DNA of 64,000 bases from an uncultured Gemmatimonadales bacterium (GTDB lineage: Bacteria; Gemmatimonadota; Gemmatimonadetes; Gemmatimonadales; GWC2-71-9): positions 10,043 to 74,042 of the forward strand of contig CAWKMI010000009.1 of NCBI GenBank assembly GCA_963850655.1, in the 5' to 3' direction. Made by a program: the position numbers and the translations under genes. This document shows positions 1 through 64,000 of the stretch, in pieces. How positions within the stretch are numbered: the first letter of the stretch is position 1; the number at the start of each line of letters is the position of its first letter. The notes under the pieces were generated by a model. The model saw only the letters and a program-made list of their open reading frames with translations. It was not told where the DNA came from and ran no database searches.

Positions 1-1
1 T

Positions 2-1318
2 GCGCCAGATCGAGCCGGGGCCGTACGTCGGCTGGATCGGCCGGTGCCGGTAGGGCACCGGGTTGGCCGGATCGGAAACGAAGAAGTCCGCTCCGACGGT
101 GGCCGTGGGCTTGCTGAACGAGAGCGCGCCGTTCGCGGCGGTGTAGATCGCAGTCGGCGTGACGCCATCCTTGCGCGGGAAGGTGTTGCTGGTGACCCAG
201 GTATTGTCGCCGCCACGAAACAGCGTCGCCTCCGCCGGACGACAACCGGTCGCGGCACCCTGCAGGTGGCACGCGAAAAACGCCCGCTGGATCTCGGCCC
301 GATAGTAGTCACCAGTGTTCGAGCCGAAATCGATCGGCCCCAGCGTCTTTCCGGCACCGCCCCAGCCACCGTGGTTCCACGGGCCGACCACCAGGAAGTT
401 CATGTTGCCGGTGTCGTGCTTCTCCATCGCGCGATAGATCGTCACCGGGCCGTAGAAATCCTCCTGGTCCCACCAGCCTGCCACGCTGAGGGTGGGCACC
501 GACACCGCGCGGGTGAAGTACGGCGCCGCCGCCTGCTTCTGCCAGAAGGCGTCGTAGTCGGGGTGGGCGACATAATCGTTCCAGGTGGGGATGAGGGTCT
601 TGAAGATCTCCTGGTTGACTCGCGACAGGCCGCCGAGGGCGAGGTACCAGCTGTACGTGTCGGCGCGATCGAACGGGAAGAGCTTGGTCTCCTTGCCCGC
701 CTCCATCTCGTAGGCGTACTCGAAGCCATACGACAGCCGGAACGCCCCCTGGTGATGGAAGTCATCTCCCAGCCACATGTCCGCTGGCGAAGCCTGTGGC
801 GACGCGGCCTTGAACGCCGGGTGCGGATCCATCAGCGCCTGCACCACCAGCCAGCCGTCGTACGACACGCCCAGCATGCCGATCCGGCCGTTGTTGTTGG
901 GAACGTGCTTCACCAGCCAGTTCATCGTGTCCCAGGCGTCGGTGCCCTCGTCGATGGCCTTGGGATCGCTGCGGTCGCGCGGGGCGCGCTGCATCACGAA
1001 GGTCCCTTCGCTGCCATAGTGACCCCGGATGTCCTGGAAGGCGAAGGCGTAGCCGTCGGCCGCCAGCTCACGGAGACTTCCGGTGCTCATCCGCCCGCCG
1101 GCATTGGCGATCCCGTAGGGCGTGCGCAGCAGCACGATCGCCAGCGGCTTCGTCGCACCCTCGGGCAGGTACACCGCGGTGTGCATCCGCACGCCATCGC
1201 GCATCGGCACCATCGTGTCGATGGCCTTGACGTAGGTGTATGGGGAGGCAGGCGTCTGCGCGGGTGCATTCCATGCGCACAGCAGTGCCATCGCCGTCAG
1301 AAATGCGGCTCCTCGCAT
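2..1318 (-). CDS. CocE/NonD-family alpha/beta hydrolase (S15 X-Pro dipeptidyl-peptidase-like), exported; C-terminus lies beyond the window start
   Basis: Own translation of the minus strand from ATG 1318-1316 (GGAGGA just upstream): MRGAAFLTAMALLCAWNAPAQT (signal peptide), VLLRTPYG, FQDIRGHYGSEG, GMLGVSYDGW (nucleophile elbow), VGPWNHGGW. The frame is open to position 2. It is missing from the ORF track because it has no stop inside the window. Confidence 0.85.
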   Translation of the reverse strand, partial: MRGAAFLTAMALLCAWNAPAQTPASPYTYVKAIDTMVPMRDGVRMHTAVYLPEGATKPLAIVLLRTPYGIANAGGRMSTGSLRELAADGYAFAFQDIRGHYGSEGTFVMQRAPRDRSDPKAIDEGTDAWDTMNWLVKHVPNNNGRIGMLGVSYDGWLVVQALMDPHPAFKAASPQASPADMWLGDDFHHQGAFRLSYGFEYAYEMEAGKETKLFPFDRADTYSWYLALGGLSRVNQEIFKTLIPTWNDYVAHPDYDAFWQKQAAAPYFTRAVSVPTLSVAGWWDQEDFYGPVTIYRAMEKHDTGNMNFLVVGPWNHGGWGGAGKTLGPIDFGSNTGDYYRAEIQRAFFACHLQGAATGCRPAEATLFRGGDNTWVTSNTFPRKDGVTPTAIYTAANGALSFSKPTATVGADFFVSDPANPVPYRHRPIQPTYGPGSIWR

Positions 1319-1538
1319 CTTTCCTCCGTAATCCATCAGACCGGCGCGTGGTGTGCGGGCGCAGCGCAGGGACGACTTCTCCCGCGAGCGCCCTCAAGGT
1401 TGTAGCGATTGCCGAACACGATTTCCGCGGTGACGCCTTGCCCCTGACGGTGGGGAGTGGTTGGCGCGGCACCGGTCGGAAATCGCGGGCGTGAGCGTAA
1501 GTCGTCCCGAGCAGCGTCCGCACACCACGGACAAAACG

Positions 1539-2936
1539 TCACTCTGTGGCGATCACGGCGGCACCAATCGGCGCCAGCTTCGCGGTGAAATGCCGCAACG
1601 CCGGCGGCTGCTCCACGATGCGCATCCCGCTGATCGTGGCCCGCCGATCGTTCACGTACAAGAGCACCTCGGCCAGGTAGTCGACATGGCTCTGGGTATA
1701 GACGCGCCGGGGAAAGGCCAGCCGTACCAGCTCCATGGCGGCCGGCGTTTCACTGCCGTCGGGGTGCTGTCCGAACATCATCGAGCCGATCTCCACCGAA
1801 CGCACGCCACCGACCAGGTACAGCGCGCAGGAAAGCGCCCACGCCGGATACTGGTTCTGCGGAATGTGCGGCAGCATCGCCTTCGCATCGATGTAGAGTG
1901 CGTGCCCGCCGGGTGGCGTCACCATCGGCACGCCGGCCGCCGCCAGCTTGTCGGCGAGATACGACACGGAGGCGATGCGGTAGCGCAGGTAATCCTCGTC
2001 CAGTGCTTCTTCCAATCCCACGGCGATGGCCTCGAGATCATACCCGGCGAGCCCGCCGTAGGTCACGAACCCCTCGGTCAGGATCAGGTTGTCCTTGCAA
2101 CGACGCGCGAGGTCGTCGTCGTTGATCGCCAGGAAGCCGCCGATGTTGGCCATGCCGTCCTTCTTGGCACTCATCGTCGCCCCGTCGACCAGGGCGAACA
2201 TCGCCTGCGCAATCTCCAGCGGGCTTTCGTCTGCGTGCCCCGGCTCCCGCTGCTTGATGAACCACGAGTTCTCGGCAAAGCGGCAGGCATCGAGGAAGAA
2301 CGGCACGCCATGCTTGCGACAGATGGCCGAGGCGCCGCGCAGGTTCTCGAGCGAGACCGGCTGGCCGCCCCCGGAGTTGTTGGTGACGGTCATCATCACC
2401 AGGGGAACGCGACCCCGCTCCTCGGTCAGCACGCGCTCGAGGGCGTCGAGGTCCATGTTGCCCTTGAAGGGATGCACCACCTCCGGGTGGCGTCCCTCTT
2501 CAATCGGAATGTCGAGCGCGATGCCGCCGCGGGCCTCGATGTTGGCTCGCGTGGTGTCGAAGTGCGTGTTGTTGGGGACGATGTCGCCCGCGTTCACCGC
2601 CGCGCCAAAGAGGATCCGCTCGGCCGCACGGCCCTGGTGCGTCGGGATGACGTGCTTCAGGCGGGTGATCTTCCGCACCGCCGCCTCGAACCGGTAGAAC
2701 GACTCGGCGCCGGCGTACGACTCATCACCCATCATCATCCCGGCCCATTGCCGCGACGACATGGCCCCGGTGCCCGAGTCGGTGAGCAGGTCGATCAGGA
2801 CGTCCCGCGCACGCAGGAGGAAGAGATTGTAGTGGGCGGCCTTGAGCGCGATGTCCCGCTCGCTCAGCGTGGTCTGCCGGATCGGCTCGACGCTCTTGAT
2901 CCGGAATGGCTCGATGATGGTGCGTGGGGTGAACAT
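1539..2936 (-). CDS. tnaA: Tryptophanase (PLP-dependent beta-eliminating lyase)
   Basis: 465-aa ORF resembling tryptophanase/tyrosine phenol-lyase over its full length: DLLTDSGTGAMS, PTHQGRAAE, PLP-lysine motif SAKKDG. HFDTT (Asp) and the C-terminal RHFTAKL favour tryptophanase over TPL. Its ATG directly follows the permease stop (TGAATG). Confidence 0.75.
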   Translation of the reverse strand: MFTPRTIIEPFRIKSVEPIRQTTLSERDIALKAAHYNLFLLRARDVLIDLLTDSGTGAMSSRQWAGMMMGDESYAGAESFYRFEAAVRKITRLKHVIPTHQGRAAERILFGAAVNAGDIVPNNTHFDTTRANIEARGGIALDIPIEEGRHPEVVHPFKGNMDLDALERVLTEERGRVPLVMMTVTNNSGGGQPVSLENLRGASAICRKHGVPFFLDACRFAENSWFIKQREPGHADESPLEIAQAMFALVDGATMSAKKDGMANIGGFLAINDDDLARRCKDNLILTEGFVTYGGLAGYDLEAIAVGLEEALDEDYLRYRIASVSYLADKLAAAGVPMVTPPGGHALYIDAKAMLPHIPQNQYPAWALSCALYLVGGVRSVEIGSMMFGQHPDGSETPAAMELVRLAFPRRVYTQSHVDYLAEVLLYVNDRRATISGMRIVEQPPALRHFTAKLAPIGAAVIATE

Positions 2937-4265
2937 TCAGCTCCGCGCGGCGCGCCTGCGCCAGAAAAGGAAGATCGGGATGCCCAGCAACAGCAGGCCG
3001 GCGCCGCGAACGGCATTCCCCGGATTCGAGATCACCGAGCCGAATACAACGTAGATCGCCGCCGCAATGAAGGCGAGCGTGCTCCAGGGATGGAGCGGCA
3101 CCCGGAACGGAGTGTGCCGGTCGCCGTCGTGACGCCTGATGATGAACAGCGAGGCCGCGGTCAGGCCGAAGAAGATCCAGTCGCCGAACACCACGTAGTC
3201 GTTCAACTCACCGTACCTCTTGTAGTAGAGCAGTGTGAGCGCCCAGGCTCCCTGCAGCAGGATCGCCGCAACCGGCGTCTTCCAGGTCGGGTGCAGCCGG
3301 GCGAACGACGCGAAGAAGAGCCCGTCTCGAGCCATCGCCTGGTAGACCCGGGGCGAGACCAGGATCACCAGGTTGAGGAAGCCGAACGTCGAGGCGACGA
3401 TGCCCGCGGCGATCAGCCGACGGCCCGTCTCGCCGCTGATCGCTGCCATCGTGTCCGCGGCGGGGGCGGTGCTTGCCGCCAGCGCCACCGGGCCCATGGC
3501 CCGCAGGTAGGCCACATTCACGAGCAGGTAGGCGGCCACGACCGCGAGCACGCCAAGGATTAGTGCCCGGGGGAGGGTCTTCTCCGGACGGATGATCTCC
3601 TCGGCCACGAAATTGGTTTGTTGCCACCCGCCGAAGGCAAAGAGGACCGGCACCAGCGCGGCTCCGAGCGCCAGGAAGACTGAATTCGGCGGGGTCGCTG
3701 GAACAACAAGCGCGGTCGCTGGATCGGTCAGGAAGAAGGCCGAAATCACCAGTCCCGCGATCGCGGACAGTTTGAGGATGGTGAAGAGGTTCTGGGTCCA
3801 GGCCGCCGGGCGGACGCCGAGAATGTTGACCAGCGTCAGCAACAGGATGGCGCCACCGGCAAGGTACGGCTGGGTCGACTCCGGCCAGCTGATGAGCGAG
3901 GCGAGATAGCTGGCGAAGATCATCGCCACCGCCGCGATCGCGCCCGTGGCCATCACCAGCAGGAGCGCCCAGGCGTACATGAATCCGGCCAGCGGCCCAA
4001 AGGCCTCGCGCAGGTAGGCATAACCCCCGCCGACCCGGGGGCGTCGCTGGCCCAGTTCGGCGAAGATGAACGCCCCGATCAGGGCGATCACCGCTCCCAT
4101 GCCCCAGACCACCAGGATCAGGGTCGAGGTCTTGACCCGATTGGCCACCTCGGCCGGATTCCGGAAGATACCCGACCCGATGATCCCCCCAATGACCAGC
4201 ATGGTGGCCGAGAAGAGGCCGATTCTGCGGGCATATTCCACGGTCTGCGGCGGTGCTGCTGCCAT
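2937..4265 (-). CDS. APC-superfamily amino-acid permease
   Basis: 442-aa ORF, hydrophobic throughout (about 12 helices), with the N-terminal GGIIGSGIF motif typical of amino-acid/polyamine/organocation transporters. Confidence 0.85.
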   Translation of the reverse strand: MAAAPPQTVEYARRIGLFSATMLVIGGIIGSGIFRNPAEVANRVKTSTLILVVWGMGAVIALIGAFIFAELGQRRPRVGGGYAYLREAFGPLAGFMYAWALLLVMATGAIAAVAMIFASYLASLISWPESTQPYLAGGAILLLTLVNILGVRPAAWTQNLFTILKLSAIAGLVISAFFLTDPATALVVPATPPNSVFLALGAALVPVLFAFGGWQQTNFVAEEIIRPEKTLPRALILGVLAVVAAYLLVNVAYLRAMGPVALAASTAPAADTMAAISGETGRRLIAAGIVASTFGFLNLVILVSPRVYQAMARDGLFFASFARLHPTWKTPVAAILLQGAWALTLLYYKRYGELNDYVVFGDWIFFGLTAASLFIIRRHDGDRHTPFRVPLHPWSTLAFIAAAIYVVFGSVISNPGNAVRGAGLLLLGIPIFLFWRRRAARS

Positions 4266-4320
4266 CGGGGGTCCGGTCAGAGGGTGGGGGGACGTCGCGC
4301 GTCGCCCGTCGCTCGTTCTG

Positions 4321-4348
4321 GTCTCTAGTCTCTAGTCTCCCGTCTCTC
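4321..4348. repeat. Heptamer tandem array GTCTCTA GTCTCTA GTCTCCC GTCTCTC
   Basis: Read directly from the sequence. It lies in the divergent intergenic region between the permease (start 4265) and the proline dehydrogenase gene. Confidence 0.9.
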
Positions 4349-4431
4349 CACGCAAGCGCTACTTTTCCCGTCGCTGGCGCCACCCCCAGCCGGTGCACCA
4401 CCTGATTTCTCTCTTGAGGCTCGGCCCTGCG

Positions 4432-5364
4432 ATGATGCGCTCCACCCTCTTCTGGCTCTCCAAACGGCGTTCGATCTTCAATTTCGTCCGCAGCAACGGC
4501 CTCGCAAAGAAGTTCGCCTCACGATTCGTGGCGGGTGAAACGATCGAGACTGGGGTGGCCGCCGCCCTCGAAACCAAGGCGAAGGGAATCACCGCCTCGC
4601 TCGACTTGCTCGGCGAAAGTGTCCACCAGCCGAAAGAGGCCGAGGCCGCGCGCGACGCCTACATCGCCATTCTCCAGGCAATGGCGAAGGCGGGACTCGA
4701 AGCCAACGCGTCGCTCAAGCCGACCGCGCTCGGTCTCGATATCGACGAGGCACTCTGCGAGCGGAACATTCGCACGGTGCTTGAGGTGGCCAAGGCCTCC
4801 GGGGCGTTCGTCCGCCTCGACATGGAAGGGTCGGCGTACACGCAGCGCACGCTCGACTTCTTCACCAAGCGGGTTTTCCCGGACTTTGGCGAGCATACCG
4901 GCCTGGTGATCCAGGCGATGCTCCGCCGCTCCAGCGACGACATCGACTTGCTGATTCGGCTCGGCGCCCGCGTCCGTCTTTGCAAGGGCGCCTACCTCGA
5001 GCCGGCCAGCGTGGCCTTCCCCGACAAGAAGGATGTCGATGCCAACTACATCCGGTTGATGGAGCGATTGCTGGTCGATGGGAAGTATCCCGCCATTGCG
5101 ACCCACGATGAGGCGATCATCGCGCACGCCAAGGCGTTCGTGACCGAGAAGGGCATCGCCCGCGATCGCTTCGAGTTCCAGATGCTCTTCGGCGTCCGTC
5201 GCGACCTGCAGGAAACGCTGGTGAAGGAAGGCTACCGCCTGCGGGTCTACATCCCGTTCGGCACCCAGTGGTATCCCTATCTCATGCGTCGCCTCGCCGA
5301 GCGTCCCGCCAACATCGTCTTCATCCTCGGTAACATCATGAAGGAAATCACACGGAAATCCTGA
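4432..5364 (+). CDS. Proline dehydrogenase (monofunctional PutA-like)
   Basis: ORF 4393..5364 with FVAGET, SLDLLGE, IATHD and RLAERPAN motifs. I moved the start to ATG 4432, which gives about 310 aa as in monofunctional PRODHs. The GTG at 4393 is an alternative start. Confidence 0.8.
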   Translation: MMRSTLFWLSKRRSIFNFVRSNGLAKKFASRFVAGETIETGVAAALETKAKGITASLDLLGESVHQPKEAEAARDAYIAILQAMAKAGLEANASLKPTALGLDIDEALCERNIRTVLEVAKASGAFVRLDMEGSAYTQRTLDFFTKRVFPDFGEHTGLVIQAMLRRSSDDIDLLIRLGARVRLCKGAYLEPASVAFPDKKDVDANYIRLMERLLVDGKYPAIATHDEAIIAHAKAFVTEKGIARDRFEFQMLFGVRRDLQETLVKEGYRLRVYIPFGTQWYPYLMRRLAERPANIVFILGNIMKEITRKS

Positions 5365-5387
5365 CGGAGTTCACGCTCGGCGGGTAC

Positions 5388-5678
5388 ATGGCCAAGCACG
5401 ACCGGGCGGCGGCCTTCTCCGGGGCTGACGGCCAGCCGTACTCCGTCGGGCTCTATGTGGACGACGATCCTGATGAGCGCGGCCGCTTCGGTGGCGCGCT
5501 GCTCTTTGTCCGCTGGTCGCCTGCCGGTGATTCCCCCGTGGGACACCTCGAAACCGACTACCTCGTCACCGGCGCCACACCGGATGAGGCGCGCGAACGC
5601 CTCGGTGCGCTCTCGCTCTACGACGTCAAGGCCATCCTCGATCAGCTGGTCGCGACCCGCGGGCCGGAGGACGCCTGA
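5388..5678 (+). CDS. Hypothetical small protein (96 aa)
   Basis: ORF with non-degenerate composition, tightly packed between PRODH and rsgA. I recognised no family. Confidence 0.5.
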   Translation: MAKHDRAAAFSGADGQPYSVGLYVDDDPDERGRFGGALLFVRWSPAGDSPVGHLETDYLVTGATPDEARERLGALSLYDVKAILDQLVATRGPEDA

Positions 5679-5692
5679 GCGCCTCGACCGGG

Positions 5693-6583
5693 GTGGTGCT
5701 GGCGCGTGAAGGCGGCAGCTATCGCGTGCTGGTCGACGGCGTCGAACGCACGGCGGTGTTGCGCGGCAAGGCAAAGCGGGAGGTCGACCGCGCGGTGGCG
5801 GGCGACCGTGTCCGGTTCGATCCGGCGACGCTCGCCGAAGATGTCCTCGGCATCGATGGCGTCGAAACGCGGCATTCGATCCTTGAGCGGCGGATCCCCG
5901 GCGGTCGCGGGACGCGCGCCGTGGCGGCCAATGTCGATCAGGTCGTCGTGGTCACCGCCGCGGCCGATCCGCTGCCGATCCCCCAACTGATCGACCGCCT
6001 CCTGATCGTCGCCGAGGCAAACGACATCCCGGCCCTGGTCGTCGTCAACAAGTGCGACCTCGCCCCGGCCGATCCGGTGATCGCCCACCTTGCCAAGGCC
6101 GGGTACGAAGTCGTCGCCACCGCGGCCAGGCGCGGCGAGGGCATCGACCTGTTGCGATCCCGGCTGGTGGGGAAGGAGTCGGTCCTCACCGGGCCCAGCG
6201 GGGCGGGGAAGTCCTCGCTCCTCAATGCGCTGGAACCCGGGCTGGGGCTTCGGGTGGGCGAGGTCTCCGCCAAGCTGCGCCGCGGCACCCACACCACGGT
6301 TACCGCGGCGATGATTCCACTGGCGGAGGGCGGCTTCGTTGCTGACACGCCAGGCTTCAGCGAGGTCGGCGTCTGGGCAATTGACCGTGCCCACCTTGAT
6401 GAGTGCTTTCCGGAGTTCGTGCCGCACATCGGGACCTGCCGATTCGATGACTGCACCCACCGCACCGAACCGGGATGTGCCATTCGCGCCCTGCTCGACA
6501 GCGACGGGCTCGATCCCGAGCGCTATCAATCCTATCTCGTGATCTTCGACGAACTGGCGACCCTGCCACGGGACTGGGAATAG
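5693..6583 (+). CDS. rsgA: Ribosome small-subunit-dependent GTPase A
   Basis: Circularly permuted GTPase motifs VVNKCDL (G4) then GPSGAGKSSLLNAL (G1), plus the C-terminal zinc knuckle CRFDDCTHRTEPGC. Confidence 0.9.
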   Translation: MVLAREGGSYRVLVDGVERTAVLRGKAKREVDRAVAGDRVRFDPATLAEDVLGIDGVETRHSILERRIPGGRGTRAVAANVDQVVVVTAAADPLPIPQLIDRLLIVAEANDIPALVVVNKCDLAPADPVIAHLAKAGYEVVATAARRGEGIDLLRSRLVGKESVLTGPSGAGKSSLLNALEPGLGLRVGEVSAKLRRGTHTTVTAAMIPLAEGGFVADTPGFSEVGVWAIDRAHLDECFPEFVPHIGTCRFDDCTHRTEPGCAIRALLDSDGLDPERYQSYLVIFDELATLPRDWE

Positions 6584-6605
6584 GGGGCGACGCACGCGTC
6601 GCCCC
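6584..6605. terminator. GC-rich hairpin between convergent rsgA and the lipoprotein gene
   Basis: GGGGCGACGC / GCGTCGCCCC is a perfect inverted repeat that starts immediately after the rsgA stop. Confidence 0.6.
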
Positions 6606-6609
6606 GGCA

Positions 6610-7920
6610 CTATTCGTCCTTCTCCGGCAGCTGCGCTCCGATCCGGCACATCGCTTCGCCGTCTGCCCCGGCTTTCTCGCACGCCTTCTGCCGCTGGTCC
6701 GGGTCGCGAATCAGCACCGAGATCTCCTCGCCCACCGCGTTGTAGCAATGATCGCGGTTCGCCCCTTCCTCCACCTGGGTGCAAAAGGCGATGCCGTCGT
6801 CAGGATTGGCCGTCACGTCGACGTAGTTCTTGACCGCGCCCACGAAGCAGAAGGGCTGGTAGGCCGGGTCACCGTGCAGGCAGTCCTGGATCACGACCGG
6901 GGTATTCTGCGCCGTGCCGCCGCTCGCGTTGGTGCCGAGGCTCAGGTAGCACTGTGACCTGAGCAGTGGCGGACCGACCCGGTCGCATTCGGCCGCAGCC
7001 TTGGCGAAGTCACCCTTGACGCCGGTGAGGATCAACCCGCCCTGCATCTGGTAGCAGGTGAACTGGTAGGTCGTGTCGACAGCGGAACAGGGATAGAGCG
7101 GGTCGGTGGCATCGCGCATCTTGTACGTGACGCCCTTGAGGTCCGGTGTCCGGGGCATCGTCATCCCGGGCATGTCGTGAGCACCACCCGTCGCGGCGGC
7201 CGTGCCCGAGTCGAGCGTTCGCTCCGTGGCCAGGGCATGCATCGCGGTGTGATGTCCCCCGGGCATCGAGGCGATTGCGTTCTCCATGAAGGCCCCGCCG
7301 TAGCACGAACTCCTGTCCCACGGACTCGGCAGCCAGTCGCACTCCTTGAGTGCCGTCGGCAGCTCCCAGTTGTTGATCATCTCGAAGCCGTGGCCCAGCC
7401 CGTGGACGCACTGGAATCGCAACCACTTCTCGCTGCTGCCGGCGGCGATCTGGTCGCACAGCGTGACGGCGCGCGTCGAATCGAGCCGACCCTCCCCGCC
7501 AGCCAGCAGGTAGCCCTGGATCACGCCGTGATAACAGCCCGACTGGAACAGCCCGGTGCATCCCTTGAACACCGTCGCGACCTCGAGGCCGGGCTGCCAC
7601 GCACGGATGCCGATCACGTGGGTATAGCCGTGGCCGTCCAGCGCGACGTCGGGGCGATCCTTGGCGAGTGCGGCGAGGGTCCCGAGCGCCAGGCGGACCC
7701 GGTCACTCCGCGCCACCGCGACAAAGTACTCCTCGTAGCAGTTCACCTTCTCGATGGCCGAGCCATGGCTGCACTGCCGTTCGGCCAGCCGCGCCAGTCC
7801 CAGCGAGTCGCCTGTTGCGGCGAGGGACTCCACCCGGCGGCGCATTTCGTCCTGGGGAAGGGGAGATCCCAATCCGCAGGCCGAGGCCGTCACGACGAGC
7901 GCGAAGAGGATCGGCCTCAT
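6610..7920 (-). CDS. Cys-pair-repeat lipoprotein with a Met/His-rich loop (unknown family)
   Basis: 436-aa ORF with a lipobox (LVVTASAC). About nine repeats of C-x(7-14)-C-[YFV]-x-G (for example SGCYHGVIQG, FQCVHGLGHG, SSCYGGAFMEN, FTCYQMQGG, SQCYLSLG, PFCFVGAVKN, DHCYNAVGEE). Insert GGHHTAMHA...GGAHDMPGMTMP. Confidence 0.75.
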   Translation of the reverse strand: MRPILFALVVTASACGLGSPLPQDEMRRRVESLAATGDSLGLARLAERQCSHGSAIEKVNCYEEYFVAVARSDRVRLALGTLAALAKDRPDVALDGHGYTHVIGIRAWQPGLEVATVFKGCTGLFQSGCYHGVIQGYLLAGGEGRLDSTRAVTLCDQIAAGSSEKWLRFQCVHGLGHGFEMINNWELPTALKECDWLPSPWDRSSCYGGAFMENAIASMPGGHHTAMHALATERTLDSGTAAATGGAHDMPGMTMPRTPDLKGVTYKMRDATDPLYPCSAVDTTYQFTCYQMQGGLILTGVKGDFAKAAAECDRVGPPLLRSQCYLSLGTNASGGTAQNTPVVIQDCLHGDPAYQPFCFVGAVKNYVDVTANPDDGIAFCTQVEEGANRDHCYNAVGEEISVLIRDPDQRQKACEKAGADGEAMCRIGAQLPEKDE

Positions 7921-8234
7921 GTCTTCAGGGTCCAGCGGGAGGTGTCACGGTGTTCGACCTTCGCCATCATCCGGTCGAAGGCCTCCTGCAGGTCGATCCC
8001 CTCCCGGTTGGCCATGCAGATGATCACGAACAGGATGTCCGCCATCTCCATGGCGACATCACCCTCGGCCTCGTCGGTCTTCTTCGTCTTCTCGCCGTAG
8101 CGGTGGTTGATCTCGCGGGCGAGTTCGCCCACCTCTTCGGCGAGGCGGGCGATGTTCGTCAACGGATGGAAGTAGCCCTCCTTGAACTGGGAGATCCAGG
8201 CGTCGACGCGGTGCTGGCTTTCAGAGAGGCTCAT
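7917..8234 (-). CDS. MazG-like nucleotide pyrophosphohydrolase (small all-alpha NTP-PPase)
   Basis: MSLSESQHRVDAWISQFKEGYF...LAEEVGELAREI...EAEGDVAMEMADILFVIICMANREGIDL. Start taken at the internal ATG 8234. Its stop overlaps the lipoprotein start (ATGA at 7917-7920). Confidence 0.8.
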   Translation of the reverse strand: MSLSESQHRVDAWISQFKEGYFHPLTNIARLAEEVGELAREINHRYGEKTKKTDEAEGDVAMEMADILFVIICMANREGIDLQEAFDRMMAKVEHRDTSRWTLKT

Positions 8235-8392
8235 GGGATCGCTGGTGGTTGGTGGCTGGTGTCTCGGTCGCTCGACCCGACCGCTCCTGGTCGGTGCCCT
8301 TGAAGAGTAAGCGTCCGGCTCCCCGGGGGCCGGAATCGGCCGCCGGCCCAACGAATGAGTAGAATTATCGCACGTGCAGGACTGTCTCGATC

Positions 8393-8662
8393 ATGACCCC
8401 TTCGAAGGACCGACCCGTGCGCTCCAGAGAGAAGATCCTCGCGAACCTCGAGCAGCTGTATCGCGAGTCCTACCAGCGGGCCGGCGCGGCCGGCGAAACC
8501 GACCGGATGATCGAGCTCGACAGCGCCTACACCCGCGACCAGCTGATGCTCGAGATCCTGCTCGACATCCGCGACCTTTTTGCCGTGGCGCCGGCGGCGC
8601 CGCCCTCCGGGTCGAGCGCCCTCGAAAAGCTCGAGTCGATTCGTCGACTCGCCCGTCGCTGA
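8393..8662 (+). CDS. Hypothetical small protein (89 aa)
   Basis: ORF located 10 nt upstream of the amidohydrolase gene, with helical-looking composition and no recognised family. Confidence 0.5.
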   Translation: MTPSKDRPVRSREKILANLEQLYRESYQRAGAAGETDRMIELDSAYTRDQLMLEILLDIRDLFAVAPAAPPSGSSALEKLESIRRLARR

Positions 8663-8671
8663 TCGCTGACC

Positions 8672-10327
8672 ATGAAAGCGCGCCGATTCCTGCCGTTTCT
8701 CCTGCTCCTTGCCGCGGCATGTGAGCCCGGCGCGGGTTCGGCCGATATTGCCATCTTCGGGGCAATCTGGACCGGGGATACCCTGCATCCGCTGGCGACC
8801 GCCATCGCCATTCGTGGCGACACCATCGCCGCCGTGGGTGACAGCGCGCGTGTCGTCCCGCTGCTGGGGCGGCAGACTCGCATCATCTCCACCGGCGCGG
8901 GGATGGCACTCCCGGCATTCATCGATGGACACGTCCACTTCTCTGACGGTGGTTTCCAGCTCGGCTTTGTCGACCTGCGCGACGCCGCATCCCCGGCCGA
9001 GTTCGTGCAGCGCATCAAGGCCTACGCGGCGAAGCTGCGCCCAGGAGAGTGGATCCTCGGCGGGACGTGGGATCACGAGCGCTGGCCGGGCGCACCGCTG
9101 CCCCGGCACGAATGGATCGATTCGGTCACGCCGAACAATCCGGTCTTCGTGCAGCGACTCGACGGCCACATGGGCATTGCCAACTCACGTGCGCTGGCCC
9201 TGGCGCAACTGACGAACGCTTCGCCTGACGTCCCGGGCGGCACCATCATTCGAGACCGGGCGGGCGCTCCCACCGGCCTCCTCAAGGATGCGGCGATGGA
9301 TCGCGTCTTCGCGGCCGTTCCGCAGCCCACCGCCGAACAGGCCGACACTGCAGTCGCCCGTGCGATGCGATTTGCCAACTCCAAGGGACTTGCCGCAGTC
9401 TCGGCAGTCTCGGCGCCCTGGTACGAGGTGGCCGCGCTCCGCCGGCTGCGTGCCCATGGCGACCAGACCCTTCGCGTCTCGTTCTACCCGGCCCTGGCAG
9501 ACTGGAAACAGGTGGCGGATAGCGTCACGGAGCATGGTCCCGGCGATGACTGGATCCGGCTCGCCGGGGTGAAGGGGTTCGTCGACGGGTCGCTGGGCTC
9601 GACCACCGCCCTGATGTTCGATCCCTATCTCGACGATTCCACGTCTCGCGGCCTGATGATCACGCCGGAAGATTCTCTCCGGCGCTGGATCGGTGCCGCT
9701 GACTCGGCCGGCTTGCAGGTGGTGGTTCATGCGGTCGGCGATCGTGCCAACGCCTTGCTCCTCGACATCTACGACTCGGTTGCCAAGGCGCATGGCCCTC
9801 GCGATCGTCGCTTCCGCATCGAGCACGCGCAGCACCTGCGGCCCGCGGAACTTCCTCGCTTCGCGGCCGGGGGCGTGCTCGCGTCAATGCAGCCCTACCA
9901 CGCGGCCGACGACGGGCGCTGGGCACAGAAGCGGATTCGCCCGGCCCTGGTCAGCGGCACGTATGCCTTCCGCTCGCTCCTCGATACCGGGGCGACGCTC
10001 CTGTTCGGCTCCGACTGGACCGTGGCGCCACTCGATCCGCTGCTCGGGATCTGGGCCGCCGTCACCCGACAGACCATCGATGGCGGCAATCCCGGTGGCT
10101 GGGTACCGCGCGAGAAGATCACCGTCGAAGAAGCGATCCGGGCCTACACGGCCGGCAATGCCTTTGGCGTCTTTGCCGAGGGCTCGCGTGGCGTGCTGAA
10201 ACCGGGCCAACTCGCCGATGTCGTGCTTCTCGATCGCGATCTCAGGACGATTGCCCCAGACTCGATCCGCTTCGTGACGGTGCGGATGACCGTGGTCGGC
10301 GGGAAAGTCGTCTACCAGCCCCGATAG
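8672..10327 (+). CDS. Amidohydrolase-3 family metal-dependent hydrolase, lipoprotein
   Basis: 551-aa ORF. Signal/lipobox LLLLAAAC; the metal-binding AFIDGHVHF motif and later HAVGD / RIEHAQ motifs are typical of amidohydrolase family 3. Confidence 0.8.
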   Translation: MKARRFLPFLLLLAAACEPGAGSADIAIFGAIWTGDTLHPLATAIAIRGDTIAAVGDSARVVPLLGRQTRIISTGAGMALPAFIDGHVHFSDGGFQLGFVDLRDAASPAEFVQRIKAYAAKLRPGEWILGGTWDHERWPGAPLPRHEWIDSVTPNNPVFVQRLDGHMGIANSRALALAQLTNASPDVPGGTIIRDRAGAPTGLLKDAAMDRVFAAVPQPTAEQADTAVARAMRFANSKGLAAVSAVSAPWYEVAALRRLRAHGDQTLRVSFYPALADWKQVADSVTEHGPGDDWIRLAGVKGFVDGSLGSTTALMFDPYLDDSTSRGLMITPEDSLRRWIGAADSAGLQVVVHAVGDRANALLLDIYDSVAKAHGPRDRRFRIEHAQHLRPAELPRFAAGGVLASMQPYHAADDGRWAQKRIRPALVSGTYAFRSLLDTGATLLFGSDWTVAPLDPLLGIWAAVTRQTIDGGNPGGWVPREKITVEEAIRAYTAGNAFGVFAEGSRGVLKPGQLADVVLLDRDLRTIAPDSIRFVTVRMTVVGGKVVYQPR

Positions 10328-10403
10328 GATCCCGCCACAGCCGACGGCCGTTTTTCGGCCCCTGACTTCCGGGAGCCACCGGGTCCCGCCATCTTAGCAC
10401 CCT

Positions 10404-12521
10404 ATGGCGACGCGCCCCCAATCCCATCCGAAGTCCGCGAGCAAGCTCGAGAAGGGCGACCTGCTCGATTTCTATCGGCAGATGCTCCTCTCCCGCCGGC
10501 TCGACGACAAGGAGATCCAGCTCAAGCGGCAGAACCGCATCTTCTTCCAGATTTCCGGTGCCGGGCACGAGGCCATTCTGGTCGCCGCTGCCCGGGTCTT
10601 CCGGCCCGGTCACGACTGGTTCTTTCTCTACTACCGCGACCGCGCGCTCTGCCTCGGCCTTGGCATGACCGCCACGGAGCAGCTGCTCTCGGCCGTGGCC
10701 GCGGCCGACGATCCCAATTCGGGCGGCCGGCAGATGCCGTCGCACTGGGGGCAGAAGGACCTCAACATCGTCTCGGTGTCGAGTCCGACCGGAACCCAGT
10801 TTCTCCAGGCCGTCGGGGCCGCCGAGGCCGGCATGCGGTCGAGCGGAGACGAGCGCACGCGCAGCCTCTCCAGTGGCGATGAAGTCGTCCTCTGTACCGC
10901 CGGCGAAGGCACCACCAGCCAGGGAGAGTTCTGGGAGGCGCTCAACTCGGCCTGCAACCTCAAGTTGCCGGTCGTCTTCCTGATCGAGGACAACGGCTAC
11001 GCGATCTCCGTCCCGGTCGAGGTGAACACGGCGGGGGGGTCGATTTCGCAGCTGATGCGGAACTTCCCCGGTCTCCTCGTCCAGGAAGTTGACGGCTGCG
11101 ATCCGTTTGCCTCCTACGATGTCATGCAGAAAGCCCACGACTACGCCCGCCAGCGCAAGGGGCCGGCATTGGTGCATGCCAAGGTCATCCGGCCCTACTC
11201 GCACTCGCTGTCCGACGATGAGGTGCACTACCGCTCCGTGTCGGAACGCGACGCCGACGCGGCCCGTGATCCGCTCGTCACCTATCCACCGCTCCTGCTC
11301 GAGCGCGGTGTGGCCACCGAGGCCGAGCTCGACCTGATCCGTTCCCAGGTCGAGGAAGAAATCGCCGTGGCGACCGATGTCGCCCTCGCCGCGCCGCAGC
11401 CCGCGCCGGACACCATCTATCAGTACGTCTATTCCCCGGATGTCGATCCGACGTCCGGGCAATTCGACAGTGAGAACGATCCCCAGGCCACCGGCACGCC
11501 GACCACGATGGTCGATCTCCTCAACTCCTGCCTCAGGGACGAGATGGCGCGCGATCCGCGCATTGTCCTCTTCGGGCAGGATGTGGCCGACGTCTCGCGC
11601 GAGGAGAGTCTCGGCGACGTGAAGGGAAAGGGCGGTGTCTTCAAGGTGACCTGGGGGCTGCAGAAGCAATTCGGCGGGACCCGCGTCTTCAACTCCCCGC
11701 TCGCCGAGGCGAACATCGTCGGCCGGGCCATCGGCATGGCCCTGCGCGGCCTCAAGCCGGTCGTCGAGATCCAGTTCTTCGACTACATCTGGACAGCCTA
11801 CATGCAACTGCGCAACGAACTCGCGCTGATGCGTTGGCGGTCGAACAACCATTTCTCCGCGCCCGTCGTCGTGCGGACTACCTACGGCGGGTATCTCAAG
11901 GGTGGTGCGGTGTACCACTCGCAGACCGGGGCCGCGATCTTCACCGGCATCCCGGGCCTGCGAGTGATTTGCCCTGCCAATGCCCTGGACGCCAACGGTC
12001 TCCTTCGCACCGCGCTGCGCTGCGACGATCCGGTGCTATTTCTCGAGCACAAGCATCTCTATCGCCAGACGTACAACAAGGCAGCCTACCCCGGTCCCGA
12101 CTTCATGATCCCGTTCGGCAAGGCCCGCGTGGTCCGCGAAGGAACCGGTTGCACCGTGGTCACCTATGGGGCCGTGGTGCACCGGGCCGAGCAGGCGGCC
12201 CGGGACCTCGAAGCGGCGACTGGCCAGCGCGTCGAGGTGATCGACCTCCGCTCGCTGAATCCGGTCGACTGGGAGACGATCGCCACGTCCGTGCGCAAGA
12301 CCAGCCGCGTCATCGTGGCCTACGAGGATTCGCGCTCCTGGGGCTATGGTTCGGAAATCGCTGCGCGGATAGCGGACGAGATGTTCGAGTGGCTCGATGC
12401 GCCCGTCCGTCGCGTGGCTTCCACGGACACCTTCGTTGCCTACGCACCGGAACTGGAAGACGCCATCCTGCCGCAGGTCGAGAGCCTCAAGGCGGCAATG
12501 GCAGAACTATTGGGGTATTAG
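10404..12521 (+). CDS. Fused E1 alpha/beta subunit of a 2-oxoacid (branched-chain-type) dehydrogenase, TPP-dependent
   Basis: 705-aa ORF. The N-terminal half resembles E1-alpha ([13 protein letters not shown]..., SPTGTQ) and the C-terminal half resembles E1-beta ([23 protein letters not shown]). Confidence 0.85.
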
Positions 12522-14461
12522 CGCCCCAACTCCCTGACTTCTGCCGCGGCACCAATTGCATTTTCCACGTCCCGACTCAGCGCGCGTGCCTGCTGGGTTG
12601 CCTGGGTCAGGCCGTTGATTACTGCACCAATGCCGCTCTGCCGCAGTCGCATCAGGTCGAGCCGCACATTCTGCATCATCAGCACGCAGCTTTCGAAACG
12701 CTCCGAGAACTCGTCGCGTCGCTTGGCGATCTCGTTGCGTGACTGCAATTGCCGCTCGAGCAGGGCGATCTGGCGGTCACGCTCCTCGCCCGGGGAGCGG
12801 GTGGTCAGCTCGGCGATCCGCTCCGAGATCCGCGACGGCTCATCCATCCCCATCGTGTCCATCGAATGCAGGGTATCGGCCAGTTGCGATGCGCGGGCGT
12901 AGAGCCCCTCGGTCGTCTGCACGATTTCGGGAAGCATCTCCCGATCCGCCTGGCTCAAGCCGTCCATCAACTGCAGGATCTTGGTGCGGTCCTTGTGGAC
13001 CTGCGTCATTCGGTCAAGGTAGCGGCCGAAGTCCTTGGCGGTCGGCGCCGAAATCAGCTTGGCACCAGCCCCCTTCTTGGGACTGATCGCATCAGGGGCC
13101 TCCGGACGATTCAGGACATCGCGCCACGAATATCCTGCCTGCCACAGCGCCGAGTACCGCTTGAAGAGCCCGATCGACATGAACCCCGCGACCACCAGCG
13201 ACCACGGCGAGTGCATGCCGGTCATCACGTTGACCATGAAGAGACCGCCGCTGATGGCGGCCCACCGCGCGAATTCCGCCCGCGCCCGGCGGACGACCAG
13301 CGGCTCCCCGGTTTCCGGGAGATCGGTTGCATGGCGTTCCTGGCGGACAGCCTGCTTCGCCCGCCGCCGCTCCTCGCGCATCAGCGCACGGCCCCGGAGC
13401 CCCTCCGTCCCTGGCCGCGGTGGCCGCTCCAGCTGGGACCGCATCGAGCGCGAAATGGGCGGATTGGGCGGACGAGTCAGGGCCGGCCTCTCACCGATCG
13501 ACCGAGTCGGCCGCGGCGAACGCGAGGTCCCCGGACGCGTTGGCAAGGGAGACGGTCGAGTCTGCGCCTTCCAGCCGAGGCCGGTCGGCCGATAGCCGCC
13601 CATGTTCCGACTTTCGAGGGCCCGGCGGAGTCCGTCAGCCGAAGGCCAGCGGTTGGCCGGGTCCTTCTCCAGGCAGCGTGCCACGGCCAGCGAAAGGTCT
13701 TCCGGAATGTCCGGCATCATCTCGTGCAGCAGCCGCGCCGGCTCGGTGATCTGCTTCATCAGGATGCCGGCCACCGTCGGGGCGCTGAAAGGCAACTCGC
13801 CCGAGAGCATCTGGAAGGCAACCACGCCGAGCGAGTACAGGTCGCTTCGGCCGTCGATTTCACGTTCACCGGCGGCCTGCTCCGGTGACATGTACGACGG
13901 CGTTCCGATGGCCATCCCCGCGCTCGTCAGGTTCGCCGACCCTGGCGACGACAGTGCCTTGGCGATGCCGAAGTCCGTCACGACCACCCGGCCGCGCGTA
14001 CCCTCGAGCAGGATGTTGTCGGGCTTGATGTCGCGATGGATCACGGACATCGCATGGGCGGCGGACAGCGCGTCGGCAGTTTCCCGCATGATGCGGCGGG
14101 TCTCATCGCCCGGGACGCGCCCCCGTCGGCGGATCCGCGCGGCCAGCGACTCCCCCTCGATCAGTCCCATTACGAAATAGACGATCCCGTTTCCTTCGCC
14201 GACATCATGGATCGGGACGATGTGGGGATGAGACAGCCGCGCCGCCGTCTGGGCCTCGCGAGAGAACCGCTCGCGAATCTCCTGTGACATCGCCAGCTCC
14301 GGTGGCAGCACCTTGACCGCGACCCGACGCTGCAGCCGTTCGTCACGAGCCCGGTACACGACCCCCATGCCGCCGCGCCCGATCTCACCCTCGATGGTGT
14401 AGGCGTCGCCGAGAGCCTCCTTCAGGAGCGCTGGCAGACTGTACGGGGTGGCATCACTCAT
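12518..14461 (-). CDS. Ser/Thr protein kinase with a Pro/Arg-rich linker, membrane segment and unknown C-terminal helical domain
   Basis: 647-aa ORF with Hanks kinase motifs [37 protein letters not shown]. Hydrophobic stretch [16 protein letters not shown]...[11 protein letters not shown], followed by a 200-aa coiled-coil-like domain. Confidence 0.85.
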
Positions 14462-14655
14462 TCAGGTCCCTGGATGTGGGATGCGAGGGGCGGCAACTAA
14501 CCCCTGAATCTGCACGGAGATGCATCAGCGAGCAACGTGCCGCCGCCACCTGCCGTTGCGACAGGTCCCGGTGGGTGCTTCCTGAGCCGGAGTGCCCCTC
14601 TGGCGGTCGACGGTCGTCCACTCGGCCAGTCGGGCAGGATTACCTTCCCAAGCGT

Positions 14656-14671
14656 TGGCACGCTGGATGCC
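14656..14671 (+). promoter_or_regulatory. Possible sigma-54 (-24/-12) promoter upstream of lon
   Basis: TTGGCACGctggATGCC compared with the consensus TGGCACG-N4-TTGCW. The GG/GC spacing is correct. About 75 nt upstream of the lon GTG. Confidence 0.25.
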
Positions 14672-14745
14672 ATTCCTGCTCCACTGGCCATGCCCCGACT
14701 CGGCCTGATGAACCTGCCGGGTCAGCACGAGCAAAGGAGATCACC

Positions 14746-17279
<2,534 letters not shown>

Positions 17280-17287
17280 GGTGATTC

Positions 17288-17386
17288 GTGAATGGTGCAC
17301 GGTGAATGGTGAATACCATGAGGAGGGTGGCTCCGAATCTCGGAATCACCCTCCTCGTCTTTCACCAATCACCGTGCACCATTCAC
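17288..17386. terminator. Approximately 100-nt near-perfect hairpin with heptad-periodic arms between convergent lon and the GGDEF gene
   Basis: Left arm GTGAATGGTGCACGGTGAATGGTGAATACCATGAGGAGGGTG; right arm CACCCTCCTCGTCTTTCACCAATCACCGTGCACCATTCAC. The apex contains TCCGA-ATC-TCGGA. Confidence 0.7.
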
Positions 17387-17400
17387 CAGTCACTCGCTAG

Positions 17401-19012
17401 TCACGCCATCTCGATCCGGCCCCGGCCGGTGGACTTGGCCCGGTACATCGCCAGGTCTGCCGCTGCGGCCACGTCGTTCGCGGTCTTCCCCGATCCGGGA
17501 AAGGTGGCGATGCCAATGCTCACGCGCGGCTCGACCTTGTCGTCGGCGCTGACGTTGAACGGCTGCGCTTCCAGAGCCGCATGAATCTTCTCGGCGATCG
17601 CCCGGCCGTTCACCGGCGGGCAGCGGCGGAGGATGATTCCGAACTCCTCGCCACCGTAGCGGCCCAGCAGGTCGGAATTGCGGATCACCTTGCGAAACAC
17701 TCCGGCGACATGCTGGAGCACCTGGTCGCCGACCAGGTGACCGTGGGTGTCGTTGACCCGCTTGAAGTGGTCAAGGTCGATCATCAGGAAGCAGAGTGGC
17801 TCGCCGTGCCGTCCCGAAAAGGTGATCGCATGGTCGAGCTCTGCCATGAGCGTGGCATGGTTGCTGGCGCCCGTCAGGCTGTCACGGTGCACCAGCTCGC
17901 GGATGCGACGGCCGCGTTCAGTCCTGGTCAGGACCACCTGCAGCAGCAGGCTCCGCTCGACCGGCTTGGCGAGAAAGTCGTCACCGCCGGCGCGCAGGCC
18001 CTCCATTTCATCTGCTGAGCGATCGATGCGCCGTCAGGAAGACGATCGGCACCAGCGCGAGTCGCGGATCCTGGCGCATCAGGCGGGCGACCGCGTAGCC
18101 ATCAACATCGGGGAGTTCGATGTCGAGCAACACCAGGTCCGGGATCTCGGTCGCCAGCGTGTCGCAGGCGACCTGAGCGCTGCCGCAGATCCTCACCCGG
18201 GCATTGATCTGCTCGAGCCACATCGCCAGCAGCTGGGCCTGGGCGGGATCATCCTCGACGATGACCACGTTCGCGGGTGGCGCGCCGATCTGGGCGAGAG
18301 CCTTGGCATACTGCGCCAGCCCCTTCGGCAAGGACGAACTGCCGAACACCGCATCCACACCGGCCGCGGCGGTCCGCAACCGGTCAAGCCGGTCGCGCGG
18401 ATCGGCAAGCACCACCGCGCGGGGCCGATCGGCCGTCGCCGATGACCAGAAGCGCACCCGCGCGAGCGGGTCGCTCGTCAGGTCGGTGTCGAGCACCACC
18501 AGGTCCGGCCGCTCCGAAGGCGCCAACTCCCAGGGGTCGATCTCGTGGTCGCGCAGGTCGATCACGAAACCCGCCTCTTCCAGCGCAGCGACCATCCTCG
18601 CGCGGAGCGGCGACGCTGCCATCATCAACAGGGTGCGATAGGCGAATCCCGGCACCTTGCCAAGCGGGACCGGTTCGGCAAAGTCGACGCCGGCCTGGTC
18701 AAAGGCCTCCTTCAGGTCCTGGATCGCCTGCTCAACCAGGTCGGCGTCGTTGACCGTCAGTGGTGGTGGGGTGAGGATCCGGTGCTCCATCGTGCGCCCG
18801 ATCTCGGTCACCCGCGGAAAGCCGTACGATCCCCCGGAGCCGGCGAGCTGATGAAACCGTCGCCGCAGGGACTCCAGGGAATCCGGTTCTCCCGCGCGGA
18901 AGGCCGCCAGGTCTTTCCGCAGGTCGGCAAGGCGAGCCGGGGCGTCAGCGAGGTATTCCCGCTGCAGGACGACGAATACCGCGTCGACTGATGTGTCTTC
19001 GACTGGCTTCAT
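17401..19012 (-). pseudogene. HPt / pseudo-receiver / REC / GGDEF diguanylate cyclase, interrupted as sequenced by one +1 frame shift inside REC
   Basis: ORF 18008..19012 carries HPt (HQLAGSGGSYGF) and REC (VVIVEDD...LLDIELPDVDG...VPIVFLTA). ORF 17401..18006 continues REC alpha-4 (EGLRAGGDDFLAKPV) and then GGDEF (RYGGEEFGII). Junction at about 18025-18035. Length is 3n+1. Confidence 0.85.
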
Positions 19013-19695
19013 CGGCCCTCCCGCAAGGCCGTCAGGGCATGCCGCACTGAGGCGACAAACGCCGGTGCGCTCCCCCAGTGCCCGGAAAAACGGTCGCCGT
19101 TTCGGGCCCCGCTCAACGCAGCGCGGTCATCGACCACCAGCAGCACCGGATCGCCCGGCCACGTTGGCGATGGGATGACGGCAACCTCGATGCTGCCAAG
19201 CGGAACCGACGCCGTCGAAGCCACATCGAGTGTCACGTTTGCCGCAGCGGCGCGGCGAAGGTGCGGAGCCAGCGTCAGGCAGCCGTCGGGTGGCGCCAGG
19301 AGGGTCACGCTGTGCTCCGCTCGGGCAATCTCATGACCCATCAACTGCACCGCGCCACGAGGAGAATGCATCTCGACCAGCGTCGGGGTTGTGGGGGCGG
19401 TCAGTGCCGCGAGCGCCGCGCTGAGGCGATCCATCGCGTCACCCTGGCGGTCGTGCAGTCGGGCGAGCAGCGTACTCGGCGGCTCCGGGCGGAACCGCCT
19501 CGGCCGGCCCTCTTCGACCCGAGCGGCGCCCTTGGTCACCAGCCCCTCGAGCGCCGCATACACATTGGCGCGAGCAATTCCCGCCGCCCGGGCGATGGTA
19601 TAGCCCGTGCCCGGGCCGCCAGTGAGGAGGACTTCGTAGATCAGTCCTTCCGTCGGCGTGAAGCCGAACGGGGTCAGGTCGAAGCTTGCATCCAT
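19009..19695 (-). CDS. TrmB-family HTH transcriptional regulator
   Basis: N-terminal LTPFGFTPTEGLIYEVLLTGGPGTGYTIARAAGIARANVYAALEGLVTKG (TrmB-type wHTH). Start taken at ATG 19695. The stop overlaps the downstream start (ATGA). Confidence 0.7.
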   Translation of the reverse strand: MDASFDLTPFGFTPTEGLIYEVLLTGGPGTGYTIARAAGIARANVYAALEGLVTKGAARVEEGRPRRFRPEPPSTLLARLHDRQGDAMDRLSAALAALTAPTTPTLVEMHSPRGAVQLMGHEIARAEHSVTLLAPPDGCLTLAPHLRRAAAANVTLDVASTASVPLGSIEVAVIPSPTWPGDPVLLVVDDRAALSGARNGDRFSGHWGSAPAFVASVRHALTALREGR

Positions 19696-19697
19696 CG

Positions 19698-20912
19698 TCA
19701 GGCGTACTCGAGCTGCCAACCGAGCCGCTGGGCAATCCGTGCCAACCGGAACGTGATATCAGCCTGCCGGGACGCCAGTTCGCCATCGTCAGGGCTGATC
19801 GGCCAGCAGTGGTAGGTCAAGGGCGTGCTCGGTTTTGGCTGCGATCGCAGGTTCTTCGGGTGCCAGACGCCGTCAGCATCGAGGTCCTCGAGCAACCGCA
19901 CAAAGCCCGCGCTGGCATTCGGAGCGGTCAACAGCTGCGGCATGCCCATGCCGGCCAGGAGCTCGATGAAGTGGAGGGCCAACGGGATGTCCTTCGGAAG
20001 CCCTTTGGCCTTGGGATCGAGTTCGATCGGGTCGCCGAACAGCAGGTAGATGGGTCGATGCGTCCGCTTGCCCACCGCCACCGAGAAAGAGCGGTTCACC
20101 ACGGGCTGGGCGAGATACTGACACAGCCGGTCGACGAACCCCGCGCGCTCCCGCTGCAGCGAGGGCATGGCGGAGAGCGTGGCCAGGGAGAGCCAGCTCG
20201 GCGGTGCGGCCTCGGGATGCAGTTGCCACGACCCGCTCTTCTTGATGAACGGATCGGCCGACATGGGGGAGCGGAGAAAGGCCGAAACGGCGCTCATCGT
20301 CTTGTGGGCCGCCCCGCGAAGTCGGGGGTCATCCTCCCGCCCTCCTTCGGCCAGCGCCGCGCACACTCCGTCACGGATCAGGTTGCGATACGGCTCGGCA
20401 GTTTCTGGGTCCTCGTCGATGGCATCGGCAAATTCGCCGTTGAGGAGCGGATCCACGTCGCGGGACAACGACCGGAAAAGCACTCGGTCGGCCACCCGAA
20501 AGGGACGTGTCGCAGTGGGCACTCCAAGCTGCAGCAGGCGGCGATACTGCGCCACCGTGCCGATCTCCTCGATCCCTTCCTTCTCCGAGGGCTGGAAGGC
20601 AAGGAAGTTGCCTCCCCAGAGCCCGGTCTCCTCCTGCCGCGTAGTGATGGCGGAAACCTGGGGCGACTGGACCGCAGCGGTGAGCGCTTCGGCCATCACG
20701 GCCTGATCGAACATCCCCGGAGGAGCAAGCTCGGCCAGGGTGCGGTAACGAAGCGAGGGTCCGCCGTGCTCGATGAGCCACGTCAGGGGGATGCGGTGCG
20801 TGGTGGGGAGGTCCAGGGAGCGGCTCCTCGCGCGGCGAGGGAAGCGAAATTCAGGTGTGACGCGCGGCAAATCTACCAGCTTCGGCCCCCAAATACCAGC
20901 CATGATGGGCAC
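19698..20912 (-). CDS. Hypothetical cytoplasmic protein (404 aa), first gene of the TrmB/GGDEF operon
   Basis: Long ORF with ordinary composition, 2-nt gap to the TrmB-like gene, and an AT-richer promoter-like region upstream (20913-21064). No recognised family. Confidence 0.65.
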   Translation of the reverse strand: MPIMAGIWGPKLVDLPRVTPEFRFPRRARSRSLDLPTTHRIPLTWLIEHGGPSLRYRTLAELAPPGMFDQAVMAEALTAAVQSPQVSAITTRQEETGLWGGNFLAFQPSEKEGIEEIGTVAQYRRLLQLGVPTATRPFRVADRVLFRSLSRDVDPLLNGEFADAIDEDPETAEPYRNLIRDGVCAALAEGGREDDPRLRGAAHKTMSAVSAFLRSPMSADPFIKKSGSWQLHPEAAPPSWLSLATLSAMPSLQRERAGFVDRLCQYLAQPVVNRSFSVAVGKRTHRPIYLLFGDPIELDPKAKGLPKDIPLALHFIELLAGMGMPQLLTAPNASAGFVRLLEDLDADGVWHPKNLRSQPKPSTPLTYHCWPISPDDGELASRQADITFRLARIAQRLGWQLEYA

Positions 20913-21064
20913 GAGTTGTGGATCCTGCTACTTCTCTTGTGTAAATCCGACTAACCCATTGCCCGACAGCGTGTTATACGTAGTGGTATCCGGTGCAACT
21001 GATACAAATATTGTCCGCTTTCACCACTGGCACATTCTCGGCGCTTGGCTCGCCTGGACCCAAT

Positions 21065-21967
21065 TCACTCCACCGAACATTCCAGGATGAACACTGTTCC
21101 AGCGTTGAACAACCCCCGCTCACTGGTCAGGACCAGCTGCCGGTCGTCCAGGAAGGTGATTCCCTCTCCCTGCGGCTCGAGGCCGAGGATGTCACAACTG
21201 GTTGGCTTGCCGAGGGGGTGCATCGTGCCGTTGGCTCGCACGGCAAAGGGGAAGATCTCCCGGTAGCTGCGTACCATCGCCCGCTGGCCGTCAGGGGAGA
21301 TGGCCATCGCCGTGATCAGCTGTCCCGATCCCGCCGAGGCGCTGATCGCCAGCGAGTCGATCCGGTCGGCGGTGACGACGCCTGAACTCGCCCAGGCCGA
21401 GGGCGGGATCCGGAACTCGAGCACGCCGTGTGACCGCCCTTTGGTGACGAGGAGCACCTCGCCGGTCGCCGTCACGGCCATCGCCTCGACATCATGCGGT
21501 CCATCCGGATAGCGAAAGCGCAGCACTTCGAATGTCGGGGTGCTCGACCGCGCGAAACGCACATTCGAGGGATCGAGGGTCGGCTCCTCCAGGCGATAGA
21601 GCTGCACCTCCGGTCGGACCTCCTGGTTGTCCCCGGTGTCGGCGATGTAGACGCAACTCGACTGGTGGCACGGGCCAACAGCCACCTCTTCCCAGTCGGT
21701 GTTGGTCGCGCCCTCGAGCGAAATGGCGGCCCGGTACCGGCCAAGGGTGTCGGTCGCGATCAGGTCGGCCGGGTTTCCGGAGTCATCGATCGTCCAGATG
21801 ATTCCGGAATTGCGTTCGCTCATTGCCGCGCCGCTCGTCTCTGCCATCCGGGGCTCGGTGATGGTGCCGGTTTGCCGGAGGAACCGGGGTGCGATCAGTT
21901 CCCAGCCAGGACCCCGTCCCGGTCCTGGCAGCAGCAACAACAGGAGCCCGGCAATCCAGCGCCGCAT
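21065..21967 (-). CDS. Exported hypothetical protein (beta-propeller-like)
   Basis: 300-aa ORF with signal peptide MRRWIAGLLLLLLPGPG and motifs such as ETSGAA, WTIDDSG, IADTGDN. No confident family. Confidence 0.65.
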   Translation of the reverse strand: MRRWIAGLLLLLLPGPGRGPGWELIAPRFLRQTGTITEPRMAETSGAAMSERNSGIIWTIDDSGNPADLIATDTLGRYRAAISLEGATNTDWEEVAVGPCHQSSCVYIADTGDNQEVRPEVQLYRLEEPTLDPSNVRFARSSTPTFEVLRFRYPDGPHDVEAMAVTATGEVLLVTKGRSHGVLEFRIPPSAWASSGVVTADRIDSLAISASAGSGQLITAMAISPDGQRAMVRSYREIFPFAVRANGTMHPLGKPTSCDILGLEPQGEGITFLDDRQLVLTSERGLFNAGTVFILECSVE

Positions 21968-21974
21968 CTCCGGC

Positions 21975-22934
21975 CTACTGGTACTGGATGTAGAGGGGAA
22001 TCGGCGTCAATCGAAGGATCTCACTCCGGGTCATCATCGGCCGGTCGTTCTTGAAGAAGAGCTTGATTCCCGTGAACTGGACCGGGCGACGACTGACAAC
22101 CAGGTCGTAGATCCGCCTCTTGAGGGGAGGCGTGCCGAAACCGTCCATGTCGATCACGACCTGGACCCTCGGGTCGGTTCGGATGCCTCGGTAGTTGGTC
22201 AGCATGTTCTCGGTGAAACGGTGAATCACCAGGACCTTCGGCGGCAAGTGCTCCTCGTCGACCAGCCTTGCGAGCACGTCGATCGCTGCGTTGATCTGCC
22301 GTGCGTCGAGGGTGCCGATCTTCGATCCCGGCACCCGCCCGGCGGGCATCGCGAACTCCGGGTCGAGTGCGAGGTGGACCCAGGGCTTTTTGAGCCAGGG
22401 AATCAGGCGCGGCAACTCCGCGGCCACCGTACTCTGTCCCACCTGAATGTCGAGGAAGAGGAGCCATCCTCGCGTCTCGGCCCAGCGGGCGACCTCGGCG
22501 ATCAGGCTGTCCGAGTGCCGCAAGCGGTACTTGGCATCCGTGCCGGGCTTCCCCTGTGCCACGGTCGCAATCAGGTGCAGGGCCGGCCGGACCGTCCTGG
22601 TGGTGTCGGCCTTCGCCCACTCCCCGGCGATGTCATGAAGCTTGGCGAGCATCTGCTCGGGTGGCAGTTCGCCGAGGATTCCCATCCGGGTCGACCGGGG
22701 ATTGCCGTAGAATGCCACGACCCGGTTTGCCGGGAAGAGGGCGCCCGGCAGCACCGGGATCAGATGGTGCGACCACGGCGTGGCGTTGCTGTCCGTCTGA
22801 ACGACGGGCCGTGCCGCCTTGGGGCTGGTCCCCTGGCTCGCGGGAGGCTTGACCGGACGCTGGGCCCACGCCGGCGTGGCGCAGAGCGTCGTCACGAGCA
22901 TGAAGATCGTGGCCGGGTGTCGCAGTCTCATCAT
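21975..22934 (-). CDS. Exported hypothetical protein
   Basis: ORF 21975..23012 with the start moved to ATG 22934, giving signal peptide MMRLRHPATIFMLVTTLCATPAWA. 8-nt gap to the downstream gene. Confidence 0.6.
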   Translation of the reverse strand: MMRLRHPATIFMLVTTLCATPAWAQRPVKPPASQGTSPKAARPVVQTDSNATPWSHHLIPVLPGALFPANRVVAFYGNPRSTRMGILGELPPEQMLAKLHDIAGEWAKADTTRTVRPALHLIATVAQGKPGTDAKYRLRHSDSLIAEVARWAETRGWLLFLDIQVGQSTVAAELPRLIPWLKKPWVHLALDPEFAMPAGRVPGSKIGTLDARQINAAIDVLARLVDEEHLPPKVLVIHRFTENMLTNYRGIRTDPRVQVVIDMDGFGTPPLKRRIYDLVVSRRPVQFTGIKLFFKNDRPMMTRSEILRLTPIPLYIQYQ

Positions 22935-23031
22935 GTCGGGAAGCATAAGTGGTAGGCGGTCGGCGTTGTTCGCCTTGCCGGGGCTCGGTGTACATTGTTC
23001 CCGACGAGGCAATCACTCTCGAGGAGCCCGG

Positions 23032-23268
23032 ATGCGAATCGACATCACCTATTGCGTGGTCTGAAACTACGAGCCACGGGCCTCCAGTCTGGCGGCCGAG
23101 CTGCACGTACTCTATCCCGAAGCCGAGGTGCGGATGCACCAGAGCAGCGGCGGTGTGTTTGAAGTTGCCCTCGATGGCAACATGGTCTACTCGAAGCGCG
23201 CCACCGGTCGTCACGCCGAGCCAGGTGAAGTGAAACGTCTCATACAGGAATTCATGGACCGCTCGTGA
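23032..23268 (+). CDS. SelW/Rdx-family selenoprotein (78 aa) with in-frame UGA = Sec at 23062-23064
   Basis: ATG 23032 follows GAGGAG. Translation: MRIDITYCVVUNYEPRASSLAAELHVLYPEAEVRMHQSSGGVFEVALDGNMVYSKRATGRHAEPGEVKRLIQEFMDRS. CxxU sits at the position of the Rdx-fold CxxC, followed by the GGVFEV...DG..VYSK...GR motif. Candidate SECIS hairpin at 23079-23097. Stop TGA 23266-23268 overlaps the pfkA GTG. Confidence 0.8.
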
Positions 23269-24344
23269 AAATTGCCATTTCAACCGGCGGCGGAGACGCT
23301 CCCGGACTCAACGCCGTCATCCGGGCCGTGGTCCTCTCGGCCGTCGATCGTGGCTGGCAGAGCATCGGCATCCGTCGTGGATTTCAAGGCCTTTTCGACG
23401 GTGACGGGCTCTTGCCGCTCGGGCCAGATGAGGTGCGCGGCATCACCCACCTTGGCGGCACCATTCTCGGTGCAGCGACCAAGGGCAATCCGCTCCGCTG
23501 GCCCAAGCTTCAGCCCGACGGCCGGGTCGTCGAGGTCGATCGCTGCTACGAGTTGATCGCCGCCTTCCAGCGTGAGCAGATCGACGCGCTCGTCTCGATC
23601 GGCGGCGAGGGGTCGCTCACCATCGCCGGCGAGCTCTGGCGTCGCGGACTGCCCGTCGTCGGCGTGCCCAAGACCATCGACAACGATGTGGTCGGAACCG
23701 AAACCACCTTCGGTTTCGACACCGCCGTTTCCACCGCCACCGAAGCACTCGACAAGCTGCACACCACCGCCGAATCGCATGATCGGGTCATGGTGGTGGA
23801 GTTGATGGGACGCAATGCCGGCTGGATCGCCCTGCACAGCGGCATTTCGGCCACGGCGGACGTGATCCTCATTCCCGAGATTCCCTTCGACATCGAGCGC
23901 GTCTGCGACAAGATCCGTGATCGAGAGCGCCATGGGCGTCACTTCTCGATTGTCGTCGTCGCCGAAGGTGCGGTTCCGATCGGCGGCAACGCCATGGTGC
24001 GGGTCGCCGGTGCTGCCGGCGAGATGGATCGCCTTGGCGGGATCGGGGAGCATGTTGCCCGGGGCATCATCGAGCGCACCGGCAAGGAGACCCGCACCCT
24101 GGTCCTCGGCCACCTGCAGCGCGGCGGTCCGCCGACCACCTTCGACCGCCTGCTGGCCCTGCGCTTCGGGTCCGCCGCGGTGCGATCGATCGCCGACGGC
24201 GAATTCGGCGTGATGGTCGCGTACAATCCGCCCAATCTCACGCGAGTGCCACTTGACCAGGTCGCCGGGAAGACCAAGCGGGTTCCGCTCGATTCCGGCG
24301 TGATCCTCACGGGCCGTCACCTCGGCATTTCCTTCGGCGACTGA
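23265..24344 (+). CDS. pfkA: ATP-dependent 6-phosphofructokinase
   Basis: 359-aa ORF with TGGGDAPGLNAVIRAVV, GVPKTIDND and MGRNAGWIAL motifs. Confidence 0.9.
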   Translation: MKIAISTGGGDAPGLNAVIRAVVLSAVDRGWQSIGIRRGFQGLFDGDGLLPLGPDEVRGITHLGGTILGAATKGNPLRWPKLQPDGRVVEVDRCYELIAAFQREQIDALVSIGGEGSLTIAGELWRRGLPVVGVPKTIDNDVVGTETTFGFDTAVSTATEALDKLHTTAESHDRVMVVELMGRNAGWIALHSGISATADVILIPEIPFDIERVCDKIRDRERHGRHFSIVVVAEGAVPIGGNAMVRVAGAAGEMDRLGGIGEHVARGIIERTGKETRTLVLGHLQRGGPPTTFDRLLALRFGSAAVRSIADGEFGVMVAYNPPNLTRVPLDQVAGKTKRVPLDSGVILTGRHLGISFGD

Positions 24345-24348
24345 GACG

Positions 24349-24858
24349 ATGCCGCGACGCGATACGCTGCCGGCCGCGCAGGCGCTCGCGCTATTGCGTG
24401 TTGTGGCAGGAGTGCTGCTCATCGTCGGGGCAGCCGAAACCATGAAATTCTACGCCCTCGCGGGGTTCCTGCCGGTGCCCGTGACCGCGCTCTCCTGGCA
24501 GCTCGAATTGCCGATGCGACTTTCGGCCTGGCTCGCCACCCACCAGTCGGGCCTGCTCGGCGCCTTCGTCCGCGACCTGCTCCTCCCCAATGGCGCACTC
24601 GTTGCCGGCCTGCTCACCTGGGTTGAGGTGGCCACCGGGGTGCTGTTGGTGCTTGGTTTGCGGACTCGCCTGGCCGCCGCGCTCGCCGGGCTGGTGTCCG
24701 GGGCGCTCGTACTGGCCGCCGGTGGCGTGGCTTCGCCCGGCGGCCGCACCTATCTGCTCCTCATCATGGTCCTCCTGACCTGCGTCATTGGCAATGCGGG
24801 CCAGGTCGGCGGCATGGATGGCTGGCGTCGCCAGCGGAGCCGCGACCGCAACCTCTGA
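24349..24858 (+). CDS. DoxX-like small integral membrane protein
   Basis: 169-aa ORF with four hydrophobic helices. The DoxX-like assignment rests on topology and composition only. Confidence 0.5.
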   Translation: MPRRDTLPAAQALALLRVVAGVLLIVGAAETMKFYALAGFLPVPVTALSWQLELPMRLSAWLATHQSGLLGAFVRDLLLPNGALVAGLLTWVEVATGVLLVLGLRTRLAAALAGLVSGALVLAAGGVASPGGRTYLLLIMVLLTCVIGNAGQVGGMDGWRRQRSRDRNL

Positions 24859-24870
24859 GCGTTGGCCCGC

Positions 24871-25446
24871 TCAGCCGCGATCTCCTTGCTGAATGAAGTT
24901 CTGCAGCAACTGATGCCCATGCTCGGTGCTCACCGACTCGGGATGGAACTGCACTCCCTCGACCGGATGCGTGCGGTGCCTCACGCCCATGATTTCGCCG
25001 TCGTCCGCAAAGGCCGTGAGTTCGAGCTCCGCCGGTACGCTGTCCGGAGCGATGGCGAGCGAGTGATAACGTGTGGCCCGGAATGGTGACGGCAGTCCGG
25101 TGAGCACCCCTCTTCCATCGTGAGAAATCGCCGAGGTCATGCCGTGTCGCGGCCGGCGGGCCCGCGTCACAACCGCCTGATACGCCTCGGCGATGCACTG
25201 ATGCCCGAGGCAGACTCCGAGGATGGGCGTTGATGGTCCAAGCTCGCGAACGACGGCGATGGCCAGCGGGCAGTCATGCGGCGTGCCGGGGCCTGGCGAG
25301 AGTATGATCCGGCGGGGTCGCAACGCCATCACCGCCGCCAGGGAGAGGGAACTCGCGCGCACGACCCGGGCCTCTTCGCCGAGTTCCGCCACGTACCGGG
25401 CGAGGTTGAACACGAACGAATCGTCGTGATCAAGCAGGAGGATCAT
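24871..25446 (-). CDS. pabA: Glutamine amidotransferase component II (aminodeoxychorismate/anthranilate synthase)
   Basis: MILLLDHDDSFVFNL..., catalytic GVCLGHQ, and C-terminal GVQFHPES. The ATG overlaps the pabB stop (ATGA at 25443-25446). Confidence 0.8.
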   Translation of the reverse strand: MILLLDHDDSFVFNLARYVAELGEEARVVRASSLSLAAVMALRPRRIILSPGPGTPHDCPLAIAVVRELGPSTPILGVCLGHQCIAEAYQAVVTRARRPRHGMTSAISHDGRGVLTGLPSPFRATRYHSLAIAPDSVPAELELTAFADDGEIMGVRHRTHPVEGVQFHPESVSTEHGHQLLQNFIQQGDRG

Positions 25447-26828
25447 GTCGCTTCCGCCAGTGCGGCGATGAGCGCGCGTGCCTTGTCGAGTGTCTCCCGG
25501 TACTCCTCGTCCGGGTCGGACGGTGCGGTGACACCGCCTCCGACGTGGACCGCCGCCACGCCGTCCTTCACGATGATGGTCCGAATGGCGAGGTTGCAGT
25601 CGAGACCGCCATCGAGCCCGAGCCATCCGATCGCGCCACAGTAGGCGCCGCGCCGCACCCGCTCCAGTTCGGCCAGGATGGCCATCGCGCGAAGCTTCGG
25701 CGCCCCGGTCACCGATCCGCCCGGGAAGGTCGCCGCGAGCAGGTCCAGTGCATCCGCATCCGGCCGGAGCCGGCCGGTGACCGTGGAGACGAGGTGGTGG
25801 ACCGTGGCATGTGACTCGAGGCGGCAGAGCGACTCGACCGCGACGCTTCCCGGCGCGCACACGCGCGACAGGTCGTTGCGCAACAGGTCGACGATCATCA
25901 CGTTCTCGGCCCGGTCCTTTTCGCTTGCTGCCAACTCCCGGGCCAGCTCCGCGTCACGCTGCGAGTCCGCGTCGCGCGGCCTCGTTCCCTTGATCGGGCG
26001 CGTCTCCACCGTTCGCGTCCCGGGGTCGTACCGGAGGAATCGCTCCGGCGACGCGCTGAACAGTTGCACCGCGTCGTGCCGGACGTAGGCGCCAAGTGGC
26101 GCGGGTGCCAGCCGCTCGAGGGAAGCGAGCAGGGTGGCCGGTTCGCCCGTGAATGGTGCGGTGAAGCGCTGGGTCAGGTTGGCCTGGAAGATGTCGCCCG
26201 CGAGGATGTATGCGATCACCCTCGCCACGGCAGCGCGGTACTCTGCCGGGCTGAAATCGGCATGCAATCCTGGTGGCAGTCTCCCGAAGGCGGCGCCATC
26301 ATCGCCGGGGCGTGGCTGGGGCGGGACAGCGGGCGGGGCGGCGACCAGCGCCATGACCGGCGCCGCCCTGGCGATCGCCCTGGACTGGTCGCGCGTTCCG
26401 ATCGCGTCCACTCCAGTGCTGATCAGCCAGCAACCCGACTCGTGATGGTCCCAGGCAATCACCCAGTCATAGAGTCCCAGGGCGATGTCCGGGAGCCTGA
26501 ACGGATCGGAACTGACGAGCGGCATGCGATCGAAGGCCCGGCCAAGTTCGTACGAGAACCATCCCATCCAGCCGCCCTGAAATGGCGGCAGTCCGGGCTC
26601 GCTGGGTGAGGTCGGGGTGAGCGTCGCGCGAAGTCGTGCACCCAGCGCATCCCATTCCGGCGCATCGCCGGTCAGGACGGACACCGGATCGGCGGCGAAA
26701 TAGCTGTAGCGCCCAAGGGGGTGGGATGGGACCGTGCTGTGGAGGAGCACGGGCCGGGGCAGATGTCCCAGCCTGGCAAGGGCGCCGTTCGGCGAGAAGG
26801 GGAACTCGAGCGGGAGAATCACCGGCAC
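25443..26828 (-). CDS. pabB: Aminodeoxychorismate synthase component I
   Basis: 461-aa chorismate-binding enzyme with FPGGSVTGAPK, RGAYCGAIGW and ENVMIVDLLRND motifs. The short N-terminus and pterin-gene neighbours favour PabB over TrpE. Confidence 0.7.
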   Translation of the reverse strand: MPVILPLEFPFSPNGALARLGHLPRPVLLHSTVPSHPLGRYSYFAADPVSVLTGDAPEWDALGARLRATLTPTSPSEPGLPPFQGGWMGWFSYELGRAFDRMPLVSSDPFRLPDIALGLYDWVIAWDHHESGCWLISTGVDAIGTRDQSRAIARAAPVMALVAAPPAVPPQPRPGDDGAAFGRLPPGLHADFSPAEYRAAVARVIAYILAGDIFQANLTQRFTAPFTGEPATLLASLERLAPAPLGAYVRHDAVQLFSASPERFLRYDPGTRTVETRPIKGTRPRDADSQRDAELARELAASEKDRAENVMIVDLLRNDLSRVCAPGSVAVESLCRLESHATVHHLVSTVTGRLRPDADALDLLAATFPGGSVTGAPKLRAMAILAELERVRRGAYCGAIGWLGLDGGLDCNLAIRTIIVKDGVAAVHVGGGVTAPSDPDEEYRETLDKARALIAALAEAT

Positions 26829-26853
26829 GGAGATCAGCGCCCGGAGTTTGGTG

Positions 26854-27207
26854 TCAGCGCTTCACCCAGCCGGTGGCTTGTCCTTCGAGACCCGGGAAGT
26901 CGCCGGCTGGTTGCCAGGTGACCGTGGCCTCGATCCGCTCGGCGAGCTGAAGATCCTTGTCGGTCACTCCACCAGCCGAGTGAGTCTGCAGTCGTACCAC
27001 GATCCGGTTCCAGTGCACCTCGAGATCCGGATGGTGGTTCGCCGCCTCCGCGAGGAAGGCGATGGCGTTTACCGCCATCATCGTCGTGCGCCATCCGTCG
27101 GTTGCGTATTCTCGCCGCAGCCAGCCGTCAGCCCCGCTCCAGAGGGACAAGGCGGTCAGCCTCGAGGCGAGGGCGTTGCCATCGTACACCGGTTCCTTGG
27201 CGCGCAT
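26854..27207 (-). CDS. Pterin-4a-carbinolamine dehydratase
   Basis: 117-aa ORF with the AEAANHHPDLEVHWNRIVVRLQTH motif characteristic of PCD/DCoH. Confidence 0.8.
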   Translation of the reverse strand: MRAKEPVYDGNALASRLTALSLWSGADGWLRREYATDGWRTTMMAVNAIAFLAEAANHHPDLEVHWNRIVVRLQTHSAGGVTDKDLQLAERIEATVTWQPAGDFPGLEGQATGWVKR

Positions 27208-27232
27208 CGATCACCTCAGTGCGGGGATGCGG

Positions 27233-27736
27233 TCAGTCCAGTCGTTCGCTGTAGGTCGCGGTCTGGCCGATCGACTCCTCGACCTCGATTTCGAGGAACG
27301 TCAGCTTCGCCCCTTCGGCCTCGAGGTCGGCGCGGAGACGAACCGCAAACCATTCGGCGATCATCTCTGCGGTGGTGTTGGCGATCGGCATCATCGCACA
27401 ATCCCTGGTGGGGAAGTGATATGTCGGGATGCCGAAGTAGTCGACCCAGGTGTTTCCGTCTGCCTCGCGGAAGGCGAGCTTCGGGTTGCCGGTCGGCAGC
27501 AGGACCCGATGATCGATCTGCTCAACGTACTTCCTGGCCAGTCGCTTGAGAATGGCGAAATCAACCACGAAGAGGCACTCGGCGTCGATCGGTCCCTCGA
27601 CCGTCAGGCCGATGCGATAGTTGTGTCCGTGCAATGACTCGCAGGTGTGGCCTCGAAGCGTGATGAAATGGGCCGACGAAAAGGCCAGGTAATCCTTGCT
27701 CACGCTCACGCGAAATGTGCCCACAGCTTTCCTCAC
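27233..27736 (-). CDS. 6-pyruvoyl-tetrahydropterin synthase / QueD-family protein
   Basis: 167-aa ORF (GTG start) with FSSAHF and CESLHGHNY (Zn/catalytic Cys-His motif). Confidence 0.8.
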   Translation of the reverse strand: MRKAVGTFRVSVSKDYLAFSSAHFITLRGHTCESLHGHNYRIGLTVEGPIDAECLFVVDFAILKRLARKYVEQIDHRVLLPTGNPKLAFREADGNTWVDYFGIPTYHFPTRDCAMMPIANTTAEMIAEWFAVRLRADLEAEGAKLTFLEIEVEESIGQTATYSERLD

Positions 27737-27891
27737 GAATGATGCGAAGCGCCGTTCACTCCGCGGACGAACATACCATCACGATCACCGGGAGGAAACG
27801 CCGCCGTCCGGCGGGACAGGTGTCCACCAGGGAGGACGGAAGGCGTCCGGGCTCTGATGACCAACTGAAGCCGGGACAACGACTTACGAGC

Positions 27892-27907
27892 TGGCACGTG
27901 ACTCGCA
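27892..27907 (+). promoter_or_regulatory. Candidate sigma-54 promoter (TGGCAC-N5-TCGCA)
   Basis: cTGGCACgtgacTCGCAc has one mismatch to TGGCAC-N5-TTGCA. It lies 43 nt upstream of ATG 27950, which has an AGGAGG RBS. Confidence 0.45.
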
Positions 27908-27949
27908 CATGGTAGGGGCAGATCCGATGACTCGTCTCAGGAGGTCGTT

Positions 27950-28429
27950 ATGCGCCCCACCATCCTCGCCACCATCCCCCTGCTCGCCACGCTGGCGGCA
28001 CCCCCCGCGACGGCTCAGATCAATGCCCAGATCCGGGTCGGGATTCCGATCGGACGCCATGAGGTGGTAATCGGCTACCGGCCGGGACCGGCAAGGCGGG
28101 AAGTGAAAGTCCGTGACTATGATCGCCGCACCGTTGGCGACTGGAACCGCGCCCAGGACTACCGACGCTGGCAACCCGTGACGCTCTACTTCTATGCCGG
28201 ACGCTACTACGAACGCCCGTTTCGCCAGGCCCGCCCGATTGTGGTCTTCCGCTACCGCGATCGCTACTTCTATCCGCCTCGCGATGCCGGCTGGGAACGG
28301 CAGCATGGTCGCGATCGTGACTGGGGCCGCGGGAGCGACCGGGACGACCGCGCCGCCCGGGATCGCGATGACCGCAACCAGAGGAACCCCGGGGTGCCAC
28401 CGGTTCGAGGTGGACGGTCTCGCCCCTGA
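27950..28429 (+). CDS. Exported hypothetical protein with an Arg/Asp-rich tail
   Basis: 159-aa ORF with a strong RBS, signal peptide MRPTILATIPLLATLAAPPATAQ, and C-terminal RDRDWGRGSDRDDRAARDRDDRNQR. Confidence 0.65.
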   Translation: MRPTILATIPLLATLAAPPATAQINAQIRVGIPIGRHEVVIGYRPGPARREVKVRDYDRRTVGDWNRAQDYRRWQPVTLYFYAGRYYERPFRQARPIVVFRYRDRYFYPPRDAGWERQHGRDRDWGRGSDRDDRAARDRDDRNQRNPGVPPVRGGRSRP

Positions 28430-28457
28430 AGCCGGTGGCTTGCGGCGAGTCGAGCAG

Positions 28458-28492
28458 CAGAGCGGGGGCGCCGGACCGGCGCCCCCGCTCTG
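28458..28492. terminator. Bidirectional GC-rich hairpin between convergent genes
   Basis: CAGAGCGGGGGCGCCGG-A-CCGGCGCCCCCGCTCTG, with perfect 17-nt arms. Confidence 0.75.
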
Positions 28493-28515
28493 CGCTTCTG
28501 CCCGGATCGGTCGGG

Positions 28516-29397
28516 TCAGCGTTTCGCAGTCATCTCGTCCTTGGGCGTTGGCACCGTGCCGGTCAGCCGAGCGGAAACATCCCAGAGGCGCGAGGCGAGC
28601 GCGGCGTCGTGTGAGCGGGCCGACGACCGGGCCGGCTTCATGCTGCGGAAGTAGCCCCCGGTGATGCCGGCGAGCTCAGGCGCGGTCGCCAGGTACAGCA
28701 CGGTCTGCGCGCCCTGCTCGGCCGTGATGGTCAGGTAGCGCTTCGTGATGGGGTAGAGCCAGCGCGACCACCAGCGATCGTAGATCCCTTCGAGCAACGG
28801 CGTACCGACGACACCGGGGTGACAGCTGTTGACCGTAATGCCGGTCCCGTCGAGCCGCCGGGCCAGGTCATATCCGAACAGGACGTTGCCGAGCTTGGAA
28901 CGTGAGTAGGCGGTGTAGCCACCGTATCCTTCGATGCTCTGCCAGTCCTCCGGATTGGGCACCCGTCGATGTGCCTCCGAGGCGACCAGGACAATGCGGG
29001 CGGGGGCGGCGGCTCGCATCAGATCGAGCAGTTCAGTAATCAGGATGAAGCCGGCGAGATGATTGACGGCGAACGTCGCCTCGACACCGTCGGCAGTGCT
29101 CACGCGACGCTGATGGTAGGCACCGGCATTGCTGATGAGAACGTGAAGCTGCCGGTGCCGGGCGCGGAAGTCCGCCGCCGACGCGCGGACGTCGGCCTGC
29201 ACTGCGAGGTCGGCGATGAGCAACTCGACCTGATCGTTTCCGGTTGCGGCGACGATCTCCTGCCGGGCCTGCTCCCCTGCCTCCCGATTCCGGCAGGCCA
29301 TGATCACGGTGGCTCCCAGGCGCGCAAGTCCCTCGGCTGTTGCGCGGCCGATGCCGCGGTTGGCCCCGGTCACCAGGCAGACTCTCCCTCGCATCAC
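28516..29397 (-). CDS. Short-chain dehydrogenase/reductase (retinol-dehydrogenase-like)
   Basis: 293-aa ORF with TGANRGIG cofactor motif, NNAG-like SNAG, and YxxxK (YSRSK). Confidence 0.85.
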   Translation of the reverse strand: MMRGRVCLVTGANRGIGRATAEGLARLGATVIMACRNREAGEQARQEIVAATGNDQVELLIADLAVQADVRASAADFRARHRQLHVLISNAGAYHQRRVSTADGVEATFAVNHLAGFILITELLDLMRAAAPARIVLVASEAHRRVPNPEDWQSIEGYGGYTAYSRSKLGNVLFGYDLARRLDGTGITVNSCHPGVVGTPLLEGIYDRWWSRWLYPITKRYLTITAEQGAQTVLYLATAPELAGITGGYFRSMKPARSSARSHDAALASRLWDVSARLTGTVPTPKDEMTAKR

Positions 29398-29496
29398 CCC
29401 TCCCGGACTGGTGCCACGCCATGATCAGGCCGTCGCCGGGCGAATATACCCATCCTCAGCCCGGGCGCCGGCGGTTCCGGCGCGGTGTAACTTGCC

Positions 29497-32103
29497 GTGG
29501 TGAAGCCGATCCGCGATCACATCCTGCCCCCCGATCCCGACGCCTTCCGGCGGGCGGAACGGCCGCGTGGTCGGATCATCGTGATTGCGCCCACTCGCGC
29601 GGCCTGCGAGACAATCGAACTTGCCCTGCACACGCACGTCGATACCGTTCTGGAGCGCAGTCACGGCGAAGAAATTCGTCGCTGGGCATCGGAGGGGCGG
29701 GCGTTCGGCATCGTCGCCGGGACCGGCACCGGCAAGACCCTGGGGATTCGTTTGATGGCCGAGGCGATCCTTCAGGCACCACTGGTCGTCGGCGTGGTCA
29801 ACCGGGAACGCGAGGCGACCGCCGAAACGCCGTCATGCAACGTCGTCGTGGTGACCACCGGCATTGCCCGCCGCTGGCTCACCGATGACTTGCTTGCCCC
29901 GGGCGACACGATCGTGGTCGATGAGATCCACCAGACGTCCGCCGAGCTCGAGCTCTGCCTGGCGCTCGGCCGCCGCCTCGGCTGTCGCTTCATCTGGCTC
30001 TCCGCGACCGTCGATCCGGCATTCTATCGCGACTACCTTCGCAGTGACGAGGTGCTCGAGACCTCGGCCTTCGATCCCGCGCGCAAGGCCCACGTCTCGG
30101 TGGTCGCCCGCAAGCCCGATGTCTTCCTCGATGAGCGCACCATGCGGCGCTTCATCAAGGAAGGTCGTGGCGTGGCGGTCTTCCTGCCGACCCGAGCCGA
30201 GGTGGAGCAACTCGGGCAGGGACTTGGGGAGCGCTATGCTCGGCTGGCGACCGCGTTCTATCACGGCGGGATGCCGATCCGGGTGATTCGTCCCTTCCTC
30301 GAAGGGGAGGTGAAAAAGCCCTACCTGCTGGCGATGACCGCTGCGGGGCAATCCGCGCTGAACCTGCCGGGGCTCGATACCGTCGTGATCTATGATGCCC
30401 GCTACAGCAACGTTGTCGAGCGGGGTCGCAACGTGCTGCATCGGCTCTATCTCGGCGCCAACGAGATCCTCCAGATGGCCGGGCGGGTGCATGGCCGGGT
30501 GCAGGATGGCGAGGTGGTCATCCTCTCCGACCGTGACCTCGACTTCGAATCCCTGACACCGCAGCCACCTGAGTTCCAGCTTGCCGGTGATGCCGAACGG
30601 GTGGCGCTGACCTGCGCGGCCATCGGCGTCGATGCGACGGGGCTCGACCTTCCGGTGCCGCTCGATCGCAACGCCTACCAGCGCGCGATGCGCAAGCTGA
30701 CGGAGCGCGGGCTCATCGAGGATGGTCGGCTCACCAGGTATGGTCGCGAGGTCGAGGCGCTGCCGGTCGAACGTCCCTGGGCGGAACTGCTGGTGCATGC
30801 CGACACTGCCCTGCTGCCGGTGGTCGCGGGCGCGAGCGGCATTGACTCGCTGCATCGGATGACACGGGAGGAGCGCGACCTGCGCGGCGTGGTCGTGCCC
30901 GGCAGTGATCATCTCACGACGTATGCGCTGCTGGCCGAGGCGATCAACGAATGCGGGACGGTCGGCGAAGTGCACGGATTGCGACGCCACGTCTTCGCCG
31001 AGGAGCAGCTGGCGCAATGGGCTGACCGACGTGGCGTCCTGGTGAAGGCAGTCGAGGACGGCGCCCTTGGGCTCGCCTCAGCCTACCGCGCGCTCGATGT
31101 CGAATTGCCGCAGCGGTTGCCAGCCGCCGATCGCGAACTGCGCACGAAATTTGTCGACCTGCTGGCGCAGGTGGAACCGTTCGACCTCGCCATCAATGGT
31201 CTGACCGCCGATCGTCAGGAGGTCCGCATCTCGAAGACTTCCGTGGCGCAGGACTGGGGAGCAGTGGCGGGCAACCTCCGATACTTCGCCGATCGCTCCG
31301 GCGTGGCGCGGGCCAGCATTGAGGGCACTACCATCCCGCTCGACCTGGTCAGGCGCTATGCGGCCTGGGGTCCAGCGACCATCGTCCTTGCCGGGTATCG
31401 CCAGCGGCAAGGGCTCTCGATCTCGCGCCGGCTGCACTATTTCGGATTCGAGCTCGAGACGAAACTGGATCGGGTCGAAGGCGAGATCCCGGAAGGCCTC
31501 CGCCCTGCAGCGCGCGAGTTGCTGGTCGATGCGGTGCTGGGCGAGGAGATCGAGCATCCTTCGCGGACCCGACTGGGCCGGGCCATCTCTCGACTCGACG
31601 AGTATTGGCGCCGGTCTGGCGGCGCGTTGGTCGCGCTCGACCCGCTTGCGCTGCGGGCGATGATGCGTGCCCAGGTCGAGGATGTGGCGTCGTGGGAAGA
31701 CTTTCAGCGCACGCCGCTGCTGCTCGATGTCGACGCGCTGGTGCCCGGCGCCGAGCGCGCTCACCTCGATGCGTTGCCGTCGAGCGTCCGCATCCACGGC
31801 GACGTGGTGCCGCTCGAATATGCGGTGCGTGATCGCCAGCCGGTGGTTCGGCTGATGCTGCGCGAGGGCCAGGCCCGGCGGCTGCGACTCGGCGACCTGC
31901 CCGAGCTGGACCGGCCCGTGGTCTTTGCGGTTCGCCGGGAAGGGACGGTGCTGAGCGCCGATTCCATCGCGGCGCTGCGCGAGCAGCTGGATCGGGCAAG
32001 CACCCGGAAGGCAGAGCGCCGGGGAAAGCGACCGGGCCGGAATGATCGCGACGATCGAGACCGGCCACGGCCCCGTGGCAGCGGTCGTGGCAAGCGGCGC
32101 TAG
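29497..32103 (+). CDS. DEAH/HrpA-like ATP-dependent helicase with a basic Arg/Asp/Gly-rich tail
   Basis: 868-aa ORF with AGTGTGKT (motif I), VVDEIHQ (DEIH, motif II), SAT (motif III), QMAGRVHG (motif VI), and tail RKAERRGKRPGRNDRDDRDRPRPRGSGRGKRR. Confidence 0.8.
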   Translation: MVKPIRDHILPPDPDAFRRAERPRGRIIVIAPTRAACETIELALHTHVDTVLERSHGEEIRRWASEGRAFGIVAGTGTGKTLGIRLMAEAILQAPLVVGVVNREREATAETPSCNVVVVTTGIARRWLTDDLLAPGDTIVVDEIHQTSAELELCLALGRRLGCRFIWLSATVDPAFYRDYLRSDEVLETSAFDPARKAHVSVVARKPDVFLDERTMRRFIKEGRGVAVFLPTRAEVEQLGQGLGERYARLATAFYHGGMPIRVIRPFLEGEVKKPYLLAMTAAGQSALNLPGLDTVVIYDARYSNVVERGRNVLHRLYLGANEILQMAGRVHGRVQDGEVVILSDRDLDFESLTPQPPEFQLAGDAERVALTCAAIGVDATGLDLPVPLDRNAYQRAMRKLTERGLIEDGRLTRYGREVEALPVERPWAELLVHADTALLPVVAGASGIDSLHRMTREERDLRGVVVPGSDHLTTYALLAEAINECGTVGEVHGLRRHVFAEEQLAQWADRRGVLVKAVEDGALGLASAYRALDVELPQRLPAADRELRTKFVDLLAQVEPFDLAINGLTADRQEVRISKTSVAQDWGAVAGNLRYFADRSGVARASIEGTTIPLDLVRRYAAWGPATIVLAGYRQRQGLSISRRLHYFGFELETKLDRVEGEIPEGLRPAARELLVDAVLGEEIEHPSRTRLGRAISRLDEYWRRSGGALVALDPLALRAMMRAQVEDVASWEDFQRTPLLLDVDALVPGAERAHLDALPSSVRIHGDVVPLEYAVRDRQPVVRLMLREGQARRLRLGDLPELDRPVVFAVRREGTVLSADSIAALREQLDRASTRKAERRGKRPGRNDRDDRDRPRPRGSGRGKRR

Positions 32104-34220
32104 CGGCGCTCCCTCGGCCGGCTCCCCCCAGGTTGGGATGGAGTGCCGGGTTCTTCTTCCAGTCGTCGCAAGGCCAAACCCACCTTGGTGAGCGCATCGC
32201 GGTGGGACAGGAGAAGGCGCCCCATCGCGGCTCGCTCGGAGAGGAAGCGCTCCAGTGTGGCCGACAGGTGCTGGTCGCGTGCCGATCGCCGCTTGGCGAC
32301 GGTGTTGGCCTCATCGACGGCTGGCCGCAGTGAATGGGCGGCAACTTCGAGCATCGTGGCGGTTTCGGCCAGCCGCCGTGAGCCTTCCTCGCTGATTTCG
32401 GCTTCATGGATCGCCGCTTCCAGGGTGCCGCGCACTTCAGCGATCGTCGAGAACAGGCGGGCGATCTCCTCGGTGAGTGCCGCCGTTTCGGTGCTGATCG
32501 CCGTCGACGTTCCGGCCGTCGTGTCGGCGAGTCGGCCAATTTCGGTGGCCAGCACCCCGAACGTCTTCCCGGCAGTGCCGGCACGGGTCGCCTCCAGCGC
32601 GGCGTTGTTCGCGAGCAGGTGAGTGCGGAACGCCACGCCGCTGACGGTTGCGTTGTTGGCGGCGATCTCGTCGCTTCGCTGGATCACGCGGCCGAGTTCG
32701 GCGTTCATCGCACTGATGGCATCGAGCGCCCGGGCGATCGCGTCACTGGCCGTTCGCGTGTGCGTTCGCACGTCGGTTGCCACCGACTCGAGCGCTTCGC
32801 CCTGTTGCGAGACATTCCTGATCCCCTCGCCCAGCTGCGAAAGCACCGCGCGCGCGTCGACGGTCGGCGGAACAGCCATGACATCGTCCGAGATGCGCGA
32901 GGGCAGGGCGCTCGCCGCCTCCGTCAGGCCATCGGCGGCCTGTGCAGCCCGCTGCCGCATCGTCGCCGTGCGCTGGTCATGGTTGAGGTCCCGCCATCTG
33001 GTCCGGATGACCGGTCCCATCGGGAGGAGGAACGCCATCAGCCAATCGCGCTCATGCTCGGTGAATGCGTTCGCGAACCGGCCTTCGATGAGCACGTCGC
33101 CCAACGGATCGCCGCTCCGGCCAATCGGGGCTACCATCGTGCGACCGTCGTCGACCAGTTCCGCTTCGGCCGCGATCCGGCCGGCCAGAGGTGGCGACTT
33201 GATGATTCCGGCCACGACCACCACCGGCGGGTTCGTCAATCGCACCGACACACCTTGGGCTTCCAGGGTCTCGAGCAGGGCCTCGGCAAAGTCCCGCAGT
33301 CCGCTGACCAGCTCCGGGGCGTCAAGGACCTGTTGCGCGATCCGGTATGCCGCGAGATCGCGCGTCATCGGGTCATGAAAGGGGACCGCCAGGATCCCGG
33401 CGAGCCCCAGGATCGGCAGCGCAACGAGTGCAAGGTGTGAGGTGGCGACGTTGCTGGGGCCGCCGATGTCGATGCCGGGGAAGAACGTCGCCGCGACAAT
33501 CGGTGTTACCCCCAGCACGACCGCGCCCAGGGCCCACGCGATCGACCGACGGCGCGAGCGGCGTTGCTCCTCCGAGGCGAGGGCGAGAACCAGCACCAGG
33601 ACTGCCGCCAGCAGCCCGGCCGGTTCCAGCAGCCTGGCACGGAATGTCTCGTCAATCGCCAGGAGCAGCGGCCGTTCGTCGGTGAAGAGGCCGCCGATCG
33701 CCGCCAGCAGCAGGCCGGCATGGAGCAGATACCAGGCCGCGACCAGTGCCGCCCAACTGCTGACCCGGTGGGGCCAGCCCATGGTGAACGCGAAGTGAAC
33801 CACCAGTGGGGTCAGTGCGTATCGCCATGGGGCCACGAGCAGAAAGCCCCAGAGGGTATCCTGGGCAGCCCGTCGATCGAGCGGAGCCAAGGCCACCAAC
33901 ACCGAGACGGCCGCGGCTGTGGCGACTAACTGTGGAATTGACAACGACTTGGGCGATAGGACGAAGGCGATGATCCCGGCGACGCCCGCCAGCGTGGCGA
34001 GCACGGTCAGGATCGGTGCCGCCGTGATGGAAACTGTATCGCCTGTCAGACGGGGATCGAGCAGGTATCCGGCCAATCCGCACACGGCGGCCCAAGCCAG
34101 GATGACCACCCCGGCTGTGCGGGATCGTCTCAAGAGGGGGGTGACGACGTCATACGACAGGGAATCAGGCATGAATGGACGAGGAATATGCCCACTCCGG
34201 CCTTCCGGCGATACACCCAA
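32100..34220 (-). CDS. Polytopic membrane sensor with a GAF-like region and a C-terminal methyl-accepting-chemotaxis-type signalling domain
   Basis: 706-aa ORF. About 8 N-terminal hydrophobic helices. The C-terminal FRTHLLANNAALEATRAGTAGKTFGVLATEIGRLAD matches the conserved MCP hairpin-tip motif. No HAMP domain recognised. Confidence 0.7.
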   Translation of the reverse strand: MGVSPEGRSGHIPRPFMPDSLSYDVVTPLLRRSRTAGVVILAWAAVCGLAGYLLDPRLTGDTVSITAAPILTVLATLAGVAGIIAFVLSPKSLSIPQLVATAAAVSVLVALAPLDRRAAQDTLWGFLLVAPWRYALTPLVVHFAFTMGWPHRVSSWAALVAAWYLLHAGLLLAAIGGLFTDERPLLLAIDETFRARLLEPAGLLAAVLVLVLALASEEQRRSRRRSIAWALGAVVLGVTPIVAATFFPGIDIGGPSNVATSHLALVALPILGLAGILAVPFHDPMTRDLAAYRIAQQVLDAPELVSGLRDFAEALLETLEAQGVSVRLTNPPVVVVAGIIKSPPLAGRIAAEAELVDDGRTMVAPIGRSGDPLGDVLIEGRFANAFTEHERDWLMAFLLPMGPVIRTRWRDLNHDQRTATMRQRAAQAADGLTEAASALPSRISDDVMAVPPTVDARAVLSQLGEGIRNVSQQGEALESVATDVRTHTRTASDAIARALDAISAMNAELGRVIQRSDEIAANNATVSGVAFRTHLLANNAALEATRAGTAGKTFGVLATEIGRLADTTAGTSTAISTETAALTEEIARLFSTIAEVRGTLEAAIHEAEISEEGSRRLAETATMLEVAAHSLRPAVDEANTVAKRRSARDQHLSATLERFLSERAAMGRLLLSHRDALTKVGLALRRLEEEPGTPSQPGGSRPRERR

Positions 34221-34268
34221 GGCGTCACCTTTTGAAACCGCAACCCTCTATCCGGCGTATTCTCAACC

Positions 34269-34739
34269 ATGACCCAGCCGATGCCCACCGTTTCGTTCCC
34301 ATCGGTCTTCTCGCCTTTGGCCAAGGCCCTCCTCGACGAGTTCCACGAGGGAGTCGTGGTCTTCGATCCGCAGGGCCGCGTCATCTATCTGAATTCGGCC
34401 GCTCGCGCCGTGCTCACCGAGGTTGAGCTCGACGCGACGGGCGAAAAGGACGACCTGCTCCCCGAACTCGCCGGGCTTGGGGGCCGCCTCGCTGCGCTCA
34501 GGGTTGCCGGGCTGGACCTGGGCGAGGCGATTTTCATCCCTCGGCGAGAGGGACCGACGACCTTGGCCGCGCGGGAGAAGGACGCCATCGTCCGCTCGCT
34601 CGAGGCCCACGCGTGGCGGCTTGCCGATACCGCCAAGACGCTTGGCATTTCGCGCACCACGCTCTGGCGTCGCCTCCGCGCCTATGGCTTGCACCGCGAC
34701 GGTCGGACCAAATGGGACCAGCACTCTCCCACCTCCTGA
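34269..34739 (+). CDS. Small PAS-like / Fis-type HTH DNA-binding protein
   Basis: 156-aa ORF. The C-terminal EKDAIVRSLEAHAWRLADTAKTLGISRTTLWRRLRAYG is a Fis-family HTH. There is no AAA+ domain. Confidence 0.7.
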   Translation: MTQPMPTVSFPSVFSPLAKALLDEFHEGVVVFDPQGRVIYLNSAARAVLTEVELDATGEKDDLLPELAGLGGRLAALRVAGLDLGEAIFIPRREGPTTLAAREKDAIVRSLEAHAWRLADTAKTLGISRTTLWRRLRAYGLHRDGRTKWDQHSPTS

Positions 34740-36946
34740 CGCTTTCAGCGCTCCTCGCCGGGGCGCCCGCTTCCGACACCACCACCTATGCCGACCGAGC
34801 CACCAGGGAACTGGTGGCTCGCGCGATGCGGCGACACCAGGCCCAGGATTCGACCGTCCGTGACTACCAGGCGAAGCTGCGCTATCGCGTGTCGTTCGGG
34901 TTCGGCAAGCGCAAGTGGGCCAACGTCCCCTCAGTGGCCGTCGAGGAACTCGAGGCCCGGGTGGCGTGGCAGCTCCCCAATGACCTGCGCCTCGATATCG
35001 TCGGCCGTCGCAGCGCGACGAAACTCGAGGACGCCAACATCACGTCGGGGTTCTCGCGGCCCTGGTTTGTTCCCCGGACCCTCGGCGATTCCATTCGCCT
35101 GCTGGATGAGTCCGGTGGTGCCCGTGCCGCACCACATCCGCTCGCGCCCGGGGCCGACCAGTGGTACCGCTACGCTGCGGGCGATTCGGTGGTGATCGCC
35201 AGCGCCGGGCATCGGGTGACCATCCGCAGTGTGACGGTGACGCCGAAGCAGAACGGTCCGTCGTACGTTGCCGGCAAGCTCTGGCTCGATGTCGAGACCG
35301 GTGACCTCGCTCGCTTCACCTTCCGGCTGGTGGGGACCGAGGTCTGGAGTGTTCCGGATGCGCCGACCCACGCCGACAGCGTGACGGCTCGGCGCGAGAA
35401 TTCACTGGTCTCGCGCATTCTGGAGATCAACGCGGATCTGGAGTACGCCCTGCAGGACAACACGTACTGGATGCCCTATCGCCAGATGCTCGCCGGCAAG
35501 GTGAGCGTCCCGCTCGGTGTCAACATCGTGGTGCCGTTCGAGGCGATCACCACGTTCGATGACTACAGCATCAATACGGGATCGCGCATCACCTTCACCG
35601 CCCGGTTTCCCGACTCGACGAGATCATCGCGTGCTGGAGGCTCCCGCGTGATGGTCGGTGGCGGCAACCGTCGTCCCCCGACGCCGCCACCTGCCGCGCG
35701 CGATTCCATGGTGCAGCGCGACTCCTCCGTCCGCGCGCCCTATGGGCGGCGCAGGCGCGATCGAACCGGGTACCTCCCCAACGGGGGCCGGTTCCAGATT
35801 CATCGTGCGCCGGCCGATTCACTCCAGGCCTACGCCGATTGGGGCGATTCCCTGGTCTTCGATGACAATCCGGCGGATCGCCAGCGCATCCGTGATGCCG
35901 GTGCCGATCTGGCCCGATTGGCCGAGAGCCTTCCCGGTGACATGACCGGCCGCTCCTACAAGGGAATTTCCTGGGAGAAGTTTGGCGAGGTGCTGCGCTA
36001 CAACCGGGTCGAGGGCACGACGCTGTCGATGACGGGGCAGTTGCCGGCGCCACTCTCCTTTACCGATTTCTACGGGACCGGCCGTATCGGCCTGGGCGAC
36101 GGCCGCGTGCTCGCGCGTGTTGCCGCGGTGCGCGATGCGCCAGGTGGACGAACAACGCTTGCCGTGCAGCGCGACCTGGTCGATGTCGATCCCTACGCCC
36201 ACGGGCTGAATTTCGGCAACTCCTTGCGCGGGATCTTCGCGGGCCACGACGATGGTGCCTACCTGCTGGCGCAGGGTGCCCGGCTCGATTTCGAATCTTC
36301 GTGGGGTCTCGGCAACGAGTTCACGCTCGGCGTCCGCGCCGAGGACCACCAGAGTGTGGGCAACTCGGCACGAACGGCCATTCCACGGTTGTTCGGGACC
36401 AGCGGCTACTTCCCGCGGAATGATCCCGTTCGCGAGGGTTTCGCCCTGGGCGGCCTGGCGCGGCTGGATCACACCGGATCGTCGTTGCGCTGGTCGCTGC
36501 AGGGAGATGGCCTGGCCGTCGCAGGACGAGCGGCGGCTCGGCTCGCCGGCGAGCTCCGGTTGCCGAAACTTGCCGGTGGCTGGCTGACGGCGAGCATCAA
36601 GGGCGGTCTCGCCTCGGGCGTCGATTCCGTCCCGCAATTGCTGCTCCGGGCCGGCGGAAGCAACACCGTCCGCGGCTACGATTTCGGCGTGACGCAGGGC
36701 GATGCGCTGTGGTCGGCGCAGTTCGACCTCGGCCGCCCCGGCAAGGGTGCCGTGAAGAAGGTGTTCTTCGTCGATGCTGGTCAGGCCGGGAACCGGGCTA
36801 GCTTCGGGGATGCCCTTTTCCTCTCAGGTGCTGGCGCCGGCCTCTCGCTGTTTGGCGGTTTCATGCGTGCCGAGCTGAGTCATCCGCTGACCCATCGTGA
36901 AGGACGCGGAGTGCGCTTCGACCTGGTCTTCGGCGCGCCGCGATGA
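34712..36946 (+). CDS. Omp85/surface-antigen (D15)-like outer-membrane protein
   Basis: Start moved to ATG 34712 (signal peptide MGPALSHLLTLSALLAGAPA). C-terminal beta-barrel motifs GGSNTVRGYDFG and AGAGLSLFGGFMRAELSHPL...RFDLVFG. Confidence 0.65.
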   Translation: MGPALSHLLTLSALLAGAPASDTTTYADRATRELVARAMRRHQAQDSTVRDYQAKLRYRVSFGFGKRKWANVPSVAVEELEARVAWQLPNDLRLDIVGRRSATKLEDANITSGFSRPWFVPRTLGDSIRLLDESGGARAAPHPLAPGADQWYRYAAGDSVVIASAGHRVTIRSVTVTPKQNGPSYVAGKLWLDVETGDLARFTFRLVGTEVWSVPDAPTHADSVTARRENSLVSRILEINADLEYALQDNTYWMPYRQMLAGKVSVPLGVNIVVPFEAITTFDDYSINTGSRITFTARFPDSTRSSRAGGSRVMVGGGNRRPPTPPPAARDSMVQRDSSVRAPYGRRRRDRTGYLPNGGRFQIHRAPADSLQAYADWGDSLVFDDNPADRQRIRDAGADLARLAESLPGDMTGRSYKGISWEKFGEVLRYNRVEGTTLSMTGQLPAPLSFTDFYGTGRIGLGDGRVLARVAAVRDAPGGRTTLAVQRDLVDVDPYAHGLNFGNSLRGIFAGHDDGAYLLAQGARLDFESSWGLGNEFTLGVRAEDHQSVGNSARTAIPRLFGTSGYFPRNDPVREGFALGGLARLDHTGSSLRWSLQGDGLAVAGRAAARLAGELRLPKLAGGWLTASIKGGLASGVDSVPQLLLRAGGSNTVRGYDFGVTQGDALWSAQFDLGRPGKGAVKKVFFVDAGQAGNRASFGDALFLSGAGAGLSLFGGFMRAELSHPLTHREGRGVRFDLVFGAPR

Positions 36947-37479
36947 CTCGACGCGTCACAGCCATCGGCCTGCTCGTGGTCGCCGCCGCGATGGTGGTCT
37001 TCGTCCTGTCGCGCCGGGCAGGACAGGGTGGAGCCCTACCGAAGCCGGGGATGATCGTGCTGGAACTCGCGGGACCCCATCCTGCCACCATGACGCTCCC
37101 GGCCACCGTCAACTGGTGCCCCGTCTCCCGCGTGGCCGAGCTCGAGGCGATCTCGGTCGACACCGGTTTTGCCATCGCCCTTCGCGAGAATGAGGCCATG
37201 ACAAAGGGCCCTCACCCGGTCTTCGCGCCGACCGCGACCATAGCGCTGCCAAGGCCGAGCGCTGCAGCCGCGTTGCGGTGGTTGCGCACGGTGGATACCA
37301 CGGTGACGGTGGCCGCGTACAGCGCGACCGGTGGTCATGTCGATCTCGACGAAGCCGGGGCCACCCTCTCAGGATCCCTGCTGCTCTACATGCGAGCCGC
37401 TGCCGGCACCGACTCGGTGGTGGTCACGGGCCGCTTCGCGCGGCTGAAAGTGGTCGCGATGGCCGCGGGATGTACCTGA
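36943..37479 (+). CDS. Membrane-anchored hypothetical protein
   Basis: 178-aa ORF. ATGA overlap with the upstream gene. N-terminal TM segment AIGLLVVAAAMVVFVL. Confidence 0.55.
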   Translation: MTRRVTAIGLLVVAAAMVVFVLSRRAGQGGALPKPGMIVLELAGPHPATMTLPATVNWCPVSRVAELEAISVDTGFAIALRENEAMTKGPHPVFAPTATIALPRPSAAAALRWLRTVDTTVTVAAYSATGGHVDLDEAGATLSGSLLLYMRAAAGTDSVVVTGRFARLKVVAMAAGCT

Positions 37480-38684
37480 TGGAACCGACCTACTTTCGTC
37501 GGGGATTCGGCCTCAAGCCCGAGATCGAGGGCCAGCTCTCGGCGGACTATCACAGCACGGTGGTCGACGCCCTGCGAGCCAGCGGCAACCAGCTGGTCGC
37601 GGGAGGACTGACCTTTCGGCTCGCCAAGGAGTTCGGGTTCTGTTACGGCGTCGATCGGGCCGTCGATTATGCCTACGAGACGCGCCGCAAGTTCCCCGAC
37701 CGGCGGATCTTTCTTGTCGGCGAGATCATCCACAACCCGCATGTCAACGCAAAGCTTGCGGCCATGGGCATCATCTTCCTGCATCGCTCGACCGATGCCG
37801 AGTTTGACTTCGCCGGGATCACGGCAGGCGACGTCGTGCTGATTCCGGCATTTGGCGTGACCATGAGGGACTTCGAGCGGTTGCGTGCCATCAATTGCAT
37901 CCTGGTCGACACCACCTGCGGTTCGGTGCTGAACGTCTGGAAGCGGGTCGAGAGCTACGCGCGCGATGGCTTCACGTCGGTCATCCACGGCAAGCACTAT
38001 CACGAAGAGACCAAGGCGACTGCGAGCCAGGTGGAACGTCACCCGGGCGGGAAGTATCTCGTCGTGTTCGACATGACCGAAGCCGCACTCGTCTGCGAGT
38101 GGATCGAGGGGCGCGGCGACGCCGAGGAGCTGGCCCGGCGATTCGGAAAGGCCGCCTCGCCGGGCTTTGACTTCACCTCGGACCTGGCGAAGGTCGGCGT
38201 GGCCAACCAGACCACGATGCTGTCAGGGGAGTCGCTGGCGATCGCCGAAAGGCTGCGCTCGTCCCTGGCGCGCCGCTACGGTGAGGACCGGTTGGCCGAC
38301 CACTTCCGCTCCTTCGACACCATCTGTTCGGCCACCCAGGAACGGCAGGACGCAGTGGACGCCCTCCTGGCAAATCCACCCGACCTGATGCTGGTGATCG
38401 GCGGCTATAACTCGTCGAACACCTGCGCGCTTGCCGCCCTGGCAGAGGGGAAGGGGGTGCGGACCTACCACATCGAGGACGCTTCCGGCATCGATCCGGT
38501 GGCCGGGACCATCCGCTTTCAGCCGGTACGGACGAAATCAGAGCGGGTGGAAAGCGCCTGGCTCCCCGTTCCGGGTGTCATTGGCCTCACTGCTGGCGCC
38601 TCTACCCCAAACAACAAGATCGGCGAAACGGTTGTCCGTACGTGCGAAACGGCTGGTATTTCGCTCGAAAAGGCCATTTCTTGA
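37479..38684 (+). CDS. ispH: 4-hydroxy-3-methylbut-2-enyl diphosphate reductase (long form)
   Basis: FGFCYGVDRAVDYA, EIIHNPHVN, DTTCGSV, HGKHYHEET and VANQTT motifs. Start at ATG 37479 (TGATG with the upstream stop) or ATG 37470. Confidence 0.85.
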   Translation: MEPTYFRRGFGLKPEIEGQLSADYHSTVVDALRASGNQLVAGGLTFRLAKEFGFCYGVDRAVDYAYETRRKFPDRRIFLVGEIIHNPHVNAKLAAMGIIFLHRSTDAEFDFAGITAGDVVLIPAFGVTMRDFERLRAINCILVDTTCGSVLNVWKRVESYARDGFTSVIHGKHYHEETKATASQVERHPGGKYLVVFDMTEAALVCEWIEGRGDAEELARRFGKAASPGFDFTSDLAKVGVANQTTMLSGESLAIAERLRSSLARRYGEDRLADHFRSFDTICSATQERQDAVDALLANPPDLMLVIGGYNSSNTCALAALAEGKGVRTYHIEDASGIDPVAGTIRFQPVRTKSERVESAWLPVPGVIGLTAGASTPNNKIGETVVRTCETAGISLEKAIS

Positions 38685-38728
38685 GCTGAGTTTGGAAACG
38701 ACCATTCGGGGGAATATTCAGTCCTTGA

Positions 38729-38758
38729 TAATAAAGTAGGCTAATGCCTACTTTATTA
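38729..38758. promoter_or_regulatory. AT-rich perfect palindrome TAATAAAGTAGGC-TAAT-GCCTACTTTATTA: ispH terminator and/or operator plus leaderless promoter of the next gene
   Basis: 13-nt perfect arms. The core GUAGGC-UAAU-GCCUAC is followed by UUUAUU. It ends 1 nt before ATG 38760. TTGATA (38725-30), an 18-nt spacer, TACTTT (38749-54), then 5 nt to the ATG. Confidence 0.55.
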
Positions 38759-38759
38759 A

Positions 38760-39431
38760 ATGCCGAAGACCACGCCGTCCGCCACGCTTCATGAGCCCCT
38801 CTCTGCCATCCTTGGCACTCGCTCAAAGATCACGGTGCTCCGGATCCTCGGGCGCGCTGTCACGCCGCTTTCCGTGCGAGAGGTCGCCCGCCGTTCCGAG
38901 ATGGCCTACCGCAGCATCGATCTCGCGCTTGCCGAGCTGATCGCCACGGGCGTGGTCGAAGATCTGGCGGGAGGCCGGGAGCGCCAGGTCCGGTTGTGCA
39001 GCGGGCATCGGCTCGCGGCGGTCGTCGCCGGTTTGCTGCGGGCCGAGGCTGACTTCTTTCCCTCCCTGCGAGCCGAACTCAGGGCGGTCGCAGCAGGGGG
39101 TGGCAAGGACGGGCTGCTCGCGCTGGCCATCGTGGGTGGCACCGCCCGCCGGGAAGAACGGCTGGGCGAAGCGGTGAAGGTGGTTCTCGTGGCTTCGGAT
39201 CCGGCGGCCGTTACCCGCTGGCAGGAGCGCTTCGAATCGGCGGCGGAGCTGCTTGCCAACCGATTCGGGGTGGCCTTCCAGTTCGACGGCCATGACCGGG
39301 CCGGCCTTGGCGAGTTGTGGCATGGCCGGTCCGCCGCAGTCGTCGCGATGGTCGAGCGGGCGGAGCTCCTGGTTGGGGCACCGCTGCTCGAATTGGTGGA
39401 AGGGCAGTACCGGCAGGGAGTTGAGTCGTAA
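38760..39431 (+). CDS. Winged-helix (MarR/ArsR-like) DNA-binding protein with an unknown C-terminal domain
   Basis: 223-aa ORF with KITVLRILGRAVTPLSVREVARRSEMAYRSIDLALAELIATGVVE. No Shine-Dalgarno sequence. Confidence 0.6.
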   Translation: MPKTTPSATLHEPLSAILGTRSKITVLRILGRAVTPLSVREVARRSEMAYRSIDLALAELIATGVVEDLAGGRERQVRLCSGHRLAAVVAGLLRAEADFFPSLRAELRAVAAGGGKDGLLALAIVGGTARREERLGEAVKVVLVASDPAAVTRWQERFESAAELLANRFGVAFQFDGHDRAGLGELWHGRSAAVVAMVERAELLVGAPLLELVEGQYRQGVES

Positions 39432-39476
39432 TGTTGACAATGGTGACTTTATGTACACACTGTTATCTTTCCCGTT

Positions 39477-39497
39477 GTTCACCGTTCTCCGTTCACC
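39477..39497. repeat. Heptamer tandem array GTTCACC GTTCTCC GTTCACC upstream of the TetR gene
   Basis: Read directly from the sequence, 18 nt upstream of ATG 39515. The core is related to the arms of the 17.3-kb hairpin (ATTCACC/GGTGAAT). Confidence 0.85.
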
Positions 39498-39514
39498 GAT
39501 AGCCGACCACCTAC

Positions 39515-40102
39515 ATGCCCCGATCCTCCTACCATCACGGCGACCTGCACGCCGCCCTCCTTGTGGCTGGGCGCCAGGCACTGCATGTGGGCCGACTCGA
39601 GTCGCTCTCTCTTCGCGAGATCAGCCGGACGGTCGGGGTCACCCCCACGGCGGTCTACCGTCATTTTCGCGACAAGGATGAACTGCTCGAGGCGCTCGCG
39701 ATGGTGGGGTACGGAGAGCTTCGGGCGGCGCTCAGGGCCGGGCTCGCGGCAGCCCCCAGCAGGAAGGGGAGATTGGCGTCGCTAGTGACCGCCTACCGGG
39801 CCTTTGCTCAGGCACACCCCGACCTGATGAAGCTGATGTTCAGGCCGAGGGCGAAGGGAGGGAGAAGCCGCGCGAAGCTCGACGAAGCAGCAGGCGAGTG
39901 CCTGGCCGAATTCGTGGCTGCGGTCGCTGAAGATGACGCGGGAAGAGAGCCGGAGGCTGCGATTCGGGCGGCGGTGCTGGCCTGGTCGGCGGTCCATGGC
40001 TTGGCGATGCTGGTCGAAGCCAACGCGTTCGTCACGCTCGATCCGTGGATGCTGCCGAAAGCAGGTGATCTGGCCGCGATCGGGCGTCGAGATCGTCGCT
40101 GA
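39515..40102 (+). CDS. TetR/AcrR-family transcriptional regulator
   Basis: 195-aa ORF with N-terminal HTH LSLREISRTVGVTPTAVYRHFRDKDELL. Confidence 0.85.
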   Translation: MPRSSYHHGDLHAALLVAGRQALHVGRLESLSLREISRTVGVTPTAVYRHFRDKDELLEALAMVGYGELRAALRAGLAAAPSRKGRLASLVTAYRAFAQAHPDLMKLMFRPRAKGGRSRAKLDEAAGECLAEFVAAVAEDDAGREPEAAIRAAVLAWSAVHGLAMLVEANAFVTLDPWMLPKAGDLAAIGRRDRR

Positions 40103-40118
40103 GACGGGCTGGTCGGGT

Positions 40119-41081
40119 TCAGGCCGGTTGCTGGAGCAGGCGAGCGACCGCGGCGATTGTCAGTGGTGCCGATCCCTCGGCCCGGTTGTTGACCAGGATG
40201 TAGGCCGGGATCCGCAGGTCGATCGCGGCCTTGGCCAGTGCGGCAAGATCGGCGCGCAAGGTGGGATTCTCGTCCTGGATGTGGTCATAGGGCGCGAAGG
40301 CATCGACCGCCTGGGCATACGTCCGGCCACTTCTCAGGAGCGCCCGGGCGACGATGAACGGTGCGGTGATCGAATCGTGGAGCAGCAACTGCTCGCCGAT
40401 GGCCGGCATCCTGGTCCAGGCGTTGAAGACGTGGGCCACGCCATGACTGCGCAATACGGCGAAGTACTCAGGCGCAAGAAACTCGGCGTTGCGCACCTCG
40501 ACGGCGTACGGCATCCCCTTGGGGAGTGCCGCAAAGAAATGATCCAGGCGTCCGGCAAACTCCCCGGGGGTCAGCCCGTTCTTCCGGGCGATCGTCTGGA
40601 ACTCGAAGACCATCGGGCCAACATGTCCGGCGAAGTACTCGCCCATCGGACCGACCACCTCGTTGATGAACAGCTCGGGATTGAGCCACTCGGGGTTCGC
40701 CTGGCCCCAGCGCGCCTGCTCCCTGGGATTCGCGAAGGTGTGCGCCGTGATCCGGTCCCACACCTTGCTCACGCATTCGAATCCGTCCGGCAGGGCCTCG
40801 GCGTAGCCACGGAGGGTCTTGGGATTGGGCGGCGCGTAGAAGAATGAGTCGATGCCCACGGTCCCGAACAGCGGCCACCGGGCGTATTCGGCCAGCATCC
40901 GCGCCCCGGCGCCTGAGGCCGGGTAAGGCTTCTCGTAGATCAGTCCGGTCCACCCGGGATATGTCCACGAGGAGGTTCCGAACCGAACCAGGGGTGAGAG
41001 CTGGTGCGCCAGGTCGGCGATCTCTTCGGTGCCTGGCCAGGAAGGATGGGACATGACGGGAAAGGTATTGGCCCGTGCCAC
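40119..41081 (-). CDS. DUF72 (UPF0759) family protein
   Basis: 320-aa ORF with RFGTSSWTYPGW, VEVRNAEF and VFNAWTRMP motifs typical of DUF72. ATG 41054 is an alternative start. Confidence 0.75.
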   Translation of the reverse strand: MARANTFPVMSHPSWPGTEEIADLAHQLSPLVRFGTSSWTYPGWTGLIYEKPYPASGAGARMLAEYARWPLFGTVGIDSFFYAPPNPKTLRGYAEALPDGFECVSKVWDRITAHTFANPREQARWGQANPEWLNPELFINEVVGPMGEYFAGHVGPMVFEFQTIARKNGLTPGEFAGRLDHFFAALPKGMPYAVEVRNAEFLAPEYFAVLRSHGVAHVFNAWTRMPAIGEQLLLHDSITAPFIVARALLRSGRTYAQAVDAFAPYDHIQDENPTLRADLAALAKAAIDLRIPAYILVNNRAEGSAPLTIAAVARLLQQPA

Positions 41082-41117
41082 GGTGGCGAAGGAGGGAGCA
41101 GGGGGGTAGCGTGAAGC

Positions 41118-41642
41118 ATGCCCGGTTCGCGTCTTCTGCTGTCCGCCGCCGCGGTGTTCATGTTCGGGGCTGGCAGGGCACTCGCCCAGGGAGCGCCCGG
41201 AGGGGTGCGCTGGAGTGATTCCGGAATCGTCGCACGCTTTCCCCGGTCGATGTCCCCCGATTCGATCTCGCGCGAGATGCGCGTTGGCGATCAGTTCTCA
41301 GGCTATGAGTGGCGGGTGATCTTCATGGACGGCAACCGGGCGCTGTTGTCGGCATTCGTGGTCGCGCCTGATGATTCGCTCATGTTGCACCGGATTCCGA
41401 CGATCGAGGAGGCTTACCGGGTAGGCGACCTGCGGCAGTGCTCCCGGGATCAGGCCGTTCTCGCGTGTGATCGTCCGGCCCGCGGGCTCGTTCGCGACGT
41501 CGATGGTCAGGTCGAAGTCGGCATCATGGACAGTCGCTGGATCTCGGCGGCACTTGGCGCCCGGGAGCCGAAGATGCGGCTCATCGTCAGGCGCAATCGT
41601 GAGGAGCTCTGGACCGGGGAGTTTCCGCTCACCGGGCACTAG
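41118..41642 (+). CDS. Exported hypothetical protein
   Basis: 174-aa ORF with signal peptide MPGSRLLLSAAAVFMFGAGRALAQ. Confidence 0.55.
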   Translation: MPGSRLLLSAAAVFMFGAGRALAQGAPGGVRWSDSGIVARFPRSMSPDSISREMRVGDQFSGYEWRVIFMDGNRALLSAFVVAPDDSLMLHRIPTIEEAYRVGDLRQCSRDQAVLACDRPARGLVRDVDGQVEVGIMDSRWISAALGAREPKMRLIVRRNREELWTGEFPLTGH

Positions 41643-42310
41643 GGCTTGGCCGTGGTGTCCCGGACGAAGTGAAAGTCGTATTCGAGCCTGAGGTTGTCCT
41701 CGAGTTTCATCACCATGAAGGCTGAGGGGACCGGCATCCCGAAGTCACCGAACTTGAACGCGGTCCGGGCGGTGCCGGTCCACTCGCCGTCGTTCACCGT
41801 TGCGGTCACATGCCAGGTGACCGGCCTGGTGACGGTACGAACGGTGAGGTTGCCAACCAGGTCGAAGGTGAGCGCTCCCGCGGCAGGCAGGACGGCGGGA
41901 AAGCCCCGCAAGGCGGTGATCGCCAGATTGACCGTTGGATACGTGTTGGTCTCGAGCGCAGCGGTCTTCAGGTAGCGGTCACGATTGGCGCGGTCACTCT
42001 TCAGCGTGGTGACGTCGACCGAGAACTTCGATTCGGCGGAGACCAAGGCCCCCTTGGCGTCGAGCACGATCGTGCCGGTGATCGCGCTGGTCTTGCCGAC
42101 GGCGTCGTAAGGAAAGTCGATGCCGACCAGTTCCTCGCGGACGAGATACCGGGCCTCGTTCCCGTCGGCGGCCAGGACGTAGCGGATCGTCGGGGCGGCG
42201 GCCCTCGCCACCCCGGCAGGTGCGGGTGTCCTTCTGGCCGTCGTCTGGGCGCTCACCACGGCAGGGACCAGCAAAGCGGCGCCCATCACTCCGGCCAGCG
42301 TGCTTCGCAT
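41639..42310 (-). CDS. YceI-like periplasmic protein
   Basis: Start moved to ATG 42310 (signal peptide MRSTLAGVMGAALLVPAVVSAQ). YceI-type motifs SAITGTIVLD, VDVTTLKSDRANRDRYLK, LVGNLTVRTVTRPV. Confidence 0.75.
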   Translation of the reverse strand: MRSTLAGVMGAALLVPAVVSAQTTARRTPAPAGVARAAAPTIRYVLAADGNEARYLVREELVGIDFPYDAVGKTSAITGTIVLDAKGALVSAESKFSVDVTTLKSDRANRDRYLKTAALETNTYPTVNLAITALRGFPAVLPAAGALTFDLVGNLTVRTVTRPVTWHVTATVNDGEWTGTARTAFKFGDFGMPVPSAFMVMKLEDNLRLEYDFHFVRDTTAKP

Positions 42311-42447
42311 CAGCGGAACTCTCCTCGGGGCGTGGCTTCGACTCCCGGACGTATTCCGGGCGTAAGCATCGGGTATACGGACGCCCACCTGCCGGGGTTG
42401 ATCCGGGAGGGTAACTTTGGTGCTGTCCCCCGTCCAGGAGAATCCCC

Positions 42448-43410
42448 TTGTCGCGACTCCCTTCGCTGCTCTCGCCTGCACTCAGTGCCGCCTTGATCGC
42501 CTTCCCGGCGACCCTCTCCGGGCAGGCCGGGGTGGTCGTCCAGCAGCATTTCACCTCCAACATGGCCAAGCTCGCTAGCGCCGACCTGCAGCAGACCGTC
42601 GCCATCCTGGGGACCGACCGAGCCAAGACGGTCACCACCGGCAAGGCCAAGGTGCTGATCATCTCCAGCGATGCGTCCGGCACTGACATCACTCGACTTG
42701 ACCAGGACCAGACCATCAGGTTGAACGACAAGAAGAAGACCTACACCGTCCAGTCGCTCGCCGAAGAGCGGGCCATCCTGGAGCAGCAGCAGCAGCAGGT
42801 TGCCCAGTCCGCCCCGGAGGCCAAGGAGAAGGAGGACGTCCGCCTCTACGCCGAGGTCAATGAAGCGCGTCGCACCGGCGAGAAGCAGGTGATCAACGGT
42901 TTCTCCACCGAGCAGATGCTGATCAAGATCACGGTCCTTGCCGAGAACACCAAGACCCAGGAGAAGGCGGTCACTTTTCACATCACCGCCGACCTGTGGA
43001 TCGATCCCAGTCAGGCCGAGGCAGCGAAGGTGAGCCAGGCCTTCTACACGGCCCGGGCCAAGGCGCTCGGCATCGATCCGGTCATGGCGAACAACCCATA
43101 CGCCAAGTGGCTCGAGAACATCGCGGCCGAGATGAAGAAGATCTCGGGGTATCCGATTCGGACGACGATCACCTTCGAGGGGGTCGCCGACACGGCTGCC
43201 GTGAAGGAGCAGAAGAAGGACGATACTCCGCCCACCAGCATTGGCGGCGCCCTGGGCGGAATGTTCGGCAGGAAGAAGAGTGCGCCGGCACCCGCGAGCC
43301 CGAACGGCGGGCCGGTGTTGTTCACCATGATGACCGAAGTGCTCTCGATTTCGAACAAGGCGCCCGATGCGTCCGCGTTCGAGATCCCGGCGGGCTACGT
43401 CAAGAAATAG
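42448..43410 (+). CDS. Exported hypothetical protein with a Gln/Lys-rich linker
   Basis: 320-aa ORF (non-ATG start per the track) with a signal peptide. No confident family. Confidence 0.55.
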   Translation: MSRLPSLLSPALSAALIAFPATLSGQAGVVVQQHFTSNMAKLASADLQQTVAILGTDRAKTVTTGKAKVLIISSDASGTDITRLDQDQTIRLNDKKKTYTVQSLAEERAILEQQQQQVAQSAPEAKEKEDVRLYAEVNEARRTGEKQVINGFSTEQMLIKITVLAENTKTQEKAVTFHITADLWIDPSQAEAAKVSQAFYTARAKALGIDPVMANNPYAKWLENIAAEMKKISGYPIRTTITFEGVADTAAVKEQKKDDTPPTSIGGALGGMFGRKKSAPAPASPNGGPVLFTMMTEVLSISNKAPDASAFEIPAGYVKK

Positions 43411-43413
43411 GCG

Positions 43414-45093
43414 TCATTGCACCACGAGTGTGGTGGCGCGTTTTCCGAGGATCGCGTTACCAGTCTCGTTCAGGAGCATCACTTGGAGCTGGTAGTTCCC
43501 AGGGGAGAGCTGCGAGATGGGGAAGGAGTGGAAGTACTGGTTGACGCCTCGGAGCGATGCCCCCTCGAAGGCGAGCTCCAGGTCGGGTGTCTTTTCGACC
43601 GAGTCGCCAATCATGTGGCGGATGGCCACGAAGAGCTTGAGCCGGGGATGGTCCTCGTCGCTCTGCGCCTGGAGATAGAACTGCAACAACTTGGAGCGGC
43701 TCACTTGACCAAGCGGAGCGAGGACGAACGCTGGTCCGTCGTCCTCGCCCGTGGAATACCGCGAATTGCTTCCCACCAGCAGGTCGGAGAGCCGCATCGA
43801 GCCTTCGCCGATCGGCGTGTGTCGGTCATCGGCGGCACGTCCGCGGCGGTCCGCCGACTGGAAAATGCGGATGGACCAGCTCGTCACGCCCAGTGGTGCG
43901 GGGATCGTCACCTGTCCGGTGGCGTAGGCATTCGCAGGAGTCGACGCCGGAAACCGGAGCTGCCGCTCAACGGTGGTGTCGTGCCAGCGTCGGGTCGCCT
44001 CCTCCCAGGTGCGAATCATGATCTTGAAGCTCGCGACGCGACTTGCCTGCTCCTTCTCGCTGGCGAGGTCGCCAACCAGGGCACTGAACGTGACTGCGGC
44101 AACTGGCGCGCCGGTCTTGAGATCCCAGAGCTGGTCGAACCGGGCCGTGGTCCTGATGACGGTCTCGCCCTTTGGGCTCGGTTCCGCGCAATCCGCTGAA
44201 ATCTGGGGCACGCACCACCAGTAGAAGGAACGGCCGCCGCCCTGCTGGTCTCCCTTGAGCTGCAGTGCGAGGCGCGCTTCGTACCACTCGTTCCCACGAA
44301 TGTGCTCGGGGAGGAGTGAATCCCTGAGCCACGCCTCACGTGTCGAGTCGGACAACATCACCCACGCCGCCCAATTCGCTTCGGCGAAGAAGGGGTACAG
44401 CAGCTCGTTGATCGAAGCCGAGTCGTGTGCGGCCAGCGCGGCGAGCTTGAACAGGGCGATGCCGCCTGGCACATCCCCATCGGACAGCCGGACCCTCGCC
44501 AGGCGGAGCAGGTGCCAGGTGGAGTCACGTCCCAGCGTGGTCGCCCGGTTGCTGCACTCCTGCGCCGTGGCCATGTCACCCACGGCAATCTGCAGGCGGG
44601 TGCAGGCGCGGAGCACCGACGGCGACGCCACGCCCGCTTCAACGGCTCGGTGGATCGCTTCGGCGAGATCGTCCAGCAACATTGGCCTCGCGCCAATCGG
44701 GTCGTCCGTGGCCTGCTGCGACAGCGCGGCAAGGAGTTCGGCCGCCTGGGCATCGTCGGGCCGGACGTCGAGCGCCTTGAACAGGGTGCTGATGGCAGCC
44801 TCGGCCTGCGGGATGCTGATGATCGGGGCCTGGATCTGATCGTCGCGATCGAGGGTGGCGTTCAGTGCCTGCAGGGCGCGGACGCACCCCAGGGCGTCCC
44901 AGATGTGGGGTGGCACCTGCTTCGCAGAGGCCGAGTCCGAAAGTCGGCGTTCCAGCCTGGCCAGTCGATCGCGATCTCGCGGGGACGCGACCGGGCAAAG
45001 CTGCCGGATCTGATAAACAGCGGTCTCGGGGCGCTCGATGGGAACGAGCACCTGGACTTGCGCCAGCAGGACCAGGCCGACGACCAGGTGCAT
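43414..45093 (-). CDS. Exported hypothetical protein (helical-repeat N-half, beta-rich C-half)
   Basis: ORF 43414..45270 with the start moved to ATG 45093 (MHLVVGLVLLAQVQV signal). No recognised family. Confidence 0.55.
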   Translation of the reverse strand: MHLVVGLVLLAQVQVLVPIERPETAVYQIRQLCPVASPRDRDRLARLERRLSDSASAKQVPPHIWDALGCVRALQALNATLDRDDQIQAPIISIPQAEAAISTLFKALDVRPDDAQAAELLAALSQQATDDPIGARPMLLDDLAEAIHRAVEAGVASPSVLRACTRLQIAVGDMATAQECSNRATTLGRDSTWHLLRLARVRLSDGDVPGGIALFKLAALAAHDSASINELLYPFFAEANWAAWVMLSDSTREAWLRDSLLPEHIRGNEWYEARLALQLKGDQQGGGRSFYWWCVPQISADCAEPSPKGETVIRTTARFDQLWDLKTGAPVAAVTFSALVGDLASEKEQASRVASFKIMIRTWEEATRRWHDTTVERQLRFPASTPANAYATGQVTIPAPLGVTSWSIRIFQSADRRGRAADDRHTPIGEGSMRLSDLLVGSNSRYSTGEDDGPAFVLAPLGQVSRSKLLQFYLQAQSDEDHPRLKLFVAIRHMIGDSVEKTPDLELAFEGASLRGVNQYFHSFPISQLSPGNYQLQVMLLNETGNAILGKRATTLVVQ

Positions 45094-45268
45094 AAACGCT
45101 CGACGATTGGGGTGGAATGCGGAGGAAGATCGTCGGTAACTCGTGAAAAGGTACTGAAACCCGGTGTCATTTGCATCTTCGGCTCCGCTTGCTCCGGGCG
45201 CGGGGCTGCCGTACCCTTGACCGACCGCGATCGAGATTCCTGGCCACCCCACTTCCTCGGCCCTCTTC

Positions 45269-46333
45269 ATGAAGCAGGCACTTCAGCAGTACAAGCAGTA
45301 TCTGTTGACGGGCGTGTCCTACGTCATTCCGATGATCGCGTGCGGCGGCATTCTCATCGCCTCGGCGATCGCCTTGTTGACGTTCCTCCATCCCGAGGCG
45401 ATGACTGCCAGTGGGCCCGATTTTTCAGCGGCGCCCAACCTGCAGATGGTGCTCGACATCGGGGTCGCCGCATTCACCCTGGCGCTTCCCGTGCTCGCAG
45501 GATACATCGCGTATGCCATGGCCGGACGCCCGGGGCTCGTGCCGGGGTTGATCGGGGGCTACCTGGCCGGGACGACGAAGGCGGGGTTCCTCGGCGCGCT
45601 GCTCGCTGGCCTGCTGGCGGGACACGTGGTGAACCTCGTCAAGAAGATGCCGGTGCACCGGTTCGTCCGCCCGATCATGCCGATCATCATCATTCCGATC
45701 GTTTCGAGCCTGGTGGTGGGTGTCGTCATGCTCAAGGTTGTCGGTGTGCCGATCGCCGACTTCATGACGTTTCTGAGTGGCTGGCTCGCCACGATGGGGA
45801 AGGGGAACGAACTCGTGCTCGCCGCGATCCTCGGCGGCATGATTGCTTTCGACATGGGTGGCCCCGTGAACAAGGCCGCGTTCTTCTTTGGCGCGGCGAT
45901 GATCAAGGAAGGCAATTTCGCGGTGATGGGCGCCTGCGCGGCGGCCATCTGCACGCCGCCGCTCGGCCTGGCGCTCGCGACGCTCACCGGGCGGCGGCTC
46001 TGGTCGGAGGAGCAACGGGAGTCGGGGCTCGCCGCGCTGGGGATGGGGATGGTCGGGATCACCGAGGGGGCGATTCCCTTCGCCGCGGCCGATCCGGTGC
46101 GGGTCATCCCGTCCATCATGGTCGGGTCGATCGTCGCGGCCTTCATTGCCATGCTCGGTGGCGTCGGCGATCATGCACCTCATGGCGGACCGATCGTCCT
46201 CCCGGTCGTCGACCATCGCTGGGCCTACGTGCTGGCGATCGTCGTCGGATCGGTGGTGACCGCGCTCGTCATCAACCTGCTCAAGAAGACCACCGACAAG
46301 GCCGTTGCGGAGACGGCGGGAGTGGCCCTGTGA
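45269..46333 (+). CDS. PTS fructose-family EIIC component
   Basis: 354-aa polytopic ORF with LLTGVSYVIPMIACGGIL, AFDMGGPVNKAAF and ITEGAIPFAAADP motifs of Fru-type EIIC. Confidence 0.85.
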   Translation: MKQALQQYKQYLLTGVSYVIPMIACGGILIASAIALLTFLHPEAMTASGPDFSAAPNLQMVLDIGVAAFTLALPVLAGYIAYAMAGRPGLVPGLIGGYLAGTTKAGFLGALLAGLLAGHVVNLVKKMPVHRFVRPIMPIIIIPIVSSLVVGVVMLKVVGVPIADFMTFLSGWLATMGKGNELVLAAILGGMIAFDMGGPVNKAAFFFGAAMIKEGNFAVMGACAAAICTPPLGLALATLTGRRLWSEEQRESGLAALGMGMVGITEGAIPFAAADPVRVIPSIMVGSIVAAFIAMLGGVGDHAPHGGPIVLPVVDHRWAYVLAIVVGSVVTALVINLLKKTTDKAVAETAGVAL

Positions 46334-46623
46334 AGATCGTCGCGGTGACCGCCTGTCCAACCGGCGTTGCCCACACCTACATGGCCGCCGAACAGCTGAC
46401 GAAGACCGCGGCCAAGCTGGGTCATTCGATCAAGATCGAAACCCAGGGCTCGATGGGGATCGAGAACGAACTGAGCCAGGCCGACATCGATTCGGCGGAC
46501 GCGGCGATTCTCGCGGCAGACATCATGATCGAACAGCCCGAACGCTTCGCCCGCATCCGCAAGATCGAAGTCCCCGTCCACGACGTGCTGAGGAACCCCG
46601 AGGAGCTGTTCGCGAGGTTGTGA
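46330..46623 (+). CDS. PTS fructose-family EIIB component
   Basis: GTG 46330 overlaps the EIIC stop (GTGA). VKIVAVTACPTGVAHTYMAAEQL carries the phospho-Cys motif. In the track it is embedded at the end of the spurious 732-aa ORF 44425..46623. Confidence 0.85.
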   Translation: MKIVAVTACPTGVAHTYMAAEQLTKTAAKLGHSIKIETQGSMGIENELSQADIDSADAAILAADIMIEQPERFARIRKIEVPVHDVLRNPEELFARL

Positions 46624-46626
46624 CCC

Positions 46627-49146
<2,520 letters not shown>

Positions 49147-49191
49147 CATTCGACGATACCCACCTTGGACTTCATCCGGGAGAAGCAGGTC

Positions 49192-52100
49192 ATGCAACGT
49201 TTTCCAAGATTGCTGGCGGTGGTGCTGCTGGCGCAGCTGGCAGTTCCGGCCGGTCTGATCGCGCAGGGCGCGCAACGCACTCCGCCTGACCTCGCGAGGC
49301 AACCCACCCTGTACGTCGTTCCCTATGCCCACCTCGACACCGAATGGCGCTGGGACTACCCGACCACCATCCGCGAGTATCTCCCGGCCACGCTGCGCGA
49401 CAACTTCGCGCTGTTCGAGAAGTACCCCAACTACGTCTTCAATTTCAGCGGCGCCAACCGCTACCGGATGATCAAGGAGTACTACCCGGCCGACTACGCG
49501 ACGATGAAGGAGTACATCGCGGCCGGGCGCTGGTTCCCCTCGGGGTCCTCGATGGAGGAGAACGACGTCAACTCTCCGTCAGCCGAATCGACGATGCGCC
49601 AGATCCTCTATGGCACGCAGTACTTCCGGAACGAGTTCGGCAGGACCAGCGCGGAGTACATGCTGCCGGACTGCTTCGGATTTCCCGCGTCGTTGCCGAG
49701 CATCCTCGCCCACATGGGGCTCAAGGGGTTCTCGACCCAGAAGCTGAGCTGGAATTCCGCGATGGGCATCCCGTTCAATGTCGGTTTCTGGGAGGGGCTC
49801 GACGGCAAGGGCGTTGTCGCGGCGCTCAACGCCATGACGTACAGCGGCAGCGTGACCCAGGACATCTCGAAGAGTCCGCCTCCGCCCGCCGAAGGACAGC
49901 GCAGCGCGCCGACGGACTGGCCAGCGCGCATCGCCGAGGACGCCCAGAAGGGCGGCCTGATGGCGGATTACTACTACTACGGCACGGGTGATGTCGGTGG
50001 CGCGCCGCGCGAGGCCTCGGTGGCGCTGATGGAAGCGATCGTGACCAAGGGGCTCGGGATCATCCCGGCACCACCGGGGCCACGCACACCAGGACAGCCC
50101 CCGGCTCCCGTCCCGACGCCAGCACCGGTGCGAGTTGGCGATGGTCCCGTGCACGTCGTGCAGGGGTCGGCAGAGCAGATGTTCCTCGATATCAAGCCGG
50201 ATGAACTGCCCGGTCTGGAACACTACCAGGGCGATCTGTTGCTCACGCAGCATTCGGCCGGCTCGATCACGTCCCAGACGTACCTCAAGCGCTGGAATCG
50301 TCAGAACGAAGTGCTTGCGGATGCTGCAGAGCGCGCGTCGGTCGCGGCAGCATGGCTCGGTGGACGGCCCTATCCGATGAAGCGGCTGAACGATGCGTGG
50401 ACGCTGGTCATGGGAGGGCAGTTCCACGACATCATTCCCGGCACCAGCATTCCGAAGGCATATGAGTATGCCTGGAACGATGAACTCCTTGCACTGAACC
50501 AGTTCTCGGGCATCCTGACCAGTGCGACCGACGCCGTGTCCTCGCTCCTGAACACGCAGACCAAGGGCGCCGCCCTCGTGGTGTTCAATCCGCTCAATAT
50601 TGCGCGCGAAGATGTCGTCGAAGCGGACGTGGCATTCGCCGGTGGTGCACCGACATCGGTGCGCGTCACCGGGCCGGATGGCAAGGAGGTCCCCTCGCAG
50701 GTGACGGCGGCGGGGAAGGTGCTCTTCCTCGCGAAGGTCCCCTCGTCAGGCTACGTGGTGTTTGACGTGCAGGGTGCCGGCGCCGCGGGCGGCAAGAAGG
50801 CCGCATCGGCGCTTGCCGTGACGGCCTCGACACTCGAGAACGCCCGCTACCGCATCAAGCTGGACGAGAACGGTGATGTCGCCAGCCTGTTCGACAAGTC
50901 GATCAAGAAGGAACTGCTGGCGGCGCCGATTCGCCTGGCGATCAAGACCGACAAGCCGGTGGACTGGCCGGCCTGGAACATGGACTGGGCCGACCAGCAG
51001 AAGCCGCCGCGCGCCTTCGTGCAGGGACCGGCGAAGATCCGTGTCGTCGAGATTGGGCCGGCGCGCGTCGCCATCGAGGTCGTGCGGGAGACGGAAGGTT
51101 CCGTCTTCGCCCAGACAATCCGCCTTTCGGCCGGTGACGCGGGCAACCGGGTCGAATTCAGCAACGTCGTCGACTGGAAGACGGCCGAGGCCAACCTCAA
51201 GGCCACCTTCCCGCTGACCGCCTCGAATCCGCTGGCCACCTACAACTGGGACATCGGGACCCTCCAGCGCAGCAATGACGACGAGAAGAAGTTCGAGGTG
51301 CCGTCACATCAGTGGTTCGACCTGACCGACAAGTCGGGAACGTTCGGTGTGACCGTGCTGCAGGACAGCAAGAATGCCTCTGACAAGCCCGACGACAACA
51401 CGCTGCGCCTGACGCTCATGCGCACGCCGGGGATCGGCACCGGCAACGGACGCTCGTACGCCGACCAGTCGAGCCAGGATTGGGGGCACCACGAGTTCGT
51501 GTTCGGCCTCGCGGCGCATGCCGGTGACTGGCGACAGGGGCAGACCGACTGGCAGGCGTGGCGGCTGAACCAGCCGTTGCTCGCCTTCGAGACGGCCAGG
51601 CATCCCGGCGCCCTCGGCAGCAGCTTCTCGCTGTTCCGGCTGAACACCAGCCGGATCCGCGTGCTGGCGGTCAAGCGCGCCGAGCAGAGCGACGAAATCG
51701 TCGTCAGGATGGTCGAACTCGACGGCAAGCCGGCCAAAGGAGTCAGTCTCGCCTTTGCCGGACCGATCACCAGCGCGCGCGAGATCACCGGCGCCGAACA
51801 GCCGCTCGGTACCGCGACGGTGACCGCGGGCGCCCTCGTGACGGATTTCACGCCCTATCAGATCCGCAGTTTCGCGCTCAAGCTGGGCTCGGCGCCGAAC
51901 GCACTGACGCCGCCCCGGTGGCAAGCCGTGACGTTGCCCTACGACCGGAAGGTGGCCAGCAACGACCACTCGGTCAGTGGCGGCCAGTTCGACGGATCCG
52001 GGCGAAGCCTTCCGGCCGAGATGCTCCCCCGCGACCTGCCCTTCAAGGGGATTCACTTCACGCTCGCGAGTCCCGCGACATTCAACGCTGTCGTGGCGCA

Positions 52101-52596
52101 AGGCCAGACGATCGCGCTCCCGGCAGGCAGCTTCACCCGCGTCTACCTGCTCGCGGCTGCCGAAGGTGACCAGAAGGCGACATTCCGGGTTGGTGACATG
52201 CCCGTCGACCTCACCATCCAGGACTGGGGTGGTTACATCGGCCAATGGGACAACCGTCTCTGGACCTCCCGGGAGGAAGCCGTTCCGCCGCGCGCCGGTG
52301 CTGCCCCAGGGACACCGGTCCGCATGCGCACCGTCACCGAGTACGCCGGCCTGACGCCGGGCTTCGTGAAACACGCGCCGGTCGCGTGGTTTGCCTCGCA
52401 TCGTCACCTGAGCGACGGGAGCAACGATCCCTACGCGTATTCCTACCTGTTCGCGTATTCGATCGATATCCCTGCTGGTGCCACGACGCTCACGCTTCCC
52501 GTCAACGGCAGGATTCGTGTGCTGGCCGTGACGGTGTCCGATGAAGCCGCGGCGGTGCGGGCGGTGTCACCGCTCTATGACGCCCTGATGCGGTAG
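49192..52596 (+). CDS. Glycoside hydrolase family 38 alpha-mannosidase, exported
   Basis: Start at ATG 49192 (signal peptide MQRFPRLLAVVLLAQLAVPAGLIAQGA). VVPYAHLDTEWRW, SITSQTYLKRWNR and GQFHDIIPGTSI motifs resemble GH38. Confidence 0.75.
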   Translation: MQRFPRLLAVVLLAQLAVPAGLIAQGAQRTPPDLARQPTLYVVPYAHLDTEWRWDYPTTIREYLPATLRDNFALFEKYPNYVFNFSGANRYRMIKEYYPADYATMKEYIAAGRWFPSGSSMEENDVNSPSAESTMRQILYGTQYFRNEFGRTSAEYMLPDCFGFPASLPSILAHMGLKGFSTQKLSWNSAMGIPFNVGFWEGLDGKGVVAALNAMTYSGSVTQDISKSPPPPAEGQRSAPTDWPARIAEDAQKGGLMADYYYYGTGDVGGAPREASVALMEAIVTKGLGIIPAPPGPRTPGQPPAPVPTPAPVRVGDGPVHVVQGSAEQMFLDIKPDELPGLEHYQGDLLLTQHSAGSITSQTYLKRWNRQNEVLADAAERASVAAAWLGGRPYPMKRLNDAWTLVMGGQFHDIIPGTSIPKAYEYAWNDELLALNQFSGILTSATDAVSSLLNTQTKGAALVVFNPLNIAREDVVEADVAFAGGAPTSVRVTGPDGKEVPSQVTAAGKVLFLAKVPSSGYVVFDVQGAGAAGGKKAASALAVTASTLENARYRIKLDENGDVASLFDKSIKKELLAAPIRLAIKTDKPVDWPAWNMDWADQQKPPRAFVQGPAKIRVVEIGPARVAIEVVRETEGSVFAQTIRLSAGDAGNRVEFSNVVDWKTAEANLKATFPLTASNPLATYNWDIGTLQRSNDDEKKFEVPSHQWFDLTDKSGTFGVTVLQDSKNASDKPDDNTLRLTLMRTPGIGTGNGRSYADQSSQDWGHHEFVFGLAAHAGDWRQGQTDWQAWRLNQPLLAFETARHPGALGSSFSLFRLNTSRIRVLAVKRAEQSDEIVVRMVELDGKPAKGVSLAFAGPITSAREITGAEQPLGTATVTAGALVTDFTPYQIRSFALKLGSAPNALTPPRWQAVTLPYDRKVASNDHSVSGGQFDGSGRSLPAEMLPRDLPFKGIHFTLASPATFNAVVAQGQTIALPAGSFTRVYLLAAAEGDQKATFRVGDMPVDLTIQDWGGYIGQWDNRLWTSREEAVPPRAGAAPGTPVRMRTVTEYAGLTPGFVKHAPVAWFASHRHLSDGSNDPYAYSYLFAYSIDIPAGATTLTLPVNGRIRVLAVTVSDEAAAVRAVSPLYDALMR

Positions 52597-52632
52597 CGTC
52601 TTGCCAGGCGGGCCGCTGCTTCGGCGGCGGCT

Positions 52633-52672
52633 GACGGTGGCGTCCGGCTGATCGGATGCCACCGTCGCTTTT
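52633..52672 (+). terminator. Rho-independent terminator after the GH38 gene
   Basis: GACGGTGGCGTCC-loop-GGATGCCACCGTC (one G-U pair) followed by GCTTTT. Confidence 0.75.
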
Positions 52673-52721
52673 GGGGGACCCCCCCTCGTGGCTTCCCCGG
52701 GCTTGCCAGTAAACCGTCCGA

Positions 52722-52741
52722 TTGTTAACCTATCTTAACAA
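52722..52741. promoter_or_regulatory. Palindromic operator candidate TTGTTAA-N6-TTAACAA upstream of the DtxR-feo operon
   Basis: Perfect 7-bp inverted repeat in an AT-richer patch, 44 nt upstream of ATG 52785. Confidence 0.5.
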
Positions 52742-52784
52742 AGTTCAGGCCACCCCATTTCGTGCGATCGAACGAGAGCCAACC

Positions 52785-53336
52785 ATGGATGTCTGGAAGC
52801 GATTCGGTGAGAAGGAAGTGTCCCATTCGATGGCCCACTATCTCCAGGCCGTGGCGACGCTGAAGGCCGAGAAGGGGCATGCCCGCGTGGTCGATATCGC
52901 CGACCACCTTGGCGTCTCGAAGAGCGGCGTCACTTCGATGCTGCACTCGCTGCAGACCCGGGAGTTGGTGACCCACGAGCGCTACGGCAACGTCGAGCTG
53001 ACGGAGGCAGGCCAGCGCCTCGCGTCGCGCACGGAGTCGAGTCGCCGGGTCCTGACGCTCTTCCTCACCGAAATCCTCGGTGTCTCCGAAGCCGTTGCCA
53101 GCGAGGACGCTTGCATGATCGAGCACCTCGTGAGTCCCGAGGTGTCGGTCGAACTGCTTCGCCTGACCTCTTTCCTGCGGTCGCAGCACCCGGCCGCTAC
53201 CCAGTTCCGCGAGCACTACCGGGCCAGTCCGCGCTCGTGTGCCGAACACGAGCCGGGCGGATGCGACATGTGCGGGGCGACCTGCTTACGCGACTCGCTG
53301 GTCAGCGAGATCGGCCGGATCAAGTCACCGGCATGA
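52785..53336 (+). CDS. DtxR/MntR-family metal-dependent transcriptional repressor
   Basis: SHSMAHYLQAVATL...ARVVDIADHLGVSKSGVTSMLHSLQTRELV (wHTH). Metal-site-like residues. Start taken at ATG 52785. Confidence 0.8.
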   Translation: MDVWKRFGEKEVSHSMAHYLQAVATLKAEKGHARVVDIADHLGVSKSGVTSMLHSLQTRELVTHERYGNVELTEAGQRLASRTESSRRVLTLFLTEILGVSEAVASEDACMIEHLVSPEVSVELLRLTSFLRSQHPAATQFREHYRASPRSCAEHEPGGCDMCGATCLRDSLVSEIGRIKSPA

Positions 53337-53593
53337 ACCCGCCGGGGCAGGGCCGTGAACCCGCGAGTCGACCGCTCGACCGTCTTTCTCCGGGCGAGGG
53401 AGGCCGCATCGTGCATCTCGACGCCGAGCCCGGCATCAAGCGTCGCCTGATGGAACTGGGCCTGGTGCCCGGCACCGTCGTGGAGATGGTCCGGGCGGCG
53501 CCACTCGGCGATCCGATCGAGGTGGCCGTTCATGGAACTCACCTCTCGTTGCGTCGCTCGGAGGCCTGTCACATCCATGTTGCCTCGCGTTGA
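53333..53593 (+). CDS. feoA: Ferrous iron transport protein A
   Basis: The ATG overlaps the DtxR stop (ATGA). LSPGEGGRIVHLDAEPGIKRRLMELGLVPGTVVEMVRAAPLGDPIEV is a FeoA SH3-like domain. Confidence 0.85.
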   Translation: MNPPGQGREPASRPLDRLSPGEGGRIVHLDAEPGIKRRLMELGLVPGTVVEMVRAAPLGDPIEVAVHGTHLSLRRSEACHIHVASR

Positions 53594-55822
53594 GCCGGCG
53601 GTGAGCACCGCTGTTCCGGTACCCGACCAGTCACCCCAGCGAACCGTTCGCTGGGCGGCACCGCGACGCATTGCCATCCTGGGCAATCCGAACTCGGGGA
53701 AGTCGACGCTCTTCAACGCGCTGACCGGGTTGCGGCAGAAGGTCGGCAACTACCCCGGCGTCACGGTCGAGAAGAAGACGGGCACCTGCGGGCTCCCCTC
53801 GGGCGGGCGGGCCGAGCTGATTGACCTGCCGGGCAGCTACGGCTTGCATCCCGCCTCACCTGACGAGCGAATCGTGCGCGATGTCCTGCTCGGGCTGCAG
53901 GCCGACACGCCGCCGCCGGACCTCATCGTGTTCGTGGTCGACGCGACGAATCTCGATCGCCACCTGAACCTGGCGCTGCAGGTCATCGGACTGGGCCGGC
54001 CACTGGTGCTGGTGCTCAACATGATGGACTCGGCTCGTGAGCAGGGCATCCGGGTCGACTTCACGGCGCTGGAACGACTCCTTGGTGTGCCGGTGCTCGG
54101 CACCGCGGCTTCGAAGGGGGAGGGGCTTGATGCGTTGCGTCGGCTGATGGAACGGGAGATCGAGCCCTCCACCCAGCACTTTCGCCAGCGTCCGGCGCAC
54201 CTGCAGCGCGTGCTCGACCGGCTCGAGGCGCGACTGCCGCGTCACGAGAAGCTGCCCGAGCGGGCGCGCCACGACTTCGCGCATGCGCTCCTGCTCGACG
54301 ATGGCGAGGATGACGTCCTCGCGCGCGCCATCGCGCCGGCGGTTCTCGACGATGCGCACACCCTGGCCCGGCGGCTCGACCAGTTCTCGCCCGACTGGCG
54401 TTCCGACGACGTCGAAGGGCGCTTCGAGACCATCCGCGAGATTCTCGATGCCGCGGTCGTGGCGCCCGGTGAGCACCTCGACAAGCGCCGCGACTCGATC
54501 GACCGCGTGCTCACCCACCGCATCTGGGGGCCGGTGCTCTTCGTCCTGCTCATGGGCGCGGTGTTCCAGTCGGTGTTCGCGTGGGCGCAACCGATCATGG
54601 ACCTGATCGACGCGCTGGTCGGCACGTTCGGGCACGCGCTCGAGACGCGTCATGCCGCCGGGCCCGCTTCGCTCCCTCGTGGTTGATGGCGTCGTTGCCG
54701 GCGTGGGGACGACCCTCACCTTCGTGCCCCAGATCGCCATCCTCTTCTTCTTCCTTGGGGTGCTCGAGGACACCGGCTACATGTCGCGCGCGGCGTTCAT
54801 CATGGATCGCATCATGGGCCGCGTCGGGCTTTCGGGCCGCGCGTTCATCCCCCTGCTCTCCTCGTTCGCCTGCGCGATTCCCGGCATCATGGCCACGCGC
54901 ACCATCGACAACCGCCGCGATCGCATCACCACCATCGTCATCGCCCCGTTCATGTCGTGCAGCGCGCGGCTGCCGGTGTACGCGCTGCTGATCGGCGCGT
55001 TCATCCCCAATGTCTGGGTCGGCTTCATCACGCTGCCGGGCATCATGCTCTTCTCGATGTACTTTCTCGGCATCCTGGCGGCCATCGTCGTGGCGTCGGT
55101 GCTCAAGCGCACCGTGCTGAGCGGTGGCCGTCCGCTCTACGTGATGGAGTTGCCGCCCTACCGGATGCCTTCCTGGGGCTCGATCCTGCTCACCGTGCGC
55201 GAACGCTCGTGGCTCTTCATCAAGAACGCGGGCACGGTGATCCTCGCGATCACGGTCGTGCTCTGGTTCCTGGCGTCGTACCCGCGCGGGGGCGGCGAGG
55301 TACCGGCGCTCGAAGCCCAGCGCGCCGTGGCGGTTGCCGCCGGCGACGCTCCCGCAGGCCAGGCTGCTGGATGGCCGTATTGCGGGGATGTCGCTGCGAA
55401 CACTCGTTCGCCGGCCGCGTCGGCCACTTCATCGAGCCCGCGATCGCGCCCGCTCGGATTCGACTGGCGCATCGGTGTCGCGCTGATCACGTCGTTCGCC
55501 GCGCGCGAGGTGATGATTTCGACCATGGCCACCATGTTCAACCTCGGCAACGCGAACGACGACGTCGTCCCGCTGCGGCAGAGCCTTCGCGACGCCACTG
55601 ACCCGCACACCGGCCTGAGGGCGTACACGCCGCTCACGGCGCTGAGCCTGATGGTGTTCTTCGTGCTCGCCTGCCAGTGCATGTCCACGGTTGCCATCGT
55701 GCACCGCGAGACCAACTCGTGGCGCTGGCCGCATCTTCATGCTGGTGATGATGAACCTGATGGCGTGGCTGGCGTCGTTTGGCGTCTACCAGGGCGGCAG
55801 GATGCTGGGGTTCGGAGCATGA
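53577..55822 (+). pseudogene. feoB: Ferrous iron transporter FeoB, interrupted as sequenced by about five +1 frame shifts
   Basis: G-domain AILGNPNSGKSTLFNALTG and DLPGSYGL in frame 0. Membrane domain in frame 1 from about 54650. Conserved ...SLEHSFAGRVGHFIEPAIAP|LGFDWRIG is recovered only by stepping through frames at about 55358, 55397 and 55452. The true C-terminus IFMLVMMNLMAWLASFGVYQGGRMLGFGA* is in frame 2 from about 55730. Confidence 0.85.
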
Positions 55823-56043
55823 GCAGCGAACTGGTCCAGAACGCGCTTGTCGCCCTCATCGTGCTCGCCGCCGCGGGCTTTCTGGTGTGGCGGCGCGTGC
55901 GGGCGCGGCGGAAGCCGACGCCCTTCTGCGGCGACTGCCCGCGCTGCGCGACGGGTCACGCCGAATCGGCGGGGCCGGCGCTCGTGAACATCGCCAGGGC
56001 GCGGGCGGACCAGTCTACCGGCGTTCCGGGCCCGGACGCCTAG
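55819..56043 (+). CDS. FeoB-associated Cys-rich small membrane protein
   Basis: The ATG overlaps the reconstructed feoB stop (ATGA). MSSELVQNALVALIVLAAAGFLVWRRVRARRKPTPFCGDCPRCA has a single TM helix plus a CxxCxxC cluster. Confidence 0.7.
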   Translation: MSSELVQNALVALIVLAAAGFLVWRRVRARRKPTPFCGDCPRCATGHAESAGPALVNIARARADQSTGVPGPDA

Positions 56044-59000
56044 CGGCCGCTGCCTTCACCCCCATCCGTGCCAGCATCCGCTCGAGGCGCTCGAGCTGGG
56101 TGATGGTCACCGTGATGGCCCCGAACTCCTCCTCGACCTTGCCGCGGAAGATGAACGGTCCCTGGTCGAAGAGGACGTGGGAGCGCTCGCGGTAGACGTC
56201 GGGGAAGAGGACGCACTCGACCAGTCCTTCGCCATCGTCGAAGGTGGCGAATTGCATCGGTTCGTCGTTGGCGGTGTGGATCGGCTTGCCGGTGGTGTAC
56301 ATCCCGGCCATCAGGACACTGCGGCCGACATGTTCGGGCAGCCGCGCGCTCGGCACCAGCCGGAAGCGGCGCAGTGCCTCGGCATGGAGCGCCATCGGGT
56401 GCGCGTCAAGGCAGAAGGAGAGCAGGGCCCAGGCATCCTGTCGTTTGCGCTCGGGGGAGTAGTCGCGGAGCAGGGGAACGGCATGCGCCGCCGTGACTGG
56501 CAGCCTCTCATCCTCACCCGAGATTCCTCGCTTCGCTCGGGATGACACCTCTGAGTCGATGCTCCAGAGCAGCTGGGGACGGTTCAGCTTCCCGGCGATC
56601 GCGTCACCGGCCCCCACCTTCACGAGCAGGCGGAGATCATCAGTGGCGAGTGCGGTGCGCGCCCGCAGGTTCGCCAGGGACTGATAGGGCCCGCCCCGGC
56701 TGCGCTCGGCGAGCAGGCGTTCTGCGCCGCCGGCCGAGAGTCCCTTGATGAACTGCAGCCCGACCCGCAGCTCGTGCCCGGCGCCGGTGCAGCGCCACTC
56801 GCTGGCGTTGACGTCGGGTGAGAGGATGGTCACGCCCATCCGGCGCGCCTCGGCGACGTAGGCAAACGGGTGGTAGAAACCGCCGCCATTGGCCAGCACG
56901 GCGGCGATGAACTCAGCCGGATAGTTGGCGCGGAGATAGGCGCTCTGTTGTGCCACCTGGATGTAACTGCATGAGTGGCCCTTGCAGAACGAATAGCCGG
57001 CAAATGAGCTGACCATCTGCCACACCGTCTCGATGCTCGCGTCGCTGCGACCGAGCGCGCGGGCTCCCGCCACGAACTCCTCGAGGTAGGCCACCAGGTG
57101 CTTCTCGGGGCGCTTCTTGGAGAGTGCCTTGCGCAGCCCGTCGGCGGCCGACCAGGAAAAGCCGGCAAAGGCGTGCGACACCGTGACCACATCCTCCTGG
57201 TACACCATCACGCCGAACGTCTCGGCGAGGACTTCGCTCAGGCACGGATGCAACGGCTCGTACGGGGTGCCATGCAGCCGTTCGAGATAGCTGCGGATGA
57301 AGCGATTCGACGCCGGGCGGATGATGCTGGTGTTGAGCACCAGCAACTCGAAGGTGTCGGCCTTCGACTTGAGGTTGAGCTGCCGGGAGGCCGGCGACTC
57401 GGTGTAGAAGACGCCGAGCGTCTCGCCGGTGCGGAAGGCGCGGCGGGTGGCCGGATCGTCGCCTGCCTCTGACGAGGTGTAGTCGAGTTGGACCCCGGTG
57501 TTGACGCGCACCATGGCGATCGCGTCGCGGATCACGGCGAGCGAGCGGTTGCCGAGCAGGTCGATCTTCACGAGGCCGGCATCTTCGGCGCCGTCCTTCT
57601 CGAACTGGATCACCGGCACCGTGAGGTCCGGTGCGCCGTCGAGCTGCTTGGCCGCGCGCTCGATCGGCACCACGTCGGTGAGCGAGGTGGGGACGATCAC
57701 CACCCCGCCCGGATGCAGCGAGAGATGGCGCGGCGTCCCGACCAGCGTCTCGGCGATGACGGCAAGGTCCTGCCACACCTTCGAGCAGCTTGAGGGCACG
57801 GAAGTTGGGGTGCGTGGCGAACAGTTCGCGGGCCGAGCCCTCGCTGCCGTACATCGGCACCCGGCGGGTGACCTCGCGGATCTCGGCGGCGGGGCGGCCG
57901 TGCACCTTGGCCACCTCGCGCAGGGCGCCCGCGAGGCGCAGGCAGTTGTGGTTGCTCACCATCGCCGCGCGCGGTTTGGGGTACTTGCGAAAGACCCACG
58001 CGAGAATCCGGTCGCGCTCGTCCCACGGAAAATCGAGGTCGATATCGGGCGGGTCCTTGCGCGCCGGGTTGAGGAAGCGCTCGAAGAGCAGGTTGGCGCC
58101 CAGCGGTTCGACGTGGGTGATGCCGAGGCAGTAGGAGACGATCGAATTGGCGACGGAGCCGCGGCCGCAGTGCGTGGGGCCGTGCTGCACGATGTCGTGC
58201 ACCACGAGGAAGTAGTCGGCGAAGTGCTTGAGGGCAATGATCTCCAGTTCGTGCTCGAGCCGGTCGCGGGTGACCGGGGCGATGGTGCCGTAGCGGCGCA
58301 CCGCGCCGTCGTACGCGAGGGTGCGCAGCCGGCCGATCGCATCGCTGGTGTCCGCAGCGCGGGGCGCGATGATCCGCCCCATCGGGATGCGATACCGGCA
58401 CCGCTCGGCGATGTCGTGTGCGGCGGTGAAGGCCTCGGGCACATCGGGGAAGTGACGCTCGACATCGGGTGCGGGACGAAGCCAGGCCTCGCGCGGCCAG
58501 GCATCATCCACTTCCGACAGGGTGATGTTGCGGTGAATGGCGCGCAGCAGCCAGTGCCGGTTCCAGTCATCCGCGTGCGCGGCAATGACGCCGCCGGTCA
58601 CGACCGAGGGAATGCCAAGGCGCCGTGCCGCCGCGAGGGTGGCATGACGTCCCGGGCCCGGGCGCAATTCGGCATGGAGCCCGGCCGGGCCGCTGGCGCG
58701 CACCAACTGTTCGAGCAGCACCACATCGCGACTCATCACGACCAGCCCGTCGCGATCCGCGGCGAGGTGTGCCACAAGGTCAAGGTCATCGTGCCAGTGG
58801 ATCGCCGTGGCAGCGCGGCAGAGCGCGCCCCAGCCGTGATCGTCCTCGGCCAGCACCACCGCTTCGTGCCCGCCGGCCACGAGGTGACAGCCGAGAATCG
58901 GGCGCACGCCTGCTGCATCACAGGCGCGCTGGAACTCGATCGCGCCGTAGACGCCGTTGGTGTCGGTCATGGCGATGGCAGGAATGCCGCGCCGTGCCGC

Positions 59001-59078
59001 GGCCTGCGCCAGCGCCTCGGGCGAGGAGGTGCCGCTGCCGAAGGAGAACCAGGTGTGGACGTGCAGATGAGGGAACAT
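56015..59078 (-). pseudogene. dnaE2: Error-prone DNA polymerase III alpha homologue DnaE2, interrupted as sequenced by one +1 frame shift
   Basis: ATG 59078: MFPHLHVHTWFSFGSGTSSPE (PHP domain) and following sequence in one frame to ...HPNFRALKLLE, then VWQDLAVIAETLVGTPRHLSLHPGGVVI... in ORF 56015..57799. Junction at about 57780-57790. Length is 3n+1. Confidence 0.85.
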
Positions 59079-59087
59079 GATGGACTC

Positions 59088-59188
59088 GAGAAGCGAGAGA
59101 GGAGAGACGAGAACAACGTCAATCGCCCCGCGCCTATGTAGTATTATCCCGAGCTCTTTTCGTCTCTCGTCTCTCGTCTCTCGGTTCT
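59088..59188. repeat. Inverted heptamer arrays (GAGAAGC GAGAGAG GAGAGAC GAGAACA ... CGTCTCT x3 CGGTTCT) bracketing the dnaE2/qor divergent promoter
   Basis: Read directly from the sequence. Arms at 59088-59115 and 59161-59188. The 45-nt spacer contains the AT-rich CTATGTAGTATTATCC. Confidence 0.85.
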
Positions 59189-59190
59189 TC

Positions 59191-60150
59191 ATGCGCGCCA
59201 TCACCCATCCAGCCCCCGACATCATTGAGTTCGCCGACCGTCCCGATCCGGTGCCCGGCGAGCACCAGGTTCTCGTCGCCGTCAAGGCCGCCGGCCTCAA
59301 TCGCGCCGACCTGCTGCAACGCACCGGCAAGTATCCGGCACCGCCGGGATGGCCGGCGGACATTCCCGGGCTGGAATACGCCGGCGAGGTGCGGCAACTC
59401 GGGGTGGGCGTGGCACGCTGGCGCACGGGCGACCGGGTCATGGGGTTGGTGGGGGGTGGTGCGCACGCCGAACTGGTGGTGGTGCATCAGGACGAGACGA
59501 TGGCGATGCCCGCCGGGATGTCGTTCGCCGATGCCGCGGCGATTCCCGAGGCGTTCCTCACGGCATGGGACGCGCTGGTGCTGCGCGGCCGCGCCCAGCA
59601 TGGCGACCGGGTGCTGGTGCATGCCATCGGCAGCGGTGTGGGGACGGCGGTCGCACAGCTTGGCCGATTGCTCGGCTTGACGATCGTCGGGACGTCGCGC
59701 ACGCCCGAGAAGCTCGAGCGGTGCCGGGCGCTCGGCATGGCCCACGGCGTGTTGACCAGCGACGCCGACTGGCCCGCGCACGTCGGCGTGCCGATGCAGG
59801 TGATCGTCGATACGCTCGGTGCGCAGGCGCTGGCACAGAACCTCGGGCTGTTGAGCGTGCGCGGCCGGTTGGTCGTGCTCGGCACGATGACCGGTGGCCG
59901 TGCTCCGGGGCTCGACCTTTCGCTGGTGCTGCGGAAACGGTTGGAAATCATCGGCACGGCGATGCGCGGCCGGCCACTGCCCGAGCGCACCGAGCTGGTG
60001 GCGCGCTTCGTGGCGGAGGTGCTGCCGCACTTCGCTACCGGCGCGCTGGTGCCGGTGGTCGATCAGGTGATGCCGATGACGGCAATCAACGAAGCGCATC
60101 GATTGCTTGGCGCGAACGCCACGTTCGGGAAGGTGATCCTGGTCTGGTAG
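59191..60150 (+). CDS. NAD(P)H:quinone oxidoreductase (zinc-independent MDR, PIG3/Qor-like)
   Basis: Start at ATG 59191. VKAAGLNRADLLQRTGKYP, GLEYAGEV and cofactor motif HAIGSGVGTAV. Confidence 0.8.
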   Translation: MRAITHPAPDIIEFADRPDPVPGEHQVLVAVKAAGLNRADLLQRTGKYPAPPGWPADIPGLEYAGEVRQLGVGVARWRTGDRVMGLVGGGAHAELVVVHQDETMAMPAGMSFADAAAIPEAFLTAWDALVLRGRAQHGDRVLVHAIGSGVGTAVAQLGRLLGLTIVGTSRTPEKLERCRALGMAHGVLTSDADWPAHVGVPMQVIVDTLGAQALAQNLGLLSVRGRLVVLGTMTGGRAPGLDLSLVLRKRLEIIGTAMRGRPLPERTELVARFVAEVLPHFATGALVPVVDQVMPMTAINEAHRLLGANATFGKVILVW

Positions 60151-61294
60151 AAGCGTTGTTCGTCATCACGCTCCGCATGCCATCAATCGCGCGTTGCAGT
60201 GCGACGGCCTCCGGTCGTGCCTCGGCGATCGGATCGGGCCAGAGCTCGAGCTGGCCGCCGCCGTCGTTCAAGTCACTGGCGATGATGGTGATGCTGCGCA
60301 CGGCAATGCGCCGCACCAGCGCCTGATCGAGGGCGCGGCAGGCGGCGCGCCAGAGATCGGCATCGAGGGCGTACAGCGGCAGGCGCACGGCGCGCTCGGC
60401 CGTGGCATCGTCGGCGTGACGCACCGTGACCACCAGGCGTCCGGCCGACAGCGACCGGGCGCGCAGCCGGCGACCGAGCCGTTCGGTGAGTGGCCGCAAC
60501 AGCGCATGCAGTGCGCCGCGGTCATTGGTGTCGGTGGCGAGGGTATGCGCCACGCGACACTCGGCGCGCACTTCGGGGGAGAGCACCGGGCGCGGGTCGA
60601 TGCCGCGGGTATGGGCGTAGAGCTGTCGCCCCTCGAAACCAAAGACCACACGGAGCGGCTGTTCGCCAACGGCGGCCACCTCGCCGATCCGCTCGAGGTG
60701 ATAGTCGTCGAGCCGCTCGCGCACCCGGTCGGGCACTTCCGGCAGCAGCGCCACCAGCTCGGGGGCCAGGAACGCGGCCTCCATCCCCGCCAGCACCGAC
60801 TGCACCTCCGCTCCGACCTCGCGCTTGATGATCGTCGCGGCCGTCTCGCTCACCAGCTTGCTGGTGGCGACCCCTACCGCGAGAGGAAGGCCCAGCCTCG
60901 AGAACGCCTCCTGCTCCAGAAGCCGGGCGACTTCCACCGCCGGACCGAAGAGCCGTTCGGTGCCGCTGATATCGAGGTAGGCATGCCCCCAACCGCGCGG
61001 TTCGATCACCGGGGCCACCCGGGCAAAGATCTCGTGGAGGGCGCGATGGGCCTGGGCATAGCGCCGCGGGTCGGGGGGAAGGACGATCACGTCCGGGCAG
61101 ACGCGGCGGGCCAGGGCGACCGCCATTCCCCGGGCGAGGCCCGCGGCCCGGGCCTCGGCGCTTACGGCGAGAAGGACAGCCCGGTCGGCGCCGGGGGGCG
61201 AGACCACCACCGGTCGCAAGCGGAGCCGGGGGTCGTCCAGCGCGGCGATGGTGGTGCAGAAGGCGGGCGGGTCGATGAAGAGTATGGTACGCAT
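60086..61294 (-). CDS. imuB: ImuB-like Y-family polymerase homologue lacking catalytic acidic residues
   Basis: MRTILFIDPPAFCTTIAAL... aligns by eye to the DinB N-terminus, but DMDAF is replaced by DPPAF and DEAYLD by GHAYLD. The 3' end overlaps the convergent qor by 65 nt. Confidence 0.65.
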   Translation of the reverse strand: MRTILFIDPPAFCTTIAALDDPRLRLRPVVVSPPGADRAVLLAVSAEARAAGLARGMAVALARRVCPDVIVLPPDPRRYAQAHRALHEIFARVAPVIEPRGWGHAYLDISGTERLFGPAVEVARLLEQEAFSRLGLPLAVGVATSKLVSETAATIIKREVGAEVQSVLAGMEAAFLAPELVALLPEVPDRVRERLDDYHLERIGEVAAVGEQPLRVVFGFEGRQLYAHTRGIDPRPVLSPEVRAECRVAHTLATDTNDRGALHALLRPLTERLGRRLRARSLSAGRLVVTVRHADDATAERAVRLPLYALDADLWRAACRALDQALVRRIAVRSITIIASDLNDGGGQLELWPDPIAEARPEAVALQRAIDGMRSVMTNNASTRPGSPSRTWRSRQAIDALR

Positions 61295-61303
61295 CGGAAA
61301 ACC

Positions 61304-61318
61304 GAACATACACCGAAA
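61304..61318. promoter_or_regulatory. GAAC-N7-GAAA direct repeat (alpha-proteobacterial-type LexA-box-like) just upstream of imuB
   Basis: ccGAACatacaccGAAAcc lies 10-24 nt upstream of ATG 61294 and has one mismatch to GAAC-N7-GAAC. Confidence 0.2.
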
Positions 61319-61459
61319 CCACCCCAGGTCAAACGGCGCCGAAATCCGATGAAGAAAATCCCCTTGGCCGTCAACCTTTTGGGGGTCTCGCCCGTTTCTT
61401 CTTAGATAGCTCTCGTGTTCCGATTGTCATCCCCACCATTGTCCTGCAGGGAGTTCCCA

Positions 61460-63748
61460 GTGCGCATACCTCTTGCCCGTCCATCCGTCCTGCTCCTGTT
61501 CGCGACCGTCGTTGGCGCCGCCAGCGTCGCCGCACAGGGCGGCCTCAACAAGTACGGCAATCCGCAGACCCATCCGCCCAAGCCCACCACGGCCGCGATC
61601 ACGGCCGAGGAGCTGCGCACCCGGCTCTACATCTTCTCCGACGATTCGATGGAGGGGAGAAGGATTGGCTACCTCGGCAACATGAAGGGGACGAACTACA
61701 TCGCTGCGGAACTGAAGCGGCTTGGCGTCGAGCCGGCGGGCGACAACGGCACGTCCTATTTCCAGCGGCTGCCGTACGTGACGCGCAAGTTCTCCAACCG
61801 CTCGACGCTGAGCGTTGGTGGGGCGGCGCTTGCCTTCGACAATGATTTCGTGCCGATCCCGGGCACCGAGGCGCCGAAGGCGATCGCCAACGTGCCGGTG
61901 ATCTACGGTGGTGTCGAGGGTGATACCACGATGCAGATCACGCCGGAGCAGGCGGCCGGGAAGTTCGTGATCATGTCGGCCGGGGCAGGGTGGTGGCCGC
62001 GGTGGCCGCGGGTGGTGGACGTGGTGGGCGCGGTGGTGCGCTGGTGCTCACGGCCGACAACGCCGCCAAGGTGCCGGTGCCGAATCCGGCCTTTCAGGGC
62101 GTTGCTGGCTGACGTCGTGGTCGGTCCAACGGCCGCGGCGCGTGTCGCGGTATATCCGCAACGGGCAGCTGATCGCCGGAGGACGCTTCCGGCTGGTCAG
62201 ACGCCGGCCACGGTGCAGGCGAAGCTCGACGCCATGGCGGCCTATTCCAAGGACTCTTCTGCCCGCATTGTCGAGCGACACGACACCCTGGTGGCGGCGG
62301 CAAAGCGGTTCCTCACCAGCGGCTACAAGGGGACGGCGACGTTCGGTGGTGAGCGGGTCACGATGGACAGCGAGCAGGTCGTGGCCCTCGCCTGCGCTCC
62401 GGCAGGTGGCGGGCGTGGCGGGCGCGGTGGCGGCGGGCGCGGTGCTGCGGCTGGCGGTGCTGCCCCAGCTCCGGTCGCCCTCCCGGCCGGCTGTCCCGCG
62501 CCGGCGGCTGGTGGCCGCGGCAACGCATTTAATCGCGGCGCGTTCGGCGGTGGCGGCGGCGTTAATTCCATGACGCGATTCCCGGATGCAATCGCCATCG
62601 CCGTGGTGGATCTTGATGACCTTTCAATGGTGCAGCGCGTGGCGCTCAACACCCCGGACCAGGCTTCGAGTATCACTGCGCCGACGGCGCCGCCGACGGC
62701 CTCGCTTCGCATCACCTCAGCCGCTGCAGCGAAATTGCTCGGCAAGCCGCTGGCCGGACTGCAGGCCGGCGCCATGGGCGGGACGGTCACGGCCAACCTG
62801 CGCTTCATGGAGGAGCCGTCGGACTGGGCGCGCAACGTCATCGGCATCGTGCGCGGGAGTGACCCGAAGCTCAACGGTGAGTACGTCGCGATCGGCGGGC
62901 ACAACGATCACAACGGCTTGTATGCCTTTCCGCCGGTCGATCACGATTCGCTCAAGGCGTATCGTGATGCCTTCCTGAAACTGCAGTTCGAGGTCGTGAA
63001 GGGCGACCTGCGCGCCGCCTCGCCGGCAGCGATTGCGGCGATCCATGTCAACATGGATTCGATCCGCAAGATTCATCCGGTGGCCCGGATGGACTCGGTG
63101 AACAACGGCGCCGATGACGACGGGTCGGGCTCGATGGCGGTGCTCGAGATCGCCGAGGCCATTGTCAAGATGCCGGTGAAGCCAAAGCGGTCGATCATCT
63201 TCGTCTTCCATACCGGGGAAGAGGGCGGCCTGCTGGGTTCGCGCTACTTCACCGACAACCCGACCGTGCCGATCGATTCGGTCGTGGCCCAGATCAACAT
63301 CGACATGATCGGCCGTGGTCGCGCTGAAGATATGGTTGGCGGTGGCCCGACGTACGTGGGCGCACTCGGCTCGAAGCGCCTGTCGACGCAGCTCGACACG
63401 GACATGCACGCGGTCAACAACGCCGAGTCACCGGCCAACCGGGTGCGACTCGACAATCGCTTCGACGATGCGTCCCTCGGCACCAGCGTTGACGGCAAGC
63501 CGGTCAGCTGGCCGGGATACAACAATCTCTACGGCCGCAGTGATCACGCCAATTACGCCAACAAGTGTGTCCCGATCGTCTTCTTCTTCACCGGCCTGCA
63601 CGGGGACTATCACCAGCTGACCGATGAGGCAGAGTACATCGACTATCCGCACTACTCGCTGATCACCAACTACATCCGCGACCTGTTGCTGAGGGTGGCG
63701 GACGATCCGACGCGACCGGCGCTGGATAATCCGTGTGTGAGGAGATAG
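61460..63748 (+). CDS. M28-family aminopeptidase (exported) with a Gly/Arg-rich low-complexity insert; reading frame locally uncertain at 61975-62220
   Basis: GTG 61460 after GGGAG (signal peptide RIPLARPSVLLLFATVVGAASVAAQ). M28 motifs GGHNDH, NNGADDDGSGSMAVLE, FHTGEEGGLLGS, NIDMIG, RSDHANY. The middle segment translates as W/R/C-rich nonsense in the nominal frame. Confidence 0.75.
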   Translation: MRIPLARPSVLLLFATVVGAASVAAQGGLNKYGNPQTHPPKPTTAAITAEELRTRLYIFSDDSMEGRRIGYLGNMKGTNYIAAELKRLGVEPAGDNGTSYFQRLPYVTRKFSNRSTLSVGGAALAFDNDFVPIPGTEAPKAIANVPVIYGGVEGDTTMQITPEQAAGKFVIMSAGAGWWPRWPRVVDVVGAVVRWCSRPTTPPRCRCRIRPFRALLADVVVGPTAAARVAVYPQRAADRRRTLPAGQTPATVQAKLDAMAAYSKDSSARIVERHDTLVAAAKRFLTSGYKGTATFGGERVTMDSEQVVALACAPAGGGRGGRGGGGRGAAAGGAAPAPVALPAGCPAPAAGGRGNAFNRGAFGGGGGVNSMTRFPDAIAIAVVDLDDLSMVQRVALNTPDQASSITAPTAPPTASLRITSAAAAKLLGKPLAGLQAGAMGGTVTANLRFMEEPSDWARNVIGIVRGSDPKLNGEYVAIGGHNDHNGLYAFPPVDHDSLKAYRDAFLKLQFEVVKGDLRAASPAAIAAIHVNMDSIRKIHPVARMDSVNNGADDDGSGSMAVLEIAEAIVKMPVKPKRSIIFVFHTGEEGGLLGSRYFTDNPTVPIDSVVAQINIDMIGRGRAEDMVGGGPTYVGALGSKRLSTQLDTDMHAVNNAESPANRVRLDNRFDDASLGTSVDGKPVSWPGYNNLYGRSDHANYANKCVPIVFFFTGLHGDYHQLTDEAEYIDYPHYSLITNYIRDLLLRVADDPTRPALDNPCVRR

Positions 63749-63792
63749 CGAATCGCTGATCGATGATGGATGATCGATGGGAGTGAAACGCT

Positions 63793-63824
63793 GAAGGCCG
63801 GCATCCAATCGGATGCCGGCCTTC
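63793..63824. terminator. Perfect hairpin GAAGGCCGGCATCC-AATC-GGATGCCGGCCTTC
   Basis: 14-bp perfect stem located 45 nt after the M28 stop, between convergent genes. Confidence 0.7.
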
Positions 63825-63833
63825 GGTGCTTCT

Positions 63834-63854
63834 CCCTGCTCCCTGCTCCCTATC
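63834..63854. repeat. Heptamer tandem array CCCTGCT CCCTGCT CCCTATC
   Basis: Read directly from the sequence, immediately after the terminator hairpin. Confidence 0.8.
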
Positions 63855-63868
63855 TCTCCTCAGCCTCC

Positions 63869-63973
63869 TCACCCGCACTTTCCCCAACCGCAGACCAGGC
63901 ACATCAGGCAGGCGGAGGCCTTCCGAACCGGGGCGCCGCATTCGGGGCACCGTGTCAACGTCTTGTCTGTCAT
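63869..63973 (-). CDS. Possible 34-aa Cys-rich zinc-ribbon peptide
   Basis: Own translation: MTDKTLTRCPECGAPVRKASACLMCLVCGWGKCG (7 Cys, CPxCG knuckle). It is below the ORF-track size cutoff and has no clear RBS. Confidence 0.3.
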   Translation of the reverse strand: MTDKTLTRCPECGAPVRKASACLMCLVCGWGKCG

Positions 63974-64000
63974 GGGGTTAGAGCAAGACTCCCGGGTTGG

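Follow-up and report, generated by a model that had tools for sequence, protein, structure and literature searches.

Reading frame and gene layout

The 64-kb stretch of Gemmatimonadales DNA analysed here (the window, with a G+C content of 66.5%) contains, immediately upstream of a phosphofructokinase (pfk) gene, a short frame interrupted by a TGA codon, raising the question as to whether this codon ends the frame or specifies selenocysteine (Sec) within a longer one. Translation from the ATG at 23032 gives ten sense codons (MRIDITYCVV) followed by the in-frame TGA at 23062-23064, beyond which another 67 open codons precede the terminal TGA at 23266-23268; with U at the internal TGA the product reads MRIDITYCVVUNYEPRASSLAAELHVLYPEAEVRMHQSSGGVFEVALDGNMVYSKRATGRHAEPGEVKRLIQEFMDRS. 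An earlier note on this DNA had proposed the same 78-codon read-through translation, and re-translation from the same ATG is identical to it. The note had also remarked that the gene is split or missed in the list of open reading frames, as indeed it is, since only an ORF that ends at the TGA (22819..23064), an out-of-frame ORF of 94 aa (22949..23233) and a 46-aa tail (23128..23268) are listed at this locus. Its claim that the stop overlaps the start of pfkA is likewise borne out: the terminal TGA shares the tetranucleotide GTGA with a GTG at 23265-23267, and the ORF that begins there matches phosphofructokinase profiles. The features of the locus are collected in Table 1. The gene at 23032-23268 is a genuine, mis-annotated selenoprotein gene, and sequence comparisons make it highly probable that it is a Sec-decoded SelW-like (Rdx family) gene of a Gemmatimonadota bacterium.

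Table 1. Features of the selW-like locus and of the adjoining phosphofructokinase gene.
Feature	Position	Strand	Basis or remark
Shine-Dalgarno-like GAGGAG	23021..23026	+	Read from the sequence, 5-nt spacer to the ATG; function putative
Complete CDS, 78-residue SelW-like/Rdx selenoprotein	23032..23268	+	Translation and profile matches
CxxU redox motif Cys-Val-Val-Sec	23053..23064	+	Sec codon UGA at 23062-23064
Bacterial SECIS stem-loop	23079..23097	+	23079-23085 pairs with 23091-23097; conserved, covarying
44-aa C-terminal fragment MHQSSGG...DRS	23134..23268	+	Sole form in the public protein collection (P0005)
Phosphofructokinase gene	23265..24344	+	359-aa ORF; GTG start overlaps the selW-like stop (GTGA)

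Family assignment and predicted product

Profile searches, run with U written as C, assign the product to the Rdx family along its full length and at scores well past what chance would give, in keeping with the SelW-like reading of the earlier note. The Pfam Rdx model (PF10262) matches the 78 residues with an E-value of 1.3e-20 and 73.8 bits (cutoff 22.6), spanning positions 1-73 of its 74, and two NCBIfam models also score above their cutoffs: TIGR02174 (CXXU_selWTH) with 59.4 bits against 34.2, and NF041051 (SelT/SelW/SelH family (seleno)protein) with 91.3 bits against 88. When the ten residues before the TGA are left out the Rdx score drops to 51.8 bits, and the gain of about 22 bits that they provide shows that the upstream segment is homologous too, a point on which the earlier note had staked its reading and to which the coding-type variation among relatives, described below, adds.

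Five solved bacterial Rdx structures (2fa8, 3dex, 2oka, 2p0g and 2obk, of which the first two are Atu0228 and SAV_2001) align by sequence to residues 2-76 of the product, with E-values from 3e-9 to 3e-6, and the structure of human MIEN1 (2ljk) aligns by sequence to residues 2-60 (E 5e-6). The Y-C-x-x-C of the structures falls on Y-C-V-V-U, the heptapeptide Y-C-V-V-U-N-Y being aligned with Y-C-T-Q-C-N/R/Q-W in 2fa8, 3dex and 2oka and its redox motif with CVVC and CIVC in the natural homologues P0001 and P0003. The U thus occupies the column of the second Cys of the CxxC motif, both in Cys-form homologues and in the Rdx structures, and the CxxU motif lies directly after the first beta-strand, as is characteristic of the Rdx family. 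From full-length sequence homology to the five structures a thioredoxin-like alpha/beta fold is predicted. The product would then be a small protein of this fold whose Cys-x-x-Sec centre sits where the first beta-strand ends, and this centre would most likely, to judge from the family, cycle between a selenenylsulfide and the reduced thiol/selenol form in the manner of a thiol-dependent oxidoreductase.

The solved Cys-form proteins differ from the product in being longer (about 105 aa, with C-terminal extensions), in having C-T-Q-C in place of C-V-V-U, and in lacking the SK(R/K)xxGRHAEPGE segment that is highly conserved in the Gemmatimonadota clade. Mammalian selenoprotein W and MIEN1 (C17orf37) belong to the same Rdx fold family and carry CxxU/CxxC at the same position, but eukaryotic SelW depends on a SECIS element in the 3'-UTR together with SBP2/eEFSec, as opposed to an in-frame SelB hairpin of the kind proposed here. 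Mammalian SelW has 14-3-3 as a reported partner, a role not established for the bacterial proteins. Glutathione is another reported partner, its interaction being mentioned along with the CXXU motif in PMC1088965, and is similarly not established for the bacterial proteins.

Conservation of the UGA codon among relatives

A protein search recovered 22 relatives, nearly all of them N-terminally truncated calls of 44-69 aa that start past the TGA position. One of these, P0005 (44 aa, 100% identical, NCBI/ENA), lies on a 94,430-bp contig and is the source record's own version of the selW-like gene. The full-length relatives among the 22 are P0001 (YCVVCNYEPRA) and P0003 (YCIVCNYEPRA), both of which have Cys in the U column.

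At the nucleotide level we compared 160 related loci. Species-representative genomes, nearly all of them Gemmatimonadota MAGs, supplied 80 of these, and metagenomes, mostly of soil, the other 80; the closest species-representative relative is L001, a Gemmatimonadetes MAG with 78% identity. The aligned codon is TGA in 159 of the 160 and TGC in the remaining one (L014), which together with P0001 and P0003 makes up the set of Cys-containing orthologues that the earlier note had suggested looking for. The peptide M-x-V-x-I-E/Q-Y-C-V-V-*-N-Y-E-P-R-A-A-G-L-A-A-E is kept on either side of the TGA across the 160 loci, and in the seven codons preceding it the entropies at the three codon positions (0.43/0.35/0.86 over 145 distinct sequences) follow a coding pattern. 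The locus therefore presents an in-frame UGA that aligns with the Cys of homologues and is flanked on both sides by conserved coding sequence, as a selenoprotein gene should. With the TGA retained in all but one locus and coding-type variation upstream of it, neither a nonsense mutation, nor an assembly error, nor a downstream start can explain the codon; and because UGA is also the ordinary stop codon of the selW-like gene itself, as it is of neighbouring genes, it has not been reassigned.

Elsewhere in the window six other TGA-interrupted frames were flagged, all of them junctions of adjacent genes or antisense frames, by a filter that is insensitive and missed the selW-like gene too. We also note that one related locus (L020), whose contig was assigned by binning to Trebonia sp. 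(Actinomycetota), is identical to that of a Gemmatimonadales MAG (L019) both over 66 nt from the UGA and in the recovered peptide, and that this identity probably reflects a mis-binned contig in one of the two MAGs.

A conserved stem-loop downstream of the UGA

The earlier note had tentatively pointed to a hairpin at 23079-23097 as the SECIS element, and comparison with relatives raises this assignment above tentative: the 7-bp stem is conserved, five of its seven pairs have changed on both sides with pairing retained, mostly at the basal pair, and the loop resembles that of Escherichia coli fdhF. In the window the hairpin has the form GGCC-U-CC[AGUCU]GG-C-GGCC, with a single U.C mismatch in the stem (23083 against 23093) and an apical loop AGUCU at 23086-23090 that begins 24 nt from the U of the UGA, so placing the loop G-U about 25-27 nt away. 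The consensus of the relatives is GGCCGCC-[GGUCU]-GGCGGCC. Bacterial SECIS elements of the type sought by bSECISearch have a small apical loop that contains a G and lies 16-37 nt from the UGA, and the hairpin at 23079-23097 has just such a small, G-containing loop shortly 3' of the codon.

In an ungapped alignment of 138 distinct sequences, standard pairs fill 93.4% of the hairpin cells; shifting the 3' arm by one to three columns lowers this to 17-59%. Double-sided changes occur at five of the seven pairs, in 34 cells, a result that none of 500 shuffles matched, although 28 of these 34 cells are at the basal pair alone. At the basal pair 86 sequences have GC, 16 have AU and 12 have CG, and since both columns of this pair are third codon positions (of Arg CGN and Ala GCN) the covariation is at synonymous sites. 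Whole-stem replacements are also seen, namely GCUGUG/CACAGC (L080), GCCGCA/UGCGGC (L063), GCCUCC/GGAGGC (L069) and GCCACC/GGUGGC (L047). The commonest loop is GGUCU (105 sequences), followed by AGUUU (17) and by AGUCU, the form in the window (12), and 134 of the 138 have G-U at loop positions 2-3. Third-position entropy is 0.70 over the twelve codons past the TGA compared with 1.41 further downstream, and this halving of synonymous variability over the hairpin points to a constraint beyond that on the protein. Conservation of the stem as such is largely confounded with protein constraint, because the stem sits in a conserved Ala-rich coding stretch.

The hairpin in the window is less stable than its consensus form, at about -9 to -11 versus -14.9 kcal/mol. 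Its unpaired position is the fifth of the stem, which is also unpaired in 38 of the 138 sequences and is evidently tolerated. Folding of the single sequence from 23062 to 23125 gives a structure that is not unusually stable (z = -0.15) and whose minimum-free-energy form differs from the SECIS hairpin, a result that is by itself uninformative. RNAalifold, applied to the 138 sequences, favoured a shifted 4-bp register, which we rejected: it shows no covariation, whereas the 7-bp register is 93% paired and its slid versions 17-59%. Searches of Rfam for SECIS families gave no match at gathering thresholds and, under permissive settings, just chance-level hairpins of unrelated families (E 0.4-1.1). 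Bacterial SECIS elements are short and gene-specific, and we do not count an Rfam miss against one.

These observations are consistent with a mechanism in which the mRNA 15-35 nt past the UGA would fold into the 7-bp stem with its NGUYU loop; SelB carrying GTP and Sec-tRNA(Sec) would bind this hairpin and, by analogy with E. coli fdhF, deliver Sec at the UGA, where the ribosome would insert selenocysteine rather than terminate. Both the binding of SelB and actual selenium incorporation at 23062-23064 are predicted from that analogy.

The Cys-form loci agree with this reading. In L161, the locus of P0001 (L161 564-800), the codon is TGT and the hairpin fully intact, which looks like a recent single-base switch from Sec to Cys (TGA>TGT). 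In L014 (about 2001-2235) and in L162, the locus of P0003 (L162 1201-1428), the stem is kept and the loops are GCGCU and GCUCU respectively, the G-U having been lost through a Gly-to-Ala codon change; the loop dinucleotide is thus absent from two of the three Cys lineages. Taken together, L161, L162 and L014 are a small natural series in which the SECIS decays once Sec has been lost.

Comparison with known systems

The reference SelB-binding element is the SECIS of E. coli fdhF, whose loop G-U is contacted by SelB. We verified the fdhF sequence inside annotated fdhF in 5,419 E. coli genomes, its apical part being GCA-GGUC-UGC. Both hairpins lie within coding sequence just 3' of the UGA, both have the same GGUC(U) loop (CC-GGUCU-GG in the Gemmatimonadota consensus), and in both Ala-Gly-Leu is encoded across the loop. 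They differ in that the loop G-U is one codon further away in Gemmatimonadota (nucleotides 26-27 from the U, versus 23-24 in fdhF) and in that the helix is G+C-rich, 7 bp long and without the bulged U of fdhF, with no lower stem detected; the copy in the window differs further in its A, not G, at the first loop position and in the U.C stem mismatch. The fdhF-like loop implies that Gemmatimonadota have a conventional SelB system.

Bacterial SelW-like selenoproteins are an established family. In the Sargasso Sea selenoproteome no family was more abundant, 48 Sec forms being counted to 7 Cys forms (PMC1088965), and theirs is one of the families for which Sec-containing organisms have hardly any Cys homologues or none (PMC1794560). 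They have been described in Campylobacter and further Epsilonproteobacteria as well, and genome annotation is known often to truncate their genes or to leave them 'completely missed' (PMC4607533). The Gemmatimonadota gene shares with them a size of about 75-80 aa, a CxxU motif directly after beta-strand 1, an in-frame UGA followed by a small stem-loop with a G in the apical loop, the rarity of Cys homologues, and truncated or missed annotation. It is distinguished by its host, no description of a selenoprotein in this phylum having been found in the searchable literature, by frequent overlap with a downstream pfk gene, and by Sec being almost fixed in the clade.

The gene therefore joins an established bacterial family and is a catch of a standard annotation failure, and the understanding of Sec decoding and of the Rdx family is unchanged by it. 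What is modestly new is the phylum, the near-fixation of Sec, the fdhF-identical SECIS loop and the frequent pfk overlap. Gemmatimonadota are an abundant soil phylum, and in the loci sampled a SelW-like selenoprotein is almost fixed in its Sec form. The public record for this genome, like most of those for its relatives, has just a C-terminal fragment of the gene, 44-61 aa long; the catalytic half and the Sec residue are thereby missing from protein databases, and selenium use in Gemmatimonadota is under-counted as a result.

Alternative readings of the UGA

Were the TGA a real stop, the locus would be either a pseudogene or a Cys-form Rdx gene with a sequencing or assembly error, and it is true that TGA is one base from TGC or TGT and that the Lon, DnaE2-like and FeoB genes of the same assembly contain apparent frameshifts. 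These other errors are indel-like rather than substitutions, however, and the same TGA is present in almost every one of the independently assembled relatives, with purifying selection on both sides and a conserved SECIS-like hairpin after it; as far as comparative data can decide, this explanation is effectively refuted, and we give it next to no credence. An equally slim chance attaches to expression of the downstream part only, from the GTG at 23128 or the ATG at 23134, with the upstream frame either non-coding or a 10-codon leader peptide. Automatic gene calling yields exactly such products (the 44-aa P0005 and the 46-aa ORF), but the 44-aa fragment would begin too late to include beta-strand 1 or helix 1 of the Rdx fold, or the CxxU centre, the internal Met is replaced by Leu or Ile in relatives, and the ten upstream codons are conserved as protein, vary at third positions and contribute the 22 bits of family score noted above.

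It is also conceivable that read-through of the UGA inserts Cys, Trp or Gly independently of SelB, through either near-cognate suppression or a local recoding. Such a reading draws on the Sec machinery not having been demonstrated in the window and flanks, and on the accessible literature having yielded nothing on Sec in Gemmatimonadota. Against it, UGA is still a normal stop in the selW-like and neighbouring genes, the spacing of the hairpin and its G-U loop are typical of a SelB-dependent SECIS and match the fdhF loop, and the site is the catalytic C/U column, at which Sec is the usual alternative in the family (TIGR02174); moreover, retention of UGA in 159 of 160 loci makes sense only if it encodes what sense codons cannot. 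We consider read-through with another amino acid very unlikely, and favour Sec insertion.

The earlier note had suggested a genome-wide search for the Sec machinery, and the sequence available for this comprised the 64-kb window and about 540 kb of retrieved flanks (some 600 kb in all), in which no selA, selB, selD or tRNA-Sec was found. The roughly 45 ORFs of the window include no SelA, SelB or SelD by comparison with Pfam and NCBIfam, and the window contains no tRNA detectable with ARAGORN and no match to any RNA family at the Rfam gathering score. ARAGORN found no tRNA-Sec in the flanks either, and exploratory searches of window and flanks by tblastn, with E. coli SelA, SelB and SelD as queries, returned just a generic GTPase match to FeoB. 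The lack of selA/B/C/D in a 64-kb slice of a genome is uninformative. On Sec use in Gemmatimonadota we found nothing in the searchable literature, and the supplements of Peng et al. 2016 have no entry for it.

Association with the phosphofructokinase gene

The ORF that begins at the overlap is identified as a phosphofructokinase by its matches to Pfam PFK (E 1.7e-100) and to two NCBIfam models, NF002872 (366 bits, cutoff 253) and TIGR02483 PFK_mixed (425.6 bits). A homologue was found by tblastn in 107 of the 160 loci, at 57-92% protein identity. The selW stop was located in 153 loci, and in 101 of these the pfk homologue follows immediately on the same strand, 49 of the 101 having the identical 4-nt (A/G)TGA overlap. 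We considered whether the adjacency might be universal and rejected this, as one Gemmatimonadales clade lacks it, and so do the few MAGs labelled Fibrobacteraceae or Chloroflexota; the pairing is a frequent synteny within the lineage, going by the loci compared, and not a fixed feature. Because the selW-like stop overlaps the pfk start, co-transcription and translational coupling of the two genes are probable, and they likely form an operon. Around the pair we detected neither a sigma-70-like promoter nor a terminator. Upstream of the selW-like gene are two ORFs on the opposite strand without a family match, and downstream of pfk is a 169-aa ORF, hydrophobic by sequence and also without a family match, followed by pabA/pabB-like genes.

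The frequent pairing, seen in about two-thirds of the Gemmatimonadota relatives, is a new clue, though a weak one, to what bacterial SelW-like proteins do, and any regulatory meaning of the overlap is speculation. One such idea is that Sec retention and the pfk overlap form a functional unit through which entry into glycolysis would be selenium- or redox-gated in Gemmatimonadota. Ribosomes would then reach the pfk start, by termination and reinitiation, only after decoding the UGA as Sec, and the synthesis of PFK, and possibly its thiol redox state by way of the SelW-like protein, would be tied to selenium or redox status. We think it very unlikely that such gating operates.

Other features of the window

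The pabA/pabB-like genes, which encode components of aminodeoxychorismate/anthranilate synthase, are on the minus strand at 24871-26828 and 26854-27736 and adjoin genes for pterin-4a-carbinolamine dehydratase and 6-pyruvoyl-tetrahydropterin synthase, forming a folate/pterin cluster just past pfk. Some 400 nt are shared between the 329-aa GATase ORF and the chorismate-binding ORF, and the GATase start is therefore probably internal.

Several genes are distributed over more than one frame. The Lon protease gene (14476-17279, plus strand) extends over three, with the substrate-binding part at 14476-16182, the AAA+/lid part at 15464-16849 and Lon_C at 16599-17279, which implies two apparent frameshifts, arising either from assembly indel errors or in a pseudogene. 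A gene for a DnaE2-like pol III alpha subunit, in the minus-strand region 56015-61309, occupies two frames (PHP/NTPase at 56913-59441, finger/HHH at 56015-57799) and adjoins a gene for a Y-family polymerase (ImuB-like, IMS; 60086-61309), and the two together resemble an imuB-dnaE2 mutagenesis cassette that contains a single apparent frameshift. FeoB (53532-56043, plus strand) is represented by two overlapping ORFs in different frames, the FeoB_N GTPase at 53532-54686 and Gate/FeoB_C at 54652-56043, a possible frameshift; just upstream lies a gene for an iron-dependent, DtxR-like repressor (52722-53336). From these apparent frameshifts the base-level quality of the assembly appears imperfect.

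A sugar-uptake cluster on the plus strand (45269-52596) encodes a PTS EIIC of fructose type (45269-46333), an HPr-EI-EIIA fusion protein (46627-49146) and an alpha-mannosidase of family GH38 (49165-52596), and its presence in the same window as the pfk gene at 23265 hints at PTS-fed glycolysis.
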